In this document: piece by piece, positions 1-64,000 of the stretch
Numbering within the stretch: position 1 is the first letter of the stretch
How the letters are laid out: each line of letters begins with the position of its first letter
Source: Bacteroidaceae bacterium
GTDB taxonomy: Bacteria; Bacteroidota; Bacteroidia; Bacteroidales; Bacteroidaceae
Direction: 5' to 3'
Assembly (NCBI GenBank): GCA_024398475.1
Contig: JAKSJB010000005.1
Location: 2,182-66,181, forward strand
DNA length: 64,000 nucleotides
The notes under the pieces: generated by a model
What the model was told of the DNA's origin: nothing
The model's input: the letters and a program-made list of their open reading frames with translations, nothing else
The model's database searches: none
Position numbers and translations under genes: made by a program

Positions 1-715
1 TACATTGATGCTGATGTCGGCTTCGTGCAGTAAGGACGATGATGCGTCTGATGTTCCTGAAAATGCGACTTTGGTGAAGAGAATATTTACTGAAGAGGTG
101 CATGCTGAGGACATTCCGCAACTGTTTGCAACCCAAGGGATTGAATATCATGACGTGGCTGTCCTGAATTGGGCTGACCCGTATTCCTATCTGCCTCAGG
201 TGGATTTTGCAATTGCGCACGACGGCAGGAACATTCTGATTCATTACCGTGTGACGGAAAAGCGCACTTTGGGTACGATGGAAATGGACCTTGACGGTGT
301 GTACAAGGAATCGTGCTGTGAACTGTTCTGCATGAAGGAGGGTGACAGCCAGTACTATAACATTGAATCAAACTGCATCGGTTCCATTCTGATGGAATGC
401 GGCAGCGGACGTGCCGGACGCTTTACGTCTACAGCCGAGAATCTTCGGCAGATTGAGCGTTGGGCTTCCCTTGGACGGAAGAGTGTAGGATACATTGACA
501 ATGAGACTCATTGGGAACTGGCGCTGGTGGTGCCTTCAACTGTATTCTGGAAACATTCCTATGGTTCGTTTGCCGGCAAGACGTTCCTTGCCAACGTTTA
601 CAACTGCGTAGGCAGCGGCGATGACCGCCAATATGTGACATGGCACCCTGTAATCTCTTCGGGTCCGGACTTCCACCGTCCGGAATTCTTCAGGCGTATC
701 TATTTTGAGAATTAA
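1..715 (+). CDS. CBM9/DOMON-like secreted lipoprotein (5' end outside window)
   Basis: The ORF is open to the window edge and has a lipobox-like LMSASC near the start. Its conserved pattern (AIAHDG..ILIHY, YYNIESNC.G, ANVYNC, FHRPEFF) resembles Bacteroidota carbohydrate-binding family 9-like proteins. This is recalled, not searched. Confidence 0.5.
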   Translation, partial: TLMLMSASCSKDDDASDVPENATLVKRIFTEEVHAEDIPQLFATQGIEYHDVAVLNWADPYSYLPQVDFAIAHDGRNILIHYRVTEKRTLGTMEMDLDGVYKESCCELFCMKEGDSQYYNIESNCIGSILMECGSGRAGRFTSTAENLRQIERWASLGRKSVGYIDNETHWELALVVPSTVFWKHSYGSFAGKTFLANVYNCVGSGDDRQYVTWHPVISSGPDFHRPEFFRRIYFEN

Positions 716-733
716 CCTAAAACGAATTATATT

Positions 734-907
734 ATGGGACTTTTGGAATTTATCAATGCTCTTACCAACATCGGCAGGGAGGAGGAAAACAAGAAGCGTC
801 GCATGTCGGATTATTCACGTGGGTATGAGGAAGGGTACGATGATTGCTGTGCCGACCTCGACGGTGGTTACGATGACTATGATGAGCATGACGCTCATGA
901 TGACTGA
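734..907 (+). CDS. possible 57-aa acidic small protein (below ORF-track cutoff)
   Basis: Hand translation from ATG 734 to TGA 905-907 gives MGLLEFINALTNIGREEENKKRRMSDYSRGYEEGYDDCCADLDGGYDDYDEHDAHDD. It starts 18 nt after the upstream stop. The competing 94-aa track ORF (705-989, other frame) reads like junk. Confidence 0.3.
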   Translation: MGLLEFINALTNIGREEENKKRRMSDYSRGYEEGYDDCCADLDGGYDDYDEHDAHDD

Positions 908-973
908 TCCGTGCTGCCACGAATCAGCGTTGCGTAGATTGTGTTTATTGCGTATATTACAGATTGATATAAG

Positions 974-1801
974 TCATTCTATTCCATGATATTGCTTCAT
1001 TCCCTGCATCGGTGCGCGCATGATGCTGCCTACCTTATAGCCATAGCGTGATGCTACTTCACGTATTTCGTCTTCATATACCCATGCTATGGAACCGACA
1101 AACGAACAGATGTCGGTGGCTGACTGTACGGATTTGGTATAGTTGACTATATTGCGCTGGAAAAACTGGCTGAAGCAATCCATGAGAAACAGACGTATCT
1201 CATGGTTGTCACGATGGCGCTGGCAGAACTGGCTTGTCTCTCCAAGAAACCGGTTTGGCATCGGCTGACGGTATACCCGGTTTATTATTTCTGCTGCAGT
1301 AAGGTTCGTTTCTTCATGAAACAATGTACACACCTGGGGCGAGAACTGCTGCTTGAGTATGTCGCCTACCAATCGCTTGCCTATGTATGCGGCACTGCCT
1401 TCGTCACCGAGTATATAGCCCAATGGTGATACGTTCATAATGATTGATGTGCCGTCATAGTAACATGAATTGGCTCCGGTTCCCAATATGCAGGCTATTC
1501 CTGACTGATGCTGAAGGAGGGCACGTGCTGCTCCCAGCATGTCGGACTGTACTTCTGCCGTACAGTTCATTTCTGCTTCAAGCAGCGTCTTGAGTCGGGG
1601 CGATGTCTCCGGTGTACATCCTGCTCCGTAGAAATAGATGCTGCTGACGGATTCATTCAACTGTGGGCGCAGTTCTTCGTTGATTATCCTGCGTATGTCG
1701 TCATCGCTTTGATGGAACGGATTGATTCCTGAGGTATGGAAGGTGGCTGTGTCACTACCCCACTCTGTCTTGGTGGAACCACTGTCGGCTATTAGTATCA
1801 T
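974..1801 (-). CDS. BadF/BadG/BcrA/BcrD-type ATPase (N-acetylglucosamine kinase-like)
   Basis: The N-terminal ILIADSGSTKTEW phosphate-binding motif and GTGANS motif are present. I chose the start at M16 (1801) because it makes an ATGA overlap with the upstream gene's stop (1798-1801). Confidence 0.7.
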   Translation of the reverse strand: MILIADSGSTKTEWGSDTATFHTSGINPFHQSDDDIRRIINEELRPQLNESVSSIYFYGAGCTPETSPRLKTLLEAEMNCTAEVQSDMLGAARALLQHQSGIACILGTGANSCYYDGTSIIMNVSPLGYILGDEGSAAYIGKRLVGDILKQQFSPQVCTLFHEETNLTAAEIINRVYRQPMPNRFLGETSQFCQRHRDNHEIRLFLMDCFSQFFQRNIVNYTKSVQSATDICSFVGSIAWVYEDEIREVASRYGYKVGSIMRAPMQGMKQYHGIE

Positions 1802-2844
1802 TGTGCGCTGAATTCCTTTATACGTTGTTCTTCGGACAGTTTGCATACGAGCAATGTTCCGTCTTTCTCTGCTACGATATATCCGTCAAGTCCCTGAAGC
1901 ACTACACGGCGCTCTTCGGAAGTATGAACGATACAGTTGCTGCATTCGTGAAGTTCAATGCGGGGTCCTATTGCTGCATTTCCGTCGGAGTCCTTTTCTG
2001 ACAGTGTTATGAGGGATCCCCATGTTCCTACATCGCTCCAGCCGAAATCGGCTGGGCATACATATATGTCCTTCGCCTTTTCCATGACTGCATAGTCGAT
2101 ACTGATGCTTGGACATGACGGAAAGAGTTCGTTGACTTTTGCCTGTTCGTCGGCTGTACCGAGATATGGCATGAGTGTGTCAAATACCTTGGCTACGTCT
2201 GCTGCATGCTGACTCAACTCGCTCACTATGGTCTGGACATTCCACACGAAGATACCTGAATTCCAGTAGAATTCCGGATGCTGTATGTATTCCTTTGCCG
2301 TTTCGAGGTTTGGCTTCTCACGGAACTGTGCTACCCTGTAGAATTCGGTAGGCTGTGAACTGTTTTCCCTTTCGATATATCCATAACCTGTTTCGGGACG
2401 TGTGGGTTTCATGCCGAGGGTTACGATGGCATTGTTGCCTGACGTGAATTCGAGTGCCTGACTGATTATACGCTGAAACTCGGTTATATTGACTACCATG
2501 TGGTCACTCGGTGTGATTACGAGGTTGGCATCGGGACATTCTTTTCTGATTCGCCAACTTACGTATGCTATGCATGGTGCAGTGTTGCGGCGGCATGGTT
2601 CTAGGAGTATGTGGTCAACCGGAATTTCCGGCAACTGTTCACGTACAATGTCCTTATAGGATTCACTTGTTACTACCCATACGTTTTCATTGGGAACGAT
2701 TCCCTTGAAACGGTCCAGTGTCAACTGAATAAAGGTGCGTCCGCATCCCATGACATCGATAAACTGCTTTGGGCACTCCGGTGTACTCATTGGCCAGAAA
2801 CGGCTTCCAACGCCTCCTGCCATTATTACTAAATGATTGTTCAT
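1798..2844 (-). CDS. manC: mannose-1-phosphate guanylyltransferase (sugar nucleotidyltransferase)
   Basis: It has the N-terminal MAGGVGSRFWPMS nucleotidyltransferase signature. Its length of 348 aa is typical of Bacteroidota ManC-like enzymes. Confidence 0.8.
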   Translation of the reverse strand: MNNHLVIMAGGVGSRFWPMSTPECPKQFIDVMGCGRTFIQLTLDRFKGIVPNENVWVVTSESYKDIVREQLPEIPVDHILLEPCRRNTAPCIAYVSWRIRKECPDANLVITPSDHMVVNITEFQRIISQALEFTSGNNAIVTLGMKPTRPETGYGYIERENSSQPTEFYRVAQFREKPNLETAKEYIQHPEFYWNSGIFVWNVQTIVSELSQHAADVAKVFDTLMPYLGTADEQAKVNELFPSCPSISIDYAVMEKAKDIYVCPADFGWSDVGTWGSLITLSEKDSDGNAAIGPRIELHECSNCIVHTSEERRVVLQGLDGYIVAEKDGTLLVCKLSEEQRIKEFSAQ

Positions 2845-3064
2845 ATCTGTTCCTGTATTGTTTGCCTTTTTTTGCCTTCAGCCATTGGAATCGGCTGGCG
2901 ATGTGGCATGTTAATATTATGTCTACTTCGAAGTCTATGACTGATGGCTGACAGCCAATGACTTCAAAACAACTGCAAATATACAACAAAAGCGACTAAC
3001 TACCAAAATAGTCAATCGCTTTTCTTTCCGCCTTAGGGACTTATGCCCCTTCGACTGATGTTTT

Positions 3065-3607
3065 TTAAGCCTCTGCTGGAGTTTCCTCTGCTGGTGCTTC
3101 TTCTGCTGCTTCGGCATTTTCTTCTGCTGGAGCCTCTGCAGCGAGAGCAGCAGCCTTCTTGTCTGCTACTTTCTGAGCGATAGCATCGTTAACCTTCTTT
3201 TCAGCAGCAAGACGTGCTTCGTAAGCAGCCTTCTTTTCAGCAGCCTTCTGTGCTTCGAAAGCATTTGCCTTATTGTCCTTCTCTGCCTTCCATGCATCGA
3301 ACTTAGCCTGTGCAGCCTGTTCGTCGAATGCGCCTTTCTTTACACCGCCAAGGAGGTGCTTCATCATATAAACGCCTTCTGATGAAAGGATGTTGCGAAC
3401 TGTGTCAGTTGGCTGAGCACCGCACTGTACCCAATAAAGTGCGCGGTCAAATTTCAAATCAATAGTAGCAGGATTGGTATTTGGGTTGTAAGTACCAATC
3501 TTTTCAACGAATCGACCATCACGTGGTGCATTTACGTCTGCGATTACGATAGCATAGAAAGCGTAGTTCTTGCGACCGTTACGCTGCAATCTAATTTTAG
3601 TTGCCAT
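3065..3607 (-). CDS. rpsP: 30S ribosomal protein S16 with Ala/Lys/Glu-rich C-terminal extension
   Basis: The sequence [33 protein letters not shown]...YNP is the canonical S16 core. The C-terminal ~90 aa are low-complexity. Confidence 0.95.
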
Positions 3608-3744
3608 TTGTTTTTGTCTTGTTTTTAATTGTTATTAATATGATTTGAAGTGCTACTAACTCGTAATAGCGGCTGCAAAGTTACTAAATATATTTTAACT
3701 GACAATATATTCTTATGCAAAAATGCAAAAAAACGTCCTCAATA

Positions 3745-5235
3745 TCATTCATTTACTGTATCGGATGGCTTTGCTGACGGGGCTTTTATGGTCCAGCCGA
3801 ACCATGCATATATGAATGACATCAATGGGCTGATGTAGTTGAAGAAACAGAATGGTAAGTATAGAAGAGTCGGTACTCCCAGTATCATTGCCTGTGTCAT
3901 ACCGCATGAACTCCATGGGATAAGTACTGAGGTTACGGTTGCACTGTCTTCTGTTGAACGTGAAAGCAACTTCTTCTCGTATCCCAAATCCTTATATGCG
4001 TCATTGAATATGTTTGTTGTCAGAATTATTGATATATATTGGTCGCATGTAAGGAGATTCATGAAGATTCCTGACAGAAGGGTTGAGCCTACCAATTGTC
4101 TGCGTCCGGTGATGCAACTGACAAGGGACTTTGTTATTGACTGCAACATACCGCTTGCCACCATGACTCCGCCGAAACACATTGCACATAGAATCAGCCA
4201 TACAGTCTTCATCATTCCAAACATTCCGCCGGTTGAAACAAGATCGTCAAGAACTTCATATCCGGTATTGATGTGGGTTTCGGATGTCAGCATGAGAACA
4301 GTTCCCTTTGCCAACTGCTGCCAACCATCGCAACCATCTCCTGCTATCTCACGCAGAAGATCCGGCTGCATATAAAGAGCAGTTACTGCTGCCAGGACGG
4401 AGGAAAGAAACAGGGTGATGAGTGATGGTACTTTCTTTGCTATCATAATTCCGGTTACTACCGGTACAAACAATGTAAGAGGATTGATATTGAACTTGGA
4501 TTCCAGAACTGTCTTGAACTCATCTACGTCGACACTGATGCCTTTGGCTGCAAGTACAAATCCTGCAACAAGGAATATTGCAAGTGTGATGCATATTGAC
4601 GGCAAGGTGGTTCGCATCATGTATTTGACGTGAGTGAATATATTTACGTCTGCTACTGCGGATGCCAGGATGGTTGTATCACTGAGAGGACTTATCTTAT
4701 CGCCGAAATAGGCTCCGGAAATGATTGCTCCTGCTGCCCAATATACAGGTATTCCTATGGCTGTACCGATTCCTATCAATGCTACGCCGATTGTGGCAAT
4801 GGTAGTCCATGACGAACCTGTCATAACCGATACGGCTGCACATATTATACAGGTAACGAAAAGATACAATACAGGAGATACTATCTGTACACCATAATAT
4901 ATAAGTGTAGGTACTACTCCGCATATCATCCATGATGCCGACATCATACCTATCAGCAGGAGAATGACAATGGATGTAGATGCGTCACGAATAGTATCTT
5001 TCATTCCGTTTTCCAACTGTTTCCAAGGTATGTCATAATACCATAATGATATACATATACATAGTGCAGTTGATACCAGCAATGATATCTGGCTACCACC
5101 GGACAGGGCATCGTTGCCGAACAGGATTACAACAACTACCATCATTAGTATCAATACAATGATTGGTAACAAGGACACTAACGGATTGACTGTTTTTTTC
5201 TGTTGGATTTTTTCAGTATTAATTTCCTGTGACAT
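3745..5235 (-). CDS. nhaC: Na+/H+ antiporter NhaC family
   Basis: This is a 496-aa polytopic membrane protein. Its size and hydrophobic pattern are typical of NhaC-type antiporters. Confidence 0.7.
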   Translation of the reverse strand: MSQEINTEKIQQKKTVNPLVSLLPIIVLILMMVVVVILFGNDALSGGSQISLLVSTALCICISLWYYDIPWKQLENGMKDTIRDASTSIVILLLIGMMSASWMICGVVPTLIYYGVQIVSPVLYLFVTCIICAAVSVMTGSSWTTIATIGVALIGIGTAIGIPVYWAAGAIISGAYFGDKISPLSDTTILASAVADVNIFTHVKYMMRTTLPSICITLAIFLVAGFVLAAKGISVDVDEFKTVLESKFNINPLTLFVPVVTGIMIAKKVPSLITLFLSSVLAAVTALYMQPDLLREIAGDGCDGWQQLAKGTVLMLTSETHINTGYEVLDDLVSTGGMFGMMKTVWLILCAMCFGGVMVASGMLQSITKSLVSCITGRRQLVGSTLLSGIFMNLLTCDQYISIILTTNIFNDAYKDLGYEKKLLSRSTEDSATVTSVLIPWSSCGMTQAMILGVPTLLYLPFCFFNYISPLMSFIYAWFGWTIKAPSAKPSDTVNE

Positions 5236-5251
5236 AATTATTTTTTTAGGT

Positions 5252-6499
5252 TTATTCGCCGTTTAATATCATATTCAAGACTACCTCGTTACGGTTACCG
5301 TAGGGATAGAGTTGTACGTATTCATACTCGTCAACTTTAACATCAGGAACCACCTTTGCTGCAGGACTGCCGGTACAGTCTGTCACGAATGCTGCAGCAT
5401 AATGCAAGGTATAGGAATATGGGCTCTGCAGTTCTTCCAGAAGGAGATCCTGACCGGCTGACGGTGTGCCATATACATGAATCCTACCTTCATCTGACAT
5501 ACTTTTCAGTCCCTGAATGAGCCATTCTGATGCTCCTTGGGTATAGTTACCGGTGATAAAGAATATTTCGCCTGTATAATTCGGAGTGTCAATCATGTAT
5601 GACTTGTTTTCACCACTACGTGATGTCTTATAGGTGGTATTGAGGAATGTACCGGACTTATCGGAAAGAAGTGAAGCAAACTCCAAGGCCTTGTCTATCG
5701 TTCCCTGATTGCACAGACGCAAATCCACAATGACAGTCCTTGGGTTTGTCTTAAGTAAGGATTTCAGGGCTGGTACGCCTTCATCTCCGTCGAGATTGGT
5801 CAGCATGATATATGCCGTAGTTGAGTTCACCATGAAACTGTTCATGACCTGACCTTCGTCAACCTTGCGTGAACTGCCCATCATGACTGTATTCTCTGAT
5901 TGCCAGAACAAAGAACCGTCTTCTGCATTATATCCGAGTTCATTGACGGTCAAGGTACGGCTTCTGCCCTGCTTCAACTGTTCGATGTTCTTTGATGTCA
6001 CTTTTTCGCCGTCTATAAGTGAGACGAAGCAACCTCGTTCCAAACCACACTCAAATGCAGGGGACTGAGGATATACGTTGAGTATGCGCGCGTACTGCTT
6101 GGTAGTCTCTCCAGTTGGATCTATCATGATTACATAGTCAAGTCCATAAGAATTGACATGGTTGAATGTACCACGTTCATGATGGTCGACCAACAATGTG
6201 TCTATGTTTACGTATGACCATTTGTCACCATTCGGTGCCTGCTTTGTGAGTTTTTCAAGAAAGGCAGCCGGAGACGCAAAATAATCCTTCCATTCCAATG
6301 GTTTCAACGAATCGCCCCATAGGTAGTTTGCCTTCATCATATCTTCGGCATAATGTCCGGGCATAGTCAGTTCATCGTACTCATAGGTACGGTCTTCACC
6401 ACACGATACGATATATGCTGACATAACAGACATGCAGACAACTGTCAGAAATGACTTGACTGATGATTTCAATCCTTTATCTATGGTGCGGTGATACAT
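5252..6499 (-). CDS. S41-like (tail-specific protease-like) lipoprotein
   Basis: It has a signal peptide ending in IVSCGED and a C-terminal S41-like region (VIVDLRLCNQG...ASEW). Recognition is weak. Confidence 0.45.
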   Translation of the reverse strand: MYHRTIDKGLKSSVKSFLTVVCMSVMSAYIVSCGEDRTYEYDELTMPGHYAEDMMKANYLWGDSLKPLEWKDYFASPAAFLEKLTKQAPNGDKWSYVNIDTLLVDHHERGTFNHVNSYGLDYVIMIDPTGETTKQYARILNVYPQSPAFECGLERGCFVSLIDGEKVTSKNIEQLKQGRSRTLTVNELGYNAEDGSLFWQSENTVMMGSSRKVDEGQVMNSFMVNSTTAYIMLTNLDGDEGVPALKSLLKTNPRTVIVDLRLCNQGTIDKALEFASLLSDKSGTFLNTTYKTSRSGENKSYMIDTPNYTGEIFFITGNYTQGASEWLIQGLKSMSDEGRIHVYGTPSAGQDLLLEELQSPYSYTLHYAAAFVTDCTGSPAAKVVPDVKVDEYEYVQLYPYGNRNEVVLNMILNGE

Positions 6500-6548
6500 G
6501 TGTCTATTATATTTTTAGGAGTGGAAATAAATTTCTTCAATTACCTTT

Positions 6549-8333
6549 TCAGTCATCGAGTTTCAGTACGGCAAGGAATGCTTTCTGAGGTACGGATACG
6601 TTTCCTATCTGTTTCATGCGTTTCTTTCCTGCCTTCTGCTTTTCCAGCAACTTACGCTTACGACTGACGTCACCGCCGTAACACTTGGCAAGGACATCCT
6701 TACGTACCTGCTTAACTGTTTCACGTGCCACTATCTTTCCTCCTATGGCTGCCTGTATGGCTATATCGAACTGCTGACGAGGAAGAAGATCCTTCAGACG
6801 TTCACACATACGGCGACCTAAGGTCACAGCATTGTCAACATGAGTAAGTGTGCTGAGTGCATCGACACTTTCTCCGTTAAGCAGTATGTCCAACTTGACG
6901 AGTTTGGACGGACGGAAACCGGCGCTGTGGTAGTCAAATGAAGCATAGCCACGACTGATACTCTTTAGTTTGTCGTAAAAGTCTATGACAATCTCACCCA
7001 GCGGCATGAGGAACTGAATCTCCACCCGGTTACCTGCAATGAATTCCTGCTTTACCAGTTCACCACGCTTACCAAGACAAAGTGTCATGATTGGACCTAT
7101 ATAGGTTGTGGTAGTGATGATTGTGGCATTGATATATGGTTCTTCCACATGTTCAATAAGTGTCGGATCAGGCATGGACGAAGGATTGTGTACTTCCGTT
7201 GCTGCTCCGTGCTTGTCGTATATCATGTAGGACACGTTTGGAACAGTAGTAATGACATTCATATTGAATTCACGGTCGAGACGTTCCTGAACTATCTCCA
7301 TGTGAAGCAGTCCGAGGAAACCACATCGGAAACCAAATCCCAAGGCTGCGGAACTCTCGTGCTGGAATGTGAGTGAAGCATCGTTGAGTTGAAGTTTTTC
7401 CAATGACGTGCGAAGGTTTTCATAATCTTCCGTTTCTATTGGATAGACACCTGCAAAGACCATAGGCTTCACTTCCTGGAATCCCTCGATGCATTTTTCG
7501 CTGGCATTGGCAACGGTGGTGATTGTATCTCCTACCTTTACTTCTACAGCATTCTTGATTCCAGATACGATATAGCCTACGTCTCCGGTTCGGAGTTCCT
7601 TACGCGGAATCATATCCATCTTGAGTACACCTATTTCCTCTGCAAGATATTCTTTCTTGGTATTTATGAAACGTACCTTTTCACCAGGGCGCATAACACC
7701 GTTTACGATCTTGAAATATGCTATGATTCCCCGGAATGAATTGAATACGGAATCAAAGATAAGAGCCTGAAGCGGTGCTTTGTCGTCACCTGTAGGATGT
7801 GGTATGCGTTCCACGACTGCATCTAGAATTTCATCGACACCCATTCCTGTCTTACCTGAAGCAAGAATAATCTCCTCCCTCTTGCATCCTATAAGGTCGA
7901 TTATTTCATCTGCCACTTCCTCAGGCATGGCATTTGGCATATCACATTTATTGATTACAGGAATAATTTCCAAATCATGGTCGATTGCCATGTATAGATT
8001 TGATATAGTCTGTGCCTGAACACCCTGAGTGGCATCGACTATAAGCAAGGCACCTTCACACGCAGCAATACTTCGGCTTACCTCATAGGAGAAGTCAACG
8101 TGTCCCGGAGTGTCAATGAGATTGAGAGTATATATCTCGCCATTATGCTTGTACTCCATCTGAATGGCGTGGCTCTTGATTGTAATACCACGTTCCTTCT
8201 CCAAATCCATGTCATCAAGCATCTGACCCTCAGTTATCTTAATGGTGTTGGTGTGTTCCAGCAATCTATCGGCAATGGTTGACTTTCCATGGTCGATATG
8301 GGCTATGATACAGAAATTCCTAATATTTTTCAC
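6549..8333 (-). CDS. lepA: translation elongation factor 4
   Basis: [22 protein letters not shown] and NKCD GTPase motifs are present. The LepA-specific C-terminus ([22 protein letters not shown]) is also present. Confidence 0.97.
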
Positions 8334-8515
8334 TTATTGAATGTGTTGTTTTGTTATTAATAAAAGATGCGTCAAAACGTCCCTTTCCATTGCATTTCAG
8401 GAAGGACACGTATGAAACGGCATATAATGCGAGACAAAATTACGCATTATTTTTGTAACAATAGGTGTATTAGAAAGAAAAAGTCACATTTGTAATAAAA
8501 AAATGCGCGGAGGAA

Positions 8516-9238
8516 CTATCCTCTGCGCATTTGCTGAAGCAATGACTTCTGACCATCAGTCAGATTGGTCGGTAATGTTACGTTAAGAGTAAGTATCAGG
8601 TCACCGCGTGTTCCGTCGGGTAAAGGATTACCCTTGCCTTTCAGTCGGATTTTACTTCCAGGCTGAGTTCCCGGTTTTATCTTCAGTCGAAGTTTCTCAT
8701 TGCCTACGTTCAGTATTATTTCATCACCGAGAATGGCTTGATACATGTCAATCGCTATGGCAGACTCCGCATCAGTACTGCCACTTTGTCGTGAACCTGT
8801 AGATGTACGTCGTTTCCCGGAAGGTCTCTGGCCTTTCAGTCCCGAGAACAATTCAGAGAAGAAATCCGAGAATCCACCGTTACCGAAATTAAACTCAAAG
8901 CCACCACCAAAAGGGTCACCCCCGCCCTGTCCGCCGAATGGATTGAAACCACCGCCGAAAGGATTGCCTCCATAGTTTCCACCGCCGTTAAAACCTCCGG
9001 CACCACCCATGCTGTTCCATTGTTCGCCATATTGGTCGTAACGAGCCCGCTTGTCGGGATCGCTGAGCACATCGTATGCCTCATTCAGCATCTGGAACTT
9101 GGCCTTTGCCTTTGGATCATCGGGATGAAGGTCGGGATGAAACTGCTTGGAACGTTTACGGTATGCTGCCTTTATCTCGTCCTGAGGAATATCCTTACTA
9201 ACTCCGAGAATCTTGTAATAGTCTATGAACTTTGCCAC
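8516..9238 (-). CDS. J-domain protein (CbpA/DnaJ-like, no zinc finger)
   Basis: It has a J-domain with HPD (YYKILGV...FHPDLHP), a Gly/Phe-rich linker and a C-terminal DnaJ-type substrate-binding domain. Confidence 0.85.
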
Positions 9239-9329
9239 TGCAGTAATTATTTATTCAGTTCTGATGAAATTAAACAATATGCGGGAAAATCCCCACATTA
9301 CAGACAACAAATATCATGCCAAGGACACA

Positions 9330-9659
9330 TCAGGACATAGGATACGTCAAAATGTAGTCGCAGAGAGTGGCATTACTGTCAGACAATAGACAGCAATACT
9401 GAATGTCCATATCTGGATTGACTTTTATACCAAGTTCCCTGAAACGCTGACTGAGTTCGGAAAGACATTCCAGACATTCCTCAAACGTCAATCCGTTTTC
9501 GGGCAGATTCACAAGAATTGTTCGAGGAGCACAGCCTTTCTCAAAATTTATGGCAGCAACATTGATTGGATATCCTATAGTATATTCGAAATGACGTCCG
9601 ACCTGAAACTGAGGAGAAGCCAAAGTAAGGAAAATATTAAGTAAAGGTTTAGCATCCAT
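9330..9659 (-). CDS. hypothetical protein (109 aa)
   Basis: This ORF sits 91 nt upstream of, and co-directional with, the J-domain gene. No motif was recognised. Confidence 0.4.
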   Translation of the reverse strand: MDAKPLLNIFLTLASPQFQVGRHFEYTIGYPINVAAINFEKGCAPRTILVNLPENGLTFEECLECLSELSQRFRELGIKVNPDMDIQYCCLLSDSNATLCDYILTYPMS

Positions 9660-9779
9660 AAAGGTATCAGGTAATTAAATGAGGTATTAAGTAATAAGGA
9701 TAAAAATATTCTATATGCAAAACAGAAGCCCGCCAACCCATACTAAAGTATGAACCTGCGGACTTCAGTTATGTTACGA

Positions 9780-10220
9780 CTACTTTGATGCAGCCTTTTT
9801 CAGTTCTTCCTTTGGAAGAGCACTCATGTCGCCCTGAATGAATACACGACTCATTTCTTCCTTGCAGTTGGAAAACACCTGTACATATTTTCTGAACTTG
9901 CCAGGCATTTTTCCAGTACCGTCGTAAGTGACCTTGATTTCACCTGTAGCACCAGGGTTGATAAAATCCTTTGGGTATTCAGCAACCGTACAGCCACATG
10001 CGGTGTGAACATAGTTGATGACCAACTTGCCCTTACCTACATTCGTAAACTTGAACACACATGTCCGAATCGGGTCATCCTGTGAGAATGTACCAAAATC
10101 AATAGTTGTCTTCTCGAACTTGATTTCAGGCTTCTTGTCTGCATAGGCATTGACTGTCAGCAACATCATTGCTACAATCAAAAGTGACATCTTAGTCAGT
10201 TTTTTCAATTCCTTTTCCAT
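9780..10220 (-). CDS. DUF1573-like secreted protein
   Basis: It has a signal peptide and then F.F.N.G...L.I..V...CGCT, the hallmark of the DUF1573 family common in Bacteroidota. Confidence 0.7.
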   Translation of the reverse strand: MEKELKKLTKMSLLIVAMMLLTVNAYADKKPEIKFEKTTIDFGTFSQDDPIRTCVFKFTNVGKGKLVINYVHTACGCTVAEYPKDFINPGATGEIKVTYDGTGKMPGKFRKYVQVFSNCKEEMSRVFIQGDMSALPKEELKKAASK

Positions 10221-10241
10221 AGATTTATTTTCTTTAAACTG

Positions 10242-11903
10242 TTATTTCATTTCATATCGTTTTCCTGTCTCCTTTACTATCCTCCTGGAGAAATCCTCCG
10301 GATAGCCAGGACGAACCGGACTTTCAGCATATCCATATTTTGTACGTTTCAGTTTTCCGTCTTCACCGACTACTTTCACCACCATATCGTTATGTTTTAC
10401 GAAAAGGTACTTGTAGAGTTCTGTCCATGAATCCATCATAAACTTGGCATTTGACAGACTTTGCTTAGTAACTTCATTATGCAACTCATCAGTACTCATA
10501 TTGCCGAATCTGTCATCACAGTCCCTAACCTGACTGATGAACAGCGAATCAATACCATCTATAGCAATCCTCAAGTCGGGATAGATCTTTGAATAATAAG
10601 GATAAACCATGTTGCTGACAGCGTTCTGAAGCCAGAATGCGCTCTCCCATGAGAAAGTGACATCGTCCTGAACTCCGTCAATACGTGTAAAACACTTAGG
10701 AATGCTGTCCGTACCACAGTAAACAGGTGTATATGAAACCATGTTAGCGTCATCATTTCCCCACCACACAATACCGCCAAATGCATCAGGGAGCCATGAA
10801 CGCATCTGACCTACAAATGTAAAACCAGTCTGCTGGGTACTGATCGGACGTTCATTGAAACATTCCTTACCATCAACCTTGAATGAAAGCGGACTTGGAC
10901 GGTAAGGCATCCTGTAGGCACCGGCACCCAAATCCTCGGTAATGTCAAGCGGAGTACCCTCATAATGGTCACGCATACCGTTCTTTATATCCTGGGCTGA
11001 CATCAGATTTCGGGGTTTCATGAACAATGGCATTTCCCCTTTAAGATCCTCCCCATTGATAAAAGGAAGATATGAATTCATATCTACAGAGCCATACTTG
11101 TTGAAGAAACTCCATACACGTGCTTCACAATAGCGAATGCCGCTGAAATCAAGTGGGTTATATGCATCACGGAAACTGAAGTCAGAATCCTTTCCGCTGA
11201 AATATCCTTTCAAACGTGCAAACTTGATGACATCCTTTGAATACATCACGTTTGCCTTATCTTTCATGTTGAAACGAGTGATGCGACTTTGATTGGCATG
11301 AGCACAGATACAGTCGTCAGGAATACGTACAGCCACCCATACAGCACCTTTCGAACCAGGTCCCTTACCAACCATTTCCATAATCCATGCTTCATTCTTA
11401 TCAGCAATGGTAAAAGTTTCACCTTCACTATAATAGCCATACTGTGCCACAAGGTCGGTCATTACCTTAATAGCCTCACGTGCAGTTCGGCTACGTTCCA
11501 ATGCTATATATATAAGACTGCCATAATCAAGGATACCGGTTGAATCGCATAGTTCCTCACGTCCGCCGAATGTAGTTTCAGTCACAGTCACCTGATTTTC
11601 ATTCATCTGTCCCACCACATTGTACGTACGTTCACATTGAGGTATTTCGCCGAGGTAACGGTTAGTATCCCATTCGTACACCTTGCGCATCTCCCCCTTC
11701 ACATGGACACCACCCACATGACGGTACATATTGCCGTACATGCAATAACTGTCGGCATTGTAACTGACAATGACACTACCATCAACGGAAGCCTTCCTGC
11801 CCACTATGAGATTAGTACAGGCAAATGAATTAGCAGTATACAATACACATGAAAGTGATAAAAAAATAGTCAGAATCTTTTTCATGACGGAATGATTATC
11901 CAT
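10242..11903 (-). CDS. C69 family dipeptidase
   Basis: The signal peptide is followed by the catalytic N-terminal Cys in ACTNLIVGRKASVDGS, as in peptidase C69. An alternative start is at 11885. Confidence 0.85.
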   Translation of the reverse strand: MDNHSVMKKILTIFLSLSCVLYTANSFACTNLIVGRKASVDGSVIVSYNADSYCMYGNMYRHVGGVHVKGEMRKVYEWDTNRYLGEIPQCERTYNVVGQMNENQVTVTETTFGGREELCDSTGILDYGSLIYIALERSRTAREAIKVMTDLVAQYGYYSEGETFTIADKNEAWIMEMVGKGPGSKGAVWVAVRIPDDCICAHANQSRITRFNMKDKANVMYSKDVIKFARLKGYFSGKDSDFSFRDAYNPLDFSGIRYCEARVWSFFNKYGSVDMNSYLPFINGEDLKGEMPLFMKPRNLMSAQDIKNGMRDHYEGTPLDITEDLGAGAYRMPYRPSPLSFKVDGKECFNERPISTQQTGFTFVGQMRSWLPDAFGGIVWWGNDDANMVSYTPVYCGTDSIPKCFTRIDGVQDDVTFSWESAFWLQNAVSNMVYPYYSKIYPDLRIAIDGIDSLFISQVRDCDDRFGNMSTDELHNEVTKQSLSNAKFMMDSWTELYKYLFVKHNDMVVKVVGEDGKLKRTKYGYAESPVRPGYPEDFSRRIVKETGKRYEMK

Positions 11904-11920
11904 TTATGACAATACGATTT

Positions 11921-12790
11921 CTATATTTTCAGTTTGCTGGAATCCACGGCTTTGAAACTCATATCCAGACCTTTTACGGAGTGAGTTAGAGCCCCTACGG
12001 AAATAAAGTCAACACCCGCTTCTGCATAATCGCGGATAGTGTCGTACGTAATACCACCAGAAGATTCAGTTTCATATCTGCCATCAATGAGGGCAACAGC
12101 CTTCCTTGTCTCTTCAGGAGTAAAATTGTCAAGCATGATACGGTCAACACCACCCACGCGGAGCACCTCATTGAGTTCTTCAAAGCCACGGACCTCAATC
12201 TCAATCTTCAGATCCTTACCCTTATCCTCAAGATACCTGTGACAGCGTGAAATGGCATTTTCAATTCCCCCGGCAAAATCAATGTGATTGTCCTTCAGGA
12301 GAATCATGTCAAAAAGTCCAATACGATGGTTAGTACCGCCACCGATTTTCACAGCCTCTTTCTCAAGCATACGCATTCCAGGAGTAGTCTTTCGTGTATC
12401 AAGTACACGGGTATTCGTACCTTCAAGCCTCTTGACATACCTTGATGTCATTGTAGCAATACCCGACATTCTCTGAAGGATGTTGAGCATAAGACGTTCA
12501 GTCTGTAACAGACTCTGAATCTTACCCTTGACACTCATTACAATATCACCCGGCTTAACGTGCGCACCATCATGAATGTACACCTCAACCTGCATCGTAG
12601 GGTCAAAACGACGGAATACCTCCTTGGCAATTTCCTCACCGGCAAATATTCCTTCCTCCTTGATGAGCAACTTGGATTCACTTTCCGCATCAGCAGGTAT
12701 GCAACAGAGAGTTGTATGGTCACCGTCACCTATATCCTCAGCAAAAGCGAGGTCAATAAGCCTGTCGTTGAGTTCTTCTACGCTTAACAT
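11921..12790 (-). CDS. nadC: nicotinate-nucleotide diphosphorylase (carboxylating)
   Basis: The typical QPRTase sequence is present (DIGDGDHTT..., DTRKTTPG.R, LLKDNH). I chose the start at the internal ATG 12790 because the upstream 35 codons are AT-rich leader. Confidence 0.9.
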   Translation of the reverse strand: MLSVEELNDRLIDLAFAEDIGDGDHTTLCCIPADAESESKLLIKEEGIFAGEEIAKEVFRRFDPTMQVEVYIHDGAHVKPGDIVMSVKGKIQSLLQTERLMLNILQRMSGIATMTSRYVKRLEGTNTRVLDTRKTTPGMRMLEKEAVKIGGGTNHRIGLFDMILLKDNHIDFAGGIENAISRCHRYLEDKGKDLKIEIEVRGFEELNEVLRVGGVDRIMLDNFTPEETRKAVALIDGRYETESSGGITYDTIRDYAEAGVDFISVGALTHSVKGLDMSFKAVDSSKLKI

Positions 12791-13112
12791 GATTTCTATG
12801 TGTTTATTATTGTTACTATTCAACAAAAAATTAATGTCAGCAATCCGTTTTATCGAATTTTCATTGCAAAGGTACAAAAAAATACAATACGACAATCACA
12901 TTATTAAAAAATAATCAACAAACTTAATTTCACCATCGTTTATCGAAAATACAAATACAAACTATCGGATAAAAGCAGAAAATTATTATTGATTGGGCAA
13001 AAATATCATCATACCTTTGCAGCGGAAAACAAAATGGATGCAGTCCGAGTGAATGGACCCACATCAAAAAACATAAAATAAAACAAAGTAATAAACTTAA
13101 ATCAACACAACT

Positions 13113-13646
13113 ATGGTAAAGAAATTTTTCATAACAACAATCATTTGCAGCTTGTTTCCTTTTTTCAGCTGTACTGCAGGCGACGGAGTCAACAACTCCC
13201 CAGTAACTATCGGCAACCTTGACAGATTCATGGGTAAATGGTATGAGATAGCACGTTTCGATCATTCTTTCGAACGCGGAAGGACCAACACCATGGCAGT
13301 CTATACCAAGATGATGGACGGAACTATCTCTGTGGAGAATGCCGGTATGAAGAAAGGCAAGCAGAAAGTCTCTTCAGGAACGGCTAAGACCACCGACACG
13401 TCCGGACTCCTACGCGTTTCGTTCTTTTGGCCGTTCTACTCTGACTACAGAGTACTCATGCTCGCCGACGACTACAGTTATGCCCTCGTAGGAGGATCAT
13501 CTGCAAAATACCTTTGGGTACTGGCACGCAAGCCACAGATATCACAGTCTGTACGTGACAGGCTGATGAAGGAAGCCGTACGCAGAGGCTACGACACGAA
13601 AAAACTCATTTGGGTTGACCAAACTCAGAACTTAGCGAAGTTTTGA
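13113..13646 (+). CDS. blc: bacterial lipocalin
   Basis: It has a lipoprotein signal (FFSCTAG) and the lipocalin motif GKWYEIARFDHSFERG. Confidence 0.85.
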   Translation: MVKKFFITTIICSLFPFFSCTAGDGVNNSPVTIGNLDRFMGKWYEIARFDHSFERGRTNTMAVYTKMMDGTISVENAGMKKGKQKVSSGTAKTTDTSGLLRVSFFWPFYSDYRVLMLADDYSYALVGGSSAKYLWVLARKPQISQSVRDRLMKEAVRRGYDTKKLIWVDQTQNLAKF

Positions 13647-13698
13647 TTCCTTAGCATATTTTTCATATTAGTTTCTTGTGATTATTAACTGATTGCCG

Positions 13699-13755
13699 GG
13701 GGCCCAGCGAACACCTATTTATTCATTGTCCTACTACTGCTGGGCCCCATTTTTT
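13699..13755 (+). terminator. hairpin plus T-run downstream of blc
   Basis: GGGGCCCAGC (13699-13708) pairs with GCTGGGCCCC (13739-13748) and is followed by ATTTTTT. The loop is large at 30 nt. Confidence 0.5.
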
Positions 13756-13834
13756 CACAACTCTTCCTGCGGTTTAACTGCAACGGCGGCGGGTCCGCCA
13801 CGCCAGACAAACCACGACTACATAATTTCACCCG

Positions 13835-13875
13835 ACGGTTGCATACATTTGCCATGAGTATGCGACCGTTTTTTT
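13835..13875 (+). terminator. second intrinsic-terminator-like hairpin
   Basis: ACGGTTGCATA (13835-13845) pairs with TATGCGACCGT (13859-13869) in an 11-bp stem with one G-U pair and a 13-nt loop. TTTTTT follows. Confidence 0.5.
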
Positions 13876-14631
13876 ATAGAAGTCACCCTAACCCCTCCGC
13901 CCTACTCTCCTCAGGCGGTTAGGGCGCTTTGCGAGTAGCCTTGTAGAGAGAGGTAATAGAAAGCAATCTACACATCTGACTGTTTCAATAAACATCATTG
14001 CTGGTTCGATGCTACCTCGATGTAACTTTGCTGTAACTTTTCTTTTTCTCCGCTGGAAAACGGAGATTAGCGAAGAAACAGCGGAAAATAGCGGAGGCAC
14101 AACGAACCAGTAACGGAAGAAAATCCAACTTTCAGCGGAGAAATAGCGGACCAATGACATAATTATGGTTTGCATATAACATGATAGACAATAGAGGAGA
14201 AGCATCACTCACTTTTTATGTACGATTTTACTTCTAATGAAATATCGGTTTCGTTACTGACTCATAACTGACTCATAATAGACTTACAAAGGGTGCATAG
14301 AGTAAGTCCCTTAGCTTCTAATATTATAAAGCACCATGTATCAATTATATGAATACCAATTATCACAAAAAAGTATCAGGAAGAAAATGACCAATTACGA
14401 GTCTGTATGTGCTACGACACATCCCTTCGGGTTGTGGGCTATAGTATTAGATTTATATATCTATCGATGATTCCAAGCCATTACGGACTGAACTGTATAA
14501 TTTCGGACTTTCAGCCATTATTAAAGTTCCCTACCACCTCCGTAAAGGTAAGGGAATGGGAACAATTAACTTTTTATCATAAAAAAGACAAAAAAATCCG
14601 TTTACGAGTCATTCACTTCATTTATTATTAC

Positions 14632-14639
14632 TATCTTTG
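14632..14639 (+). promoter_or_regulatory. Bacteroidota -7 box TATCTTTG
   Basis: This is an exact TAnnTTTG match. It lies about 22 nt upstream of the start of the repeat/leader element at 14661. Confidence 0.5.
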
Positions 14640-14660
14640 CACTCGTAATGTATTATAATA

Positions 14661-14967
14661 CAAGTTTCGCTGGGCTCCACTTTTAGTAGAAAAGTAGTCA
14701 GGAGACAGGAGTTAAGTAGGGCGAAGATTGAGTATCTTCGCTTGCGACGTCAAAGATTGATTATCTTTGATTGCGAAGACTGAAGATTTATCTTCACAAA
14801 TGAGTGCCGAAGGCTTATAGATTTATCTTCACAAAGGAGTGCCGAAGGCTTAGAGAAAGCTAACGGCTAATGGCTAATGGCATTACAATACTCAACTCCC
14901 TTAACTCCAAATCTACTAAACTACTGAAAGAAACTGCGCAAGCCTGAAACTTGCAAAAGTTGAATAA
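14661..14967 (+). repeat. hairpin-rich leader repeat element, copy 1 (longest)
   Basis: It shares CAAGTTTCGCTGGGCT.CAC.TT.AGTAGAAAAGTAGTCAGGAGACAGGAG...GCGAAGATTGAGTATCTTCGC...CTAACGGCTAATGGC...TTAACTCC...CTACTGAA...GAAAGTTGAATAA with 26461-26715. It carries internal duplications of the GAAGATTTATCTTC hairpin unit. Confidence 0.85.
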
Positions 14968-14989
14968 CATAATAAAACAGATACTGACT

Positions 14990-15625
14990 ATGAAGAAATC
15001 TATTTTTCTCATGCTGATGCTGACAATGACTTTGTCAGTCAGCGCACAAAGAACTCTATTCGGTGGAAACAGGCAGGCTAATGCTTCTGACTATTCTGCA
15101 TATATGCAAGGTGCTGTTCCGGAAAAGGACGGCAAGGTGGTATTTTCTACTACTATTGACGCTCCCGGAAAGAGTAAGGCTGAACTGTTCAAGGCTATAT
15201 CTTCGTGGGCAAGCCTGCGCTATATGCCAAATTCCGAAAACGGATATTGGAGCAACAGGGACTATTACCGCAATCTCGAATATGCTGCCGTGAAGGAAGC
15301 AGATGCTCTTACTGGCAGAATCGTTTGTTTCGGCAACGAGGAACAGGTTTTCTCAAACAAGTTCCTTTCCAAGGACTACACCCGCATGGACTACAACCTC
15401 ACCATTGACGTTGCTGACGGTAAGGTTTCGGTTAAGATGGAAAACATCGTATATACATACGTGCTCAAGGATGATCCTGAGCGTATTCCTGCCGAAGACT
15501 GGATTACTGACAGGGAGGCTATCAGCAAGAAGGGTAAACTCATACGTTCGAGCGGCAAGTTCCGCATAAAGACTGTTGATCTGAAGGATGAACTCTTTGA
15601 AGAAATCGCCGGTGCCGTTAAATAA
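14990..15625 (+). CDS. DUF4468-like secreted protein
   Basis: The signal peptide is MKKSIFLMLMLTMTLSVSAQ. The family assignment is recalled from the overall pattern only. I chose the start at ATG 14990. Confidence 0.55.
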   Translation: MKKSIFLMLMLTMTLSVSAQRTLFGGNRQANASDYSAYMQGAVPEKDGKVVFSTTIDAPGKSKAELFKAISSWASLRYMPNSENGYWSNRDYYRNLEYAAVKEADALTGRIVCFGNEEQVFSNKFLSKDYTRMDYNLTIDVADGKVSVKMENIVYTYVLKDDPERIPAEDWITDREAISKKGKLIRSSGKFRIKTVDLKDELFEEIAGAVK

Positions 15626-15638
15626 ATAACGCTGATAC

Positions 15639-15917
15639 GTGAAGACCGAAGATATTGACAAGATTATTGCCGAAGCCCTGGAGGCGGATAAGCAGAAGGG
15701 GGCAGGCAGGAAGCACAGGGGGAAGCCTCTGAGCAGCCATCGAAGCGACACTATCCTGACTGTAAGGAAGGTGCTGAACATTGTGTTCATCATCGGATTC
15801 CTGGCGGCTGTTATTATTTACTTCGCCCTACCCGACCAGCGTGTGCTGTTCTTCTGTGTGGGTTTCGGTGCCATGTTCCTGAAGATTATCGAATTCTTCC
15901 TGAGATTCCTGTTCTGA
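15639..15917 (+). CDS. small membrane protein (92 aa, GTG start)
   Basis: It has two hydrophobic segments after a charged N-terminus and starts 13 nt after the upstream stop. Confidence 0.4.
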   Translation: MKTEDIDKIIAEALEADKQKGAGRKHRGKPLSSHRSDTILTVRKVLNIVFIIGFLAAVIIYFALPDQRVLFFCVGFGAMFLKIIEFFLRFLF

Positions 15918-15993
15918 GAAGAACGACTCTACTGATGTTCCCTCAGTAAAAACCATCTACTCGAAATGGATGGAACTTACTCCAACTACAGAT

Positions 15994-18024
15994 ATGAAAC
16001 AACTTTTCCTCATAACTGCATTCATACTATTTCCATTAATGACTTCAGCCCAACGTCATATCAGAGGACTGGAGTCAAATGCTGATTTGGACATGACTCC
16101 CGAAGATTCGGTCGGCGACAACGACAAGAAGATTGTTCCGACTGAGGTTTATGCCTGGAACATTGATGATGTGTATGGCAACCGTACCGTGACTTACGTT
16201 GACACTCTGCATCACCTTTATCAGAATCACAACCTCAACGAGGGGCTTGAAGGTCACTACAATCACCTCGGCAACCTGGGTACTCCAAGGCTCAGCCGTG
16301 TGTATATGGAACGTGACGAGGGGGATGAATTCATCTTCGTCAATCCGTTTGACCAGTTTTTCATGCCTACGTCGCAGTTTCGTTTCTACAACACGAAGTC
16401 ACCTTTCCTCAATGCTGACTACAACTTGTGCGGTGACAAGCAGTCGGGTGATTCTCACATAAAGATTACGTTTACCACCAATGCGGGTAAACGCGTCAAC
16501 TTCGGAGCCTTGTTTGACTATATCTATGGTGAGGGATACTATTCCAACCAATCTACTGCCCACATGGGTGCGTCGGGGTTTGCCTCGTACATTGGTGACA
16601 GGTATGATTTTCACTTCTACTACACTCACAACCACATGAAACTGGCTGAAAACGGCGGTATCATTAGTGAGTCTTACATCACCAATCCTGAAAGCCAGAA
16701 GAAGAGTTTCGACTCCAACGACATTCCTACACAACTGAGCAACACTTGGGGAAGACAGGATCACGACATCGTACACTTCAACCACAGGTACAACATAGGC
16801 TTCACCCGCACCGAAGGGGATTCTACGGACATGAAGGAAGTGTTTGTTCCGGTTACGAGCATATTCCATACGTTCCACCTGCAGAACATGAAGCGCAGGT
16901 ATATTGCATACGGTACGCCTAAGGACTATCACACTTATACTTTCCTGCCTGGTGATTCAGCCCGCGACAAGACTACGTACATGCAGATAAAGAACATTGT
17001 GGGACTGTCGCTCAGGGAGGGTTTCAACAAATATGCGGCTGCAGGACTGAATGCCTACGTTGGTTTCGACCACAGAAGTTACGAGATGGAAGATTCCCTG
17101 GGACAAGGTAGGTTCGGTATGGGTACGCACAAGGAGTCGGACATTCTGATTGGCGGACAGTTGATTCGTACAGGCGGACATCTGCTGCACTACAACGTGA
17201 ATGCCGAATTCATTGTTGCCGGCGACAACATCGGTGATTTCAACGTGAATGGTCACGGAGAACTGAACCTTCCGATACTAAGGGATACTGCACAGATTTC
17301 TGTTGATGCCATCGTACAGGACAAGACTCCTAGTTATTACCTGCATCACTTTCATTCCAAATATGCGTGGTGGGACAATGACGGGATGGACCGCCAGTTC
17401 CGTACCCGCATTCTTGGTAGTGTGACTCTGCCTAAGACAAGAACGAAACTGACTGTAGGACTGGAAAACATCAAGAACTACACTTATCTTGTGGATAACG
17501 GGGAGTTGATTTCGGAGAACCTTGAACCTATAGTGAGATATACACATAATATCAATGCTACTCAATGCAGGGACAACATACAGATTATCAGTGCCAACCT
17601 GCACCAGGACTTCGTGTTCGGTCCGGTTCATCTTGACAACGACGTTACTTATCAGACTTGTACGGAAAGTACTCCTCTGCCATTGCCTACCCTTTCGCTC
17701 TATCACAACCTTTATCTGAAGTTCAAGATTGCAAAGGTGCTGAACTGTGAACTCGGAGGGGATGTCAAGTACTTCACGAAATACAAGGCTCCTACCTATT
17801 CGCCTGTACTCGGACAGTTTGCTGTTCAGAACAAGGACAACCAGGTGGAAATAGGCAACTACCCTATCATCAGCGTATATGCCAATTTTGACCTGAAACG
17901 TACCCGTTTCTACATACAGTATTTCCATGTGAACCAATCTGACGGAAAATATTTCTGGGCTCCTGGCTATCCTGTGAATCCACGATGCATCAGATTCGGC
18001 ATAAGTTGGAACTTCTACGATTGA
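15994..18024 (+). CDS. outer-membrane beta-barrel (putative porin family)
   Basis: It has a signal peptide (FPLMTSAQ), an alternating aromatic/polar beta-strand pattern throughout, and a C-terminal ...FGISWNFYD. Confidence 0.55.
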   Translation: MKQLFLITAFILFPLMTSAQRHIRGLESNADLDMTPEDSVGDNDKKIVPTEVYAWNIDDVYGNRTVTYVDTLHHLYQNHNLNEGLEGHYNHLGNLGTPRLSRVYMERDEGDEFIFVNPFDQFFMPTSQFRFYNTKSPFLNADYNLCGDKQSGDSHIKITFTTNAGKRVNFGALFDYIYGEGYYSNQSTAHMGASGFASYIGDRYDFHFYYTHNHMKLAENGGIISESYITNPESQKKSFDSNDIPTQLSNTWGRQDHDIVHFNHRYNIGFTRTEGDSTDMKEVFVPVTSIFHTFHLQNMKRRYIAYGTPKDYHTYTFLPGDSARDKTTYMQIKNIVGLSLREGFNKYAAAGLNAYVGFDHRSYEMEDSLGQGRFGMGTHKESDILIGGQLIRTGGHLLHYNVNAEFIVAGDNIGDFNVNGHGELNLPILRDTAQISVDAIVQDKTPSYYLHHFHSKYAWWDNDGMDRQFRTRILGSVTLPKTRTKLTVGLENIKNYTYLVDNGELISENLEPIVRYTHNINATQCRDNIQIISANLHQDFVFGPVHLDNDVTYQTCTESTPLPLPTLSLYHNLYLKFKIAKVLNCELGGDVKYFTKYKAPTYSPVLGQFAVQNKDNQVEIGNYPIISVYANFDLKRTRFYIQYFHVNQSDGKYFWAPGYPVNPRCIRFGISWNFYD

Positions 18025-18055
18025 TATTACTTTCTATCTGCACTTCTGTAACATT

Positions 18056-18475
18056 ATGGGACTTGAATTACTAAACATAGCAGACTCTAAAGACGGCATC
18101 ATGATGTCGGAAGAGAGTGTCAAGGCTGGTTTTCCATCTCCCGCAGAGGGTTTCTCGGATAATACCATAGACCTCAATCATGAACTTATCCATCATCGTG
18201 CTACGACTTTTTGTACCCGTGTAAGTGGTGACAGCATGATAGATGCTTATATCCATGACGGTGACTACCTTATTGTTGACCGTTCCCTGGAGCCTCACGA
18301 CGGAGACATGGCTGTATGCTTCATTGACGGAGAATTTACCCTCAAATACATCGAAGTGACTGACAAGGGGATTTGGCTGAGACCTGCAAATCCCAATTAT
18401 CCCAAGATACATGTTGACCCTGAAAGCAATTTCATGATTTGGGGTATCGTCACATATTCAATCCATAAGCGATAA
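18056..18475 (+). CDS. umuD: S24 LexA/UmuD-like autopeptidase (translesion polymerase accessory subunit)
   Basis: It has the SGDSM catalytic Ser motif and a downstream Lys region. It lies immediately upstream of a Y-family polymerase gene. Confidence 0.85.
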   Translation: MGLELLNIADSKDGIMMSEESVKAGFPSPAEGFSDNTIDLNHELIHHRATTFCTRVSGDSMIDAYIHDGDYLIVDRSLEPHDGDMAVCFIDGEFTLKYIEVTDKGIWLRPANPNYPKIHVDPESNFMIWGIVTYSIHKR

Positions 18476-18503
18476 TTCTACTCACTACAAAACCTATTTT
18501 CAG

Positions 18504-19766
18504 ATGTTTGGGTTATGTGATTGTGACAGTTTCTTTGCCTCCTGTGAACGGGTGTTCCGTCCTGAACTCTATGGCAAGCCTGTCGTTGTACTAAGCAACA
18601 ACGACGGATGTATTGTTGCCATGACTCGGGAAGCCAAGCAGATTGGATTGAAGCGCGGTATGCCTCTCTTTCAGATAAAGGACATTATAGAGAAGTATGA
18701 TGTGGCTGTGTTTTCAAGCAACTTTGCCCTTTATGGCGACATTTCAAGCAGGGTGATGCAGATTCTGGCTGAAGAAACCGGGGACATAGACATCTATTCC
18801 ATAGACGAAGCTTTTTTCAGCCTCGACAGATTCAATCCCGAAAACATGCGTGAAGGACTTCTGCAGGTCAGGAACAAGATTTTCAAGGGTATTGGAATAC
18901 CTGTGTCTATCGGTGTTGCTCCGACTCGTACCTTGGCAAAGGTTGCAAGTCACTATGCTAAGAGATATCCCGGTTATAAAGGTGTATGTATAATAGATAC
19001 TGAAGAAAAGAGAAAGAAAGCCCTGGAACTGCTTCCTGTGCGCGACGTGTGGGGCATAGGAAGAAAATTCGGCAAGAGACTTGACTATTTCGGAATAACT
19101 ACTGCTGCCGATTTTGTGGATAGAAGTGAATCGTGGATACGCAATGAGTTTCACAAATCGGGTGTACAGACTTGGAAGGAACTTAAAGGTATCCCCTGCA
19201 AGGAAAGTGAAGAACTTTCAGAAAAACAAAGTATATGCACAAGCAGATCGTTTGAAAAGATGGTATGCGAATGGGAACAATTGGTGGAAAGTACTGCCAA
19301 CTTTGCTTCGGCTTGTGCCGGAAAACTGAGGAGGCAGCATACTGTATGTCAAACCATAACGGTATTCGTACTATCCAACCGTTTCCGCGAAGACCTTGAG
19401 CAGTACTACAACAGCAGGCAAATCACAATGAATGTTCCTACAAATTCCACTATGGAAATTGTGAATACGGCTATCATTGCTTTACGTCAGATTTTCAGGA
19501 AAGGAATTATGTACAAGAAATGCGGTGTGGTTCTTTCTGATATTTCTTCCGATAAAGCATATCAGCAAGATATATTCGACACAAAAGACAGGTTGAAACT
19601 GTCACGACTGACCAAAGCCATTGATTCTATAAACAATAAAAACGGAACTGATACCATTCACCTTGCCATACAGAATGTTTCTGACAAGGGACAGAACATA
19701 AGGCATGAGCACCGTTCACCTTGCTATACGACAAACATCAATGATGTGTTGATTGTAAAGGTTTAA
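18504..19766 (+). CDS. umuC: Y-family DNA polymerase V catalytic subunit
   Basis: The N-terminal MFGLCDCDSFFASCERVFRP, the SIDEAF motif and the VWGIGRK helix-hairpin-helix are all present. Confidence 0.9.
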   Translation: MFGLCDCDSFFASCERVFRPELYGKPVVVLSNNDGCIVAMTREAKQIGLKRGMPLFQIKDIIEKYDVAVFSSNFALYGDISSRVMQILAEETGDIDIYSIDEAFFSLDRFNPENMREGLLQVRNKIFKGIGIPVSIGVAPTRTLAKVASHYAKRYPGYKGVCIIDTEEKRKKALELLPVRDVWGIGRKFGKRLDYFGITTAADFVDRSESWIRNEFHKSGVQTWKELKGIPCKESEELSEKQSICTSRSFEKMVCEWEQLVESTANFASACAGKLRRQHTVCQTITVFVLSNRFREDLEQYYNSRQITMNVPTNSTMEIVNTAIIALRQIFRKGIMYKKCGVVLSDISSDKAYQQDIFDTKDRLKLSRLTKAIDSINNKNGTDTIHLAIQNVSDKGQNIRHEHRSPCYTTNINDVLIVKV

Positions 19767-19773
19767 ACCGTTA

Positions 19774-20502
19774 TCACTCAACCATACTTATTCGTTCAAG
19801 TGTGGGGATGTCAAGAAAATAAATTATGCGGCGGTCAACGCGTATCAATCCTTCATCTACAAAATTGGAAAGAGTCCTGATAGCATTGGCTACTGTCATA
19901 TCTGACATTTTTGCCAAGTCTTCACGCTTCAATCCTACTGTCAGTTTTGGTACATCGTCCATCGTTCCCAACCTATTCAACAAATAGAGCAAGGTATCGG
20001 CAAGACGTCCACGCAGATGTTTCCTCAACATATTCAGATATCGGAATTCTGCACTACGCGAACATTTGGAGAGGTTCTCAAGTAAAAGTGCCGGCAACTT
20101 ACGGTTGTTCTCCATTGCTTCCATTACTACGGAATTGGGTATGCGGTACAGTACTACATTATCTATACAGGAAACTGTGGTTGAACGATTGTGGTTGGCT
20201 ATATAATCCCTATAGCCAAAGATATCTCCCTTGCGCAAAACGGTAAGCATGCGTTCCGAATTACTGTCACTCCCAAAAAGGACACCTACATATCCTTCTG
20301 CTATGACATACATGTACTGTGACAGATCACCATTTTGATAGACGTGTTCATTACGCTTGCATATATGAATTTCCATATTGGATATCAACCGTTGTCTATC
20401 TGAACCTGACAGGCAATTCAGGAGTCCTCCCATGACTTCATTCATATATGATTCTGTCATGAAAACACCATCAACTGCTATGTTTTTAGGCTTTCTGTCC
20501 AT
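19774..20502 (-). CDS. Crp/Fnr family transcriptional regulator
   Basis: It has a cNMP-binding-like beta-roll and a C-terminal HTH (REDLAKMSDMTVANAIRTLS). I chose the start at ATG 20502 because a TATCTTTG box on the minus strand (20522-20529) lies 20 nt upstream of it. Confidence 0.75.
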   Translation of the reverse strand: MDRKPKNIAVDGVFMTESYMNEVMGGLLNCLSGSDRQRLISNMEIHICKRNEHVYQNGDLSQYMYVIAEGYVGVLFGSDSNSERMLTVLRKGDIFGYRDYIANHNRSTTVSCIDNVVLYRIPNSVVMEAMENNRKLPALLLENLSKCSRSAEFRYLNMLRKHLRGRLADTLLYLLNRLGTMDDVPKLTVGLKREDLAKMSDMTVANAIRTLSNFVDEGLIRVDRRIIYFLDIPTLERISMVE

Positions 20503-20521
20503 TGTTTTTGTTTTGCAACTA

Positions 20522-20529
20522 CAAAGATA
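20522..20529 (-). promoter_or_regulatory. -7 box TATCTTTG for the Crp/Fnr gene
   Basis: This is an exact TAnnTTTG on the minus strand. It lies inside the longer track ORF, which argues for the shorter CDS. Confidence 0.5.
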
Positions 20530-20729
20530 TACCTTCACTTCGATATTTGCAAGGAAAAGTGTACAATTTTACGACTGAGAGTTATATTATATAGTCAAAT
20601 AAACATTTTTTTGCAAAAAAAGACCATTGGATATTTGCAACATCAAAGAAAAGTCGTAAATTTGGAGATGAATTTGATGTGATACGCATCAAATATACTA
20701 AAACCACTACAAATACCTAACATCACAAT

Positions 20730-22673
20730 ATGAGTTATATTAGATTTGAGAAAACACTTATGACCAATTTGCAGGAGGCTCTGCCAAAGGAAATCCTGCG
20801 AACCAATCGTTCCGGTGCATACTCGTCATCATCCATACTTGACAGCAACACCCGCAAGCATCATGGACTGCTTGTAGTGCCTGTGCCTCAGATTGACGGA
20901 GAGAATCATGTTTTGCTGTCTTCGCTCGACGAGACCGTGATACAGCATGGTGCTGAGTTCAACTTGGGACTACATAGGTATTCCGGAGGTACATACAGTC
21001 CTAACGGACACAAGTATGCCCGTGAGTTCTCATGGGAAAAGGTACCTACGACCATATACCGTGTAGGTGGCGTGATATTGAAGAAGGAGAAGGTGTTCCA
21101 GCACTTTCACAACAGGGTACTGATCAGATACACTCTTCTTGATGCACACTCCGTAACTACGCTGAGACTCCGTCCGTTCCTTGCATTCCGGCGTGCCGAC
21201 CAACTGACACACGAGAATTATGCGGCAAACCGCAATTACAACGAAGTGGACAACGGAATATGTACCTGTATGTATGAAGGCTACCCTACCCTTTACATGC
21301 AGGCAAGCAAGAAATCCGAATACGTGTTCACTCCGAACTGGTACAAGGGTATTGAATATCAGCACGACATGGAAATGGGGTATGCCTATAAGGAAGACCT
21401 GTACGTTCCCGGTTATTTCGAGTTTGATATCAAGAAGGGCGAAAGCATTATATTTGCTGCCGGACTTGAGGAGGTAGATACAAATTCACTTGCCAGCACA
21501 TTCGATGAGGAGGTTGAAGTACATAAGCCTCGTGAGAACTTTATCCAATGTCTGACCAATGCTGCCCACCAGTTCCACAACAAGCACGACGGAGAGCACT
21601 ATATCATAGCGGGGTATCCTTGGTTCAAGTCAAGAGCACGCGACACATTCCTTTCTCTTCCGGGTCTCACATTGGCTATCGGTGAGATTGACAGTTTCAG
21701 GAAAGCCATGAAGACTGCTGAAATTGCACTCAATGACCTGATGGAAGGCAGAATGATATCCGTAGATATTCAGGAGATGTATGATCCAGACATTCCACTC
21801 TGGGCAATATGGTGCATTCAGCAGTATGCACGTCTGTACAACCGTCAGGAAGCAATGGATACCTATGGCGACCTCGTAAACAGAATCATTCAGTTTATAA
21901 TGGACGGAAGGCACCCAAACCTTCACCTGCATGAAAACGGTCTGCTATATACCAATGGTACGGAAAAGCCTGTGACATGGATGAACTCAATGGTCAACGG
22001 TTTGCCGGCTGTTCCACGGACGGGATATATCGTAGAGATAAATGCCTTATGGTACAATGCCCTGAAATTCAATGCTCAGATATTGGAACACAAGGGTGAT
22101 GCAGAAACAGGCAAGCAATGTGACACATGGGCTGAACTGTCGGGAGAGTCATTCAAGGATACATTCCTGAACGAGTATGGATACCTGCTTGACTATGTTG
22201 ACGGCAACAACATATCCTGGGCTGTACGTCCAAACATGCTTATCGCAGCATCTCTTGAAAATACTCCGCTGACAATTGCTGAACGCAAGAAGATATTCGA
22301 CATCTGCACGAAGGAACTACGTACACAAAAGGGAATCAGGTCGCTTTCACCAAAGAGCGGTGGATACAACCCTATATACAGAGGAAACCAGCAACAGCGT
22401 GATGCGGCTTACCACCAGGGTACTGTATGGCCTTGGCTGCTTGGTTTCTATATTGAAACAAACCTGAAGATATACAAGCAAAGCGGATTGTCGTTTGCAG
22501 ACAGATGCCTTGTAGGACTGGAAGGAGAAATGTTCTATCACAGTTTGGGTACACTATCGGAACTCTACGACGGAAATCCTCCGTTCGAAGGTCGCGGTGC
22601 CTACTCGTTTGCAATGAATGTTGCCGCAATTCTGCGTGTAAACAAACTGATGAGCAAATACTATAACTATTAA
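20730..22673 (+). CDS. glycogen debranching enzyme (amylo-alpha-1,6-glucosidase family)
   Basis: The N-terminal GDE_N-like region is followed by a C-terminal (alpha/alpha)6 GDE_C-like region (YHQGTVWPWLLG). Confidence 0.8.
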   Translation: MSYIRFEKTLMTNLQEALPKEILRTNRSGAYSSSSILDSNTRKHHGLLVVPVPQIDGENHVLLSSLDETVIQHGAEFNLGLHRYSGGTYSPNGHKYAREFSWEKVPTTIYRVGGVILKKEKVFQHFHNRVLIRYTLLDAHSVTTLRLRPFLAFRRADQLTHENYAANRNYNEVDNGICTCMYEGYPTLYMQASKKSEYVFTPNWYKGIEYQHDMEMGYAYKEDLYVPGYFEFDIKKGESIIFAAGLEEVDTNSLASTFDEEVEVHKPRENFIQCLTNAAHQFHNKHDGEHYIIAGYPWFKSRARDTFLSLPGLTLAIGEIDSFRKAMKTAEIALNDLMEGRMISVDIQEMYDPDIPLWAIWCIQQYARLYNRQEAMDTYGDLVNRIIQFIMDGRHPNLHLHENGLLYTNGTEKPVTWMNSMVNGLPAVPRTGYIVEINALWYNALKFNAQILEHKGDAETGKQCDTWAELSGESFKDTFLNEYGYLLDYVDGNNISWAVRPNMLIAASLENTPLTIAERKKIFDICTKELRTQKGIRSLSPKSGGYNPIYRGNQQQRDAAYHQGTVWPWLLGFYIETNLKIYKQSGLSFADRCLVGLEGEMFYHSLGTLSELYDGNPPFEGRGAYSFAMNVAAILRVNKLMSKYYNY

Positions 22674-22693
22674 TATAAGGAGGAGAGAAAAAG

Positions 22694-23947
22694 ATGAAAG
22701 TATTAATGTTCGGTTGGGAGTTTCCTCCAAAAATATATGGCGGTCTGGCTGTTGCATCCTATGGTATAACCAAGGGACTGAGTCTGCAACCCGACATGGA
22801 GACTATATTCTGCATGCCGAAGCCTACCGGAGAGGAAGAAAAATTCCTACGGATTATCGGTATGAACCAAGTACCGATTGTATATCGCGGTCATGACTAT
22901 GACTACGTGAAAAACAACATCCCTGACTACATGACGCCAGAGGATTATTATCGCTATCGTGATCATATCTATGCAGACTTCTCATACATGCATGTCAACC
23001 ACATGGGCTGTATGGAATTTGCCGGAGGCTATCCAGGCAACCTGCACGAAGAAATAAACAACTTCTCCATCATTGCAGGAGTTGTGGCACGTAGTGAGCA
23101 GTTCGACATAATACATGCCCACGACTGGCTTACTTACCCTGCAGGAGTACATGCAAAACTCATAAGCGGAAAACCATTGTGCATCCATGTTCATGCTACT
23201 GACTTTGACCGTTCACGCGGTAAGGTCAATCCTACGGTCTATTCCATTGAGAAAAACGGTATGGACCATGCTGACTGCATCATGTGTGTGAGTGAACTCA
23301 CACGACAGACGGTAATAAGGGAATATCATCAGGACCCACACAAATGCTTTGCAATGCACAATGCCGTATATCCACTTTCCCAGGATCTGCTCGACATTCC
23401 ACGTCCGGATCATTCAAAGGAGAAGGTCGTTACATTCCTTGGGCGAATCACTATGCAGAAAGGTCCTGAATACTTCGTGGAAGCGGCAGACCTCGTTCTC
23501 AAGCGTACACAGAATATCAGATTCTGCATGGCGGGGTCAGGCGACATGCTCAATGCCATGATTGACCTCGTGGCATCAAAGGGTATTGCAGACCGATTCC
23601 ATTTCCCTGGATTCCAGCGAGGCAGAGAGGTATATGAATGCTACAAGAACTCAGATGTGTTCGTAATGCCGTCGGTAAGTGAGCCGTTCGGTATCGCCCC
23701 ACTCGAGGCTATGCAATGTGGAACTCCGTCCATCATCAGTAAACAGTCAGGATGCGGAGAAATACTTGAAAAGGTTATTAAGGTTGACTACTGGGATATA
23801 TATGCAATGGCTGACGCCATCTATTCAATCTGTACAAATCCATCACTTTTCAATTATCTTCAGGAAGAAGGTATAAAGGAAGTGAACGAAATAACATGGG
23901 AGAAGGTAGGTCAGCGTATCCGCAGCCTTTACAACAGGCTTGTATAA
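22694..23947 (+). CDS. GT4 glycosyltransferase (glycogen synthase-like)
   Basis: It has MKVLMFGWEFPP...GGL at the N-terminus and the E-x7-E region (PSVSEPFGIAPLEAM). Confidence 0.85.
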   Translation: MKVLMFGWEFPPKIYGGLAVASYGITKGLSLQPDMETIFCMPKPTGEEEKFLRIIGMNQVPIVYRGHDYDYVKNNIPDYMTPEDYYRYRDHIYADFSYMHVNHMGCMEFAGGYPGNLHEEINNFSIIAGVVARSEQFDIIHAHDWLTYPAGVHAKLISGKPLCIHVHATDFDRSRGKVNPTVYSIEKNGMDHADCIMCVSELTRQTVIREYHQDPHKCFAMHNAVYPLSQDLLDIPRPDHSKEKVVTFLGRITMQKGPEYFVEAADLVLKRTQNIRFCMAGSGDMLNAMIDLVASKGIADRFHFPGFQRGREVYECYKNSDVFVMPSVSEPFGIAPLEAMQCGTPSIISKQSGCGEILEKVIKVDYWDIYAMADAIYSICTNPSLFNYLQEEGIKEVNEITWEKVGQRIRSLYNRLV

Positions 23948-24011
23948 CAGCAATGCACACTTAACCAACAGAGAATAAACAGTAACATCATAAATCAAGA
24001 TATATAAATCT

Positions 24012-25514
24012 ATGGCAAAGACAATATGCTTATACTTTGAGATACATCAGATCTGTCACCTCAAGCGCTATCGTTTCTTCGATATCGGACGTGACCATTA
24101 TTACTATGATGATTTTGAAAACGAAAGAAGTATCAACGAGATAGCAGAACAGAGTTATGTTCCTGCATTGCAGACACTCATCGAGATGGCACGCGAGAAC
24201 GGTAAGTTCTTCAAGGTGGCATTATCAATTTCGGGTGTCGGTTTTGAACAACTCGAGACACATGCACCTCAGGTAATTGACCTTCTCATTGAACTCAACA
24301 AGACGGGTTGTGTGGAATTCCTATGCGAGCCATACAGTCATGGTCTGGCTTCACTCGGAAACGAGGAGAGTTTCCGTGAAGAGTGCATGCGCATGAATGA
24401 AAAGATAAAGGAAGTATTCGGACAGACTCCAAAGGTATTCAGAAACTCAAGTCTCATCTATTCCGACGAGATAGGTGCACAGGTTGCGGCTATGGGATTC
24501 AAGGGTATGCTCACGGAAGGTGCAAAACACATCCTGGGCTGGAAATCCCCACATTTCATATACAACTGCGCACTCAGTCCATCCCTGAAGATTCTGCTTC
24601 GTGACTACAAGTTCAGCGATGACCTCAGCCTTCGCTTCAACAACTCAGACTGGAGCGAATATCCACTCTTTGCAGAAACATACATCGACTGGATTTCACA
24701 ATTGCCTGAAGAAGACAACGTAATCAACATATTCATGGAACTGTGTGCATTTGGTATGTACCAGCCTCTGTCAAGTCACATACTCGACTTCCTGCGTGCC
24801 TTACCTGCCTGCGCAAAGTCACGCGGCATCACATTCTCCACTCCATACGAACTATGTTCAAAGGGTAAATCTGTAGGAAACATAAATGTTCCGTACCCTA
24901 TCAGTTGGGTTGACGAAGAACGCGACACAAGTTGCTGGCTCGGAAATCAAATGCAGCGCGAGGCGTTTGACAAACTTTACAGCGTAGCCGACAGAGTCCG
25001 TATATGCAACGACAGAATGATCAAGCAGGACTGGGATTACCTTCAGGCATCAAACAACTTCCGTTTCATGACTACAAAGAATGCCAACGTAGGTATGAGC
25101 AGGGGTATATACGACGGTCCGTATGATGCATTCACCAATTACATGAATATTCTCGGCGACTTCATCAACCGTGTAAACTCACTCTATCCTGTTGACATGG
25201 ACAACGAGGAACTCAACTCATTACTTACCATCATCAAGAATCAAGGTGAGGAAATCGAAGCCAAGGACAGAAAGATTGGAAAACTCCAAAAGGAATTGGA
25301 GAAATATCAGCCAAGCGTCAAGGAAGAATTAGTTGCTGACACAAAACCGGGAACTGCAGCCGAGAAGAAGGCAAAAGCAAGGAAAACAACTGCAGCAACG
25401 AAAACAGAAGCAGAAAAGAAAGTTGCCAAGCCTCAGAAACAGTCAGCAGCAAAAGCCAAAGCAACAGAAAAGAAGACCAAGACAGCAGGAAAATTAAGGA
25501 AAGAATCAAAGTAA
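24012..25514 (+). CDS. GH57 family alpha-glucan enzyme with Lys/Ala-rich tail
   Basis: The GH57-like N-terminal pattern (YFEIHQ...R) is present and the gene sits in the glycogen cluster. The last ~65 aa are K/A/T/E low complexity. Confidence 0.75.
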   Translation: MAKTICLYFEIHQICHLKRYRFFDIGRDHYYYDDFENERSINEIAEQSYVPALQTLIEMARENGKFFKVALSISGVGFEQLETHAPQVIDLLIELNKTGCVEFLCEPYSHGLASLGNEESFREECMRMNEKIKEVFGQTPKVFRNSSLIYSDEIGAQVAAMGFKGMLTEGAKHILGWKSPHFIYNCALSPSLKILLRDYKFSDDLSLRFNNSDWSEYPLFAETYIDWISQLPEEDNVINIFMELCAFGMYQPLSSHILDFLRALPACAKSRGITFSTPYELCSKGKSVGNINVPYPISWVDEERDTSCWLGNQMQREAFDKLYSVADRVRICNDRMIKQDWDYLQASNNFRFMTTKNANVGMSRGIYDGPYDAFTNYMNILGDFINRVNSLYPVDMDNEELNSLLTIIKNQGEEIEAKDRKIGKLQKELEKYQPSVKEELVADTKPGTAAEKKAKARKTTAATKTEAEKKVAKPQKQSAAKAKATEKKTKTAGKLRKESK

Positions 25515-25532
25515 ACAGCAAAATACGACTTT

Positions 25533-25569
25533 AGGATCCAGCCCATAAGGTTACTGGATCCTTTTGTTT
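25533..25569 (+). terminator. intrinsic terminator after GH57 gene
   Basis: AGGATCCAG (25533-25541) pairs with CTGGATCCT (25554-25562) and is followed by TTTGTTT. Confidence 0.7.
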
Positions 25570-25615
25570 CCCTGCAAGTACAATAAATTCCCGACACAAT
25601 CAATGTATTGACGTA

Positions 25616-26452
25616 ATGACATTCACACTACTCATAGACAATATGCCGTCACAATCATGCGACCTACATTCGGAACATGGATTATCCCTGTTCTGCAAGT
25701 GGCATGATAGGAACATACTTGTTGACACCGGTCTTACCGGAAAGGCAATGGACAATGCGAAAATACTCGGTATAGACATTTCCGATATTGACATACTTAT
25801 TCTTTCACATGGCCATAATGACCATACAGGAGGTTTGGAACGTTTTCTGCAAATCAACGGTAAAGCGAAAATATATGCTTCATCGCATATCAGACAATAT
25901 AAATATGAATCAAACCGACATGGTGTCCCACATGACATTTCCCCTGATATAAATACCGTCAATAAAAACCTGACTCGTTTCTGTTTTATTGATACAGACA
26001 CAAATATTTCAGACGGAATATGGATATTCCATCCGAAAAACGATGAATATCAACGTCCTGCAGGAAACAAATATCTATCTGTAGATTACGAAACGAAACA
26101 TAAGGAATATATTGCAGACGATGAAATTGCCATAGCAATTAAGGAAAAGGACAATATCATCATTATATCTCCATGTTCGCACTCCGGACTGCTGAACACG
26201 GTCCATTCAGCCCTAATGGTTACGGGACAACCCGCAAACCACGTAAAAGCATACATTGGTGGACTGCATCTGCTTGATGAGGAATTTGAAAACGACCAGG
26301 TAGAAATGATTGCACAAACATTCATGAAGCACTACCCCAATGCCAATCTATATTCAAGCCACTGTACAGGAGAAAAAGCATGCAGATGTCTGTCATCCGT
26401 ACTGAATGACAGATTTACAAAATTCCATACAGGATATTCATTCATAATATAA
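25616..26452 (+). CDS. MBL-fold metallo-hydrolase
   Basis: The HxHxDH motif is present (LSHGHNDHTGG). Confidence 0.75.
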   Translation: MTFTLLIDNMPSQSCDLHSEHGLSLFCKWHDRNILVDTGLTGKAMDNAKILGIDISDIDILILSHGHNDHTGGLERFLQINGKAKIYASSHIRQYKYESNRHGVPHDISPDINTVNKNLTRFCFIDTDTNISDGIWIFHPKNDEYQRPAGNKYLSVDYETKHKEYIADDEIAIAIKEKDNIIIISPCSHSGLLNTVHSALMVTGQPANHVKAYIGGLHLLDEEFENDQVEMIAQTFMKHYPNANLYSSHCTGEKACRCLSSVLNDRFTKFHTGYSFII

Positions 26453-26460
26453 ACCATATA

Positions 26461-26715
26461 CAAGTTTCGCTGGGCTTCACTTTAAGTAGAAAAGTAGTCA
26501 GGAGACAGGAGTAAGTAGGGCGAAGATTGAGTATCTTCGCTTGCGACGGCTGAAGATTTATCTTCACAAAGGAGTGCCGAAGGCTTAGAGAAAGCTAACG
26601 GCTAACGGCTAATGGCATTACAATACTTAACTCCCTTTAACTCCAAAACTACAGAACTACTGAACTACTGAACTACTGAAACTGAGCAAGTCAGGAACTT
26701 GCGAAAGTTGAATAA
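26461..26715 (+). repeat. hairpin-rich leader repeat element, copy 2
   Basis: It is colinear with 14661-14967 and ends at GAAAGTTGAATAA, 35 nt upstream of the next start codon. Confidence 0.85.
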
Positions 26716-26750
26716 ACCATACCATTTTCACAATATTCAATAAAACAATC

Positions 26751-27617
26751 ATGAAACTGACAGCAATAGCAGACATCATGTCAAGGCGCAAGACACGCAG
26801 CATATTGGCATGCCTACTTATCTCCGTAAATATGCCGATAACGGCACAGACAGTAATAAATCTACCATTTACCGGAGAACGTGAGACAGACAATGAACCA
26901 AGTATGACCGTATATCTTCCAAAGAAAGAAAACGCAAACGGATGTGCAGTAATACTTTGTCCGGGCGGAGGTCTACGTGTGCTGTCATGGCACGACGATG
27001 TTGAAAGAATGGCTGAAATGCTCAATGAAAGAGGTATTGCAGCCATAGGATTAAAATACACACTTGACAGAAGTACCCATGCCGGCGGAGGAAGTATGCC
27101 AAAGATGGTCGATGTTACAAAATTCGACAAGTTCAAGTTGGCAAATGCCAATCCTATGCCATCAGAGGAAAGTACGGCAATATGTCTGCGTGCCGCTGAC
27201 GATGCAAGAAATGCCATCAGAATCGTAAGAGAGCATGCCGATGAATGGAATATTAAGCCCAACAAGGTAGGATATCTTGGATTCTCAGCCGGAGGAGGTG
27301 TTGCCATTGCAGCAACGGTTACAGCCAAAGAAGGAGAAATGCCCGATTTTCTTGCATCCGCTTTCGGACCGTCACTCATTGACGTAACAGTTCCTGAACA
27401 GGCACCGCCGCTATTGATTATGACACGGGTGGAACACCCCAACGTAGCAGCAGGATGCCTGCAACTGTTCCTTGAATGGAAAAAGGCGGGAAAAAATGCA
27501 GAAATGCATTTCTACGGTGACGGTCAGGGACCGTTCACATTAATGGAACATACAGGAAAAACCACGACAGAAAACTGGAGTGACGAGTTTCTATCGTGGT
27601 TAAAGAGTAGGTTTTAA
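26751..27617 (+). CDS. secreted alpha/beta-hydrolase (esterase/lipase-like)
   Basis: It has a signal peptide, a GGG oxyanion region (LCPGGGL) and a GFSAGG nucleophile elbow. Confidence 0.7.
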   Translation: MKLTAIADIMSRRKTRSILACLLISVNMPITAQTVINLPFTGERETDNEPSMTVYLPKKENANGCAVILCPGGGLRVLSWHDDVERMAEMLNERGIAAIGLKYTLDRSTHAGGGSMPKMVDVTKFDKFKLANANPMPSEESTAICLRAADDARNAIRIVREHADEWNIKPNKVGYLGFSAGGGVAIAATVTAKEGEMPDFLASAFGPSLIDVTVPEQAPPLLIMTRVEHPNVAAGCLQLFLEWKKAGKNAEMHFYGDGQGPFTLMEHTGKTTTENWSDEFLSWLKSRF

Positions 27618-27737
27618 AGTCAACGAGTCTACAAGTCTACGAGTCTACAAGTCTACGAGTTTTCAATGATTCGAGTTTTCGAGTGACCGTCCGGACGGCT
27701 TTGCTTGTTGACTCGTTGACTTGTAGACTTGTTGACT
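27618..27737. repeat. imperfect 34-nt inverted repeat built from 8-nt words, between convergent genes
   Basis: By hand, 27618-27651 (AGTCAACGAGTCTACAAGTCTACGAGTCTACAAG) matches the reverse complement of 27704-27737 at 31 of 34 positions. A central CCGTCCGGACGG palindrome lies between the arms. Confidence 0.8.
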
Positions 27738-27778
27738 CTAAAACAGCCAATGGCAATAAATTACGTTCCCCTCTTAAA

Positions 27779-28816
27779 TTAAATAAGTGGCATTCCGTAG
27801 TCGGCACATTCCTTTCGCATGGAATCAGGCCAAATGCTTGCCTGAATTTCACCGATGTGTGCCTTGTGGAGAAGAATCATGCAAAGACGACTCTGACCGA
27901 TACCTCCACCTATACTGAGAGGCAATTCCTCATTGATAAGTTTCCTATGGAAGAACAGTTCCTTACGTTCATTCTTTCCGGTAAGTTCCAACTGACGCAG
28001 CAACGCCTCCTTATCAACACGAATACCCATACTGCTCAACTCTACCGCCCTATCCAATACAGGATACCATATCATGATATCACCGTTAAGTCCGTAGAAA
28101 CCATCAGTATTAGGAGTTGTCCAGTCATCATAGTCAGGAGCACGGAGATCGTGAGGTTCGCCATTACTCAACTTACCACCGATACCCATAATGAATACAG
28201 CACCATAAGTACGGCAAATCTCATCTTCACGTTCCTTTGGAGAAAGGTTTGGATATAACTTCATCAGTTCCTCTGCATGGATAAAATGAATCTTTTCCGG
28301 AAGGAATGCCTCAATCTGAGGGAAATGTTCGCATACAAGATACTCAGTACGACGCATTGCGCTGTAGATATCACGGACCACATCCTTCAGGAATTCAATA
28401 TTTCTGTCCGCAACATTTATTGTACGCTCCCAGTCCCACTGGTCAACATACAATGAATGAAGGTTATCCAATTCCTCATCACCGCGGACAGCGTTCATAT
28501 CAGTATAAAGACCATATCCAGGCTTTATATCATATTCGCCGAGCATCATTCGTTTCCATTTAGCCAGCGAATGAACAACTTCAGCCATCTGGTCGTTCAT
28601 ATCCTTAATAGGAAAAGACACAGGACGTTCCACACCGTTAAGGTCATCATTAAGTCCAAGTCCTTTCAGCACAAACAACGGAGCAGTCACACGTCTCAAT
28701 CTGAGAGCCGTGGAAAGATTTGACTGGAAGAAATCCTTTATGAGTTTGATACCCTGTTCGGTTTCAAGTGGAGTAATCTGCTGTCTATACCCCTGAGGCT
28801 TTATTAGTTTGCTCAT
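27779..28816 (-). CDS. asnA: aspartate--ammonia ligase
   Basis: It shows AsnA-type similarity throughout (ETEQGIKLIKDFF, VHSLAKWKR, DQWDWE). I chose the start at ATG 28816, 27 nt downstream of a minus-strand TAACTTTG box (28843-28850). Confidence 0.9.
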   Translation of the reverse strand: MSKLIKPQGYRQQITPLETEQGIKLIKDFFQSNLSTALRLRRVTAPLFVLKGLGLNDDLNGVERPVSFPIKDMNDQMAEVVHSLAKWKRMMLGEYDIKPGYGLYTDMNAVRGDEELDNLHSLYVDQWDWERTINVADRNIEFLKDVVRDIYSAMRRTEYLVCEHFPQIEAFLPEKIHFIHAEELMKLYPNLSPKEREDEICRTYGAVFIMGIGGKLSNGEPHDLRAPDYDDWTTPNTDGFYGLNGDIMIWYPVLDRAVELSSMGIRVDKEALLRQLELTGKNERKELFFHRKLINEELPLSIGGGIGQSRLCMILLHKAHIGEIQASIWPDSMRKECADYGMPLI

Positions 28817-28945
28817 ATCGTGTCGTATTTTGAATTTGGCGACAAAGTTACAAAAAATAACGATAATGAATGCCAATACAATTACTTTTTAGTCAGCAAC
28901 ACCATATTTTTAGGACATTACACCACACTCTTCATATTTTTTTCA

Positions 28946-28953
28946 TATCTTTG
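28946..28953 (+). promoter_or_regulatory. -7 box TATCTTTG upstream of the DUF853 ATPase gene
   Basis: This is an exact TAnnTTTG, 81 nt upstream of ATG 29034. Confidence 0.4.
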
Positions 28954-29033
28954 CAAAAACTATGGATATACCCATAATAACTCTACGGCAAAAGTTCATG
29001 GTACAAGACAGAAACAACTAATTACAGTTATAT

Positions 29034-30614
29034 ATGTTCAAAGACAATTCTTTATATGTTGCTCACGGTTCCAACGGACCTATCTCCATTCAAGGCAAGA
29101 TGGCAAACCGTCATGGCTTGATTGCCGGTGCAACAGGAACGGGAAAGACCGTAACACTTCAGGTGTTGGCAGAAACATTCAGTCAGGCAGGCGTACCTTG
29201 TTTCATGGCAGACATGAAAGGAGACCTTTCAGGCATCAGCCAGACCGGAAGCATGAGTGAATTTATAGAGAAACGCTGCAAGGAATTCGGCATAGAATCA
29301 CCACAATTCGGCAGTTGTCCAGTTACGTTCTATGACGTATTCGGAGAACAGGGACATCCTATGCGTACAACCATATCAAACATGGGACCCGAACTGCTTG
29401 CACGTCTTATGAACCTCAACGAGACACAGGCAGGAGTCCTCAACATAGTATTCAAGGTTGCCGACGAACGCGGTCTTCTGCTCATCGACCTCAAGGACCT
29501 GCGTTCAATGCTCAACTACGTATCCGAACACGCCAAGGAATACACCAACACATACGGCAACGTTGCAGCACCTACAGTCGGAGCCATTCAGCGGGCACTG
29601 CTTTCGCTCGAAAGTCAGGGAGCAGAAAAATTCTTTGCAGAACCCTCGTTCGACATAATGGACCTCTTGAGATGTACTCCCGACGGAAAAGGTATGATGA
29701 ATGTATTGGCAGCCGACAAACTGATGCTCAATCCAAAACTCTATTCGTCATTCCTCCTATGGCTGCTCAGCGACCTATACGTACAGTTGCCGGAAGTAGG
29801 CGATTTGGATCTGCCGAAATTGGTATTCTTCTTCGACGAGGCACACACCCTGTTCGATGACACGCCAAAAGCATTGGTCGACAAGATAGAACAGGTTGTA
29901 AGACTCATACGAAGTAAGGGAGTCGGTGTATATTTCGTGACACAGAACCCAAGCGACATTCCTGATTCCGTACTTGCACAACTCGGAAACCGCATACAGC
30001 ACGCACTCCGTGCATTCACACCCAAGGAGCAAAAGAACGTCAAGGCAGCAGCAGAAACGTTCCGTGCCAATCCAGACTTCAGGACAGAAGATGCAATAAT
30101 GGAATTGGCTACAGGTGAGGCACTCGTTTCATTCCTCGATGCCAAAGGCACACCGCAGATGGTAGAAAGAGCCAAGATACTCTTCCCACTCAGTCAGATA
30201 GGAGCCATCAACGAAACCCAACGCGACCAGATAATAAAATCCTCACGCATCTACGGAAGATACGACAAGATAGTTGACCGTGAGAGTGCGTTTGAAGTAC
30301 TGTTGGCTGAATCAGAAGCCGCAGCACAGGTAGAAGCCGATGCGAAGGCAGCAAGGGAAGAAGCAAAGGCTCAGGCACAGGCAGAGAAGGAAGCAAGGAA
30401 AAGCGGCAACAAAAAGAGCATATTAGGAAAGATACTCAGCGCCGTAATAGCAGCATTGGCATCACTCATAGGTACCAGGGTAGCAAACTCCGTGAAAGGA
30501 ACCAAATCCAAGGAATCATTAGGCAAGGCAGCAGCAGGACGGGCAGTAAGTACCGCAACCAGAACAGCAACACGAGAACTCACCCGCAGCATCCTTGGCA
30601 ACCTTGTAAAATAA
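29034..30614 (+). CDS. HerA-like/DUF853 (YjgR-type) P-loop ATPase
   Basis: It has Walker A ([10 protein letters not shown]) and Walker B (VFFFDEAH). A C-terminal Ala/Glu/Lys tail precedes a hydrophobic helix. Confidence 0.8.
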
Positions 30615-30634
30615 GGAGAGGCTTCCCCAAAAAA

Positions 30635-30669
30635 CTTGTTGACTTGTAGACTTGTAGACTCGTAGACTC
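30635..30669. repeat. CTYGTWGA 8-mer word array
   Basis: The sequence CTTGTTGACTTGTAGACTTGTAGACTCGTAGACTC lies just downstream of the stop codon. Confidence 0.8.
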
Positions 30670-30776
30670 ATCATTAACAAAAAAACAAATAACATGGATT
30701 CAGACAGTTATCCCGCGACAAAGCGGATTATGAGACAGCAACCATATTGTTCAACCACTAATACCCCGGAAGCAAT

Positions 30777-31835
30777 ATGGCATTGATTTTAATTTACATG
30801 GGAGCAGCCCTGCTGATTTCAGCAATATGTTCAGTATTGGAAGCCACCCTACTTTCCACACCTATGTCATACATCACCTCACTGGAGATGCAGGGAAAGA
30901 AAGGAGCAGCCCAACTGAAGAAATTCAAGCAAAACACAGACCGACCTATTTCTGCCATACTTATCCTGAACACTATCGCCAACACGGTAGGAGCCTCACT
31001 TGTAGGTTCACAGGCAGCAGAATATGCAGCACAAAACGGATATCAACACGAGACCACCATAGGTATAGTATCCGCAGTATTCACCTTGCTGGTACTTACC
31101 TTTGCAGAAATCATACCGAAGACCATAGGTTCCAATTTCTGGAGAAGACTCGCCCTGCCGGCATCATCAGTAATACGCATACTGGTGATTTTGGCATTTC
31201 CCCTCGTATTCATACTCGAGAAACTCACCCATCTCATATCCAACAAGTCCGACAAACTTTCAGTAAGCCGTGAGGAAGTATCGGCAATGGTAACAGTAGG
31301 AGCAGAAGAAGGAGTACTTGAGAAGGAAGAAAACAAGATGATTCAGAACCTGCTGAAACTCGATGAAATCACAGCACACGAAATCATGACACCAAGCGTA
31401 GTCGTGTCAATGGCAGACAGCAGTATGACATTGGGAGAATTCTATAAGACAGAAGAGTACAAGAACTTCTCACGCATACCCATCTATGACGACGACAACA
31501 GCGACTACATCACCGGATACGTATTGCGCCAGACAATTCTCGAACGTCTGGCAGAAGACAAGTTCAATGTAAGGCTCAAGACACTTGCACGCCCAATCCT
31601 GTCGTTTACCGAAACGGAATCAGTAGGAAACATCTGGGAACAACTGCTTGCCAAGAAGGAACACATATCCATAATAATCGACGAATACGGAAGCCTGCGA
31701 GGAATCGTCACACTCGAAGACGTCATCGAAACCATGCTGGGATTCGAGATAGTCGATGAAAAGGACAAGGTAGTCGACATGCAGGAATATGCCAAGGCAC
31801 AGTGGAAGAAGATGCAGAAGAAACAGACCAAATAG
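30777..31835 (+). CDS. CNNM/DUF21 plus CBS-pair transporter (HlyC/CorC family)
   Basis: It has an N-terminal DUF21 membrane domain, then tandem CBS domains (EIMTP...). Confidence 0.8.
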   Translation: MALILIYMGAALLISAICSVLEATLLSTPMSYITSLEMQGKKGAAQLKKFKQNTDRPISAILILNTIANTVGASLVGSQAAEYAAQNGYQHETTIGIVSAVFTLLVLTFAEIIPKTIGSNFWRRLALPASSVIRILVILAFPLVFILEKLTHLISNKSDKLSVSREEVSAMVTVGAEEGVLEKEENKMIQNLLKLDEITAHEIMTPSVVVSMADSSMTLGEFYKTEEYKNFSRIPIYDDDNSDYITGYVLRQTILERLAEDKFNVRLKTLARPILSFTETESVGNIWEQLLAKKEHISIIIDEYGSLRGIVTLEDVIETMLGFEIVDEKDKVVDMQEYAKAQWKKMQKKQTK

Positions 31836-31867
31836 CCGCAGTCACGGCAGCAACGGTTCAGGAAAAC

Positions 31868-31904
31868 AAAAAAGGGAAACGCTTCATTGCATTTCCCTTT
31901 TTTT
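31868..31904. terminator. bidirectional terminator hairpin
   Basis: AAAAAAGGGAAA and TTTCCCTTTTTT flank a 12-nt loop. An A-run precedes and a T-run follows the hairpin, which sits between the convergent CNNM gene and tRNA-Cys. Confidence 0.7.
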
Positions 31905-31908
31905 CGTG

Positions 31909-31980
31909 AGGTCGGTACCCGATTCGAACGGGTGTAGACGGTTTTGCAGACCGTTGACTAAGCCTCTCATCCAACCGACC
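31909..31980 (-). tRNA. tRNA-Cys (anticodon GCA)
   Basis: I hand-folded it. The 7-bp acceptor is GGTCGGT/ACCGACC, the anticodon stem is ACGGT/ACCGT with loop CTGCAAA, the T-arm is ACCCG-TTCGAAT-CGGGT, and the D-stem has 3 bp. CCA is not encoded. Confidence 0.85.
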
Positions 31981-32070
31981 ATTTTGCTTTTGCGGGTGCA
32001 AAGGTATATGTTTTTTTCGGATTTGCAAAATTTTTTGGCAAGAATTATGCCAATAAAGTAATGTTTTTGT

Positions 32071-32078
32071 TATCTTTG
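32071..32078 (+). promoter_or_regulatory. -7 box TATCTTTG for tilS
   Basis: This is an exact TAnnTTTG, 21 nt upstream of ATG 32099. Confidence 0.5.
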
Positions 32079-32098
32079 CAGTGTTAATACTACGATTA

Positions 32099-33442
32099 AT
32101 GGCAAAAAACTCAAAAATATTCAGGAAAAAGGTAGAACAGTTCATCGAAGAAAAGTCATTGATGAACCCCTCCGACATGATACTTGTAGCCCTAAGCGGC
32201 GGCAGCGATTCAGTATGCCTTCTCCATGTCCTGAAGTCATTGGGATACCGACTCGCCGCACTGCATTGCAACTTCAGGCTGAGAGGCGTGGAAAGCGAGC
32301 GCGACGAAAGATTCGTGAGAGAGTTGTGCCAGTCATTGGAAGTACCGCTCACCGTGAAGGATTTCAACACCTCAGAATATGCCACCCGGAAAAAGATAAG
32401 TATAGAGATGGCAGCACGCGAACTCAGGTACGCCTTCTTTGAAGAAGAACGAATCCGACAGGGAGCCGATGCGATAGCAGTAGCACATCATATCGACGAC
32501 AACACCGAAACCTTTATCCTGAATGCAATCAGAGGAACCGGAATACGCGGATTGGCAGCCATTCAGCCACGCAACGGCAGAATCGTCAGACCGCTGCTGT
32601 GCGTCACACATACCGAAATCCTGGAAGAGTTGAGAGAATGCAGCATGGAGTACGTCACCGACAGCACCAATCTCGAAGACCGTTACAGCCGCAATAAAGT
32701 ACGCCTGAACATCATGCCGATGATGAAGGAAATCAACCCATCAGCACCGACCAACATCATGACAACCATCGAAAACATGCAGGAGATGCTGAAAATCTAC
32801 GAAGGATACACCCAGGCAGCCATAAGCAGATGCGTCAGCAGGAAGAACGGAAACCTCGTGATTGATATTTCCGAATTGAAGGAAAGCACCTCACCGATAT
32901 CAGTACTCCATGAAGTGATGTCCCCCCTTGGATTCAACCGGAACCAGCAACTCAGCATACTCCAATCCGAAGAATCCGGCAGGACATTCCAATCAATCCA
33001 GAATGAAGACAGGGAAATAGCCTATACCGCACTAATTGACCGCGGAACCATCATCATACGGAAAGCAGGTAACGGCAGCACACCACCCGTAGCACTATCC
33101 CAATATACAGATATAGCAACCGAAGAAGCAACACCGCCCATAGACATCAACCCCTCCCCACTCTACGCATACATCGATGCCGACAAGATAAAGGGAGAAC
33201 TCCACGTCCGTTCCGTCAAGCCCGGCGACCGATTCCAACCCTTCGGCATGAAAGGGAAGAAACTGGTAAGCGACTATCTCACCGACCGCAGGATGTCACT
33301 CTTCGACAAGGAACGGCAATTGGTAGTATGCGATTCCCAGTCCATCGTATGGCTCGTAGGCCAACGCAGTTCCGAACAGCATCGGGTAGATACCACCACA
33401 CGGCGCGTAATAATCCTAAAATGGCAAAAGAATGAAGACTGA
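32099..33442 (+). CDS. tilS: tRNA(Ile)-lysidine synthetase
   Basis: The PP-loop SGGSDS is present (LVALSGGSDSVCL), followed by a TilS-type C-terminal domain. Confidence 0.9.
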   Translation: MAKNSKIFRKKVEQFIEEKSLMNPSDMILVALSGGSDSVCLLHVLKSLGYRLAALHCNFRLRGVESERDERFVRELCQSLEVPLTVKDFNTSEYATRKKISIEMAARELRYAFFEEERIRQGADAIAVAHHIDDNTETFILNAIRGTGIRGLAAIQPRNGRIVRPLLCVTHTEILEELRECSMEYVTDSTNLEDRYSRNKVRLNIMPMMKEINPSAPTNIMTTIENMQEMLKIYEGYTQAAISRCVSRKNGNLVIDISELKESTSPISVLHEVMSPLGFNRNQQLSILQSEESGRTFQSIQNEDREIAYTALIDRGTIIIRKAGNGSTPPVALSQYTDIATEEATPPIDINPSPLYAYIDADKIKGELHVRSVKPGDRFQPFGMKGKKLVSDYLTDRRMSLFDKERQLVVCDSQSIVWLVGQRSSEQHRVDTTTRRVIILKWQKNED

Positions 33443-34685
33443 CACCGGCAGCAATACAGACAACCGTTCACCATACCTGTGGCGAAACTCCAACTACGTG
33501 AAGGTACTTGCAGCAAACTTCCTGCTCTACTTCTCCTTCATGCTCCTCACCCCCCTGCTCCCCCTCTATCTGAAAGACACCTTCGGAGCCGACAAGGACA
33601 TGATAGGATTCGTACTCTCAGGCTACACGCTCATGTGCCTCATAGTCCGTCCGTTCAGCGGATACATCGTCGACAGTTTTCCCCGCAAGATAGTACTGCT
33701 CATCTGCAACTTCCTGTTTTTTCTCCTGTTTGCAGGCTATCTCGTAGCAGGAAGCATCACCCTCTTCGCCATCTTCCGCACACTCCACGGAGGACCGTTC
33801 GGAGCAACCACCGTAGCAGCAAGTACGGTAGCCATCGATGTGTTGCATCCGTCACGCAGAGGCGAAGGCATAGGCTACTACGGACTCAGCAACAACCTCG
33901 CCACAGCCATCGGACCCACCGTGGCAATATACCTGCTCCACGCCTTCGACAGTTACACCCTACTCTTCTGGATAAGCATCATCTGCTCCCTGCTCGGAGT
34001 ACTGCTTGAAGTAACAATCAAGGTACCCGACCAGCCACGCAGGTCAAATGCCGGACAGGCAGACACCGACTCCACGGCAGGCGAAAGCAGGCAATCCATG
34101 CTGCGCCTCGACCGATTCTTCCTAATCAAGGGATGGAGCGAAGGACTCACCATGGCATGCTTCGCCTTCTCCTACGGAGTACTGTCCACCTACCTAGCCA
34201 TCTACGGCAAGGAAGAACTGGGCATCACGAGCGGATCAGGACTCTTCTTTACACTCCTCGCCTCCGGACTCATGCTGTCACGGCTCACCGGAGCCAAGGC
34301 ACTCAGCCGCGGAGAAGTAGCAAGGAACGCCACCGAAGGAATATGTGTATCATTCTTTGGCTACCTCCTCTTTGCAGCCCTCCACAACGCATGGGGATTC
34401 TACGGAGCAGCCATAATCATCGGTCTGGGCAACGGACACATGTACCCAGCCATACAGACCATGTTCATCAACCTGGCACCCCACACACAGCGCGGAACAG
34501 CCAACTCCACGATACTCACCTCCTGGGACGTCGGTTTCGGCATCGGAGTACTGCTCGGAGGACTGCTCGCCGAAAACATCAGTTACGGTTCAGCATTCTG
34601 GGCAGCATGGATAGTCAACGCCATGGGAGCCGCCTTCTACTTCGCATACACACGCAGTCATTTCAATAAAAACAAACTAAGATAA
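33432..34685 (+). CDS. MFS transporter
   Basis: It shows a 12-TM pattern with MFS motif A-like loops. It overlaps the tilS stop by 11 nt. Confidence 0.8.
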   Translation: MKTDTGSNTDNRSPYLWRNSNYVKVLAANFLLYFSFMLLTPLLPLYLKDTFGADKDMIGFVLSGYTLMCLIVRPFSGYIVDSFPRKIVLLICNFLFFLLFAGYLVAGSITLFAIFRTLHGGPFGATTVAASTVAIDVLHPSRRGEGIGYYGLSNNLATAIGPTVAIYLLHAFDSYTLLFWISIICSLLGVLLEVTIKVPDQPRRSNAGQADTDSTAGESRQSMLRLDRFFLIKGWSEGLTMACFAFSYGVLSTYLAIYGKEELGITSGSGLFFTLLASGLMLSRLTGAKALSRGEVARNATEGICVSFFGYLLFAALHNAWGFYGAAIIIGLGNGHMYPAIQTMFINLAPHTQRGTANSTILTSWDVGFGIGVLLGGLLAENISYGSAFWAAWIVNAMGAAFYFAYTRSHFNKNKLR

Positions 34686-34691
34686 AAGACC

Positions 34692-36068
34692 ATGTTCAGC
34701 AAGCAAACCTACATCAACCGCCGACAGACACTCAAGGAAAAAGTCGGCAGCGGCATCATTCTGATATTCGGACACAATGATGCACCGTCAAATTACCCCA
34801 ACAATGCCTACATGTTCCGTCAGGACTCATCCTTCATGTACTATTTCGGTCAGCACCGCGACGGACTCGTAGGAGTCATCGACATAGACAATGACAGGGA
34901 ATACCTCGTCGGCAACGACATCGACATTGACGACGTCATCTGGACAGGCTTCGTACCCTCCGTACACGACCTGGCAGAAGAAGTAGGAATCCACGATACA
35001 GCACCGATGGACAGGTTGAAGCATATAATCGGCACAGCCACCGAAATCCACTACCTCCCACCATGCCGCCACGACATCATGATACAGATAGGCGACCTTC
35101 TCGGCATCCATCCCGCCAAGGTACGCGAATCAGCATCCCTGCGGCTCATAAAGGCAGTAGTAGATATGCGGGCCGTGAAGACCGACGAAGAAATCGAGGA
35201 AATAGAAAAATCCATCACCGTAGGCTACAGGATGCACACCGCAGCCATGAAAGCCTGCAACCCCGGAGTATCCGAAAGTTACATAGGCGGAGTACTCGCA
35301 GGAATAGCCCAGAGTTATGCCTACCGTGAATCCTTCCCGTCCATCGTCACCATGCACGGAGAAATCATGCACAGCAATCCATCCACCCAGCCACTTGAAG
35401 CCGGACGCCTCCTCCTCTGCGATGCAGGAGCCGAAAGCATCGACGGATACTGCTCCGACCACACACGCGTGACACCAATAAGCGGAAAGTTCACACAGCA
35501 GCAGCGCGACATCTACACCATCGTAGAAGCATGCCACGACCTCGTAATCGAGAAAGCCCATCCAGGCATGAAATGGCTCGACATGCACCTCGACGTATGC
35601 CGACTTATGGCAACACGCCTCACCGACCTCGGACTCATGAAAGGCAACCCCGAAGAAGCAGTACGCGCAGGAGCCCACACCTTGTTCCTCCCCCACGGAC
35701 TCGGACACATGATGGGCATGGACGTACACGACATGGAAGGACTCGGACAGATCCACGTAGGATTTGACGACGAAGTACGACCATCCACCGAATTCGGACT
35801 CGAATGCCTGCGATGCGGACGACGCGTCCAACCAGGATGGGTAATGACCGACGAACCAGGCATCTACTTCATACCGATGCTCATCGACAAGTGGAAGGCA
35901 GAAGGCAAGTACCTCGACTTCCTCAACTACGACCGGATAGAACAGTTCCGCAACTTCGGCGGCATCCGCATCGAAGACGACATACTCATCACCGACACCG
36001 GCTGCCGAGTACTCGGCAAGGAAACCATCCCATACCACATCGACGACGTCGAAGACTTCATCAGTTAA
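34692..36068 (+). CDS. pepP: Xaa-Pro aminopeptidase (M24B)
   Basis: The M24 metal ligand pattern is present (DAGAE..., HGLGHMMGMDVHD, EPG.Y, IRIEDD). Confidence 0.85.
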   Translation: MFSKQTYINRRQTLKEKVGSGIILIFGHNDAPSNYPNNAYMFRQDSSFMYYFGQHRDGLVGVIDIDNDREYLVGNDIDIDDVIWTGFVPSVHDLAEEVGIHDTAPMDRLKHIIGTATEIHYLPPCRHDIMIQIGDLLGIHPAKVRESASLRLIKAVVDMRAVKTDEEIEEIEKSITVGYRMHTAAMKACNPGVSESYIGGVLAGIAQSYAYRESFPSIVTMHGEIMHSNPSTQPLEAGRLLLCDAGAESIDGYCSDHTRVTPISGKFTQQQRDIYTIVEACHDLVIEKAHPGMKWLDMHLDVCRLMATRLTDLGLMKGNPEEAVRAGAHTLFLPHGLGHMMGMDVHDMEGLGQIHVGFDDEVRPSTEFGLECLRCGRRVQPGWVMTDEPGIYFIPMLIDKWKAEGKYLDFLNYDRIEQFRNFGGIRIEDDILITDTGCRVLGKETIPYHIDDVEDFIS

Positions 36069-36080
36069 GGCATTCAGCCC

Positions 36081-36158
36081 TTTGCGTTTGCGTAGGCGTA
36101 GCCTTTTGCGTTTGCGTTATCGTTTGCGTAGGCGTAGCCTTTTGCGTTTGCGTTTAAC
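36081..36158. repeat. GCGTTTGCGT word array (reverse orientation of the AACGCAAACGC family)
   Basis: GCGTAGGCGTAGCCTTTTGCGTTTGCGTT occurs twice, 35 nt apart. It is the reverse complement of blocks at 52893-52990, 54665-54728, 55614-55756 and 58881-59024. Confidence 0.85.
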
Positions 36159-36180
36159 CGTTGCGCGGATTTTGAAGTTC

Positions 36181-36336
36181 ACTCTTCACCAAATGTGGCT
36201 GAGAGCACTTATTCATCGGCGTTTCAATGTAGTGAAGAGTCAGTTGTTGCTCTTCACTACTCTTCATTGACTCTTCACCATGCTGAGGACCATTATTCAT
36301 GGGCATTTTAGGCATGTTTAGTGAAGAGTGAAGAGT
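36181..36336. repeat. two tandem ACTCTTCAC...GTGAAGAGT hairpin units
   Basis: The units are 36181-36240 and 36270-36329. Each has a 9-bp stem, and their 42-nt loops are related (..TTATTCATSGGC.TTT..). Confidence 0.75.
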
Positions 36337-36730
36337 ATTTATATTTCTATGTACTTACTGGAATCAGCACGCATTTCCCCTCATTAGCCTACCATATTGC
36401 ATTTCCATCCCAAAGTGTCCATTTTCGCCCCACCCCATCATCGTGACATCAATTTTACACACAGCTGATACACAGTGTTTTATATCAAAGAAACACCCAT
36501 ATCCGTTATACTCACCTCATAAGTCCGTAACAGGCCAGTTATAAGTCAGTACTTAGTCAGTAATGAAAGCCAAATTACGCTGGAAGTAAAATTACACATA
36601 AAACGTGCGTAATGTTTTCCTCTCATATGCAATATTTGAGGTTGATTATTGGGATATGACTACTTGTACTATTTACCTACATTTTTACTTTGCTTTTTAT
36701 TTACTTTTCCTACGCTGTTCCTTTGCTCAT

Positions 36731-36894
36731 CCTCCGCTGATCCTCCGCTGCTCCTATGCTCTTCCTCCACACCAAACTCGAACCAAACTCGATGCAAATT
36801 CGAACTGGCTCTGCTATTTTATCGACTTTGGTTCGAGTTTGGTTCGAATTTGCTTCGAGTTTGCAACGGACTTATTGCGGAGGTACAGCGGAGG
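36731..36894. repeat. long imperfect palindrome of CCTCCGCTG and CAAACTCGAAC words
   Basis: The left arm is 36731-36805 and the right arm is 36831-36894. By hand, about 27 of 34 positions match in the inner arms. Confidence 0.7.
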
Positions 36895-37066
36895 TAAAGC
36901 AGAGGTAAAGCAGAGCATTTTATTACCTATTTTACTATTTTGTACCACATGGCACAATGGCACAACTGGCGCAAACAACGTTCTGTTGCATAAACCTCCA
37001 AACAAGAAAATGAAACAAATTTGAATTTTTTTGTGCAAAATATGTTTTGATTAAAATAATTTTACT

Positions 37067-37074
37067 TATCTTTG
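37067..37074 (+). promoter_or_regulatory. orphan -7 box TATCTTTG
   Basis: This is an exact TAnnTTTG with no ORF for about 480 nt downstream. It is followed by the CCTCCG-GGAGAAAT-CGGAGG hairpin. Confidence 0.4.
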
Positions 37075-37519
37075 CAACATCCTCCGGGAGAAATCGGAGG
37101 TGGAAGGCGTATTTGCTTTCTCCTTATGACGAATCTGGAAAATTCTTATATATAAGGTCGAGATAGTAATAAGCCTATGTTGGTGTACAAATACAGTATC
37201 TTGCCCACGCATGTCTGTTTTTATACATTCAGCGTGGGTATATTTATTTGTTTCATTCCTTATAGGTTTTTCCAGAGCCCGTCATAGATGAACGAATATG
37301 TTCCCGCGCTTTCTTATGGTTAAACCTTTAACACTCGTCAGGGAACGATGAGTACATATTATTAACCGGCAACAAAACTTACAATACCTAACCTATCACA
37401 AACAATTAACTGCAATTCTAATTGTTCGCATCCCGTATCACAATACGTTATGCACACATTCACCCCATTATTTGTAAATATTTTGTATAATTGATTCCCT
37501 TCCGGAAACATTTGAATGC

Positions 37520-37527
37520 TATCTTTG
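37520..37527 (+). promoter_or_regulatory. -7 box TATCTTTG for the first small-protein gene
   Basis: This is an exact TAnnTTTG, 28 nt upstream of ATG 37555. Confidence 0.5.
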
Positions 37528-37554
37528 CAGTAATCAATCAAAAAATACATTACT

Positions 37555-37776
37555 ATGGCAAGATTCATTATCACAACGAAACGCACGAAAAACAGCAACG
37601 GCATCCGCATAGAGCCAGGCATGTCCGTTGAAGTGGTCACCCAAAGTATAAACAACCCAGTCACCACCAATGGCGGTCAACCAGTAATCGATGCCTTCAT
37701 GCGCATCTACGGCATCGACATCAAGAAAGCCGGATGCTTAAACATGAATGAATTGGATGTTGAAAGAATCAGTTAA
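37555..37776 (+). CDS. conserved small protein, paralog 1 (73 aa)
   Basis: It is 59/72 aa identical to the product of 38380-38598, with many synonymous codon differences. It has its own -7 box. Confidence 0.75.
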   Translation: MARFIITTKRTKNSNGIRIEPGMSVEVVTQSINNPVTTNGGQPVIDAFMRIYGIDIKKAGCLNMNELDVERIS

Positions 37777-37787
37777 ACAATTGAAAT

Positions 37788-37964
37788 ATGCTTCGAGGTA
37801 CAACAACATTTAAGTGCGAAAAGTGCGGCCACAAATTCGTCGGTCCAGATTTCGAATGGAGGGCAACTTCACGAACTGCACCATTAACATGCCCGGAATG
37901 TGGCGGAACAGCATACGCGGTTCACGAAAGTTGGTTGAGAAAGATATCCAAACTATTGAATTAG
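37788..37964 (+). CDS. 58-aa zinc-ribbon-like protein (missed by ORF track)
   Basis: Hand translation gives MLRGTTTFKCEKCGHKFVGPDFEWRATSRTAPLTCPECGGTAYAVHESWLRKISKLLN. It has two CxxC pairs about 24 residues apart and starts 11 nt after the upstream stop. Confidence 0.55.
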   Translation: MLRGTTTFKCEKCGHKFVGPDFEWRATSRTAPLTCPECGGTAYAVHESWLRKISKLLN

Positions 37965-38073
37965 CCGTAACAACAAATCCAACCACTTTACAAACTAATT
38001 TGGTGGATTATTGGAAATTTAATGAGGGCAATGACATTCTTGACCAATAAATGTGAAGTAAAATAGTTCTACT

Positions 38074-38325
38074 ATGGCAACATTCTACTGCGAATACTGC
38101 GGACACAAGTTCGCTGACGTAAGGCAACTTGTAAACAGTACATGCTCAAACCATCCAGATGGTCCCAACAGAGGCAAGCACAAGCTCTACGAAGGAAGGG
38201 AGAAATCAAGTTACCTATGCCGTTTCTGCGGCCGTACTTTCCCCACAATCATGCAGATGGTCTATGCACCTTGCTCATGCCATCCCAAAGGATGCAACAA
38301 AGGACATCATTCACCAGCATTGTAA
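38074..38325 (+). CDS. 83-aa Cys/His-rich protein with internal tandem duplication
   Basis: It contains two ~35-aa repeats of CxxCGxxF(x9)CSxHPxGxNxGxH. Confidence 0.65.
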   Translation: MATFYCEYCGHKFADVRQLVNSTCSNHPDGPNRGKHKLYEGREKSSYLCRFCGRTFPTIMQMVYAPCSCHPKGCNKGHHSPAL

Positions 38326-38332
38326 ATAATTG

Positions 38333-38359
38333 ATGAGCCATTTAAGTGGCCTCATTTGT
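38333..38359 (+). terminator. weak hairpin at the G+C boundary
   Basis: ATGAGCCA (38333-38340) pairs with TGGCCTCAT (38347-38355) in an 8-bp stem with one bulge and a 6-nt loop. It is followed by TTGT only. Confidence 0.3.
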
Positions 38360-38379
38360 AAAACCAAATAATTCTATAT

Positions 38380-38598
38380 ATGGCAAGATTTAAAATTACG
38401 ACAAAACATGTGAAGAACTGCAATGGTATTCGCATTGAGCCAGGAATGTCTGTGGAAGTAATTACGCAGTCTATGAGTAATCCTGTAACCACAAATGGTG
38501 GACAAATCGTTGTTGATGCTTTTTATCGTATCTACGGTATTGACATCAAGAAAGCAGGATGTTTAAGCATGAATGAATTAGATGTAGAACAAATGTAG
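38380..38598 (+). CDS. conserved small protein, paralog 2 (72 aa), first gene of the AT-rich operon
   Basis: It is a paralog of 37555-37776. Its stop lies 10 nt before the next start. Confidence 0.75.
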   Translation: MARFKITTKHVKNCNGIRIEPGMSVEVITQSMSNPVTTNGGQIVVDAFYRIYGIDIKKAGCLSMNELDVEQM

Positions 38599-38608
38599 GC
38601 TTTTACTT

Positions 38609-39100
38609 ATGCAAGATCAAATAAAAAAACAAATTAGAGGATTCATCGATCATTATATAAACGTAGAAGGATTGCCTTACCCTCAAAATGGGAGTTTAGA
38701 GAGGTTTAACTTATGGCATTTTGCTCATGTTTTTGAGGAAAAAATGGAAGTTCGATTAAATGACAGTCAACTGCAGAGGTGTAAGACTGTGGAGAATTTG
38801 GTACAAATGTGTTATTCTGTAGTAATTCTTTCTTCAAAAACTAGTATTGGTAGTTTGACGAAAGAATCATCAAAAAAGGAAAAAACAAAAGAGCAAGACC
38901 GCAGTTCTAATTCAAAGGAAAAAAAATCAACTATCGACAATGAACAAAGCCCTATTACAGATTCAGAAGACGATAAATGTGATATAGATTCCACACTCAA
39001 TGTTTTAAGGGCAAAAGCAAATGAAACAAAATCAGATATTTACGCAAGAATATTTAATAACACTAAAACAAAACGTAATGGACATTTTAAAAGATTTTAA
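38609..39100 (+). CDS. 163-aa protein: possible carrier-protein-like N-domain plus Lys/Ser/Glu-rich tail
   Basis: The N-terminal ~70 aa are patterned like an ACP/PCP (GSLERFNLWHFAHVFEEKMEVRLNDSQLQRCKTVENLVQMC versus DSLDTVELVMALEEEF..I......TV...I.Y). The rest is low complexity. It overlaps the next gene. Confidence 0.5.
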   Translation: MQDQIKKQIRGFIDHYINVEGLPYPQNGSLERFNLWHFAHVFEEKMEVRLNDSQLQRCKTVENLVQMCYSVVILSSKTSIGSLTKESSKKEKTKEQDRSSNSKEKKSTIDNEQSPITDSEDDKCDIDSTLNVLRAKANETKSDIYARIFNNTKTKRNGHFKRF

Positions 39101-40790
39101 TCAGCGCATTCAAAAAGCTGACGAATTGGTAACGTCTGTCTTACCAACCGGAGAAGTTTTGAACGACCTTTCCTTGAAAAAGGATGAAGCCTCAAAGACT
39201 TTAGAGAGAAACAAAGAAGTAAAAATCCCTTTTATAGGTGATTTCTCTGCAGGAAAGAGTTCACTTCTTAATGCATTCATGGGAGTAGATTTACTGCCGA
39301 CAAATCTTACACCAGAAACAGCTGTCTCATACCAGTTGTACTATGACACAAGAGAGCATCTCGTCATCGTACGTGGTGATGGTTCCACTGAAGAGGCTCC
39401 TGTTGATGCTATCAAATCGTTGAAACTTACCCCCAACGATATGGTGAATGTGTACGTAAACAATGACAAAATTCGAGAGCTCAATGCTCGAGGAATCGTC
39501 CTTGTTGATATGCCTGGAATTGATTCTGGCATCGAAGCACATAACAATGCCATCACCAAGTATTTGCAGGAAGGAACGATCTTCGTTATCGTCGCTGATG
39601 CCGAACAAGGTACACTTAGAAACAGTGCAATATCTTTCATTCGTGAAATTAAGCAATATAGTCTTTCCGCTGCAGTCTTAATCAACAAGGCCGACAAGAA
39701 GTCGCAGTCTGATATGCAGCAAAACATCCTGCCACACATCACAGATCAAGCAAAACGCTATATTGGCGAAGGAACCTTTGTAGGTGTAACATCTGCTTCA
39801 ACCAAAGAAACAGGAGCCGTTTCTATCATTCTGAATGATGTTGATGTAGAGTCTGCGATTAAGCAACGTTGCTCTGGTGCTGTTAATGGATACATCAACG
39901 ATGATATTACTGCTGTACAGACTAGAATTACCATAATCAACACCGGCAAAGACGAGTATGCAGAGAAGTTGGAACAACTTAAGAATGGTCGTGACAAAGC
40001 ATTGCGAAAACTGAAGGAACTCGATGAAAACGCACAACCTGTTGCTGACTCCGCACAGGATATTCTTGATGATGTCAGCAATGCTTTGAATGCACGCTCT
40101 TCTTCTCTGGCCAATCTCCTTTTCAGTAGCAACAATAACATGAATATGTTTAATGCCGAACTCCTGAATATCATTCGTCCGGTTATGCTGAACGCTTTCA
40201 AACGTGAGTTGACAGAGTATAGCACTGTTATAGGAGGGGCTGTCCAGGGCTTTGCAGTAGATGTTAATGACATATTGGCTGACAAGAACAACAAACCGTT
40301 GGATTACGCAAAAGAAATGGCGGGCAACATGTTTGGAGGCAAGGCTCTTGAAAACATGCTCAATGCTGGTATGAAAAAGTTAATGGAGCGCTGGGCTGAG
40401 AAGAAAGGACTTGTCACCCTTTTGGGCTGTCTCTCCAAAGTTATTGGTCCGGTAGCAACAATCATAGTCAACCTCATTCCAGACATTCTCTCCTTTATCT
40501 TTGGAAAGAGCCGTGAAGAAAAAGTGGAAGAAATACGCGCAAAACTCTCATCGGGCGTATTTGACCGTATTGTCGAAGGTTTACGTCCACAAGTAGTACA
40601 GATGCTTGCCGAGCAACGTACAAATGCTATGTCTGAAGCAGAAAAACTTGTAAACGAAGAAATTAAAAATTTCGATGCAGCCATCGAACAAGCCCAAAAT
40701 GAGCAGGAAAAGAATGCTCAGGAACGTGAGGTTGAAACAGGCAAACTTGTTCAAACTGTTCAAGAATTGCAAGCACTTCTAATAGCATAA
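39021..40790 (+). CDS. dynamin-like GTPase 1 (589 aa)
   Basis: G1 is GDFSAGKSSLLNA (39237-39260 plus following codons), G3 is DMPG and G4 is NKAD. A long helical region follows, and a hydrophobic segment LVTLLGCLSKVIGPVATIIVNLIPDILSFIFG lies near the C-terminus. An alternative start at ATG 39078 is possible. Confidence 0.85.
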   Translation: MKQNQIFTQEYLITLKQNVMDILKDFNQRIQKADELVTSVLPTGEVLNDLSLKKDEASKTLERNKEVKIPFIGDFSAGKSSLLNAFMGVDLLPTNLTPETAVSYQLYYDTREHLVIVRGDGSTEEAPVDAIKSLKLTPNDMVNVYVNNDKIRELNARGIVLVDMPGIDSGIEAHNNAITKYLQEGTIFVIVADAEQGTLRNSAISFIREIKQYSLSAAVLINKADKKSQSDMQQNILPHITDQAKRYIGEGTFVGVTSASTKETGAVSIILNDVDVESAIKQRCSGAVNGYINDDITAVQTRITIINTGKDEYAEKLEQLKNGRDKALRKLKELDENAQPVADSAQDILDDVSNALNARSSSLANLLFSSNNNMNMFNAELLNIIRPVMLNAFKRELTEYSTVIGGAVQGFAVDVNDILADKNNKPLDYAKEMAGNMFGGKALENMLNAGMKKLMERWAEKKGLVTLLGCLSKVIGPVATIIVNLIPDILSFIFGKSREEKVEEIRAKLSSGVFDRIVEGLRPQVVQMLAEQRTNAMSEAEKLVNEEIKNFDAAIEQAQNEQEKNAQEREVETGKLVQTVQELQALLIA

Positions 40791-40808
40791 AATAGAAGAC
40801 CGTCCAAT

Positions 40809-42491
40809 ATGAAACTGGATAACTTAAAGCAACAGTATAAAAATACAGGTCGCAAAAGTACTTCCGATATATTGAAAGTTGATAGATATGAGAATCCACA
40901 AGAGGCGTTGAATCTTGTGGCTCATATCTGTACAGCTGCGGCTGATATTGACCTTAGTGGTTGCACAGAATCTTTCTACAACATGCTCGGCAAAATACAA
41001 GATCTCTTTGAAGAAAAGAATTTTACGTTTGCAAACAAAGATTTCTTTGAAGACTGTGAGAATGTTGTTGCCGACATGGAAGATAGTGACGCGCGAATGA
41101 CTTTAACTATAGGCGTTGCTGGTGGATATAGTTCGGGAAAATCTTCATTTCTGAATGCACTTACAAATCTGGGGGACTTGTTACCAACAGGCATTGATCC
41201 CGTGTCTATTGTTAATACAGAAATTAACTGTAACCCTGATGCCACGCAAATCTCTGTCAGAGGGTGTAACATTAAGAATGATATCGTTTTACTTGACAAA
41301 GAAATTTTGGGCTGTATAAAACATTCTTCTAAGACAAAGGTGTTCTTGACTTCTGTTTTGAACAAGCTTACTCTTGATATTCCAGCTCCTGATTATCTTT
41401 GTAATGTTTGCTTTATAGATACTCCTGGGTACAATAATTCTAGTGCGGCAAATAAAGAAAATGGTGTGACAGATAAAGATACTGCACTTGAAGCAGTCAA
41501 ACGTGCTGATGCCGTCTTATGGTGTATAGATAGCGAAATAAGCACCATTACTGATACAGATTTTCAAATGCTTAAGACTTTAGATGTACCATATATTATC
41601 ATCTTTACAAAAAGTGACAAGAAGAGCAAAGATGAAATTTTGCACATTATGAGAGAAGCAGAGAAGGTCTGCAAGAAAAATATTGCCAGTAATTTACCTT
41701 ATGCCATAGTTGCCGCAACTTGTGCTTCCGGTAAAATAGAGTCAACGACGTTGGATGGTAAAGATTTATCACAGATATTAAGGCAATTAAAGAAAAAATG
41801 TGGCACTCATGATCTTCTTCAGTATTGCTGCAATAGAATAGAAGATTTGTTTACAGCGGAAATTCTTGTTTCAGAAGTAAAAATCAATGCCAATGAACGA
41901 CTTCGACAGAAATTGATTGAAAAGAAGAAAAGAGTCAATGGAGAAGAATTGGAAGAATTGGAAGACGAAACGGATCAAGTCAGAAGCACCATTAAAACAG
42001 AAAAAGACTTTTGTCATTTACTAAATGAGAAAAAAACTTTGATTCTACAGGAGGTCAAAGTTGCATGTACCGAGAGTTTGAAGGTGGTTAAACGTGTACT
42101 TGGTACACTTCAGCATCTAGACCATACCGAAGATAAAGATATATTTTCTGCTATTAGTGCTGATAACATGGGACGTTTTCTTGCTTGTTTCAGTACAGGA
42201 GTCGATATGACTTCGCTAAATAGAGACAAATATACTCCGATGACAGCAGCTGTTGCAAGTGGGAACAACGAAATGGTAAAGTTCTTAATCGAACACAATG
42301 TAGGAATTGACATACTTCGCGAAAAAGACGGAAGAGGATATAATGCTTTTGAAACAGCAGTGATGAATCATTATAAAGATATTTGTTCTCTACTTCTAAA
42401 TGCAGACCCGCAACTTCCTCGTTTTAGCCGTCCTGTTGTTGAATTGTCTCGTATGAATAACTTTGAACAATGGATAAAACAATATTCTTAA
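40809..42491 (+). CDS. dynamin-like GTPase 2 fused to C-terminal ankyrin repeats (560 aa)
   Basis: G1 is GGYSSGKSSFLNA (41112-41144), G3 is DTPG and G4 is TKSD. The C-terminus has ANK-like repeats (TPMTAAVASGNNEMVKFLIEHNVGID; GYNAFETAVMNHYKDICSLLLNADP) at about 42225-42420. Confidence 0.85.
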   Translation: MKLDNLKQQYKNTGRKSTSDILKVDRYENPQEALNLVAHICTAAADIDLSGCTESFYNMLGKIQDLFEEKNFTFANKDFFEDCENVVADMEDSDARMTLTIGVAGGYSSGKSSFLNALTNLGDLLPTGIDPVSIVNTEINCNPDATQISVRGCNIKNDIVLLDKEILGCIKHSSKTKVFLTSVLNKLTLDIPAPDYLCNVCFIDTPGYNNSSAANKENGVTDKDTALEAVKRADAVLWCIDSEISTITDTDFQMLKTLDVPYIIIFTKSDKKSKDEILHIMREAEKVCKKNIASNLPYAIVAATCASGKIESTTLDGKDLSQILRQLKKKCGTHDLLQYCCNRIEDLFTAEILVSEVKINANERLRQKLIEKKKRVNGEELEELEDETDQVRSTIKTEKDFCHLLNEKKTLILQEVKVACTESLKVVKRVLGTLQHLDHTEDKDIFSAISADNMGRFLACFSTGVDMTSLNRDKYTPMTAAVASGNNEMVKFLIEHNVGIDILREKDGRGYNAFETAVMNHYKDICSLLLNADPQLPRFSRPVVELSRMNNFEQWIKQYS

Positions 42492-42492
42492 C

Positions 42493-44691
42493 ATGAAGAT
42501 AACTAAAAAAAACTACAAAACTGCCTTCGAAAAATTATCATCGTTAATTGAAGGTATTCCGACTTCTGATAACTCAGAAATAAACGACGCCAAAAAGCGC
42601 ATCTCCGATGAATTGAGTAATCAGCGTAGCGGATGTGAAGAACTATTGCGTACCAATGACATACTTCGTATAGGTGTTGTTGGTCAGGTTAAAGCAGGCA
42701 AATCCTCCTTCTTGAATTCATTGATATTTGGAGGCGAAAATGTTCTTCCTCGGGCATCAACCCCTATGACGGCAGGTTTAACCATATTACAGTACGGGGA
42801 GGAAAACTCTTTTGATGTTGAGTATTACAATTCCTTGGAATGGCAATCATTCAAAGACAAGGATATTGAATACGCAAAGCATATAGCTGACGCACGTGCT
42901 GAGAATCCGGAGGCGACTGAAGATGAGTTGGCTAAAGAAATTGATAATGCTCTTCTTGCAGCGCATGAGCTGGTGTCTAAATGCAGCCGAAAGGCTGAAA
43001 GTTGTGTGCAGAAAGAATCGAAACATGACATACATCCTTTTAAAAGCATCTCAGAACTTCAAGATGTGTTGGAAACATATGTCGGTGCTGAAGGTGTTTA
43101 TACACCTATTGTTAAAAGTCTGACTATAAATATCCACGACGAAAGACTTAATGGTGTTCAAGTGATAGACACTCCAGGAGTAAATGACCCTGTAGTTTCG
43201 CGTGAACAGAGAACACGTGAATGTCTTCGTGGATGCCATGGTGTTTTCCTACTCAGCTATTCTGGACGTTTCTTTGATCAGGTGGATGTCTCGTTTCTTG
43301 TAAACCGCATTGGCGAGCAGGGCATTGGTACTATTGTAGTAATTGCAAGCAAATTTGATTCTGTTCTCCAGGATGTTGGTAACAAATTCCATGATGACTT
43401 ATATGGAGCTATATTAGATTGCCAACGCAGTCTTCGTGGTCAAATGGAACGCAATTTGGCTTCTTCTGAGTTTAGAGGTAGCAATCCAGAACTCGATTTC
43501 AGTTCAGGTATCGGTTTCTCTATATCGCATAAGGAAGAAAATCGACTTGACGATACGGAACGCAATGTTGTTGAACAGATGAGAAGATTCTTTCCAACTT
43601 TCTTTAGTAATAGCGCAGATTGTAAAGAAAATTTCAACATGTTGTCTTCTATTGATGACATTCGTGAAAATTATTTACAGAAGACTTTTATTGACAATAA
43701 AGAGAAAATCATTGCTAAAAAACTGCAAGATTACTTTGTCGGTTCAACAGCTAACATTAGAAAGATTGTTGAATCTAGACGTGAACGTTTGCAGCAGATG
43801 TTATCAGCGCTCAACGAAAATGATATTAAAGACTTAAAAAATCAACGTAAGCAATATCTTGACATCGTGGTCAATATAAGCAGTGACATAGAAAGTGTTG
43901 TTAAGCGTGCAGAACAACGTGCAGAGCAATCCGTAAAGAAAGCCCTTAATGGTTATTCTTTCAATGTGAGCAGAGTACCGACTACCTCAAAAACAGCATA
44001 TTGTAATCGAATATCAACATTATGGCGAAACAATAAGAGTTTTAGTGTAGATTACGAAGTCGTTGATATAAACAAACTCGCAACCAATCTTGAAGATGGA
44101 TTTAAGAGAGAACTAGAAAGGATAAATTCACTTTGGGAGAAAGAAAGTTCAGAAATTATTCAGCTTATTAAAGATACTATAGGAGATCTTATTGCAGAAA
44201 GGGAATCTGTTGACAAAGAAGGTAAACTGAATGTGCGTTTGTTGCGCAATATACTAAATGAAACCATTGATTCCATGCAAAATGGAACGACTCTGGACTT
44301 CTTTGAAGCCCAAGATAAATTTAATGAGGCTGTCACTTCTTGTCTTCAGGGACAAGATACCGTTAAAACATCATTCGGTCGCATGGAAGAGAATGCTGCC
44401 AAAAACGAAGTTCTTAAATCTGCGACAAATATAAAAGAACAGGTACAAAAATCCGTTTATTCTCTGCTAGATTCTATGCATACCGAAGTGCAGAAAGTTG
44501 TAAAGAAAGGAAGAGAAGATTGTTTGGCTGTCCTAACTGATAATAAAGAGATGTTTATTAGCACGATTAAAGACAGTATAACATCTTATTTAGATGAGCT
44601 TGAAGTTAGTCTCCAAAATAAGGAGATGAATATTTCGACTCTAAATGAAGCTATCAAACATCTAAAAGAATTGGAGAACGTCTTAAAATGA
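42493..44691 (+). CDS. dynamin-like GTPase 3 (732 aa)
   Basis: G1 is GQVKAGKSSFLNS (42682-42705 plus following codons), G3 is DTPG and G4 is SKFD. It has a helical C-terminal region of over 400 aa. Its start is 1 nt after the upstream stop. Confidence 0.85.
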   Translation: MKITKKNYKTAFEKLSSLIEGIPTSDNSEINDAKKRISDELSNQRSGCEELLRTNDILRIGVVGQVKAGKSSFLNSLIFGGENVLPRASTPMTAGLTILQYGEENSFDVEYYNSLEWQSFKDKDIEYAKHIADARAENPEATEDELAKEIDNALLAAHELVSKCSRKAESCVQKESKHDIHPFKSISELQDVLETYVGAEGVYTPIVKSLTINIHDERLNGVQVIDTPGVNDPVVSREQRTRECLRGCHGVFLLSYSGRFFDQVDVSFLVNRIGEQGIGTIVVIASKFDSVLQDVGNKFHDDLYGAILDCQRSLRGQMERNLASSEFRGSNPELDFSSGIGFSISHKEENRLDDTERNVVEQMRRFFPTFFSNSADCKENFNMLSSIDDIRENYLQKTFIDNKEKIIAKKLQDYFVGSTANIRKIVESRRERLQQMLSALNENDIKDLKNQRKQYLDIVVNISSDIESVVKRAEQRAEQSVKKALNGYSFNVSRVPTTSKTAYCNRISTLWRNNKSFSVDYEVVDINKLATNLEDGFKRELERINSLWEKESSEIIQLIKDTIGDLIAERESVDKEGKLNVRLLRNILNETIDSMQNGTTLDFFEAQDKFNEAVTSCLQGQDTVKTSFGRMEENAAKNEVLKSATNIKEQVQKSVYSLLDSMHTEVQKVVKKGREDCLAVLTDNKEMFISTIKDSITSYLDELEVSLQNKEMNISTLNEAIKHLKELENVLK

Positions 44692-45368
44692 AAAATGTAG
44701 TTGAAACAGCAAACAGTCTTTTGATTGAAAAAAGAGACGCTCTAGTTGATGAAGTTAAAGATAAGTTTTCATCAATAATAATTCCTTCGGAGAGCGAAAT
44801 AGATCAGGAAACCATGCATCCATGCATTTCTTCCCCTAAGACTGCATATTGGTCTATAGGAGGCGGTGTTGCACTACTTGCATTAGGTGCAAATATTGAC
44901 CATGGGAAGGTTTTGTCAATCGGGGTTGGAGTAGGAGCTATCATATTTGGTGCATTTAAGTTGTTTCATACAAGAGCCGATCAGAATGAGATTAACCAAA
45001 ATATCAAGCAAGTTGATATTAATCTTATAATGAGAAAAATAAATGACAACTATAATGAATTATATAGTTCTATTATGAACGAATGGGATGATGGCTTAAA
45101 TACAATCAAAGAGCAGGTTGTGTCATTGATAAACAATCTCTCACTTGACTCATCTATGCGTTCAAAAGCAATGAATGTTATTCGTTCTCGCTCCATAATC
45201 GAAGTTTCCACTCTTGATTTGCTTAACGACTTAAATCAAGCTGGTAGAGGAACTGGGTTGAATGCTTTACAGAATCAAGTGTCAATTGCAGAAAATGTAT
45301 TCATCCAAGCAATTAATACTGCTTGCCAAAAGCAGATGGACACGTATAATAGTTTGATGTCGATATAA
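44688..45368 (+). CDS. two-TM hairpin membrane protein (226 aa)
   Basis: It makes an ATGA start/stop overlap with the preceding GTPase gene. Two hydrophobic segments (YWSIGGGVALLALGANI and VLSIGVGVGAIIFGAFKLF) are separated by a short loop and flanked by helical regions. Confidence 0.7.
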   Translation: MKNVVETANSLLIEKRDALVDEVKDKFSSIIIPSESEIDQETMHPCISSPKTAYWSIGGGVALLALGANIDHGKVLSIGVGVGAIIFGAFKLFHTRADQNEINQNIKQVDINLIMRKINDNYNELYSSIMNEWDDGLNTIKEQVVSLINNLSLDSSMRSKAMNVIRSRSIIEVSTLDLLNDLNQAGRGTGLNALQNQVSIAENVFIQAINTACQKQMDTYNSLMSI

Positions 45369-45373
45369 ATTCT

Positions 45374-45820
45374 GTGCAAACCAAAATACAGCCTATGCAA
45401 CTATTAATTCCTTTTACAGAATCTACGGACTTGATCAAGACTAAGAGCGGGCAGAATATAAACCTGAGTACAGTTGACGGGAAAACGGTAAAGGTGGGGT
45501 ATCGGATTCAGAAACGGATTCCTATACTTGGTGATATTTCCAAGGAGTTTTCGCTAAATCTCACATACAAGGGATTGGTCAACGAGGTTCTGAAACTTTC
45601 ATATTCAGCTGATGCCGTTGGTATTGATTTAATCATCAAGGGATTGCTGGCTATTGTTTCGTCTCTTGTGGAACAGAAGGTGGTGGAGATTGGTGAGAAC
45701 AATCTATTGTTGGTTCATCTGGACAAAATTGAAAACGTACACAAGGCATTGCAGCAGATTGATGTGGAAGATATACGATTCCAAGAAGGTATGGCTGTAG
45801 CTGACTTTCATATAAAATGA
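45374..45820 (+). CDS. hypothetical protein (148 aa from GTG 45374, 141 aa from ATG 45395), last gene of the AT-rich operon
   Basis: It starts 5 nt after the upstream stop, and its composition matches the operon. No motif was recognised. Confidence 0.6.
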   Translation: MQTKIQPMQLLIPFTESTDLIKTKSGQNINLSTVDGKTVKVGYRIQKRIPILGDISKEFSLNLTYKGLVNEVLKLSYSADAVGIDLIIKGLLAIVSSLVEQKVVEIGENNLLLVHLDKIENVHKALQQIDVEDIRFQEGMAVADFHIK

Positions 45821-45868
45821 TACAGTCGTAATGACGAATCAAGTATCAATTCTCAATCAGCATAGCTT

Positions 45869-46274
45869 ATGCAGAAGACAACGCTTGAATTTTCACATAA
45901 TGCCCGTACAACTTATACGGCGGTAAAGAATCTGTTCAGGAAGCACACTAAGTTCAGTAGTGTGAAGACGAATGACGAGTTGTTTATTGTTGAAGCGCGT
46001 CATGGAGCATGGATCTCTCCATTCAGAAGAATCAGTAAAGATGAAGGTGGCGGCTACAAGTTCCACGACCTGCAAGGTTGTTGTGGAGTCCTCTTCACGT
46101 TCATGGCTCAACCTTTTGAATTTCGGTGCCAACAAGAGTAACATCTCCGACCTTAGCGACTAAATCAGCAATGAGGTATATAAGTTGATGCAACCTGGGG
46201 AGATTCCCATGAGCAATCAGGGAAACGACCATTCCACAATAAGGATTGTGCCACCTGAAATCAGATATAAATAA
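45869..46274 (+). pseudogene. possible decayed gene (frameshift near 46025 and in-frame TAA at 46161)
   Basis: ORF 45869-46141 and ORF 45972-46163 join sensibly at ...EARHGAWISPF / (S)EESVKMKVAATSSTTCKVVVESSSRSWLNLLNFGANK... The second frame stays open for 36 more codons after its TAA. Confidence 0.35.
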
Positions 46275-46306
46275 AGATGTCTAACTCATAAAAACAAAAT
46301 TCAATT

Positions 46307-46891
46307 ATGTATCCATTGACATTTCAGCCTTTTGTAGGTCGGGATTATAGTTCCGGCGGTATGTTCGGCAAACGAATATTGGTGTTGGGGGACAGTCATT
46401 ATGGTTCTGTTCCCGAACCAACCATTACTCGGGATGTAATCGGATGGTATCTGGATGATAGTGTGGAACGCGAGGGGTGGATGAATACTTTCCTGAAATT
46501 TGAACGTTCACTGGTGGGACATGAGACTGACCGGACAGAGACAAGTCGTATATGGAACTCGTTATTGTTCTACAACTACCTGCAGGTATTGTTGTCTGGT
46601 CCGCGTGAAGCAGGTACAGACAAGCAGTATGCGGATTCAGCGGATGCATTCTTTGAGGTGATTGACCAGTATAAGCCAGAAGTTATCATCGTCTGGGGAA
46701 AGCGCGTCTGGCAGCACCTTCCGTGGAATGGATGGTGCGAGGGAAATCCTCTGACCGTTGACGGATATGATGTGGATAACGGGACATATACACGTCGTGA
46801 TGGAGGCAAGGTCAAGGTGGTGTGTGTGTACCATCCGTCTGTAGGTTATTCCTGGGATTATTGGTACAAAGTGATAAGTTTATTCATATAA
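46307..46891 (+). CDS. hypothetical protein (194 aa), possibly UDG-fold
   Basis: The order and spacing of ILVLGDSHYG, FYNYLQ, VIIVWGK and VYHPS resemble the motif layout of the uracil-DNA glycosylase superfamily. This is weak and by eye. Confidence 0.55.
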   Translation: MYPLTFQPFVGRDYSSGGMFGKRILVLGDSHYGSVPEPTITRDVIGWYLDDSVEREGWMNTFLKFERSLVGHETDRTETSRIWNSLLFYNYLQVLLSGPREAGTDKQYADSADAFFEVIDQYKPEVIIVWGKRVWQHLPWNGWCEGNPLTVDGYDVDNGTYTRRDGGKVKVVCVYHPSVGYSWDYWYKVISLFI

Positions 46892-46898
46892 TGCCAAA

Positions 46899-46982
46899 TC
46901 AACTTTCGCAAGTTTCTGACTTGCTCAGTTTCTTTCAGTAGATCAGGAGTTAAAGGGAGTTATGGGAGTTAAAGGCTTTGGA
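46899..46982 (-). repeat. partial leader-repeat element (3' module, reverse orientation)
   Basis: TCAACTTTCGCAAGTTTCTGACTTGCTCAGTTTC...CAGGAGTTAAAGGGAGTTA is the reverse complement of the 3' ends of 14661-14967 and 26461-26715. Confidence 0.8.
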
Positions 46983-47066
46983 TAGATGATTTACCTTCAT
47001 TCTTTTATACTGCATGCATCATACAATACAATACTTTTTGTTGACAAAAATCGTTAAAAACATTAC

Positions 47067-47115
47067 TTATTCGACAAAATTACCTAGGAAACGCGTTCTT
47101 ATTCGACAAAATTAC
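47067..47115 (+). promoter_or_regulatory. two direct copies of TTATTCGACAAAATTAC upstream of fic
   Basis: The copies at 47067-47083 and 47099-47115 start 32 nt apart. The second abuts a TATTTTTG -7 box (47117-47124), 19 nt upstream of ATG 47143. Confidence 0.6.
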
Positions 47116-47142
47116 TTATTTTTGCAGAAAATTTAATTCTTA

Positions 47143-48618
47143 ATGGAAAAAAAATCTTCTGTTTCAACAATAAGAGAGGTTGTGATGGCTACATCAGACA
47201 AAAGTCTCTCTGCCGAAATAACAGCAATGCAGAAAGAAGGTACAATTCGTAAGATTGCGCCAAAGGTTTATACTACCAACATGGATGATGAAGCTGAAGC
47301 AATAATACGCAGAAATATATACTTCATACTGGGTCAGCTATATCCTCAGGCTGTCATAAGTCACCGTTCTGCATTTGAGTTGAAACCAACTGAAGAAGGT
47401 GACATATTCCTTACCTATACATATACGAAAAACATCAATCTTCCAGGGGTGAAAGTACACCTTCAGGAAGGACCGAAAGGAACAGACAGGGATATGCCTT
47501 TCATTGAGAATCTGTTTATTTCAAGTACGGAAAGACGAATGCTTGAAAACCTTCAGCCTGCAAGAACAAGAGGGGGCGTTTCAAAATGCTTACCTCGGAC
47601 ATTTGTGGAAGATCAACTTGAACGGATACTTCAAGTGAATGGTGAAAGAGGTATCAACAAGTTCCGTGACAATGCTCGCAGCATGGCTGATGCATTGGGT
47701 ATGCAAAAGGAATTTGACATTCTGAATTCTATCATCAGTGCTCTGCTAACAACAAAACCAAGCAACATCCTTTCTTCCAAGTTAGCAGTTGCCAGGGCAA
47801 TGGGCAGTCCGTATGATGTAGAGCGTTACAGATTATTCGGCACTTTATTTGATGCCTTGCACAATCAATCCTTTGCTGATATTGATGAACCAAATCAGAC
47901 TACAACTGAGTTTCGTAATTTTGCTTTCTTTGAGAGCTACTTTTCCAATTATATTGAAGGAACCGAGTTTGAGATAGAGGATGCTTGGCACATTATTGAG
48001 ACAGGAAAACCGATGCCGGCACGCAATGCTGATTCTCATGATGTATTGGGTACTTTCCAGATTGTTGCAAGCCGAAGAGAAATGCAGAGAATACCATCTT
48101 CCTGTGACGAACTTATTGACATTTTACAGGAACGTCATCGTCTAATGATGTCTGCACGACCAGAGAAAGATCCCGGTATGTTCAAGATGCTGAACAATCA
48201 TGCCGGTGACTCACATTTTGTTGATTGCACCCTTGTTCGTGGAACTCTGAAAAAAGGCTACGAATACTATCAGGCTCTGGAACATCCTTTTGCCCGTGCC
48301 TTATTCATGCTTTTTATGATAAGCGAGGTGCATCCATTCAATGACGGCAATGGTCGTATATCAAGAATAATGATGAATGCAGAAATGGTTCATGCAGACC
48401 AAGCAAAGATAATCATTCCTACAGTATTCCGTGAAGACTATCTTAATGCTCTCCGTCGCCTGACAAGAAAGGGCGATTCTACAGTATTGCTTCGTGCTAT
48501 GTCCAGAGCACGGCTTTTCAGTTCAAAGATTAGCGGTGATGACTTTGAAACAACAAAAATATTCCTTGAAAGCTGCAATGCATTCAAGGATAATGAAGGC
48601 TATATTTTGAAGTTTTAA
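47143..48618 (+). CDS. Fic-domain protein (class II, self-inhibited) with wHTH-like N-terminal region
   Basis: The Fic motif HPFNDGNGRISR lies at 48331-48366. The inhibitory-helix motif SNYIEG, matching (S/T)xxxE(G/N), lies at 47944-47961. The N-terminus (EGTIRKIAPKVYT) is reminiscent of the AbiEi-type wHTH. Confidence 0.9.
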   Translation: MEKKSSVSTIREVVMATSDKSLSAEITAMQKEGTIRKIAPKVYTTNMDDEAEAIIRRNIYFILGQLYPQAVISHRSAFELKPTEEGDIFLTYTYTKNINLPGVKVHLQEGPKGTDRDMPFIENLFISSTERRMLENLQPARTRGGVSKCLPRTFVEDQLERILQVNGERGINKFRDNARSMADALGMQKEFDILNSIISALLTTKPSNILSSKLAVARAMGSPYDVERYRLFGTLFDALHNQSFADIDEPNQTTTEFRNFAFFESYFSNYIEGTEFEIEDAWHIIETGKPMPARNADSHDVLGTFQIVASRREMQRIPSSCDELIDILQERHRLMMSARPEKDPGMFKMLNNHAGDSHFVDCTLVRGTLKKGYEYYQALEHPFARALFMLFMISEVHPFNDGNGRISRIMMNAEMVHADQAKIIIPTVFREDYLNALRRLTRKGDSTVLLRAMSRARLFSSKISGDDFETTKIFLESCNAFKDNEGYILKF

Positions 48619-48625
48619 TTTTTGT

Positions 48626-48674
48626 TTATTCGACAAAATTACCCCAATAAGCCGTAGTTATTCGACAAAATCAC
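48626..48674 (+). repeat. two more copies of the TTATTCGACAAAAT(T/C)AC motif downstream of fic
   Basis: The copies at 48626-48642 and 48658-48674 again start 32 nt apart. They are followed by AATTTTTGTCAG, which resembles the upstream TATTTTTGCAG. Confidence 0.7.
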
Positions 48675-48737
48675 CAATTTTTGTCAGATTTTCAAAGTAT
48701 ATTGGAAAAAACACGATGGTTTTCTCTATGTATGGGG

Positions 48738-50132
48738 CTATTCTATCTGCCCTACCCTTTCGATTCCGTACTTCTTCAGGGAGCTTTTGGTGGTATCGAT
48801 ATACAGAAGCAATTCATCGAATGCCAGATATGTCTTATTGTCCATCTGCATGATGCCGACATTGTCGCCGAACTTCAGTTTTTGGATTCCTTCATTGATG
48901 TCGCGCGGCACCTTATAGTATTCTCCTTCGTTTTCGGAAAGGATATAGAGGTGTGTCTGGGTGATGGCATATAATCCGGGACGGAGTTCATATTCATAGT
49001 TTTCAAACGGTTTGACGGTCTTCATGGTTCGGAACCAGTTGTCATAACATTCCGATACGGAGGATTCGGTTATGCGGGTGAGGTTCATCTGCATGTTCCA
49101 GGACTTTGACGGCAGCACTCGCTTGAACGGCATAGTTTCGAGATTCAGGACCGAAGGCATATCCGTTATATACCAGCAATGGTCTGAGTCGGCATAATCA
49201 AGTCCCTTTATTCTATGCATGATTGCTTTCGGGTGTACTATATAGGCTATAAGTCTTCCGTCGGCTGATTCCAACATGAACAAGGTGTAGCGGATTCCTG
49301 TCAGGTTGTTGTCGGAGTCCTTATGCCAATGTGTGGCGAAATAACAGCCGCCATCCAATGTATTCTCGATTTTCCAGAAATCAGAGAATTTAAGTTTTCC
49401 ATCGCATTCATTCCAATACCCCTCTATGTCAAAATCAATCAGGTTCTGCTTCATTTCGGTAGAGGTGGAATAGATGTTGCCTGAATCAAAAAAGGCTTCG
49501 TAGGTATCAAGGATGTTTGTTACGTGATACAGCAGCATCAGTCGGGATTTGTGTTGCTCGTTGCGTGCCTTGGTGATGACTGGCAATTCAGAAAAGATTG
49601 TTTCGCCATCTGTAAACTTCTCCAACAAGGAAAGTACAGTCATGAAATCCTGTGAAATGTTTTCGACATCACCACCCTTTGAATCATATCCAGGAATGAT
49701 CTTAAGCAAAAGCAGCAAAAGGAACGGGATACTTATGCCTTGCTGTATTGCCATTTCATATATTTCACATTTCTTTCGTGCAACACTTTCTATACGTTGA
49801 GGCAGATAAATATACCGCAACAGTTCCAATGCCACATCTGCAGGATTACTTCTTCGGGCAAGATTACTGCGGTAGAATTCCCAGGCAGTCCTATATTGCT
49901 GAAGCAGGATGTCAAGACCGATGTAGTCATCTGTCATCAACGAGACTTCAACCTTGAGGTCATGGTATGCAGCACGCATTTTCTGAGGGGATTTCAGACA
50001 TCGCTTTATTCCATTGGAATGAATGGAATGATTGTCCATTACCGATTCCATTTCTTCCATGGAATTGTATATGAGGCGGGTGTTGACAATCGTTGTCAGC
50101 CATTCCTCGAATTTTCTTGAATCTTCCTGCAT
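48738..50132 (-). CDS. hypothetical protein (464 aa)
   Basis: This is a long ORF with ordinary composition, convergent with fic. No motif was recognised. Confidence 0.65.
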   Translation of the reverse strand: MQEDSRKFEEWLTTIVNTRLIYNSMEEMESVMDNHSIHSNGIKRCLKSPQKMRAAYHDLKVEVSLMTDDYIGLDILLQQYRTAWEFYRSNLARRSNPADVALELLRYIYLPQRIESVARKKCEIYEMAIQQGISIPFLLLLLLKIIPGYDSKGGDVENISQDFMTVLSLLEKFTDGETIFSELPVITKARNEQHKSRLMLLYHVTNILDTYEAFFDSGNIYSTSTEMKQNLIDFDIEGYWNECDGKLKFSDFWKIENTLDGGCYFATHWHKDSDNNLTGIRYTLFMLESADGRLIAYIVHPKAIMHRIKGLDYADSDHCWYITDMPSVLNLETMPFKRVLPSKSWNMQMNLTRITESSVSECYDNWFRTMKTVKPFENYEYELRPGLYAITQTHLYILSENEGEYYKVPRDINEGIQKLKFGDNVGIMQMDNKTYLAFDELLLYIDTTKSSLKKYGIERVGQIE

Positions 50133-50156
50133 AGTTGTACGTTTTATTTAAGCATG

Positions 50157-50310
50157 TCAGGAGTTAAAGGGAGTTAAAGGAGTTAAGCTTTGGTTACCAA
50201 AGGCCGTTAGCTATTAGCCATTGGCCATTTGCTTTTCAGCTACATCTCTATTACTTAACTACTGTCTCCTGACTAATTTTCTACTAAAAGTTAAGCCCAG
50301 CGAAACTCGA
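50157..50310 (-). repeat. leader repeat element, copy 3 (reverse orientation, lacks the central hairpin units)
   Basis: Its reverse complement reads TCGAGTTTCGCTGGGCTTAACTTTTAGTAGAAAATTAGTCAGGAGACAGTAGTTAAGTA...CTAACGGCC...TTAACTCC. It fills the space between the -7 box and ATG 50132. Confidence 0.8.
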
Positions 50311-50326
50311 ATTTTATTATCCGGCA

Positions 50327-50334
50327 CAAAGATA
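50327..50334 (-). promoter_or_regulatory. -7 box TATCTTTG driving the 464-aa gene through the repeat leader
   Basis: This is an exact TAnnTTTG on the minus strand, about 20 nt upstream of the AGTTTCGCTGGGC start of the element. Copy 1 has the same geometry. Confidence 0.5.
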
Positions 50335-50815
50335 TATAATTATTGAAATAGGACAAACTCTACATATAAAAATTAATAAAACAGGATGCATTTTTGTTAG
50401 CATTTCGTATTATATTACACATTCCACGCAATTATCTAATATTTCAGCAAAAAATCGCAATGAATATTTTACGAATACTTTATGAGTTCATATCTTTGCC
50501 ACAAAATAAATATGAGAATTTGAAAATTAAGAAAGACGACGGGTTTCTGGAAAAGCCTATTATTTATGTGAAATGTGAGTAGGATGAGAAGGGCATTGGT
50601 TGCATATCTTGAAGAAGAAGGTATAAAAGCCAAGGTGGAAGACGGACAGGAAGAGTTTGAATACAACCGATGTTCCTTCTGCGTGGATTTCATTTTATTA
50701 AGAGCCATTCATTGGAGCGTTCCTTTGAGTGGCTTTTTTTTCATCACATCATACCTTTCCGAATTATATCGTCACTTTTTATTTGCATTCAGGTTGTTGT
50801 TACGATATTTATTTG

Positions 50816-50823
50816 TAATTTTG
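50816..50823 (+). promoter_or_regulatory. -7 box TAATTTTG
   Basis: This is an exact TAnnTTTG, 22 nt upstream of ATG 50845. It argues against the longer 50575 start. Confidence 0.5.
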
Positions 50824-50844
50824 CAGCAAATTAATCAACAAACA

Positions 50845-52857
50845 ATGAATAGTTTCAACAACAATGGGGTGGCTCGGAAAAATCTGCAAAAGTCCAAGAT
50901 TGCGAATGCCACTGGTTCTCAGAAAAATTCTAAGGGTGCAACATCTGCCAACAAGGGCAAGGCTGTGTTTCTGCCGGGAAACATGAAATGGCTGTCGAGC
51001 GTTGCTGTTCCGGTTCTCTTTGCCTTGTATGCTTTCTTCATGCTGGCTTTCAGGAATGCAGACTATCTTTATGCCTGTCAGGAGCGTTCCATTTTCATTT
51101 TCGATTCTTCGTTCCTCGACATGATGCTTCAGCAACCGGGTGGATTCCTCATGTGGCTGGGCTGTTTCTTCACTCAGTTCTTCTATATTCCTTGGTTGGG
51201 CTCCTTGTTCCTCATTGTGATGTGGGCTGTGATATATTTCCTGACCGTCAGGACTTTCCGCATCAGCAGTCCGTTCCACTCCGTGGGTCTGATTATCCCA
51301 GCTGCCCTTCTGTGTTCGGTGATCGGTATCGGTTACTGGTTGTATTACGTGAAATCAAGCGGTTACTGGTTTACCGGTTCTATCGGTATCATGCTGATGT
51401 TTGCTGCCTTGCTGCTGTATTCGCGTATCGGGAACAGGTGGGTAAGATTGACTTGGATGGCTGTCTGGGCTATCGGTGGCTATGTGGCTTTTGGCTGGTA
51501 TGCTCTTTTGGGTGTCGTCTGCATGTGTGTGGGAGAGGGCAGATTTGCCAGGGAAAGGGCCAACGGCGACGATGCTGCGGATGGCGGCATGAAACTATTG
51601 GCTTACATCGTGGGGGCTTTGCTCGTCATCGGTGTTCCTGTCGTTGCCTACCAATGCTACAGCAAGATGAACTTCAATCTTGCGTGGCTGGCAGCATTGC
51701 CTGTATTCCAGGTTGACGGATATGTATCGTATCTTCATGAAAATCCTTTCATCATCGTTGCTGTGGTTTCGGTCCTTCTGTGTCTGATTCCTATGAAGAC
51801 GAAATGGGAGGATATACGCAGGTCTTCTGCTGCCGAAGTGGGTATCCTGTTTCTCAATTCGTTCATTGCCATAATGATTGCGGTGTTTGTGCTGTCGTGG
51901 AATTTCGACGATGAAAACTTTCACGCGGAACTGCGTACCTACAAGGCTATTGATGAGGGTAGATGGAATGATGCTCTCGACGAGGTGGGAAGCATGAAGA
52001 CTGCTCCTACGCGCGAAATCGTTATTCTGCGTAATATAGCTCTCATGAACGAGGGTAAACTCGGTTCTTCGATGTTCAAGTACGACAACAAGAGTATTCC
52101 TCCTGCTACTGATGACTCCCTGCAGGTTCACATGGTGCAGACGAACGGACCGCTGACTTACCTGAACTACGGACGCACGAACTTTGCTACGCGCTGGTGT
52201 ATTGAGAACAGCGTGGAACATGGTTTCAACATTGACAGTTACAAGATTCTGCTTCGGTGTGCCTTGGTGAACGGTGAGTATGACTTGGCTCAGAAGTACA
52301 TCGACATCATGAAGAAGACTCTGTACTACAGGGACTGGGCTGAAAAGTATGAGGCTGTAAACGGTGACAGCATTAAGATTTCCAAACTGCCGGGAATGGA
52401 GTCGGTACATGAACTGCACAACAACTTCAGGTCTATTCTCGACGGTGACGAGGGTCTGATTGAAATATATCTGCTGGGATATTTCTCGCACACGCACAAC
52501 AAGGACAGCAAACTGCTGACGGACGTGACTACGGCTTATTCCCTCATCAGCAAGGACATTCAGTTGTTCTGGCCTCAGTTCTTCCTCTATGCTTCTCTGC
52601 ATGCCAAGGAACAGATGCCTATCCACTATCAGGAAGCGGCATTCCTTTATGGCAACCTTGAGCATCAGGTGGATATTTCGGGTATGCCTTTCGATCAGGA
52701 GTTGGTGGTGAACCGCTACAACAGTTTCCAGCAGATGTCTCAGTCGTATCTGCGGCAGGGCATGACTTCCGAACAGGTGGGAGAGGCTATGCGTCCTATG
52801 TATGGTGACACGTTCTGGTGGTTCTATTTCTTCGCAAGGAACATTCAATCATACTAA
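50845..52857 (+). CDS. large polytopic membrane protein (DUF6057-like, recalled)
   Basis: It has about 10 hydrophobic segments in the N-terminal half and a soluble TPR-like C-terminal half. Confidence 0.6.
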   Translation: MNSFNNNGVARKNLQKSKIANATGSQKNSKGATSANKGKAVFLPGNMKWLSSVAVPVLFALYAFFMLAFRNADYLYACQERSIFIFDSSFLDMMLQQPGGFLMWLGCFFTQFFYIPWLGSLFLIVMWAVIYFLTVRTFRISSPFHSVGLIIPAALLCSVIGIGYWLYYVKSSGYWFTGSIGIMLMFAALLLYSRIGNRWVRLTWMAVWAIGGYVAFGWYALLGVVCMCVGEGRFARERANGDDAADGGMKLLAYIVGALLVIGVPVVAYQCYSKMNFNLAWLAALPVFQVDGYVSYLHENPFIIVAVVSVLLCLIPMKTKWEDIRRSSAAEVGILFLNSFIAIMIAVFVLSWNFDDENFHAELRTYKAIDEGRWNDALDEVGSMKTAPTREIVILRNIALMNEGKLGSSMFKYDNKSIPPATDDSLQVHMVQTNGPLTYLNYGRTNFATRWCIENSVEHGFNIDSYKILLRCALVNGEYDLAQKYIDIMKKTLYYRDWAEKYEAVNGDSIKISKLPGMESVHELHNNFRSILDGDEGLIEIYLLGYFSHTHNKDSKLLTDVTTAYSLISKDIQLFWPQFFLYASLHAKEQMPIHYQEAAFLYGNLEHQVDISGMPFDQELVVNRYNSFQQMSQSYLRQGMTSEQVGEAMRPMYGDTFWWFYFFARNIQSY

Positions 52858-52874
52858 AAACGCTGGCGCGTTTT
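52857..52874 (+). terminator. stop-codon-proximal mini hairpin module
   Basis: The module AAAACGC-TGGC-GCGTTTT recurs at 58847-58865 and, in degenerate form, at 55582-55598. Confidence 0.4.
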
Positions 52875-53003
52875 AAGTGAAAAGTGAAAAGTAATCAGGG
52901 GAAACGCAAAAGGCTTCGCCTACGCAAATGCTAACGCAAACCCTAACGCAAACGCAAAAGGGGGAAACGCAAACGAAAACGCAAATGCTAATGGCTAATG
53001 GCC
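52873..53003. repeat. mosaic word-repeat block (GTGAAAA, AACGCAA, CTAATGG words)
   Basis: Its first 52 nt (52873-52924) are identical to 54641-54692. Confidence 0.85.
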
Positions 53004-53036
53004 AAAAGCCTATTAAATATAAAAAAAGGAAAGATA

Positions 53037-54644
53037 ATGAAATACAGTAAGATCAACAGAATAGTGAGCGGAATGGGAGTATGCATGCTCCTGCTCGTAT
53101 GTATCATGGCAAGTTGCACAAGCCATCCTTCGGTACCACAAAACTATACTCAGGAAAAGGGAAAACCGGAAATCTATCCAGACTATACTGACGTGGTGGT
53201 TCCGCCTAACATTGCACCGCTCAATTTTGCGATGAGGGACATCGACAACATCGTTGCCCGTTTCACTTACGGCAGTACATCCGTAACCTACGGAGAGGGA
53301 AGGAAGGTGCTGATTGACGAGGAGGAATGGAAGGAACTGCTCGGTGAAGCCAAGGGGGGCGACATTAAGGTGGAGGTGTTTGCCGAAAAGGACGGTAAAT
53401 GGAAGGCTTACAAGCCGTTCTGCATCTCTGTTGCCGAAGAGGAGATTGACCCTTACATTTCCTACCGACTGATATTTCCGTCATACGTGGCTTACGAGAT
53501 GCTGAACATCTGTCAGCGCGACCTTACTGGCTTTGAGGAGAAGGATATCTACACTAACACTCTCGTACAGACCGAAAGCAACGGTCAATGTATCAACTGT
53601 CACTCTTATCAGAACTACAAGACTGACAACATACAGTTTCACATGCGTCAGGGTTTAGGCGGTACGATGATTCTGCATGACGGCAAACTTACGAAGATCA
53701 ACATGAAGAACGACTCGGTGCTGAGTGCGGGTGTTTATCCTTCATGGCACCCTGAACTGCCTCTTATCGCTTATTCCACTAACCATACCGGACAGTCGTT
53801 CCACACAAGGGACAGGGCTAAGATTGAGGTGCAGGACACGGAAAGTGATCTGATTCTCTATGACGTGGAAAAGAACGAAGTGACTACCATCAGCGGACTG
53901 CCTGAAGAACTGGAGTGTTTCCCTTGGTGGTCACCTGAGGGCGACATGCTGTATTTCGGTTCGGCTCATTTCGTATATCAGGACACCGTTCCTCATGCTA
54001 CGGAAATCATTCACCGATTCAAGGAGGTGAAATACAATATCTACCGCAAGTCGTTTGACCGCAGGACGAATACGTTCGGAGAGACTGAACTCGTTTATGA
54101 TGCTGCTGCCAACAACATGAGTGCAAGTTTCCCTCGCATCAGTCCCGACGGAAAGTATCTGCTCACGGCAATGGGTGAGTTCGGTTGCTTCCATGTATGG
54201 CACCCTGATGCCGACCTCTACATGATGGATATGAAGACCGGGAAGATGCGTAAACTGGAAAACGTGAACAGCAACTGTGCTGAAAGTTATCACTCATGGT
54301 CGAGCAACAGTAGATGGATTATGTATATCAGCCGACGTGATGACAACAACTTCTCACGCCTGTACTTTGCCTATATTGACAGAAACGGTAAGGCTCACAA
54401 GGCTTTTGAGCTGCCTCAGCGCGATCCTGACTTCTACACATATTTCATGAGGAGTTACAACGTTCCTGAATTCATGAAGGAACCTGTAAAGGTGACGCCT
54501 CAGGAGTTTGCCGCTGCTGCAAGGAAAGATGCGGTTGATGCTACTTACAGGCCTACTGGTAAGGGAATGGGTATGCAACCTGCACTTACCGAACCGGTTG
54601 TTGGTGATTCGGTGGAAGCAAAAGCCAAAAGCCAAGGGCTTTAA
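53037..54644 (+). CDS. lipoprotein with CxxCH motif and TolB/PD40-like beta-propeller region
   Basis: The lipobox is IMASC. CINCH lies at 53589-53603. The C-terminal half has PD40-like repeats (SPDGKYL.., WSSNSRWIMY). I chose the start at ATG 53037. Confidence 0.6.
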   Translation: MKYSKINRIVSGMGVCMLLLVCIMASCTSHPSVPQNYTQEKGKPEIYPDYTDVVVPPNIAPLNFAMRDIDNIVARFTYGSTSVTYGEGRKVLIDEEEWKELLGEAKGGDIKVEVFAEKDGKWKAYKPFCISVAEEEIDPYISYRLIFPSYVAYEMLNICQRDLTGFEEKDIYTNTLVQTESNGQCINCHSYQNYKTDNIQFHMRQGLGGTMILHDGKLTKINMKNDSVLSAGVYPSWHPELPLIAYSTNHTGQSFHTRDRAKIEVQDTESDLILYDVEKNEVTTISGLPEELECFPWWSPEGDMLYFGSAHFVYQDTVPHATEIIHRFKEVKYNIYRKSFDRRTNTFGETELVYDAAANNMSASFPRISPDGKYLLTAMGEFGCFHVWHPDADLYMMDMKTGKMRKLENVNSNCAESYHSWSSNSRWIMYISRRDDNNFSRLYFAYIDRNGKAHKAFELPQRDPDFYTYFMRSYNVPEFMKEPVKVTPQEFAAAARKDAVDATYRPTGKGMGMQPALTEPVVGDSVEAKAKSQGL

Positions 54645-54836
54645 GTGAAAAGTGAAAAGTAATCAGGGGAAACGCAAAAGGCTTCGCCTACGAAAACGAT
54701 AACGCAAACGAAAACGCAAACGCAAAAGGCTTGTTGACTTGTTGACTCGTAGACATGTTGACTCCAAAAAAGACTTGTTGACTCGTAGACTTGTTGACTC
54801 CAAAAAAGACTTGTTGACTTGTTGACTCGTAGACTC
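54641..54836. repeat. mosaic word-repeat block ending in three CTYGTWGA arrays
   Basis: The 52-nt block is identical to 52873-52924. AACGCAA words follow, and then three units at 54730-54836, each ending in an A-run (CTCCAAAAAAGA or CTCAAAAAAAAGA). Confidence 0.85.
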
Positions 54837-54847
54837 AAAAAAAAGAT

Positions 54848-55600
54848 ATGAAACTAAAGATTCGTTCCATGGCAATTTTCGCCATGATATTTAGTGCGCT
54901 GGGTTGTACTGCCCAAAACAATAAGGCTGACGATTCACTTTCTGGCGATTCGTTCACTTCCGCCAACGGTAAGAACATCAAGTGTTTCTGCATCAAGCAC
55001 GGTAGCGTAAGAATGCAGATTGGAGACAGGTGGGTGTATGTGGATCCCGTAACTGATGCCGTAGCTCCGACTACTGACTACACCGACATGCCTAAGGCTG
55101 ACGTAATCCTCATAACACACGAACATCAGGACCATCTGGATTCAGTGGCTATACGTCAACTTACCAAGTCCACTACCCTACTCATCACCAACCAACGATG
55201 CAACGAGTTGCTCTCGGGCAAGGGAAAGGTGATGCGCAACGGTGACAGGACGGAAGTATTCGGCGAAATCACCATTGAAGCCGTTCCTGCATACAACAAA
55301 TCGGCTGACCGGCTGCAGTTCCACCCAAAAGGACGTGACAATGGCTATGTACTGACTTACGACGGTTTCAGGATATATGTTGCAGGTGATACCGAGGATA
55401 TCGACGAGATGAAGGCTGTGGGGAACATCGATGTGGCGTTCCTCCCATGCAATCTTCCGTTTACCATGTCGCCCGAACAACTGCTGAATGCTGCAAATAC
55501 CATCAAGCCTAAGGTTCTGTATCCTTACCATTTCGGTCAGACCGACATGCAGAAAGTAAAGGATCTGTTCGGGGGAAAGAAAAACGCTGTGCGGTTTTAA
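54848..55600 (+). CDS. secreted MBL-fold metallo-hydrolase
   Basis: It has a lipoprotein signal (FSALGCTAQ) and an HxHxDH motif (ITHEHQDHLD). Confidence 0.75.
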   Translation: MKLKIRSMAIFAMIFSALGCTAQNNKADDSLSGDSFTSANGKNIKCFCIKHGSVRMQIGDRWVYVDPVTDAVAPTTDYTDMPKADVILITHEHQDHLDSVAIRQLTKSTTLLITNQRCNELLSGKGKVMRNGDRTEVFGEITIEAVPAYNKSADRLQFHPKGRDNGYVLTYDGFRIYVAGDTEDIDEMKAVGNIDVAFLPCNLPFTMSPEQLLNAANTIKPKVLYPYHFGQTDMQKVKDLFGGKKNAVRF

Positions 55601-55803
55601 AAGCCATTGGCTTTAACGCAAACGCAAACCCTAACGCAAAAAGGGGAACACTAACCCTAACGCAAACGCAAAGGTCGTTGGCTCGAAATTTCGATATATC
55701 GATAATTCGATTTATCGAAGACTCGAATCCTCGAAAACGATAACGCAAACGCAAAGACTCGTAGACTCGTTGACTTGTTGACTTGTTGACTCTAAAAAAA
55801 AGA
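55599..55803 (+). repeat. ~200-bp mosaic repeat, copy X
   Basis: It is identical to 58866-59062 except for one extra 8-nt word and one substitution, by hand alignment. Confidence 0.9.
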
Positions 55804-55806
55804 ATT

Positions 55807-56745
55807 ATGAACATACTGTATAAGATTTCAGGCTGGATTGCCGGCAACCTAACTCTGATCATTGTGGCAGTTACTGCATTGGCACTTTGGCAACCTGCAT
55901 CGTTTACGTGGATAAGTATAGCTGCCATCACACCGTTGTTGGCAATTGTAATGTTCGGTATGGGACTGACCATGAAACCTGCTGATTTCGGACCGATTTT
56001 TACCCGTCCAAAGGAAATCATTATCGGTGAACTTGCTCAGTTCATCATCATGCCGATGTTGGCTTGGTTGCTTTGCTACCTGTTGAAACTGCCGACTGAA
56101 CTGGCTCTCGGAATGATACTCGTAGGTTGCTGTCCCGGAGGAACTGCATCAAACGTCATGTGCTATCTTGCAAAGGGGGATGTTCCGCTTTCCATTGCCA
56201 TGACTACCGTCTCCACCCTACTCGCTCCGATTGTAACTCCGGCTCTTGTGCTGTTACTGACGGGCAAGGAGATTCACGTTGATGTCTTCGGTATGTTCAT
56301 CAGCATCGTTCAGGTAGTAATTCTTCCTGTTTCGATAGGTTTTATCATCAACCACTTTTTCGGAAAATACACACGCAGGATTGTACCTCTGATGCCTATG
56401 ATTTCTGCACTTGCGGTAATGGCAATTATCGGAGTCGTGGTTTCATGCAATCAGGTTAAGATTCTGCAATGCAGCCTTATCGTAGCAGTTGCTGTAATAC
56501 TCCACAACACACTTGGACTGGTACTCGGCTATCTGCTCGGCAAGTGTGCGCGACTCAGCAAACCGAAGAGTGCAGCCATTTCCATCGAAGTGGGAATGCA
56601 GAATGCGGGGTTGGCTACTTCGCTGGCAACAATACACTTTGCCATGTACCCCATGGCTGCAGTTCCGGGAGCGCTATTTTCGATATGGCACAACTTATCA
56701 GGCAGCATTGCTGCATCCATATTCCGCAAAGGCAACAAGTCATAA
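55807..56745 (+). CDS. bile acid:sodium symporter (BASS) family transporter
   Basis: The polytopic pattern includes the CCPGGTASNV signature. Confidence 0.85.
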   Translation: MNILYKISGWIAGNLTLIIVAVTALALWQPASFTWISIAAITPLLAIVMFGMGLTMKPADFGPIFTRPKEIIIGELAQFIIMPMLAWLLCYLLKLPTELALGMILVGCCPGGTASNVMCYLAKGDVPLSIAMTTVSTLLAPIVTPALVLLLTGKEIHVDVFGMFISIVQVVILPVSIGFIINHFFGKYTRRIVPLMPMISALAVMAIIGVVVSCNQVKILQCSLIVAVAVILHNTLGLVLGYLLGKCARLSKPKSAAISIEVGMQNAGLATSLATIHFAMYPMAAVPGALFSIWHNLSGSIAASIFRKGNKS

Positions 56746-56835
56746 TGTTTCCTAAACATCTCCAGACACAGGCAAAGCAGTCAATAGATTGCAAAAGATT
56801 TGGCATTGAGCCGGAAAATGACTAACTTTGCAGCC

Positions 56836-56843
56836 TAATTTTG
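56836..56843 (+). promoter_or_regulatory. -7 box TAATTTTG for dedA-like gene
   Basis: This is an exact TAnnTTTG, 20 nt upstream of ATG 56863. A second TAACTTTG lies at 56823-56830. Confidence 0.5.
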
Positions 56844-56862
56844 CATTTAAGGAAAAATATTG

Positions 56863-57504
56863 ATGGAACAATTTATCATAGAACTCTTTCGCGGTGCGCT
56901 CGAGAACCTCAACTATGGGTGGGTAATACTTCTGATGGCAATAGAAAGTTCCTTTATTCCATTTCCTTCCGAGGTGGTGATGATACCTGCTGCATATATG
57001 GCATGTGCCGACGGTGAGATGTCGATACCGATTATCATTCTCTGCGGAACAGCAGGAGCCTTGATAGGTGCATTCATCAACTACGGACTCTCCTATTGGC
57101 TGGGACGACCTATAGTATACAGGTTTGCCAACAGCCGATTCGGTCACATGTGCCTGATTGACCAGAAGAAAGTGGAAAAGGCAGAACAGTACTTCGACAG
57201 CCACGGTGCAATTTCCACTCTCATCGGAAGAATGATACCTGCCATACGTCAACTCATCAGCATTCCTGCAGGACTGGCAAAGATGAACCTTGGCAGTTTC
57301 ACTCTCTACACTTGTCTCGGTGCAGCAATTTGGAATGCCATACTCGTGGGAATAGGTGTTGCATGCCACAAGGCGGTGGACAAGGAAACTCTCATTCAGA
57401 CTATCTCACACTACAGCCACATCATAGGATACGCAGCAATCGCAATCTGTCTGCTCATCATCGTTTATCTCATCTGGCAGGGTGTGAAGAAGGAAAGAAA
57501 ATAA
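56863..57504 (+). CDS. DedA family membrane protein
   Basis: It has the SNARE-associated/DedA pattern (ESSFIPFPSEVV..., GR.IP..R..IS.PAG). Confidence 0.85.
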   Translation: MEQFIIELFRGALENLNYGWVILLMAIESSFIPFPSEVVMIPAAYMACADGEMSIPIIILCGTAGALIGAFINYGLSYWLGRPIVYRFANSRFGHMCLIDQKKVEKAEQYFDSHGAISTLIGRMIPAIRQLISIPAGLAKMNLGSFTLYTCLGAAIWNAILVGIGVACHKAVDKETLIQTISHYSHIIGYAAIAICLLIIVYLIWQGVKKERK

Positions 57505-57522
57505 TAAAATAACTATATACAG

Positions 57523-58848
57523 ATGTTTGAAAACCTAAGCGAACGACTCGAACGGTCGTTTAAGATACTCAAGGGTGAAGGCAAGATTACCGAAATCAAT
57601 GTTGCCGAAACTCTCAAGGACGTAAGAAAGGCATTGCTTGAAGCCGATGTCAACTACAAGGTTGCAAAGACCTTTACGGACACCGTAAAGCAGAAGGCTC
57701 TCGGTCAGGATGTACTCACTGCCGTAAAGCCAAGTCAGTTGATGGTGAAGATTGTTCACGACGAACTTGCCGACCTCATGGGTGGGGAAGCAACCGAAAT
57801 CAATCTTGAAGGACGTCCGGCAATCATACTCATGGCTGGTCTGAACGGTGCCGGAAAGACAACTATGGCAGGAAAACTTGCCCTTATGCTCAAGAGCAAG
57901 AAAAACAAGCGTCCACTCCTTGCTGCATGCGATACTTTCCGTCCTGCCGCAATGGAACAGTTGCGCGTACTTGCCGAACAGATTGACGTTCCTATCCATC
58001 TTGAACTCGGTGCTACTGACCCTGTACAGGTTGCTGTCAATGCCATTCAGGAAGCACGTGCCAAGAACTACGACGTTGTTATCGTCGATACTGCCGGACG
58101 ACAGTCCATCGATGAGGAACTGATGATACAGATACAGCAGATCAAGGCTGCCATCAATCCAAGCGAAACACTCCTCGTTGTCGATGCCATGACCGGACAG
58201 GATGCCGTAAATACGGCAAAGACTTTCAACGAACGTCTGGAAATCGACGGTGTAATACTCACAAAACTCGATGGTGACACCCGAGGCGGTGCTGCCCTTT
58301 CAATACGTACCGTAGTAGATAAGCCTATCAAGTTCGTCGGAACAGGTGAAAAGATGGAAGCACTCGATGTATTCCACCCTGCCCGTATGGCAGACCGTAT
58401 CCTCGGTATGGGTGACATCGTCAGTCTCGTGGAGCGCGCTCAGCAGCAGTTCGACGAAGAAGAAGCAAAGAGACTCCAGAAGAAGATAGCCAAGAACAAG
58501 TTTGACTACAACGATTTCTACGGACAGATACAGCAAGTGAAGAAGATGGGAAACATCAAGGAACTTGCGTCTATGATACCAGGACTCGGAAAACAAATCA
58601 AGGACATTGACTTCGATGACAACGCATTCAAACGCGTAGAAGCCATGATTGATTCCATGACACCATACGAGCGCGAACATCCTGACTGCATCAACATGAG
58701 CCGCAGGCAGCGTATTGCAAAAGGATCGGGTAATTCAATCGAGGAAGTAAACCGAATGACCAAGCAGTTCGACCAAATGCGCAAGGCGATGAAGATGATG
58801 AACGGCAACAAGTTTGCCCAGATGGCAATGCGCATGCCAAGAAGGTAA
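57523..58848 (+). CDS. ffh: signal recognition particle protein
   Basis: The N and G domains carry GLNGAGKTT, DTAGR and TKLDGD. A Met-rich M domain follows. Confidence 0.97.
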   Translation: MFENLSERLERSFKILKGEGKITEINVAETLKDVRKALLEADVNYKVAKTFTDTVKQKALGQDVLTAVKPSQLMVKIVHDELADLMGGEATEINLEGRPAIILMAGLNGAGKTTMAGKLALMLKSKKNKRPLLAACDTFRPAAMEQLRVLAEQIDVPIHLELGATDPVQVAVNAIQEARAKNYDVVIVDTAGRQSIDEELMIQIQQIKAAINPSETLLVVDAMTGQDAVNTAKTFNERLEIDGVILTKLDGDTRGGAALSIRTVVDKPIKFVGTGEKMEALDVFHPARMADRILGMGDIVSLVERAQQQFDEEEAKRLQKKIAKNKFDYNDFYGQIQQVKKMGNIKELASMIPGLGKQIKDIDFDDNAFKRVEAMIDSMTPYEREHPDCINMSRRQRIAKGSGNSIEEVNRMTKQFDQMRKAMKMMNGNKFAQMAMRMPRR

Positions 58849-58865
58849 AACGCTGGCGCGTTTTT

Positions 58866-59062
58866 AAAAGCCATTGGCTTTAACGCAAACGCAAACCCTA
58901 ACGCAAAAAGGGGAACACTAACCCTAACGCAAACGCAAAGGTCGTTGGCTCGAAATTTCGATATATCGATAATTCGATTTATCGAAGACTCGAATCCTCG
59001 AAAACGATAACGCAAACGCAAAGACTCGTAGACTCGTTGACTTGTAGACTCTAAAAAAAAGA
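58866..59062 (+). repeat. ~200-bp mosaic repeat, copy Y
   Basis: See 55599-55803. It contains the TCGAAATTTCGA palindrome and AACGCAA and GACTCGTWGAC words. Confidence 0.9.
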
Positions 59063-59107
59063 CTCGTTGACTTAAAAAAATACAAACTCTTAAACTTATA
59101 ACATCAA

Positions 59108-59989
59108 ATGACTCTTATCGATGGAAAAGCAGTAGCAACTGCCATAAAGGAAGAAATAGCACAGGAAGTAGCCGACATCGTAGCACGTGGAGGCAAGCGT
59201 CCACACCTTGCTGCAATCCTTGTAGGACACGACGGAGGAAGCGAAACCTACGTAAAGAACAAGGTATTGGCATGCGAACAATGTGGATTCACAAGCACAC
59301 TCATCCGATTTGAGGATGACGTAACCGAAGAAGAACTTCTCAGTCAGGTTGACAAACTCAACAAGGACGAAGACGTAGATGGATTCATCGTACAACTCCC
59401 TTTGCCACGCCATATCTCTGAGCAGAAAGTCATAGAAGCCATCGACTACAGAAAAGACGTCGACGGATTCCACCCAATCAACGTAGGAAGAATGTCTATC
59501 GGTCTGCCTTGCTACATTAGTGCCACACCAAACGGAATACTCCAGTTGCTCAAATACTACAACATCGAGACGAGCGGAAAGAAGTGCGTAGTACTCGGAC
59601 GCAGCAACATAGTAGGTAAACCTATGGCACAACTCATGATGCAGAAACGTAATCCTGGTGATGCTACAGTCACTATCTGCCACAGTCACACAGCCAACAT
59701 AAAGGAAGAATGTCTTCAGGCTGACATCATAATTGCTGCACTCGGACAGCCTGGATTCGTCACAGCCGACATGGTAAAGCCTGGGGCTGTTATCATTGAC
59801 GTAGGTACTACACGAGTACCGGATGCAACACGCAAGAGCGGCTTCCGACTCAGTGGTGACGTAGATTTCGCAAACGTAGCCGAAAAATGCTCATACATAA
59901 CACCGGTACCTGGAGGAGTAGGACCAATGACCATCTGTTCATTGATGAAAAACACTCTCTCAGCCGGCAAGAAAGAATTCTACAAATAG
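59108..59989 (+). CDS. folD: bifunctional methylenetetrahydrofolate dehydrogenase/cyclohydrolase
   Basis: It has the typical FolD sequence ([27 protein letters not shown]). Confidence 0.95.
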
Positions 59990-60006
59990 TAAGTAAGTAG
60001 TTAAGG

Positions 60007-60072
60007 AGTTAAAGGGAGTTAAGTAGGGGATAGACTTCGCGTCAGCATACCTTTACTTAACTCCCTTTAACT
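60007..60072. repeat. perfect 19-bp inverted repeat between convergent folD and rmuC
   Basis: AGTTAAAGGGAGTTAAGTA (60007-60025) pairs with TACTTAACTCCCTTTAACT (60054-60072). It is built from the same GGAGTTAA words as the leader repeats. Confidence 0.85.
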
Positions 60073-60145
60073 ACTAATCTACTGAAAAAGTCAATCCACT
60101 ACTTAACTCCCCTCAACTCCCTTAACTACTAATCTACTGTAATAT

Positions 60146-61492
60146 TTATTCTTCCAAATTGAAGTGTTCGCTGTCGGGCAGAGGTTGGGATTTCTTTCCC
60201 TTGTCCTGCTTGGCTCCCAATGCGGTGAGTTGTCGTGCTGCCACGATGATGCTCTGACCGGATTCGGCTGTAGTGGTCTGCACTTGACGGTAGGCATCGG
60301 ACAGGTCGCCGAGCAGGTCGCCTACGCGCTTGAAACGCTGAGAGAAAAGTTGTACACGGTGGACTATATTGTCGGCACATTGCATCATGCGTTCCTGGTT
60401 CTTGGTCTGTTCGACGAGTGTCCAACTTTCCTTGGTGAGACGCAGTATGGCATAGAGGTTCTGACTGCCGGTGATAAATACATTGCGGTCGAAGGCATAT
60501 TTCCAGAGTCCGGTGTCGTTGCAGAGTGCCAATTGAAGTGCTGTTTCGCTGAACATGTACATTATCACATAATTCAGGCCCTGGTGGCCTTTCTTTATGT
60601 ATTGGCTGTAGTTCTTGCGAGAGAGTTCGTCAACGTGCTTGCGCACACTGGCTATGTGTGCCTTCAGCGCCGTCTGCCGTTCTTCCTCGTTGGCAGCATT
60701 CATGTAGTTTTCAAATGCCGTGATGGACATCTTGGAGTCGATGATGGCATCGCGGTTGTCGGTGAAGTGGAGTATTACATCGGGGATAAGTCGCCTGCCT
60801 TCTTCCGACACGATACTGTTGCCCATCTCGTCGCGCAATGTCTCCTGTATGTCGAAATGTATGCCTTTCTCCAGTTCCATACTTTCGAGGAGTTCCACGA
60901 GTTTCACTTCTCCGAAATTGCCCTGTGTCTTACTTTCTGCAGTTAAGGCGCGTGCAAGGTTATCGGCCTTGGTGCCTATATCCATAGACTGACGCATGAG
61001 AAGGTCAATCTGTGTCTTGAGTGCTGCCTGTGCCTCGGTCTGGGTTGTCTTGCTCTTATCTACAGCATCCTTCATCTGCCTTATCTCTTCCTGAAGCGGA
61101 TTGAGTATTGCACCTATCTGCTGCTTGTTCTGCATATTGAGTTCGTCCTGACGTACCTTCAGCATGTCGTGGGTGGCATTGAGCATCTGTTCCTTCATGA
61201 GATTCATCTGCTGTCTGAGGGCTTCTTCACTCTTTTTCTGCAGTTCTGCGCTGTGACTGAGTTGGCTGTCCCTGACTGCTACTTCTACCTGCAGACGGCT
61301 CTGTTCACTTTTCAGGTTTTCTATCTCCGATTCCCTGGCGGAGAGAGTATTATGAAGGTCGGAGCATTGCTGCTCAAGTTCTCGCAGGCGGCTATGCAGC
61401 AAGTAATATACCATACCACTGGCTGCGAAGCCTATGGCTATTCCTATTGCCAAGGGCCAATAACTGATGGCTTCTATCAAATATATTTCCAT
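60146..61492 (-). CDS. rmuC: DNA recombination protein RmuC
   Basis: It has an N-terminal TM helix, a long coiled coil and a C-terminal RmuC nuclease-like region (PDVILHF...D.K). Confidence 0.9.
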   Translation of the reverse strand: MEIYLIEAISYWPLAIGIAIGFAASGMVYYLLHSRLRELEQQCSDLHNTLSARESEIENLKSEQSRLQVEVAVRDSQLSHSAELQKKSEEALRQQMNLMKEQMLNATHDMLKVRQDELNMQNKQQIGAILNPLQEEIRQMKDAVDKSKTTQTEAQAALKTQIDLLMRQSMDIGTKADNLARALTAESKTQGNFGEVKLVELLESMELEKGIHFDIQETLRDEMGNSIVSEEGRRLIPDVILHFTDNRDAIIDSKMSITAFENYMNAANEEERQTALKAHIASVRKHVDELSRKNYSQYIKKGHQGLNYVIMYMFSETALQLALCNDTGLWKYAFDRNVFITGSQNLYAILRLTKESWTLVEQTKNQERMMQCADNIVHRVQLFSQRFKRVGDLLGDLSDAYRQVQTTTAESGQSIIVAARQLTALGAKQDKGKKSQPLPDSEHFNLEE

Positions 61493-64000
61493 GTATATCC
61501 TTTCCTTGATTTACGGATTTCTTCCAATGTTCCCTGTGCCACGATGGTTCCTCCGCCTCGACCGCCTTCGGGTCCCATGTCGATGATATAGTCTGCCTGA
61601 CGTATGACATCAAGGTTGTGCTCTATCACGATGACGGTATTGCCTTTTTCCACTAATCTGCCGAGTACTGCCATCAATGCCTTTATGTCCTCGAAATGCA
61701 GTCCGGTGGTTGGTTCATCGAGTATATATACGGTGTTGCCTGTGTCCTTACGACTGAGTTCGGCAGCGAGTTTTACCCGTTGACATTCTCCGCCGGAAAG
61801 TGTGGTGGAGGGCTGACCTAGTTTAATGTAGCCAAGTCCAACGTCCTGTATTACCTTTATCTTGCTTATTATCTGTGGTTGATTTTCGAAAAACTCTACT
61901 GCCTGGTTGATGGTCATATCGAGTATGTCGGCTATGGACTTACCCTTGAATCTTACTTCGAGCGTTTCGCGGTTATAGCGTTTTCCATGACATACTTCAC
62001 ACGGTGAAAGTACGTCGGGGAGAAAATTCATTGAGATGGTCTTGTAGCCGTTTCCGCTGCATGCCTCACATCGTCCTCCCTTCACGTTGAAGGAGAAGCG
62101 TCCAGGCTTATAGCCCCTTATCTTGGCTTCGGGCAACTGCACGAATAGGTCGCGTATGTCGCTGAAAACTCCGGTATAGGTGGCAGGATTGCTGCGGGGA
62201 GACTTACCTATAGGCGTCTGATCTACGGTCACTACCTTATTTATATTGTCTGCTCCTTCTATGGAATCGAACGGGAGTGGTTCCTTGAGTGAACGGTAGA
62301 ACCGCTGACTAAGGATTGGCTGAAGCGTTTCGTTAATAAGAGTTGACTTGCCCGAACCGCTGACTCCGGTGATGCAGATGAGTCTGCCCAATGGGAACGA
62401 TGCCGTGACATTCTTCAGGTTATTGCCCTTACAGCCGATGAGAGTCAGTGATTCTCCGCTGAATGCTGATTCGGATACAGATGCTGTGGGGAGCGACATG
62501 GTGTCGTCACGAAGATAGCGGGCTGTGAGGGTGTCGGTCTTCATGAGTTCTGACGGTGTGCCCTGGAACATCACTTCCCCACCCTTACGTCCTGCCAACG
62601 GACCTATGTCGATGATGTAGTCGGCATTGAGCATCATATCCCTGTCGTGTTCTACTACTATGACGGTATTGCCTTCGTCACGCAGACGCTTAAGAGATGC
62701 TATGAGTCGGTCATTGTCGCGCTGATGGAGTCCTATGCTCGGTTCATCGAGTATGTAGAGCACGTTGACGAGTTTTGCTCCTATCTGGGTGGCGAGTCGG
62801 ATTCGCTGACTTTCACCACCGGAAAGACTCATGGAACTGCGGTTGAGCGAGAGGTAGTCGAGTCCTACGTCAAGCAGGAAGGAGAGGCGGCTGCATATTT
62901 CCTTTATGATTTCCGAGGCTATCTTATTCTGACGGTCGGAAAGTTGGGTGTGAACGTTGGACATCCAGTCGTAAAGTTCTTTCAGGTCCATCGTTACTAA
63001 GTCGAAGATGTTCTTGTCTGCCAACTTATAGTGTAGTGCTTCGCGGTTGAGTCGTGCACCATGACATTCGGGGCATTCCACCAGTGTGTCGAAGGATTCA
63101 ACCCATCGCTGTACCTGTGCGGAGTCGTCGGCTTCCTTCAGTTGCTGTATGTATTTTCCGAGTCCTTCGTACTGGGTGTAGAAATCGTTGGTCTGATGGA
63201 TATTGGCTGCCTTGATGCGTATGCGTTCGGTACGACCGTAGATTATCTCGCTTACAGCATCGTCAGTCATACTGCATATCGGCGTGTCCAAGGTGTAGCC
63301 GTGGGCTTCCAGTACACCTTCAAGTTGGAAGAAAATCATCGTGGGATGATACTTGCCTACCGGTGCCAAGGCTCCTGAACGGATGGAGAGTGAACGGTCG
63401 GGTATGAGTTTGTCGGTATCTATCCTACTTATATACCCAAGTCCCTTGCAGCATGGACATGCTCCCTGGGGGGAATTGAACGAGAAGTTGTTCGGTGCAG
63501 GATCGTGGTAACTGAGCCCGGTGGTAGGACACATCAACCGCCTTGAATAATGGCGTATGGCATCGGTGTCGGCATCCATGACCATAATCAGACCTTCTCC
63601 CAACTGCATGGCTGTGGAGACACTCTTCTGGAGACGTTCGGTGTCCTTGTCACTTACTCTTATGCGGTCAACTACAACTTCTATATTATGTGTCTTGTAT
63701 CGGTCAACCTGCATTCCTGGTTCGAGTTCGCTCACCACTCCGTCAACTCTCACGCGTAGGAATCCCTTACGCTGAAGACTCTCGAACAACTCACGATAAT
63801 GTCCCTTTCGGCTTCGTACTACTGGTGCCAGTATCATGGTACGGCAACCGTTATACTGATTCACTATCAGTTCCACTATCTGCTCCTGGGTGTATTTCAC
63901 CATCAGTTCGCCTGTTTCATAACTGTAGGCATCTGCCACGCGGGCAAAGAGCAGACGGAGGTAGTCATAGACTTCGGTTACGGTACCAACCGTACTGCGT
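61477..64000 (-). CDS. uvrA: excinuclease ABC subunit A (N-terminus outside window)
   Basis: It has two ABC modules (GVSGSGKSTL, LSGGE.QR..LA, YILDEP), zinc-finger CxxC pairs, and a frame open to the window end (..TVGTVTEVYDYLRLLFARV). It overlaps the rmuC start by 16 nt. Confidence 0.97.
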   Translation of the reverse strand, partial: RSTVGTVTEVYDYLRLLFARVADAYSYETGELMVKYTQEQIVELIVNQYNGCRTMILAPVVRSRKGHYRELFESLQRKGFLRVRVDGVVSELEPGMQVDRYKTHNIEVVVDRIRVSDKDTERLQKSVSTAMQLGEGLIMVMDADTDAIRHYSRRLMCPTTGLSYHDPAPNNFSFNSPQGACPCCKGLGYISRIDTDKLIPDRSLSIRSGALAPVGKYHPTMIFFQLEGVLEAHGYTLDTPICSMTDDAVSEIIYGRTERIRIKAANIHQTNDFYTQYEGLGKYIQQLKEADDSAQVQRWVESFDTLVECPECHGARLNREALHYKLADKNIFDLVTMDLKELYDWMSNVHTQLSDRQNKIASEIIKEICSRLSFLLDVGLDYLSLNRSSMSLSGGESQRIRLATQIGAKLVNVLYILDEPSIGLHQRDNDRLIASLKRLRDEGNTVIVVEHDRDMMLNADYIIDIGPLAGRKGGEVMFQGTPSELMKTDTLTARYLRDDTMSLPTASVSESAFSGESLTLIGCKGNNLKNVTASFPLGRLICITGVSGSGKSTLINETLQPILSQRFYRSLKEPLPFDSIEGADNINKVVTVDQTPIGKSPRSNPATYTGVFSDIRDLFVQLPEAKIRGYKPGRFSFNVKGGRCEACSGNGYKTISMNFLPDVLSPCEVCHGKRYNRETLEVRFKGKSIADILDMTINQAVEFFENQPQIISKIKVIQDVGLGYIKLGQPSTTLSGGECQRVKLAAELSRKDTGNTVYILDEPTTGLHFEDIKALMAVLGRLVEKGNTVIVIEHNLDVIRQADYIIDMGPEGGRGGGTIVAQGTLEEIRKSRKGYTWKYI

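Follow-up and report, generated by a model that had tools for sequence, protein, structure and literature searches.

What is the role of a protein of about 72 residues that stands at the head of an AT-rich, defense-like operon, and why does a single genomic island carry two copies of it? We addressed this question in a 64,000-nt stretch of DNA from a Bacteroidaceae bacterium, hereafter the window, in which one copy has host-like codon usage and the other opens an operon of dynamin-like genes.

Two DUF6140 genes in different compositional backgrounds

Both genes, copy 1 (37555..37776, + strand, 73 aa) and copy 2 (38380..38598, + strand, 72 aa), match the Pfam family DUF6140 (PF19637) end to end, at positions 1-69 of 69, with E values of 1.2e-34 (118.5 bits) and 1.7e-33 (114.9 bits) against a gathering score of 27 bits. 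They are ordinary members of a family without described function, of the same size and taxonomic range and with no difference from it. This is the Bacteroidota-specific DUF that a preliminary description of the locus had tentatively mentioned. The two proteins are identical at 59 of 72 aligned residues (82%) and the genes at 159 of 216 nucleotides (74%), a similarity far beyond chance (tblastn E ∼5e-38 within the window); tblastn found no third copy in the window. Synonymous change alone affects 32 codons, and 13 differ non-synonymously. Synonymous changes fall in 8 of the 13 codons of the block NGIRIEPGMSVEV and in 5 of the 13 codons of RIYGIDIKKAGCL; the two ORFs, their residue identity and both codon counts are exactly as first described. 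By the Nei-Gojobori method, 37 synonymous differences over 45 sites give a pS of 0.82, which is saturated and leaves dS undefined, while 20 non-synonymous differences over 171 sites give a pN of 0.117 and a dN of 0.127. The pN/pS ratio of the pair is 0.14 and the family median dN/dS, from unsaturated pairs, is 0.19, not near 1. All 29 residues that are invariant in the family are present in both copies. Judged by these substitution patterns, both small ORFs are genuine coding genes on which purifying selection acts strongly, as had been proposed.

Two DNA-level interpretations were rejected. Synonymous sites are saturated, hence the DUF6140 gene contains no conserved DNA site, which argues against a repeat or recombination site. 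An integron-like cassette array was discarded because the unit is conserved as protein only and no integrase domain was found in the island ORFs scanned.

The copies also differ in composition. Third codon positions are C33 G10 A20 T9 in copy 1 and T27 A22 G13 C10 in copy 2, in agreement with the G/C-ending and A/T-ending usage noted before. Copy 1 has a GC3 of 0.58, similar to the flanking core genes tilS, MFS and pepP (0.59-0.66), and AT-rich copy 2 has a GC3 of 0.33, similar to the dynamin operon (0.30-0.39). The preliminary description had suggested a resident copy and a horizontally acquired one. The difference in background holds, but both copies lie inside one low-G+C island, and this reading is too simple. 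Family-wide, the mean GC3 of DUF6140 is 0.57, versus 0.62 in upstream flanking genes and 0.37 in the cargo, so that copy 1 is typical and copy 2 is the odd one. The GC3 of DUF6140 correlates weakly with that of its own cargo (rho 0.22, p 0.06).

The island holds an array of two cassettes

The first cassette consists of copy 1 and two small Cys-rich ORFs. The zinc-ribbon ORF that had been reported behind copy 1 (zn1, 37788..37964, + strand, 58 aa) starts 11 nt on, carries two CxxC pairs and matches Zn_ribbon_8 at E 2e-7, below the gathering score. The putative zn2 (38074..38325, + strand, 83 aa), taken from the ORF list, is Cys/His-rich with an internal duplication of the motif YxCxxCG...C..HP.G. 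Its zinc-finger matches are sub-threshold only, no homologue exists in the 80 loci analyzed below, and gene calling on the near-identical contig L201 omits it. A weak terminator-like hairpin (38337..38350, + strand) separates zn2 from copy 2, with a 5-bp stem followed by CTCATTTGTA; terminator-like matches in this region are no commoner than in shuffles.

The second cassette consists of copy 2 and a three-dynamin operon, which begins 10 nt past the copy 2 stop, as previously described. Its first gene encodes a 163-aa protein (38609..39100, + strand) without family match, whose one homologue, in locus L024, occupies the same position. It is followed by dynamin-like GTPase 1 (39021..40790, + strand; Dynamin_N E 5e-22; partial PADLOC LeoA match, 6e-14), whose start is called at ∼39078 on near-identical contigs, GTPase 2 with C-terminal ankyrin repeats (40809..42491, + strand; Dynamin_N 5.7e-11; Ank_2 1.1e-10) and GTPase 3 (42493..44691, + strand; Dynamin_N 4.4e-23). 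Two more operon genes (44688..45820, + strand) encode proteins of 226 aa, with hydrophobic segments, and 148 aa, both without family match. DUF6140 cassettes are repeatedly followed by a ∼134-aa "tail" gene, which in the window (45869..46163, + strand) is frameshifted and lies in two frames, and which has intact homologues in 11 loci. Further on lie a SoFic-like Fic-domain protein (47143..48618, + strand; Fic 2.7e-10; PADLOC SoFic 2e-14, PDC-S04 2e-16) and a convergent 464-aa conserved protein that closes the island (48738..50132, - strand) and is present in 17 of 80 loci (blastp). The latter has no Pfam, NCBIfam, PHROG or PADLOC match, and its AF2 model (pLDDT 85) has no PDB fold match at E <= 0.001 and only weak resemblance to a lipocalin-like barrel; from the model and the fold search, it cannot be recognized as a recombinase. 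No recombinase or integrase domain was found in any of the island ORFs scanned.

The dynamin-like two-gene system of Millman et al., which we take to be the one named Eleos, is a natural point of comparison for the copy 2 cargo. This anti-phage system is a relative of the Leo operon of E. coli, and neither DUF6140 nor a leader RNA is described for it in the preprint (Millman et al., bioRxiv 10.1101/2022.05.11.491447). Like that system, the window operon carries consecutive Dynamin_N GTPases with intact P-loops (E values, rounded, of 5e-22, 6e-11 and 4e-23) in a defense-island-like setting. It differs in having three GTPases, one with ankyrin repeats, and four extra small genes. The PADLOC LeoA/LeoBC models cover only part of two of the proteins (E 6e-14 to 1e-8) and do not match the third, and with the NCBIfam LeoA model the score stays well under the cutoff. 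From these domain matches, the copy 2 cargo appears to be a dynamin-like operon of defense type with a putative anti-phage role.

DUF6140 is the conserved first gene before diverse cargo

We then considered the family as a whole. Clustering of DUF6140 yields 2865 groups at 90% identity and 341 groups at 50%, and the members are stand-alone proteins of ∼72 aa throughout; longer members among the 341 representatives are upstream-extended gene calls. Judging by the genome labels given below, the family is confined to Bacteroidales. An alignment of 38 diverse members has 29 invariant columns. The AF2 model predicts a fold with confidence (pLDDT 85.7), for which Foldseek found no relative at E <= 0.001 in the PDB and BFVD (best E 0.53, TM 0.40), and a profile search of PDB sequences gave nothing better than E ∼1. 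NCBIfam, PADLOC and PHROGs have no match to DUF6140, Pfam returns the DUF alone, and neither Pfam, NCBIfam nor the PDB profile search showed a nucleic-acid-binding signature. A phage-borne origin was dropped, as the family has no relative on viral contigs in IMG/VR and no PHROG match. Our literature searches found no paper mentioning DUF6140 or PF19637, and nothing relevant on Bacteroides, dynamin and non-coding RNA.

The genomic context was examined in a sample of 80 Bacteroidales loci chosen through DUF6140. Nearly all come from Bacteroidales (Prevotella, Alloprevotella, Muribaculaceae, Paludibacteraceae, Bacteroides and others); three are labeled "bacterium" only, and one is a metagenome-assembled genome labeled Staphylococcus that is probably mis-binned. 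Cultured carriers include Prevotella merdae Marseille-P4119, Bacteroides sp. OF04-15BH and Alloprevotella sp. OH1205. Nine assemblies supply two loci each, showing that the gene can be multi-copy within a genome. Of 83 DUF6140 copies, 66 are followed on the same strand by an ORF that begins within 60 nt, and the next gene comes after a median gap of ∼12 nt. At least 26 unrelated clusters are represented among these first cargo genes, many of them defense-like: the Pfam/PADLOC tally is Dynamin_N 14, LeoA 13, PDC-S48 9, PDC-S29/S30 4, EcsC 4, DUF1232 3 and PtuA/AriA-like 1, and most cargo families found have no annotation. DUF6140 does recur with the modules seen in the window, as had been anticipated, since in ∼15-17 of 80 loci a dynamin-like gene follows it directly and in 7 a zn1-like gene (tblastn) lies within 6 kb. 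Given at least 26 unrelated cargo groups, it is not specific to dynamin or zinc-ribbon genes, and the supposed dedication to these modules does not stand.

DUF6140 identity across loci is 67-88% and that of the dynamin cargo only 25-40%; this near-constancy beside diverging cargo points to a conserved partner. Near-identical strains differ in cargo, through a DUF1232 indel and through deletion of the dynamin trio, and by inspection of ORF maps the upstream neighbors vary between loci. The order of two DUF6140 genes around a zinc-ribbon gene is repeated in locus L076. In loci L202 and L205, a DUF1232 gene lies upstream of copy 1, so DUF6140 is not always the first gene. An ECF-type sigma factor can occupy the same first-gene slot before overlapping cargo (dynamin with Hsp70, TIR, E2/JAB/ThiF), and in one such lineage the sigma factor stands behind the leader RNA described below.

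A structured leader RNA precedes about half of the DUF6140 genes

Upstream of copy 1, a covariance model identified a structured leader RNA (37086..37323, + strand; 112.6 bits, E 1e-27) whose 3' end, GUUCCCGCGCUUUCUU, resembles a terminator. Just before it, a pattern match to the Bacteroidetes -7 motif TAnnTTTG places a promoter box P1, TATCTTTG, at 37067..37074 (+ strand). A second box of the same sequence, P2, which the preliminary description had assigned to copy 1, was found at 37520..37527 (+ strand), 27 nt ahead of the ATG of copy 1. This motif is the -7 promoter element of Bacteroidetes, and we read both boxes accordingly. After the T-run of the leader, a terminator-like scan detected a second hairpin, ACTCGTC-AGGGAAC-GATGAGT, with a GGGA-containing loop (37333..37353, + strand); equivalent hairpins with GGGAG, GGGAA or UGAGAA loops were seen by eye in other loci. 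A palindrome, CGTAT-N-ATACG (37434..37447, no strand assigned), lies ∼70 nt upstream of P2 in conserved columns of the class-b spacer alignment (14 loci) and is a candidate operator. No + strand TAnnTTTG occurs between 37527 and 38380 in a pattern search, and copy 2 has neither a box nor a leader of its own. The preliminary description mentioned neither the leader RNA nor the lack of a copy 2 box.

The leader is ∼240-290 nt long across loci. In the window, its minimum free energy is -82.4 kcal/mol (z = -6.09 versus shuffles). Since a MAFFT/RNAalifold consensus contains 6 bp only, we examined the remaining helices by alignment-free tests. In the 6-bp long-range helix, pairing reaches 95.5%, and 6 of 6 pairs show compensatory changes. 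Its extension X:X' has a pairing energy of -9.8 kcal/mol for cognate versus -3.3 kcal/mol for non-cognate arms, and the cognate arm is the best partner in 25 of 33 cases. We dropped CUGGAAA/UUUCCAG as a pseudoknot, as together with X:X' it forms a nested long-range helix. The leader also contains overlapping alternative pairings (A:B, B:D and C:D), which suggest a switch. At E <= 1, no Rfam 15 family matches 37086-37323, and ten loci gave nothing at E <= 0.1 but the unrelated FopS sRNA. The RNA thus shows unusually clear covariation and has no Rfam counterpart, and we found no earlier description of it.

The leader model has 44 matches in 42 of 81 sources, all upstream of a same-strand DUF6140 gene except an inverted element in L001; this linkage was counted in loci picked via DUF6140, that is, from the protein side. 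Leaders occur in every major cargo class, and the full leader is absent from about half of the DUF6140 copies. As leaders without an adjacent DUF6140 also exist (L001, L079, L109), the coupling is not obligatory. A metagenome search with the pattern GGCGTGGG-N(30-60)-TTCCAGRRCC matched 80 loci and proved too loose, with one true element, L109. There, in the sole leader found independently of DUF6140, a sigma factor takes the place of DUF6140.

A promoter box lies within ∼70 nt of the leader 5' end in 35 of 38 elements in other loci. Between the leader T-run and the DUF6140 ATG, it was found in 0 of 27 short-spacer loci, so that where RNA and gene abut, transcription must read through the RNA end. 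The short-spacer loci thus combine the traits of an attenuator-type leader: its own promoter, covarying structure, a terminator-like end and no intervening promoter. In long-spacer loci (about 180-300 nt), a box lies 35-78 nt before the ATG in 11 of 13, and in the window P2 intervenes. In tandem arrays (the window, L007, L043 and L058), a leader precedes the first copy and none precedes the second.

Discussion

Altogether, many different defense-like cargo operons, mostly AT-rich, are preceded by a portable head in which DUF6140 is the conserved first gene. The full head comprises a promoter box, a structured RNA of ∼240-290 nt, a terminator-like hairpin with U-run and DUF6140, with cargo ∼10-30 nt on, and in the window a single head (P1, leader RNA, internal promoter P2 and copy 1) leads the two-cassette array. 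We give roughly even odds to the view that leader RNA and DUF6140 form a portable regulatory head controlling the varied cargo. The leader would act in cis as an attenuator, with transcription of DUF6140 and cargo depending on read-through of its 3' end. DUF6140 would be a small regulatory factor acting on the leader RNA or on the transcription or translation machinery, and the variable cargo would not be its target. With a conserved partner other than the cargo, each cassette would carry its own copy of a generic controller.

This architecture has parallels in known systems. UpxY/UpxZ of Bacteroides capsule operons are first-gene regulators of many paralogous operons that act on elongation via a transcribed leader (PMC11685472). 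DUF6140 belongs to the same taxon and is likewise a conserved, regulator-like gene placed first in many operons, with a hypothesized effect on elongation. However, it is nearly invariant between loci instead of locus-specific, its cargo is defense-like and not devoted to capsule synthesis, and Pfam and NCBIfam detect none of the NGN/KOW domains of NusG-type proteins (UpxY, LoaP, RfaH) in it, with no fold match. PyrR, HutP and TRAP are first-gene RNA-binding attenuation proteins with leader terminators. They share with the head a small protein encoded in the operon that it may control, and a structured leader with terminator-like hairpin and U-run between promoter and genes. DUF6140 has no sequence or fold similarity to these proteins, its RNA binding is putative, and its leader, ∼250 nt in length and with long-range helices, greatly exceeds theirs in size. 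Retrons resemble the head in modular logic only (conserved RNA, conserved protein, diverse effectors). No reverse transcriptase is present here, and the RNA lies co-oriented upstream with promoter and terminator, like a 5' leader.

A retron-like logic would also apply to a rather unlikely alternative, in which the effectors have DUF6140 in common as their sensor, antitoxin or licensing subunit, perhaps complexed with the leader RNA in a ribonucleoprotein, and are restrained by it until infection. The order of conserved RNA, conserved small protein and variable effector genes fits this idea, as do the enrichment of cargo in defense or defense-candidate families, the SoFic-like gene in the same island and the short gaps that suggest co-translation with the cargo. 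However, one near-invariant protein is unlikely to contact the products of at least 26 unrelated first genes, the RNA is missing from half of the copies, much of the cargo has no toxin-like signature, no reverse transcriptase or nuclease is consistently present, and DUF6140 codon usage is host-like while that of the cargo is not. We regard as quite improbable that DUF6140 instead marks a hotspot, having a cellular role of its own (e.g., as a small stress protein) with foreign cassettes inserting downstream of a well-expressed gene. Its GC3 near that of the upstream flanks, the AT-rich cargo that varies between near-identical strains and the recurrent tail of 134-aa and convergent 464-aa genes that bounds many loci would be expected of a hotspot. 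Against this, the gene is multi-copy per genome and tandem inside one island, upstream neighbors differ from locus to locus, no recombinase was recognized in the island ORFs scanned, and synonymous saturation leaves no conserved DNA site within the gene.

The preliminary description had suggested that the protein serves the dynamin and zinc-ribbon modules as a dedicated regulator, adaptor or trigger mimic, one copy possibly being an antagonist or immunity factor of the other module. We now see this as very improbable: dynamin-like genes directly behind DUF6140, nearby zn1-like genes and the L076 arrangement speak for it, but other cargo stands behind most copies, zn2 has no homologue in the 80 loci, and copies that are 82% identical and share all family-invariant residues give no sign of divergent specificity. 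A leader ORF serving translational coupling or ribosome loading only, with an irrelevant peptide, is barely credible. The short median gap would suit it, as would the general lack of Shine-Dalgarno-based initiation in Bacteroidetes, but strong purifying selection on the amino acids, with 29 invariant columns in 38 members, and the confidently predicted fold oppose it.

The regulatory head could be extended into a bolder proposal, which we consider a long shot: leader and DUF6140 might form a ribonucleoprotein switch that senses infection or stress and licenses the downstream effector cassette, retron-like in logic and free of reverse transcriptase, with tandem copies letting one switch drive several cassettes. 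If true, immune genes across the Bacteroidales would have a portable "ignition module". DUF6140 exists in thousands of copies in gut and rumen Bacteroidales, and we found nothing published on it; the family now has a testable role, as the conserved head of interchangeable, defense-like cassettes. The head could also provide a search handle, as genes after DUF6140 or the leader RNA are candidate new defense genes. Control of expression by the head, if real, would account for the silencing or switching on of AT-rich immune operons that these bacteria acquired horizontally.

Two DUF6140 paralogs in the window are under purifying selection

The window encodes two paralogous DUF6140 proteins, copy 1 (37555-37776, + strand, 73 aa) and copy 2 (38380-38598, + strand, 72 aa), and no third copy was found within it. 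Each covers the Pfam DUF6140 (PF19637) model in full, with 118.5 and 114.9 bits for a gathering score of 27 bits, in line with the Bacteroidota-specific DUF suggested in the preliminary description; NCBIfam, PADLOC and PHROGs gave no match for either copy. The proteins are identical at 59 of 72 aligned residues and the genes at 159 of 216 nucleotides, with 32 codons carrying synonymous differences alone and 13 non-synonymous ones. By the Nei-Gojobori method, pS reaches 0.82 (37 differences in 45 sites), beyond the Jukes-Cantor limit, so that dS is saturated, while pN is 0.117 (20/171 sites; dN = 0.127), for a pN/pS of 0.14. The residue identity first reported was exact, as were, on recount, the 8/13 and 5/13 synonymously changed codons of two conserved blocks, and both copies are selected coding genes, as had been proposed. 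Their codon usage diverges as described: third positions are C/G in 43/72 codons of copy 1 and A/T in 49/72 of copy 2 (GC3 of 0.58 vs 0.33), in surroundings where GC3 is 0.59-0.66 for the adjoining core genes and 0.30-0.39 for the dynamin operon. Copy 1 indeed has its own TATCTTTG promoter box (P2, 37520-37527) and is followed 11 nt on by a CxxC...CxxC zinc-ribbon ORF (zn1, 37788-37964, +); another ORF begins 10 nt past copy 2.

DUF6140 is a large and tightly conserved family of 2865 clusters at 90% identity, the best 120 of which share 75-99% identity with copy 1. Profile searching, exhaustive over 1.84 billion representatives, gave 341 clusters at 50% identity, all of them small stand-alone proteins, with longer entries explained by gene calls extended upstream. 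There are 29 invariant columns across 38 diverse members. Among 79 full-length copies, pS is at least 0.7 in 72% of pairs, and the median dN/dS is 0.19 over 225 unsaturated pairs. AlphaFold2 predicts a small sheet (strands 2-8, 12-14, 17-19, 24-29 and 67-71) plus a helix (38-52), with a mean pLDDT of 85.7. This model has no fold relative in PDB (best E 0.53) or BFVD (best E 0.12), PDB sequences gave no match, and the literature searched does not mention DUF6140.

DUF6140 heads operons with diverse defense-like cargo

Scanning a single genome for each species yielded 128 relatives, and 80 of these loci (L001-L080) were fetched and analyzed; IMG/VR contained no relative. The taxonomic labels of the loci are nearly all Bacteroidales (Prevotella, Alloprevotella, Muribaculaceae, Paludibacteraceae, Bacteroides and others); three read just "bacterium", and one, from a probably mis-binned MAG, reads Staphylococcus. 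Nine assemblies contribute two loci each. With a simple home-made ORF caller, whose calls are crude, a same-strand ORF starts within 60 nt downstream of 66/83 DUF6140 copies and within 150 nt of 74/83 (median gap ∼12 nt). The first downstream proteins form at least 26 unrelated clusters. Dynamin-like proteins number 15, another 18 (∼370-780 aa) match no Pfam family, and 14 are membrane proteins (120-180 aa) weakly similar to DUF697; EcsC, DUF1232 and P-loop proteins are among the remainder. PADLOC models matched by these 83 proteins are LeoA (13), LeoBC (12), PDC-S48 (9), PDC-S29 and PDC-S30 (4 each) and PtuA/AriA-like (1). Further downstream, the cargo includes small GTPases and an AAA ATPase nearest to the anti-phage IteA model, with a score below cutoff. 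Taken together, these data make DUF6140 an operon leader for many kinds of defense-like cargo.

The neighbors seen in the window do recur, dynamin-like genes following DUF6140 in 17/80 loci (tblastn) and a zn1-like gene lying within 6 kb in 7/80, but the dedicated link that the preliminary description had suspected does not hold given the unrelated first-gene clusters: DUF6140 is not a dynamin or zinc-ribbon partner. Cassettes headed by DUF6140 occur in tandem in L007, L043, L058, L076 and the window, whose DUF-Zn-DUF order recurs in L076. Family-wide GC3 is 0.57 for DUF6140, 0.62 for upstream flanking genes and 0.37 for the first cargo gene, so the composition of copy 1 is typical and that of copy 2 unusual.

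A structured leader RNA precedes DUF6140

On reading the DNA upstream of DUF6140, we noticed a conserved non-coding element: a structured leader RNA of ∼240-290 nt with its own promoter box and a terminator-like end. Iterated nhmmer seeded with window 37076-37321 converged on 43 matches. A covariance model found 44 in 42/81 sources, that is, 43 in 41 of L001-L080 besides the window element (37086-37323, +, 112.6 bits, E 1e-27, these E-values being rough). The leader also occurs in L109, L201, L202 and L216-L218. All covariance-model matches except a divergently oriented element in L001 lie upstream of DUF6140 on the same strand. The leader accompanies 42/83 DUF6140 copies and every major cargo class, a DUF6140-side view of the linkage since the loci were picked via this gene. 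Rfam 15 gave no match to the window leader at E ≤ 1, nor any on ten loci at E ≤ 0.1 beyond an unrelated FopS sRNA. Two tandem elements precede a single DUF6140 gene in L061 (5269-5511 and 5628-5926) and L068 (5222-5482 and 5689-5951).

The window leader folds at -82.4 kcal/mol, compared with -55.0 ± 4.5 for shuffles (z = -6.1), and covariation backs the structure. A 6-bp long-range helix is 95.5% paired, with CUGGAA facing UUCCAG in the window and CUCGCA/UGCGAG, UUCGAA/UUCGAA or CGCCAA/UUGGCG in other loci. All six pairs show compensatory changes (70 cells), and partners shifted by 1-3 columns are 24-50% paired; because the alignment was fitted to them, the pairing figures are biased in favor of these six pairs. 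An alignment-free test avoids this bias by comparing RNAduplex energies of each element's own 5' and 3' segments with those of other elements (31-33 dereplicated elements). Cognate pairing was stronger for the helix extension X:X' (-9.8 vs -3.3 kcal/mol), the core helix (-12.7 vs -6.3), A:B (-13.3 vs -9.5), C:D, a local hairpin (-10.6 vs -7.8), GCAACG:CGUUGC (-8.0 vs -5.9) and B:D (-17.9 vs -12.4), which joins GGCGUGGGG to CCCACGCC directly before the U-run. None of 5000 shuffles reached the observed energy of any tested helix, and control region pairs gave p = 0.39-0.99, although the permutation ignores relatedness and these p-values thus overstate independence. The variety of X:X', with 7-10 bp of differing sequence in every element, speaks for itself despite relatedness; the best partner of X:X' is the cognate one in 25/33. 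Segments A, B, C and D overlap, in what would be the layout of an attenuator switch.

Many cassettes are probably transcribed through the leader

A TAnnTTTG (-7) box lies directly upstream of 35/38 leader elements (P1, 37067-37074 in the window), this being a short motif with 61 matches in the window for 47 expected. After the T-run comes a hairpin whose loop is of the GGGA type (window 37333-37353). The distance from T-run to DUF6140 ATG is bimodal, at 32-87 nt or ∼180-300 nt. No promoter box intervenes in any of the 27 short-spacer loci, so transcription could reach DUF6140 and its cargo there solely through the leader's terminator-like end. In 11/13 long-spacer loci, including the window, the ATG is preceded at 35-78 nt by a second box, and ahead of that box lies a conserved palindrome, CGTAT-N5-ATACG; in the window, the palindrome (37434-37447) and the box (37520-37527) together make a candidate operator plus internal promoter. 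Tandem arrays (window, L007, L043, L058) carry a leader on the first copy and none on the second. The window has no + strand TAnnTTTG box between 37527 and 38380, and nothing stronger than a weak hairpin lies ahead of copy 2; the copy 1 promoters probably also drive transcription of copy 2 and the dynamin operon.

The window cassette lies in a variable low-G+C island

Between ∼36.1 and 50.5 kb, G+C is 0.36-0.42 vs 0.53-0.55 outside. The island runs from repeats and palindrome through P1, leader, P2, copy 1, zn1, zn2 and copy 2 to the dynamin cargo. An 18-nt-period tandem repeat (CGTTTGCGTAGGCGTAGCC..., 36085-36154) directly follows the pepP stop. The island's left edge bears a long imperfect palindrome (∼200 nt, 36714-36918) that contains 11-nt repeats and draws spurious miRNA-model matches. 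The 83-aa Cys/His-rich zn2 (38074-38325, +) is built from an internally duplicated YxCxxCG...C..HP.G.N.G.H motif; the 80 loci contain no homologue of it, and on contigs near-identical to the window it is not called as a gene. Copy 2 is followed by a 163-aa ORF, three Dynamin_N GTPases, of which the second also has ankyrin repeats, and ORFs of 226 and 148 aa. A ∼134-aa gene (MQxxTLEFxHxARTxYTA..., 45869-46163, +) is split by a frameshift here; 11 loci have an intact version of it downstream of their DUF6140 cassettes. A 194-aa ORF separates it from a SoFic-like Fic-domain protein (47143-48618, +; PADLOC SoFic and PDC-S04 models), a second defense-like gene of the island. Convergent with the cassette operon, a conserved 464-aa protein (48738-50132, -) recurs in 17/80 loci, often adjoining the 134-aa gene; its AF2 model is confident, yet neither family nor fold searches gave a match.

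The near-identical contigs differ by whole genes. In L202 (∼730-1120) and L205 (157-534), a DUF1232 gene is inserted precisely in the gap that separates the P2 box from the ATG of copy 1, opposite window 37540-37552. The ∼395-nt indel is clean, comprises this one gene and lacks obvious flanking repeats; the contigs are otherwise ∼99% identical. A deletion in L204 (1120-2090) removes most of the dynamin trio, and ORFs of 237 and 102 aa remain between intact flanking genes. Elsewhere, L053 carries the Rfam FopS sRNA (RF04319, 80 bits; 5943-6012, -) ∼5 kb downstream of its DUF6140 cassette.

A sigma factor can take the place of DUF6140

The inverted L001 element has no DUF6140 gene, and in L079 a 168-aa membrane ORF separates leader and DUF6140. 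A sequence-pattern scan of metagenomes returned one true leader element, L109, the other 79 loci being chance matches. There, the leader is followed by an ECF-type sigma factor, a C39-like peptidase, a dynamin-like GTPase and an Hsp70-like gene, showing that a transcription factor can fill the slot usually held by DUF6140. Contigs near-identical to L109 retain the leader, and other members of this sigma family are without it. They too head variable cargo, comprising dynamin+Hsp70, TIR, E2/JAB/ThiF or AAA ATPases, in one case with differing cargo behind the same integrase-flanked site. L210, L211 and L212 (6001-12597) share an integrase, a portal-like gene and a sigma-factor head, followed by AAA ATPases, septin/IIGP/dynamin-like GTPases or unknown proteins; here a sigma factor heads a variable cassette site that parallels that of DUF6140.

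Discussion

What DUF6140 does at the head of these operons can be read in several ways. A leader ORF serving coupling alone is scarcely credible, as it is contradicted by selection on the peptide. The adaptor or antagonist specific to dynamin or zinc-ribbon genes that was initially suggested is very improbable, as most copies head other cargo. DUF6140 could also belong to the effectors as a subunit of sensor or antitoxin type, perhaps in the form of a ribonucleoprotein; with a near-invariant protein facing highly divergent cargo, we consider this unlikely, and somewhat less likely still that it is an unrelated small gene marking an insertion hotspot.

We give about an even chance to a joint reading in which the leader RNA would be a conditional terminator and DUF6140 would act on a conserved partner, either the leader RNA or the transcription/translation machinery, rather than on the cargo. 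The contrast between protein and cargo conservation, the host-like codon usage of DUF6140 and the sigma factor that can hold the same position all point to such a partner.

What the first reader, a model, noticed from the sequence alone, without database searches (positions are those of the whole stretch)
38380..45820. AT-rich seven-gene operon built around three tandem dynamin-like GTPases: candidate undescribed membrane-surveillance/defence system
Seen: seven co-directional ORFs lie at 38380-38598, 38609-39100, 39021-40790, 40809-42491, 42493-44691, 44688-45368 and 45374-45820. Their junctions are +10, -80 (or -23 from the internal ATG 39078), +18, +1, -4 (ATGA) and +5 nt, so this is one tightly coupled operon. 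Three consecutive products (589, 560 and 732 aa) each have an N-terminal GTPase. Each carries G1 GxxxxGKSS[LF]LN, a following LP[TR]...T segment, G3 D[MT]PG and G4 NKAD/TKSD/SKFD, then several hundred residues of helix-type sequence. Spot G+C counts of single 60-nt lines give about 27-40% inside the operon against about 48-57% in flanking genes.

Known: this motif set and architecture define bacterial dynamin-like proteins (Nostoc BDLP, B. subtilis DynA, ETEC LeoA/LeoB/LeoC). DynA and a two-gene LeoA/LeoBC-like system (published as Dynamins, later called Eleos) have been reported to protect against phage.

Inference: this cluster is larger and composed differently. It has three separate DLPs, one fused to ankyrin repeats, plus a conserved 72-aa protein, a carrier-protein-like/low-complexity protein, a separate two-TM hairpin protein and a 148-aa protein of unknown function. 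It sits in an accessory island next to a Fic gene. I do not recall a described system with this gene complement.
Basis: partly seen in the sequence, partly recalled or inferred. Interest (0 to 1): 0.92.

Follow-up and report, generated by a model that had tools for sequence, protein, structure and literature searches.

The report
Triple bacterial-dynamin operon with membrane partner
This stretch of a gut Bacteroidaceae genome carries a horizontally acquired operon of three different dynamin-like GTPases plus a small membrane protein; the same four-gene module recurs in many Bacteroidota, is not the known two-gene dynamin anti-phage system Eleos, and is probably a membrane-remodelling machine used in phage or envelope-stress defence, though nobody has tested it.

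Summary
Seven tightly spaced co-directional ORFs lie at 38380-45820. Three are dynamin-family GTPases with intact G1-G4 motifs, and the block is low in G+C (0.38 against 0.45-0.48 in the flanks).

The "seven-gene system" reading is only partly right. Across related genomes the conserved unit has four genes:
- DLP1, a mitofusin/Cj-DLP2-like protein with a hydrophobic paddle.
- DLP2, a dynamin GTPase with C-terminal ankyrin repeats.
- DLP3, a BDLP/Cj-DLP1-like protein.
- g6, a ~220-aa helical-bundle protein with a Gly-rich membrane hairpin.

The gene order is kept in 37 of 37 Bacteroidota loci, and g6 follows DLP3 in 41 of 47. Loci without g6 also lack the ankyrin domain. The 163-aa and 148-aa genes are variable accessories.

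The 72-aa DUF6140 gene is a generic leader. Elsewhere it heads unrelated cassettes, including genuine Eleos (LeoA/LeoBC) and PADLOC candidate systems.

PADLOC and NCBIfam Leo models match the three DLPs only weakly, so this is not Eleos. More distant three-DLP operons occur in Helicobacter pylori, Campylobacter and E. coli IncF plasmids. I found no paper that characterises the module.

Best reading: an accessory, membrane-anchored three-GTPase dynamin machine, probably defensive. It is a new variant of a known kind, and its function is inferred, not shown.

The parts
37520..37527 (+). Bacteroides-type -7 promoter box (TATCTTTG), 35 nt before the upstream DUF6140 gene. Candidate start of transcription. 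No such box lies directly before g1.
   Evidence: Pattern TAnnTTTG found by script. This is a consensus match only; function is not shown.
37555..37776 (+). Upstream DUF6140 copy (73 aa). Probably resident, given host-like GC3 of 0.58. It leads a mini-cassette of zinc-ribbon ORFs.
   Evidence: Pfam DUF6140 1.2e-34. 74% nucleotide identity to g1. GC3.
37788..37964 (+). Possible 58-aa zinc-ribbon ORF (CxxC...CxxC). It overlaps, in another frame, the 78-aa GTG ORF at 37814-38050 that a gene caller preferred.
   Evidence: Translation; gene calls on L001. Which frame is real is not resolved.
38074..38325 (+). 83-aa double zinc-ribbon protein. Homologues sit directly upstream of DLP1 in two other loci (L005, L044).
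   Evidence: Weak zinc-ribbon Pfam/NCBIfam hits.
38380..38598 (+). g1: DUF6140 leader gene (72 aa) of the low-G+C cassette.
   Evidence: Pfam 1.7e-33. GC3 of 0.33 matches the cassette. DUF6140 lies less than 100 nt upstream of DLP1 in at least 9 other genome loci and directly upstream of DLP genes in 11 of 80 DUF6140-centred metagenome loci (a 12th has them about 2.9 kb downstream).
38609..39100 (+). g2: 163-aa variable accessory protein. The N-terminal ~75 residues are possibly ACP-like, with Ser29 at the DSL position. The C-terminal half is Lys/Ser/Glu-rich and low in complexity.
   Evidence: No Pfam, NCBIfam, PADLOC or PHROG hit. One partial homologue in L013. hhalign to the ACP domains of position-5 proteins gives E 0.008, in register.
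39078..40790 (+). DLP1: 570-aa dynamin-like GTPase of the mitofusin/BDLP/Cj-DLP2 type, with a hydrophobic paddle at residues 446-474. An alternative start at 39021 gives 589 aa.
   Evidence: Dynamin_N 5.2e-22. The family profile hits mitofusin-1 at 9e-11, BDLP at 1.3e-9 and Cj-DLP2 at 2.6e-8. The paddle is present in 33 of 40 orthologues. G motifs are conserved.
40809..42491 (+). DLP2: 560 aa. It has a conserved N-terminal region, a dynamin-type GTPase (about residues 100-310), a short helical region and C-terminal ankyrin repeats (about 455-540).
   Evidence: Dynamin_N 5.7e-11 and Ank_2 1.1e-10. The ankyrin region is retained in 39 of 41 orthologues. The family profile hits ankyrin structures at 1e-66. 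G motifs are conserved.
42493..44691 (+). DLP3: 732-aa full-length bacterial dynamin-like protein of the BDLP1/Cj-DLP1 type. It has a long helical stalk and a beta-hairpin tip (residues 497-524), and no hydrophobic paddle.
   Evidence: Dynamin_N 4.4e-23. The profile hits Cj-DLP1 at 1.1e-15 and BDLP at 1.5e-15. The AF2 model has pLDDT 84.9. Foldseek top hits are 5oxf_A (1.2e-13), SynDLP, BDLP and IniA over the full length.
44688..45368 (+). g6: 226-aa signature partner. An N-terminal helix and C-terminal helices form a bundle, interrupted by a Gly/Ala-rich membrane hairpin (about residues 54-95). Its start overlaps the DLP3 stop (ATGA).
   Evidence: A homologue lies 0-73 nt after DLP3 in 41 of 47 loci. 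137 clusters at 50% identity in 1.84 billion representatives. AF2 helices 2-28 and 111-225 are confident; the hairpin is low-confidence. No significant PDB fold match. No Pfam, PADLOC, NCBIfam or PHROG hit.
45395..45820 (+). g7: 141-aa variable accessory protein (148 aa from GTG 45374), function unknown. It fills the variable fifth position.
   Evidence: Homologues occur only in L009 (2e-10) and L031 (1e-5), in the same position. No family hit.
45869..46271 (+). Frameshifted remnant of another small accessory gene. Intact homologues occupy the fifth position in L034 and L038.
   Evidence: tblastn matches in two frames, 45869-46039 in frame 1 and 46029-46271 in frame 2.

Best explanation
The window carries one low-G+C, horizontally acquired cassette (g1 to g6, with trailing accessories).

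**The core is a four-protein machine.**
- DLP1 is a mitofusin/Cj-DLP2-like dynamin with its own hydrophobic paddle.
- DLP2 is a dynamin GTPase ending in ankyrin repeats.
- DLP3 is a long BDLP1/Cj-DLP1-like dynamin.
- g6 is a small helical-bundle protein with a Gly-rich membrane hairpin.

**Shown.**
- The domain identities.
- Conserved GTP-binding motifs in all three GTPases.
- Conserved gene order, with overlapping or near-abutting junctions.
- The full-length dynamin fold of DLP3.
- The paddle in DLP1.
- Strict co-occurrence of the ankyrin domain with g6.
- The distinction from Eleos profiles.

**Inferred.**
- The four proteins are made together and assemble into a heterotypic GTPase complex on the cytoplasmic face of the inner membrane. 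DLP1 would bind through its paddle. DLP2 would dock on g6 through its ankyrin repeats. DLP3 would pair with DLP1 as Cj-DLP1 pairs with Cj-DLP2.
- GTP-driven oligomerisation then tethers, remodels or seals membrane when the envelope is perturbed.
- The most likely trigger and purpose is phage infection. That would make it an accessory defence module working like Eleos or DynA, not like nucleic-acid-targeting systems.
- The variable genes around the core (g2, g7, Sel1-ACP proteins and others) would be modulators or sensors.
- DUF6140 is a shared leader gene of such cassettes, not a specific subunit.
For: **Domains and motifs.**

**DLP3 structure.** AF2 plus Foldseek place it with Cj-DLP1, SynDLP, BDLP and IniA.

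**Membrane contact.**
- The DLP1 paddle is present in 33 of 40 orthologues, and DLP2 and DLP3 have none.
- The g6 hairpin is present in about 36 of 43 homologues.
- The g6 bundle is modelled with confidence.

**Conserved unit.**
- Gene order is kept in 37 of 37 loci and g6 follows in 41 of 47.
- All five informative g6-less loci have an ankyrin-less DLP2, and every ankyrin-bearing locus with enough flank has g6.
- The ATGA and +1 junctions follow directly from the coordinates.

**Accessory or mobile status.**
- A low G+C and GC3 block.
- Two or three divergent copies in single genomes: UBA1769, H07631, H07650 and H07667.
- A decaying copy in Phocaeicola vulgatus, L043.
- Related three-DLP operons on E. 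coli IncF plasmids, in 5 of 5426 genomes.
- A strain-variable H. pylori island (PMC8935386).

**Defence association.**
- The Fic neighbour matches SoFic and PDC-S04 and has an AbiEi-like N-terminus.
- Strong matches among the 150 neighbour ORFs scanned (35 loci with flank listed) include PDC-S01, PDC-S27, AbiEii, ZorD/DpdE-type helicase and a genuine Eleos pair; WYL and mad2 also match.
- The slot behind DUF6140 is filled in other genomes by genuine LeoA/LeoBC/LeoB/LeoC (down to 1.6e-151), PDC-S29/S30, PDC-S48, IetA and HerA.

**Precedent.**
- Two-gene dynamins protect against jumbo phages and need both P-loops (10.1101/2022.05.11.491447).
- Papers retrieved report that DynA resists phage and needs membrane binding for defence (PMC8844932, PMC12998192). 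As summarised in 10.1101/2022.05.11.491447, it acts by delaying lysis.
- Cj-DLP1/2 form a heterotypic tethering tetramer (PMC6104087).
Against: - No experiment exists for any member.
- Defence-gene enrichment was not tested against a control. Many neighbours are housekeeping genes such as MutS2, shikimate dehydrogenase, UbiE, glycerate kinase and thioredoxins.
- PADLOC (2023) has no model for this module, and DefenseFinder was not run.
- Seven g6 homologues lack the hairpin, so membrane anchoring through g6 is not universal.
- The ankyrin-g6 contact rests on co-occurrence in few lineages, not on a structural or interaction test.
- PADLOC PDC families are only candidates.
- Only one viral contig carries the module.
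- Other bacterial dynamins serve non-immune roles such as vesicle release, drug tolerance and cytokinesis (PMC4159319, PMC6104087).
Confidence: 0.5

Rival explanations
1. A non-immune membrane-dynamics module. The three DLPs and g6 would repair or remodel the inner membrane under general envelope stress (antibiotics, bile, bacteriocins), or promote vesicle formation as proposed for LeoABC. There would be no dedicated anti-phage role.
For: - LeoABC deletion halves vesicle-associated cargo (PMC4159319).
- As cited in PMC6104087, IniA confers tolerance to isoniazid and ethambutol, and Cj-DLP1/2 is proposed to act in membrane repair.
- Many neighbours of the module are ordinary metabolic genes.
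- The core proteins contain only membrane-remodelling and protein-interaction domains, with no nuclease or NADase effector.
Against: - Distribution is sporadic, composition is low in G+C, single genomes hold several divergent copies, some relatives are plasmid-borne, and some copies are decaying. A general housekeeping function fits these poorly.
- The DUF6140 slot is shared with Eleos and PADLOC candidates.
- None of the three DLPs has a hydrophobic N-terminal segment that would suggest export toward the outer membrane.
Confidence: 0.27
2. An abortive-infection system in which g6 is the effector. The Gly-rich hairpin protein would oligomerise into a membrane lesion, and the three GTPases would sense infection and gate or insert it.
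For: - g6 carries GxxxG-like Gly/Ala-rich transmembrane segments.
- g6 is the only component without a known fold match.
- It co-occurs strictly with the ankyrin domain, a plausible regulator-effector contact.
- An apolipoprotein-L family protein is listed alongside three DLPs in an H. pylori island (PMC8935386).
Against: - Seven g6 homologues lack the hairpin altogether yet keep the helical bundle.
- A subclade functions without g6.
- Known dynamin defences (DynA, and Eleos as far as described) are not reported to kill the host.
- The AF2 hairpin is low-confidence.
Confidence: 0.1
3. It is simply Eleos (the LeoA/LeoBC 'Dynamins' system) with an extra duplicated gene, and therefore already described.
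For: - PADLOC LeoA and LeoBC models give weak hits to DLP1 (6.4e-14, 1.1e-8) and DLP2 (2.4e-9, 9.5e-7).
- All belong to the bacterial dynamin superfamily.
- Defence callers report a dynamin system in H. pylori genomes (PMC12003011).
Against: - The hits cover only the P-loop region (for example 17-79 of 559 positions) and reach at most 50 bits. DLP3 has no hit.
- NCBIfam LeoA/HP0731 scores 15.5 bits against a cut-off of 325.
- Genuine LeoA and LeoBC in locus L054 score 2.8e-92 (full length) and 2.1e-39, and sit beside the triple module as separate genes.
- The architecture differs: three DLPs plus g6 against two genes.
- PDB profile searches recover mitofusin, BDLP and Cj-DLP, and do not list LeoA.
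Confidence: 0.05
4. One reading: all seven genes form one fixed, co-evolving seven-component system.
For: In this window the seven ORFs are tightly packed, and g1-g6 share low GC3. Identical contigs carry the same set.
Against: - g2 was found in one other locus and g7 in two.
- The position after g6 holds at least 13 unrelated gene types, including Sel1-ACP, PP2C-like and small unknowns.
- DUF6140 heads at least 27 unrelated first-gene families elsewhere.
Confidence: 0.05

Closest known systems
Eleos / 'Dynamins' (LeoA + LeoBC; ETEC LeoABC)
   Same: - An operon of co-directional bacterial dynamin-like GTPases on accessory DNA.
- Both are found behind the same DUF6140 leader in Bacteroidales metagenome contigs, and side by side in L054.
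- The plausible function is shared: P-loop-dependent anti-phage action without a nucleic-acid effector.
   Different: - Two DLPs (one sometimes split) against three DLPs plus the dedicated partner g6.
- No ankyrin fusion is described for Eleos.
- Leo profile matches are partial and far below family level.
- DLP1 and DLP3 are nearer to mitofusin, BDLP and Cj-DLP by profile.
Campylobacter jejuni Cj-DLP1/Cj-DLP2 heterotypic pair (PDB 5owv/5oxf)
   Same: - These are the best structural and sequence relatives. DLP3 resembles Cj-DLP1 (1.1e-15 by profile; Foldseek 1.2e-13). DLP1 resembles Cj-DLP2 (2.6e-8).
- Both are tandem genes in one operon.
- An SLR (Sel1-like repeat) accessory gene recurs: cj0413 in C. 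jejuni, described as HcpA-like in PMC6104087 (its membership of the Sel1-like repeat family is my own knowledge), and Sel1-ACP proteins at position 5 in six Bacteroidota loci.
   Different: - The gene order is opposite.
- There is no third GTPase, no ankyrin domain and no g6-type protein.
- The Cj pair's function is also unknown; membrane tethering has been shown in vitro.
Bacillus subtilis DynA
   Same: A bacterial dynamin that acts at the cytoplasmic membrane. It responds to membrane stress and phage, and its defence depends on membrane binding.
   Different: - DynA is a single polypeptide fusing two DLPs, described as a housekeeping gene in 10.1101/2022.05.11.491447.
- The NCBIfam DynA model scores 37 bits against a cut-off of 1600.
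Three-DLP operons of Campylobacterota, Comamonadaceae (Acidovorax, Comamonas) and E. coli IncF plasmids (uncharacterised; noted for an H. pylori island in PMC8935386)
   Same: Three tandem dynamin-family genes whose products match DLP1, DLP3 and DLP2 respectively at 24-33% identity. They sit on accessory or mobile DNA.
   Different: - The order is DLP1-DLP3-DLP2-like.
- Under the crude ORF scan, no g6-like gene follows them.
- The E. coli version is followed by an 829-aa CFI-box-CTERM protein.
Mitofusin / Fzo1
   Same: - The DLP1 family profile hits mitofusin-1 best (9e-11).
- The idea of a dynamin GTPase working with a membrane hairpin flanked by helical-bundle segments parallels mitofusin's HR1-TM-TM-HR2 layout. 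That layout is recalled from my own knowledge.
   Different: Here the hairpin-plus-bundle (g6) is a separate polypeptide. No sequence or fold match of g6 to mitofusin was found. The analogy is a lead, not a test.

Membership tests
Dynamin superfamily / bacterial dynamin-like proteins | Large GTPase domain matching Dynamin_N above Pfam's gathering score | tested here: met
   79.1, 43.2 and 82.6 bits against a cut-off of 27 for DLP1, DLP2 and DLP3.
Dynamin superfamily / bacterial dynamin-like proteins | Intact G1 (P-loop), switch-I Thr, G3 DxxG and G4 [NTS]KxD motifs | tested here: met
   Present in all three proteins. Conserved at 90% or more in 40, 41 and 47 orthologues.
Dynamin superfamily / bacterial dynamin-like proteins | Helical neck/trunk stalk following and flanking the GTPase domain | tested here: met
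   Met for DLP3: AF2 pLDDT 84.9 with long helices at 403-486, 526-573 and 633-731, and full-length Foldseek matches to Cj-DLP1, SynDLP, BDLP and IniA. DLP1 was not modelled; its profile aligns to mitofusin-1 over residues 31-342. DLP2 has only about 140 helical residues before the ankyrin repeats, so it is an atypical member, and its stalk was not tested.
Dynamin superfamily / bacterial dynamin-like proteins | Membrane-binding paddle or anchor | tested here: met
   DLP1 has a hydrophobic segment at 446-474, present in 33 of 40 orthologues. DLP2 and DLP3 have none. g6 supplies a separate hairpin. This rests on hydropathy only.
Dynamin superfamily / bacterial dynamin-like proteins | Nucleotide-dependent oligomerisation and membrane remodelling | not testable with these tools
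   Needs biochemistry.
Eleos (LeoA/LeoBC) | Family-level, near full-length match to the LeoA and LeoBC profiles | tested here: not met
   The best match is LeoA at 49.9 bits, covering profile positions 17-79 of 559. DLP3 has no hit. NCBIfam LeoA/HP0731 scores 15.5 bits against a cut-off of 325. Genuine examples score 2.8e-92 (positions 10-554 of 559) and 2.1e-39.
Eleos (LeoA/LeoBC) | Two-DLP architecture (LeoBC, sometimes split, followed by LeoA) | tested here: not met
   Three full DLP genes plus g6, conserved in 37 of 37 and 41 of 47 loci.
Eleos (LeoA/LeoBC) | P-loop-dependent protection against phage | not testable with these tools
   Experimental. Shown only for the B. vietnamensis system.
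DynA (two-headed fused DLP) | Single polypeptide with two DLP units; NCBIfam NF052648 | tested here: not met
   37.4 bits against a cut-off of 1600. The genes are separate.
Ankyrin-repeat proteins (C-terminus of DLP2) | Ank repeat profile matches above cut-off | tested here: met
   Ank_2 scores 42.4 bits (cut-off 27.3), with Ank_4, Ank_3 and Ank also matching. The family profile hits ankyrin structures at 1.4e-66.
DUF6140 (PF19637), g1 | Full-length match above the gathering score | tested here: met
   114.9 bits against 27, covering positions 1-69 of 69.
Acyl/peptidyl carrier protein (PP-binding), g2 N-terminus | PP-binding profile match with Ser in the DSL motif at the start of helix II | tested here: inconclusive
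   No Pfam hit at E of 0.1 or better. hhalign to the ACP domains of the position-5 Sel1-ACP proteins gives E 0.008 over 32 columns, in register, and Ser29 is spaced as in DSLD. No structure model was made.

The most novel reading that the evidence does not exclude
A previously uncharacterised, widespread class of bacterial immune or membrane-guard machine built from three different dynamin GTPases.
- In Bacteroidota it has a dedicated membrane-hairpin partner that docks on an ankyrin-tailed GTPase.
- It is distinct from Eleos.
- It is exchanged as DUF6140-led cassettes in a Bacteroidales defence-cassette system.
- It has distant three-dynamin cousins in H. pylori, Campylobacter and E. coli plasmids.
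Probability: 0.4. Interest if true: 0.8.

Novelty: new variant of a known kind. Interest (0 to 1): 0.62.

Why it matters
**For dynamin biology.** Bacterial dynamins are usually described as pairs, and how they work in cells is largely open. A conserved three-GTPase module with a separate membrane partner offers a system for asking how heterotypic dynamin assemblies are built and targeted. It comes with a clean, testable prediction: ankyrin repeats bind g6. Related three-DLP operons on E. coli plasmids offer a tractable host.

**For phage defence.** If the module is defensive, it adds a second, architecturally distinct dynamin-based immunity type. It would be one that is common in gut Bacteroidales, where few defence systems have been tested against crAss-like and other gut phages.

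**For discovery.** DUF6140 precedes many unrelated cassettes, some of them known defence systems. That makes it a possible marker for finding new systems in Bacteroidales.

Tried and rejected
- **Eleos membership.** Rejected on profile scores and architecture.
- **Seven-gene conservation.** Iterative HMM searches over 82 loci found g2 in one other locus and g7 in two.
- **g6 identity.** No hit in Pfam, NCBIfam, PADLOC or PHROGs. Foldseek against the PDB returned only generic helical bundles (best E 0.66). A word-indexed homologue search with g6 alone returned only itself, and with a 40-sequence profile only five proteins. The AF2 alignment was therefore shallow.
- **g6 as a detached piece of DLP3.** In three loci the first HMM seemed to hit DLP3. 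This turned out to be weak similarity of the g6 helices to stalk segments (E about 1e-6), together with hairpin-less g6 variants. It is not a gene-boundary shift.
- **Strain variability of the island.** Exact look-up of the flanking PepP gave only a short contig that ends at the island edge, so this could not be tested.
- **Phage origin.** One IMG/VR contig, no phage GenBank record beyond a weak P-loop hit, and no PHROG hits.
- **RNA elements.** Rfam found nothing credible in 35-51 kb. The sigma-70 promoter scan was at shuffle level.
- **Defence-island enrichment.** Only a descriptive count was possible.
- **Literature.** Ten searches found no paper on a Bacteroidota triple-dynamin operon, DUF6140 or CFI-box-CTERM. 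Only open-access papers and bioRxiv were searched.

Full report
**1. The observation**

- Pfam assigns Dynamin_N to the 589-, 560- and 732-aa products at 5.2e-22, 5.7e-11 and 4.4e-23.
- The 560-aa protein has ankyrin repeats at residues 458-534, and the 72-aa protein is DUF6140.
- The 163-, 226- and 148-aa proteins match nothing in Pfam, NCBIfam, PADLOC or PHROGs.
- G+C is 0.379 over 38380-45820, against 0.450 and 0.476 in the flanks. GC3 is 0.23-0.39 for g1 through g6, against 0.50-0.66 in PepP, MFS, TilS and DUF6057.

Four refinements apply:
- DLP1 probably starts at 39078, giving a 23-nt overlap with g2.
- g7 probably starts at 45395.
- An eighth co-directional gene at 45869-46271 is frameshifted.
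- Directly upstream lie a second DUF6140 gene (37555-37776) and one or two zinc-ribbon ORFs, behind the only nearby Bacteroides-type -7 box, at 37520.

The source is a Bacteroidaceae MAG, GCA_024500545.1.

**2. What is conserved**

DLP3 has more than 1,980 homologues in the protein collection, many about 730 aa long at 44-47% identity. A pattern-seeded scan of one genome per species found 366 genomes with a relative, and I kept the best 80 loci.

I called ORFs in those loci and searched them with the window proteins and with iterated HMMs:
- Every Bacteroidota-type locus with at least 4.2 kb of upstream flank has DLP1, DLP2 and DLP3 in that order (37 of 37).
- A g6 homologue starts 0-73 nt after DLP3 in 41 of 47 loci with downstream flank.
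- Outside the two contigs identical to the window, g2 appears once (the N-terminal part only, in L013). g7 appears twice (L009, L031).
- The gene right after g6 is variable. Six loci have Sel1-repeat proteins ending in a clear PP-binding/ACP domain. One has a PP2C-like protein. Others have unrelated proteins of 100-150 aa.

The conserved unit therefore has four genes, not seven. A g6 profile finds 137 clusters at 50% identity among 1.84 billion representatives, almost all standalone proteins of 215-240 aa.

**3. The parts**

All three GTPases keep G1-G4 across 40, 41 and 47 orthologues, so none looks like a dead paralogue.

- **DLP1.** The family profile hits mitofusin-1 (9e-11), BDLP (1.3e-9), Cj-DLP2 (2.6e-8) and IniA. 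It carries a hydrophobic segment at 446-474 in 33 of 40 orthologues.
- **DLP3.** The family profile hits Cj-DLP1 and BDLP1 (about 1e-15). Its AF2 model (pLDDT 84.9) matches Cj-DLP1, SynDLP, BDLP and IniA over the full length in Foldseek. Its tip is a beta-hairpin, not a hydrophobic paddle.
- **DLP2.** It is atypical: an N-terminal conserved region, the GTPase, about 140 helical residues, then ankyrin repeats, which 39 of 41 orthologues retain.
- **g6.** It models as an N-terminal helix plus four C-terminal helices (pLDDT above 85) packed into a bundle. The bundle is interrupted by a low-confidence Gly/Ala-rich hydrophobic hairpin. No PDB fold match is significant. About 36 of 43 homologues have the hairpin and seven lack it.

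One pattern stands out. The loci that lack g6 (L018, L019, L021, L026, L051) all have a shortened, ankyrin-less DLP2. Every ankyrin-bearing locus with enough flank has g6. I infer that the ankyrin repeats and g6 act together, most simply by binding each other.

**4. Relation to known systems**

PADLOC's LeoA and LeoBC models touch DLP1 and DLP2 only around the P-loop and reach at most 50 bits. DLP3 has no hit. NCBIfam's LeoA/HP0731 model scores 15.5 bits against a cut-off of 325. Orthologues from Segatella, Flavobacterium, H. pylori, Campylobacter and E. coli behave the same way.

In contrast, locus L054 has a genuine Eleos pair directly upstream of its triple module. There LeoA scores 2.8e-92 over its full length and LeoBC 2.1e-39. 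The module is therefore related to Eleos at superfamily level but is not Eleos.

The literature describes bacterial DLPs as pairs, with LeoABC being two DLPs of which one is split (PMC4159319, PMC6104087). Eleos is described as a two-gene system.

More distant three-DLP operons, ordered DLP1-DLP3-DLP2-like, occur elsewhere, with no g6-like gene detected after them in a crude ORF scan:
- Campylobacterota, including H. pylori.
- Acidovorax and Comamonas.
- E. coli IncF plasmids, where three "dynamin family protein" genes precede a CFI-box-CTERM protein, in 5 of 5426 genomes.

An H. pylori island paper mentions "three dynamin-like proteins" descriptively (PMC8935386). I found nothing that characterises any of these operons.

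**5. Context and the DUF6140 leader**

In this window g1 shares the cassette's low GC3 (0.33), while the upstream DUF6140 copy is host-like (0.58). Each cassette therefore seems to bring its own DUF6140.

In the DLP3-selected loci, DUF6140 lies within 100 nt upstream of DLP1 in at least nine cases, and always on the same strand.

An unbiased sample of 80 DUF6140-centred metagenome loci gave the following:
- DLP genes lie downstream in 12 loci, 11 of them directly after DUF6140.
- In the 54 other loci with enough flank, DUF6140 is nearly always followed at 13-41 nt by a co-directional gene. These first genes fall into at least 27 unrelated families.
- Among 107 representative cassette proteins, PADLOC finds genuine LeoA (1.6e-151), LeoBC (4.4e-97), LeoB and LeoC, PDC-S29/S30 (2.5e-94), PDC-S48, IetA, HerA, WYL and mad8.
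- Pfam recognises little else in these proteins.

Among the 150 neighbour ORFs scanned from the triple-module loci, the picture is mixed. Some are defence-type: PDC-S01, PDC-S27, AbiEii, a ZorD/DpdE-type helicase, WYL and mad2. Others are plain housekeeping genes. No control was run.

The window's own neighbour is a 491-aa protein with an AbiEi-like N-terminus and a Fic domain. It matches SoFic and PDC-S04.

**6. Interpretation**

Shown:
- A horizontally acquired cassette.
- A conserved four-gene core made of three intact dynamin GTPases of different subtypes and a membrane-hairpin helical protein.
- Tight coupling of the genes.
- Co-variation of the ankyrin domain with g6.
- Distinctness from Eleos.

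Inferred:
- A heterotypic complex forms on the inner membrane, through the DLP1 paddle and through g6 as the anchor for DLP2.
- It performs GTP-driven tethering or sealing, by analogy with Cj-DLP1/2 and DynA.
- It serves a defensive purpose.

The defence reading rests on four things: the module's accessory and mobile behaviour, multiple divergent copies per genome, the shared DUF6140 slot, and precedent. It is circumstantial.

The main rival is a non-immune role in envelope stress or vesicle formation. An abortive-infection role for g6 is possible but weakened by the hairpin-less variants.

**7. Verdict**

The finding is real and worth following up, but it needs re-scoping. It is a member of a widespread, uncharacterised triple-dynamin-plus-g6 module, which is a new variant of a known kind. 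It is not a unique seven-gene system.

Limits of this work:
- ORF calling was crude.
- Some MAG taxonomic labels may be binning errors.
- The PADLOC models date from 2023.
- The g6 alignment used for AF2 was shallow.
- Defence association has no statistical control.
- The literature search covered only open-access papers and bioRxiv.

Noticed in passing
window 37555-37776 and 38380-38598; loci L087-L166: DUF6140 (PF19637, no literature found) behaves as a leader gene. In 80 DUF6140-centred metagenome loci it is nearly always followed at 13-41 nt by co-directional cassettes from at least 27 unrelated first-gene families. These include genuine Eleos genes and PADLOC candidates PDC-S29/S30 and PDC-S48, and most have no Pfam domain. 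Tandem DUF6140-cassette units occur in the window and in L039, L144 and L156. It may mark a Bacteroidales cassette or hotspot system.
   Followed up: partly
loci L018, L019, L021, L026, L051 versus the other Bacteroidota loci: Loss of g6 coincides with loss of the C-terminal ankyrin domain of DLP2, and these DLP2 proteins are only 415-570 aa long. This suggests a direct ankyrin-g6 functional link.
   Followed up: partly
loci L025, L032, L041, L042, L048, L059 (gene directly after g6): Proteins ending in a clear acyl-carrier-protein (PP-binding) domain occupy the fifth position. Most also carry Sel1 repeats (4 of 150 neighbour ORFs hit Pfam Sel1, 4 hit PP-binding), and L025 has two ACP-like repeats. 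The C. jejuni DLP operon also carries a Sel1-like HcpA gene. The window's g2 N-terminus may be a degenerate ACP-like domain.
   Followed up: partly
window 45869-46271: Frameshifted remnant of a small gene. Intact homologues (122-149 aa) sit in the fifth position of L034 and L038.
   Followed up: yes
window 37788-37964 and 38074-38325: Two small zinc-ribbon ORFs lie between the two DUF6140 genes. The 83-aa one has homologues directly upstream of DLP1 in L005 and L044. The 58-aa one competes with a 78-aa GTG ORF in another frame.
   Followed up: partly
window 47067-47152 / 48626-48711 and 46929-46972 / 50143-50186: 86-nt direct repeats, each containing TTATTCGACAAAATTAC twice, bracket the Fic gene. 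44-nt repeats (CAGGAGTTAAAGGGAGTTA...) bracket the Fic gene together with the minus-strand 464-aa ORF. They may be cassette boundaries or regulatory sites.
   Followed up: no
window 47143-48618: A 491-aa protein combines an AbiEi-like N-terminal domain with a Fic domain (PADLOC PDC-S04 2.1e-16, SoFic 2e-14, AbiEi 8.8e-6). It has its own TAnnTTTG box at 47117.
   Followed up: partly
window 48738-50132 (minus strand) and 46307-46891: The 464-aa ORF has no hit in any library. The 194-aa protein has only a weak UDG-like hit (E 0.02), but homologues at 50-56% identity recur 0.5-6 kb downstream of triple-DLP modules in L006, L008, L015, L024 and L037.
   Followed up: no
window 36085-36154 and 36729-36918: An 18-nt tandem repeat (CGTTTGCGTAGGCGTAGC-like) lies right after the PepP stop, with imperfect hairpins further on. 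The assembly of a related sample breaks at this edge (L083).
   Followed up: no
locus L086 (E. coli plasmid NZ_CP148279.1 44300-51888): An IncF plasmid operon of three 'dynamin family protein' genes (563, 724 and 405 aa) plus an 829-aa CFI-box-CTERM protein. It is present in 5 of 5426 complete E. coli genomes, always on plasmids, and offers a tractable relative for experiments.
   Followed up: partly
locus L054 51-3357: A genuine Eleos pair (LeoBC, cut by the contig end, then LeoA) sits directly upstream of a triple-DLP module. That makes five dynamin-like genes in a row.
   Followed up: yes
locus L043 (Phocaeicola vulgatus) 7820-9870; locus L051: DLP2 is broken into three ORFs in L043. In L051, DLP3 is split into two ORFs and DLP1 and DLP2 are short (415-417 aa). 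These look like decaying copies of the module.
   Followed up: no
locus L084 (IMG/VR contig 3300045988_160204) 9872-12585: The only viral-collection contig with DLP3 and g6 homologues. It may be a prophage-flanking region or a misclassified contig.
   Followed up: no
loci L087, L098, L100, L134, L139, L145, L157: A more divergent DUF6140-led variant. The DLP1-, DLP2- and DLP3-like GTPase domains are spaced differently, at about +0.1, +3.0 and +4.3 kb, with 23-39% identity to the window proteins.
   Followed up: no
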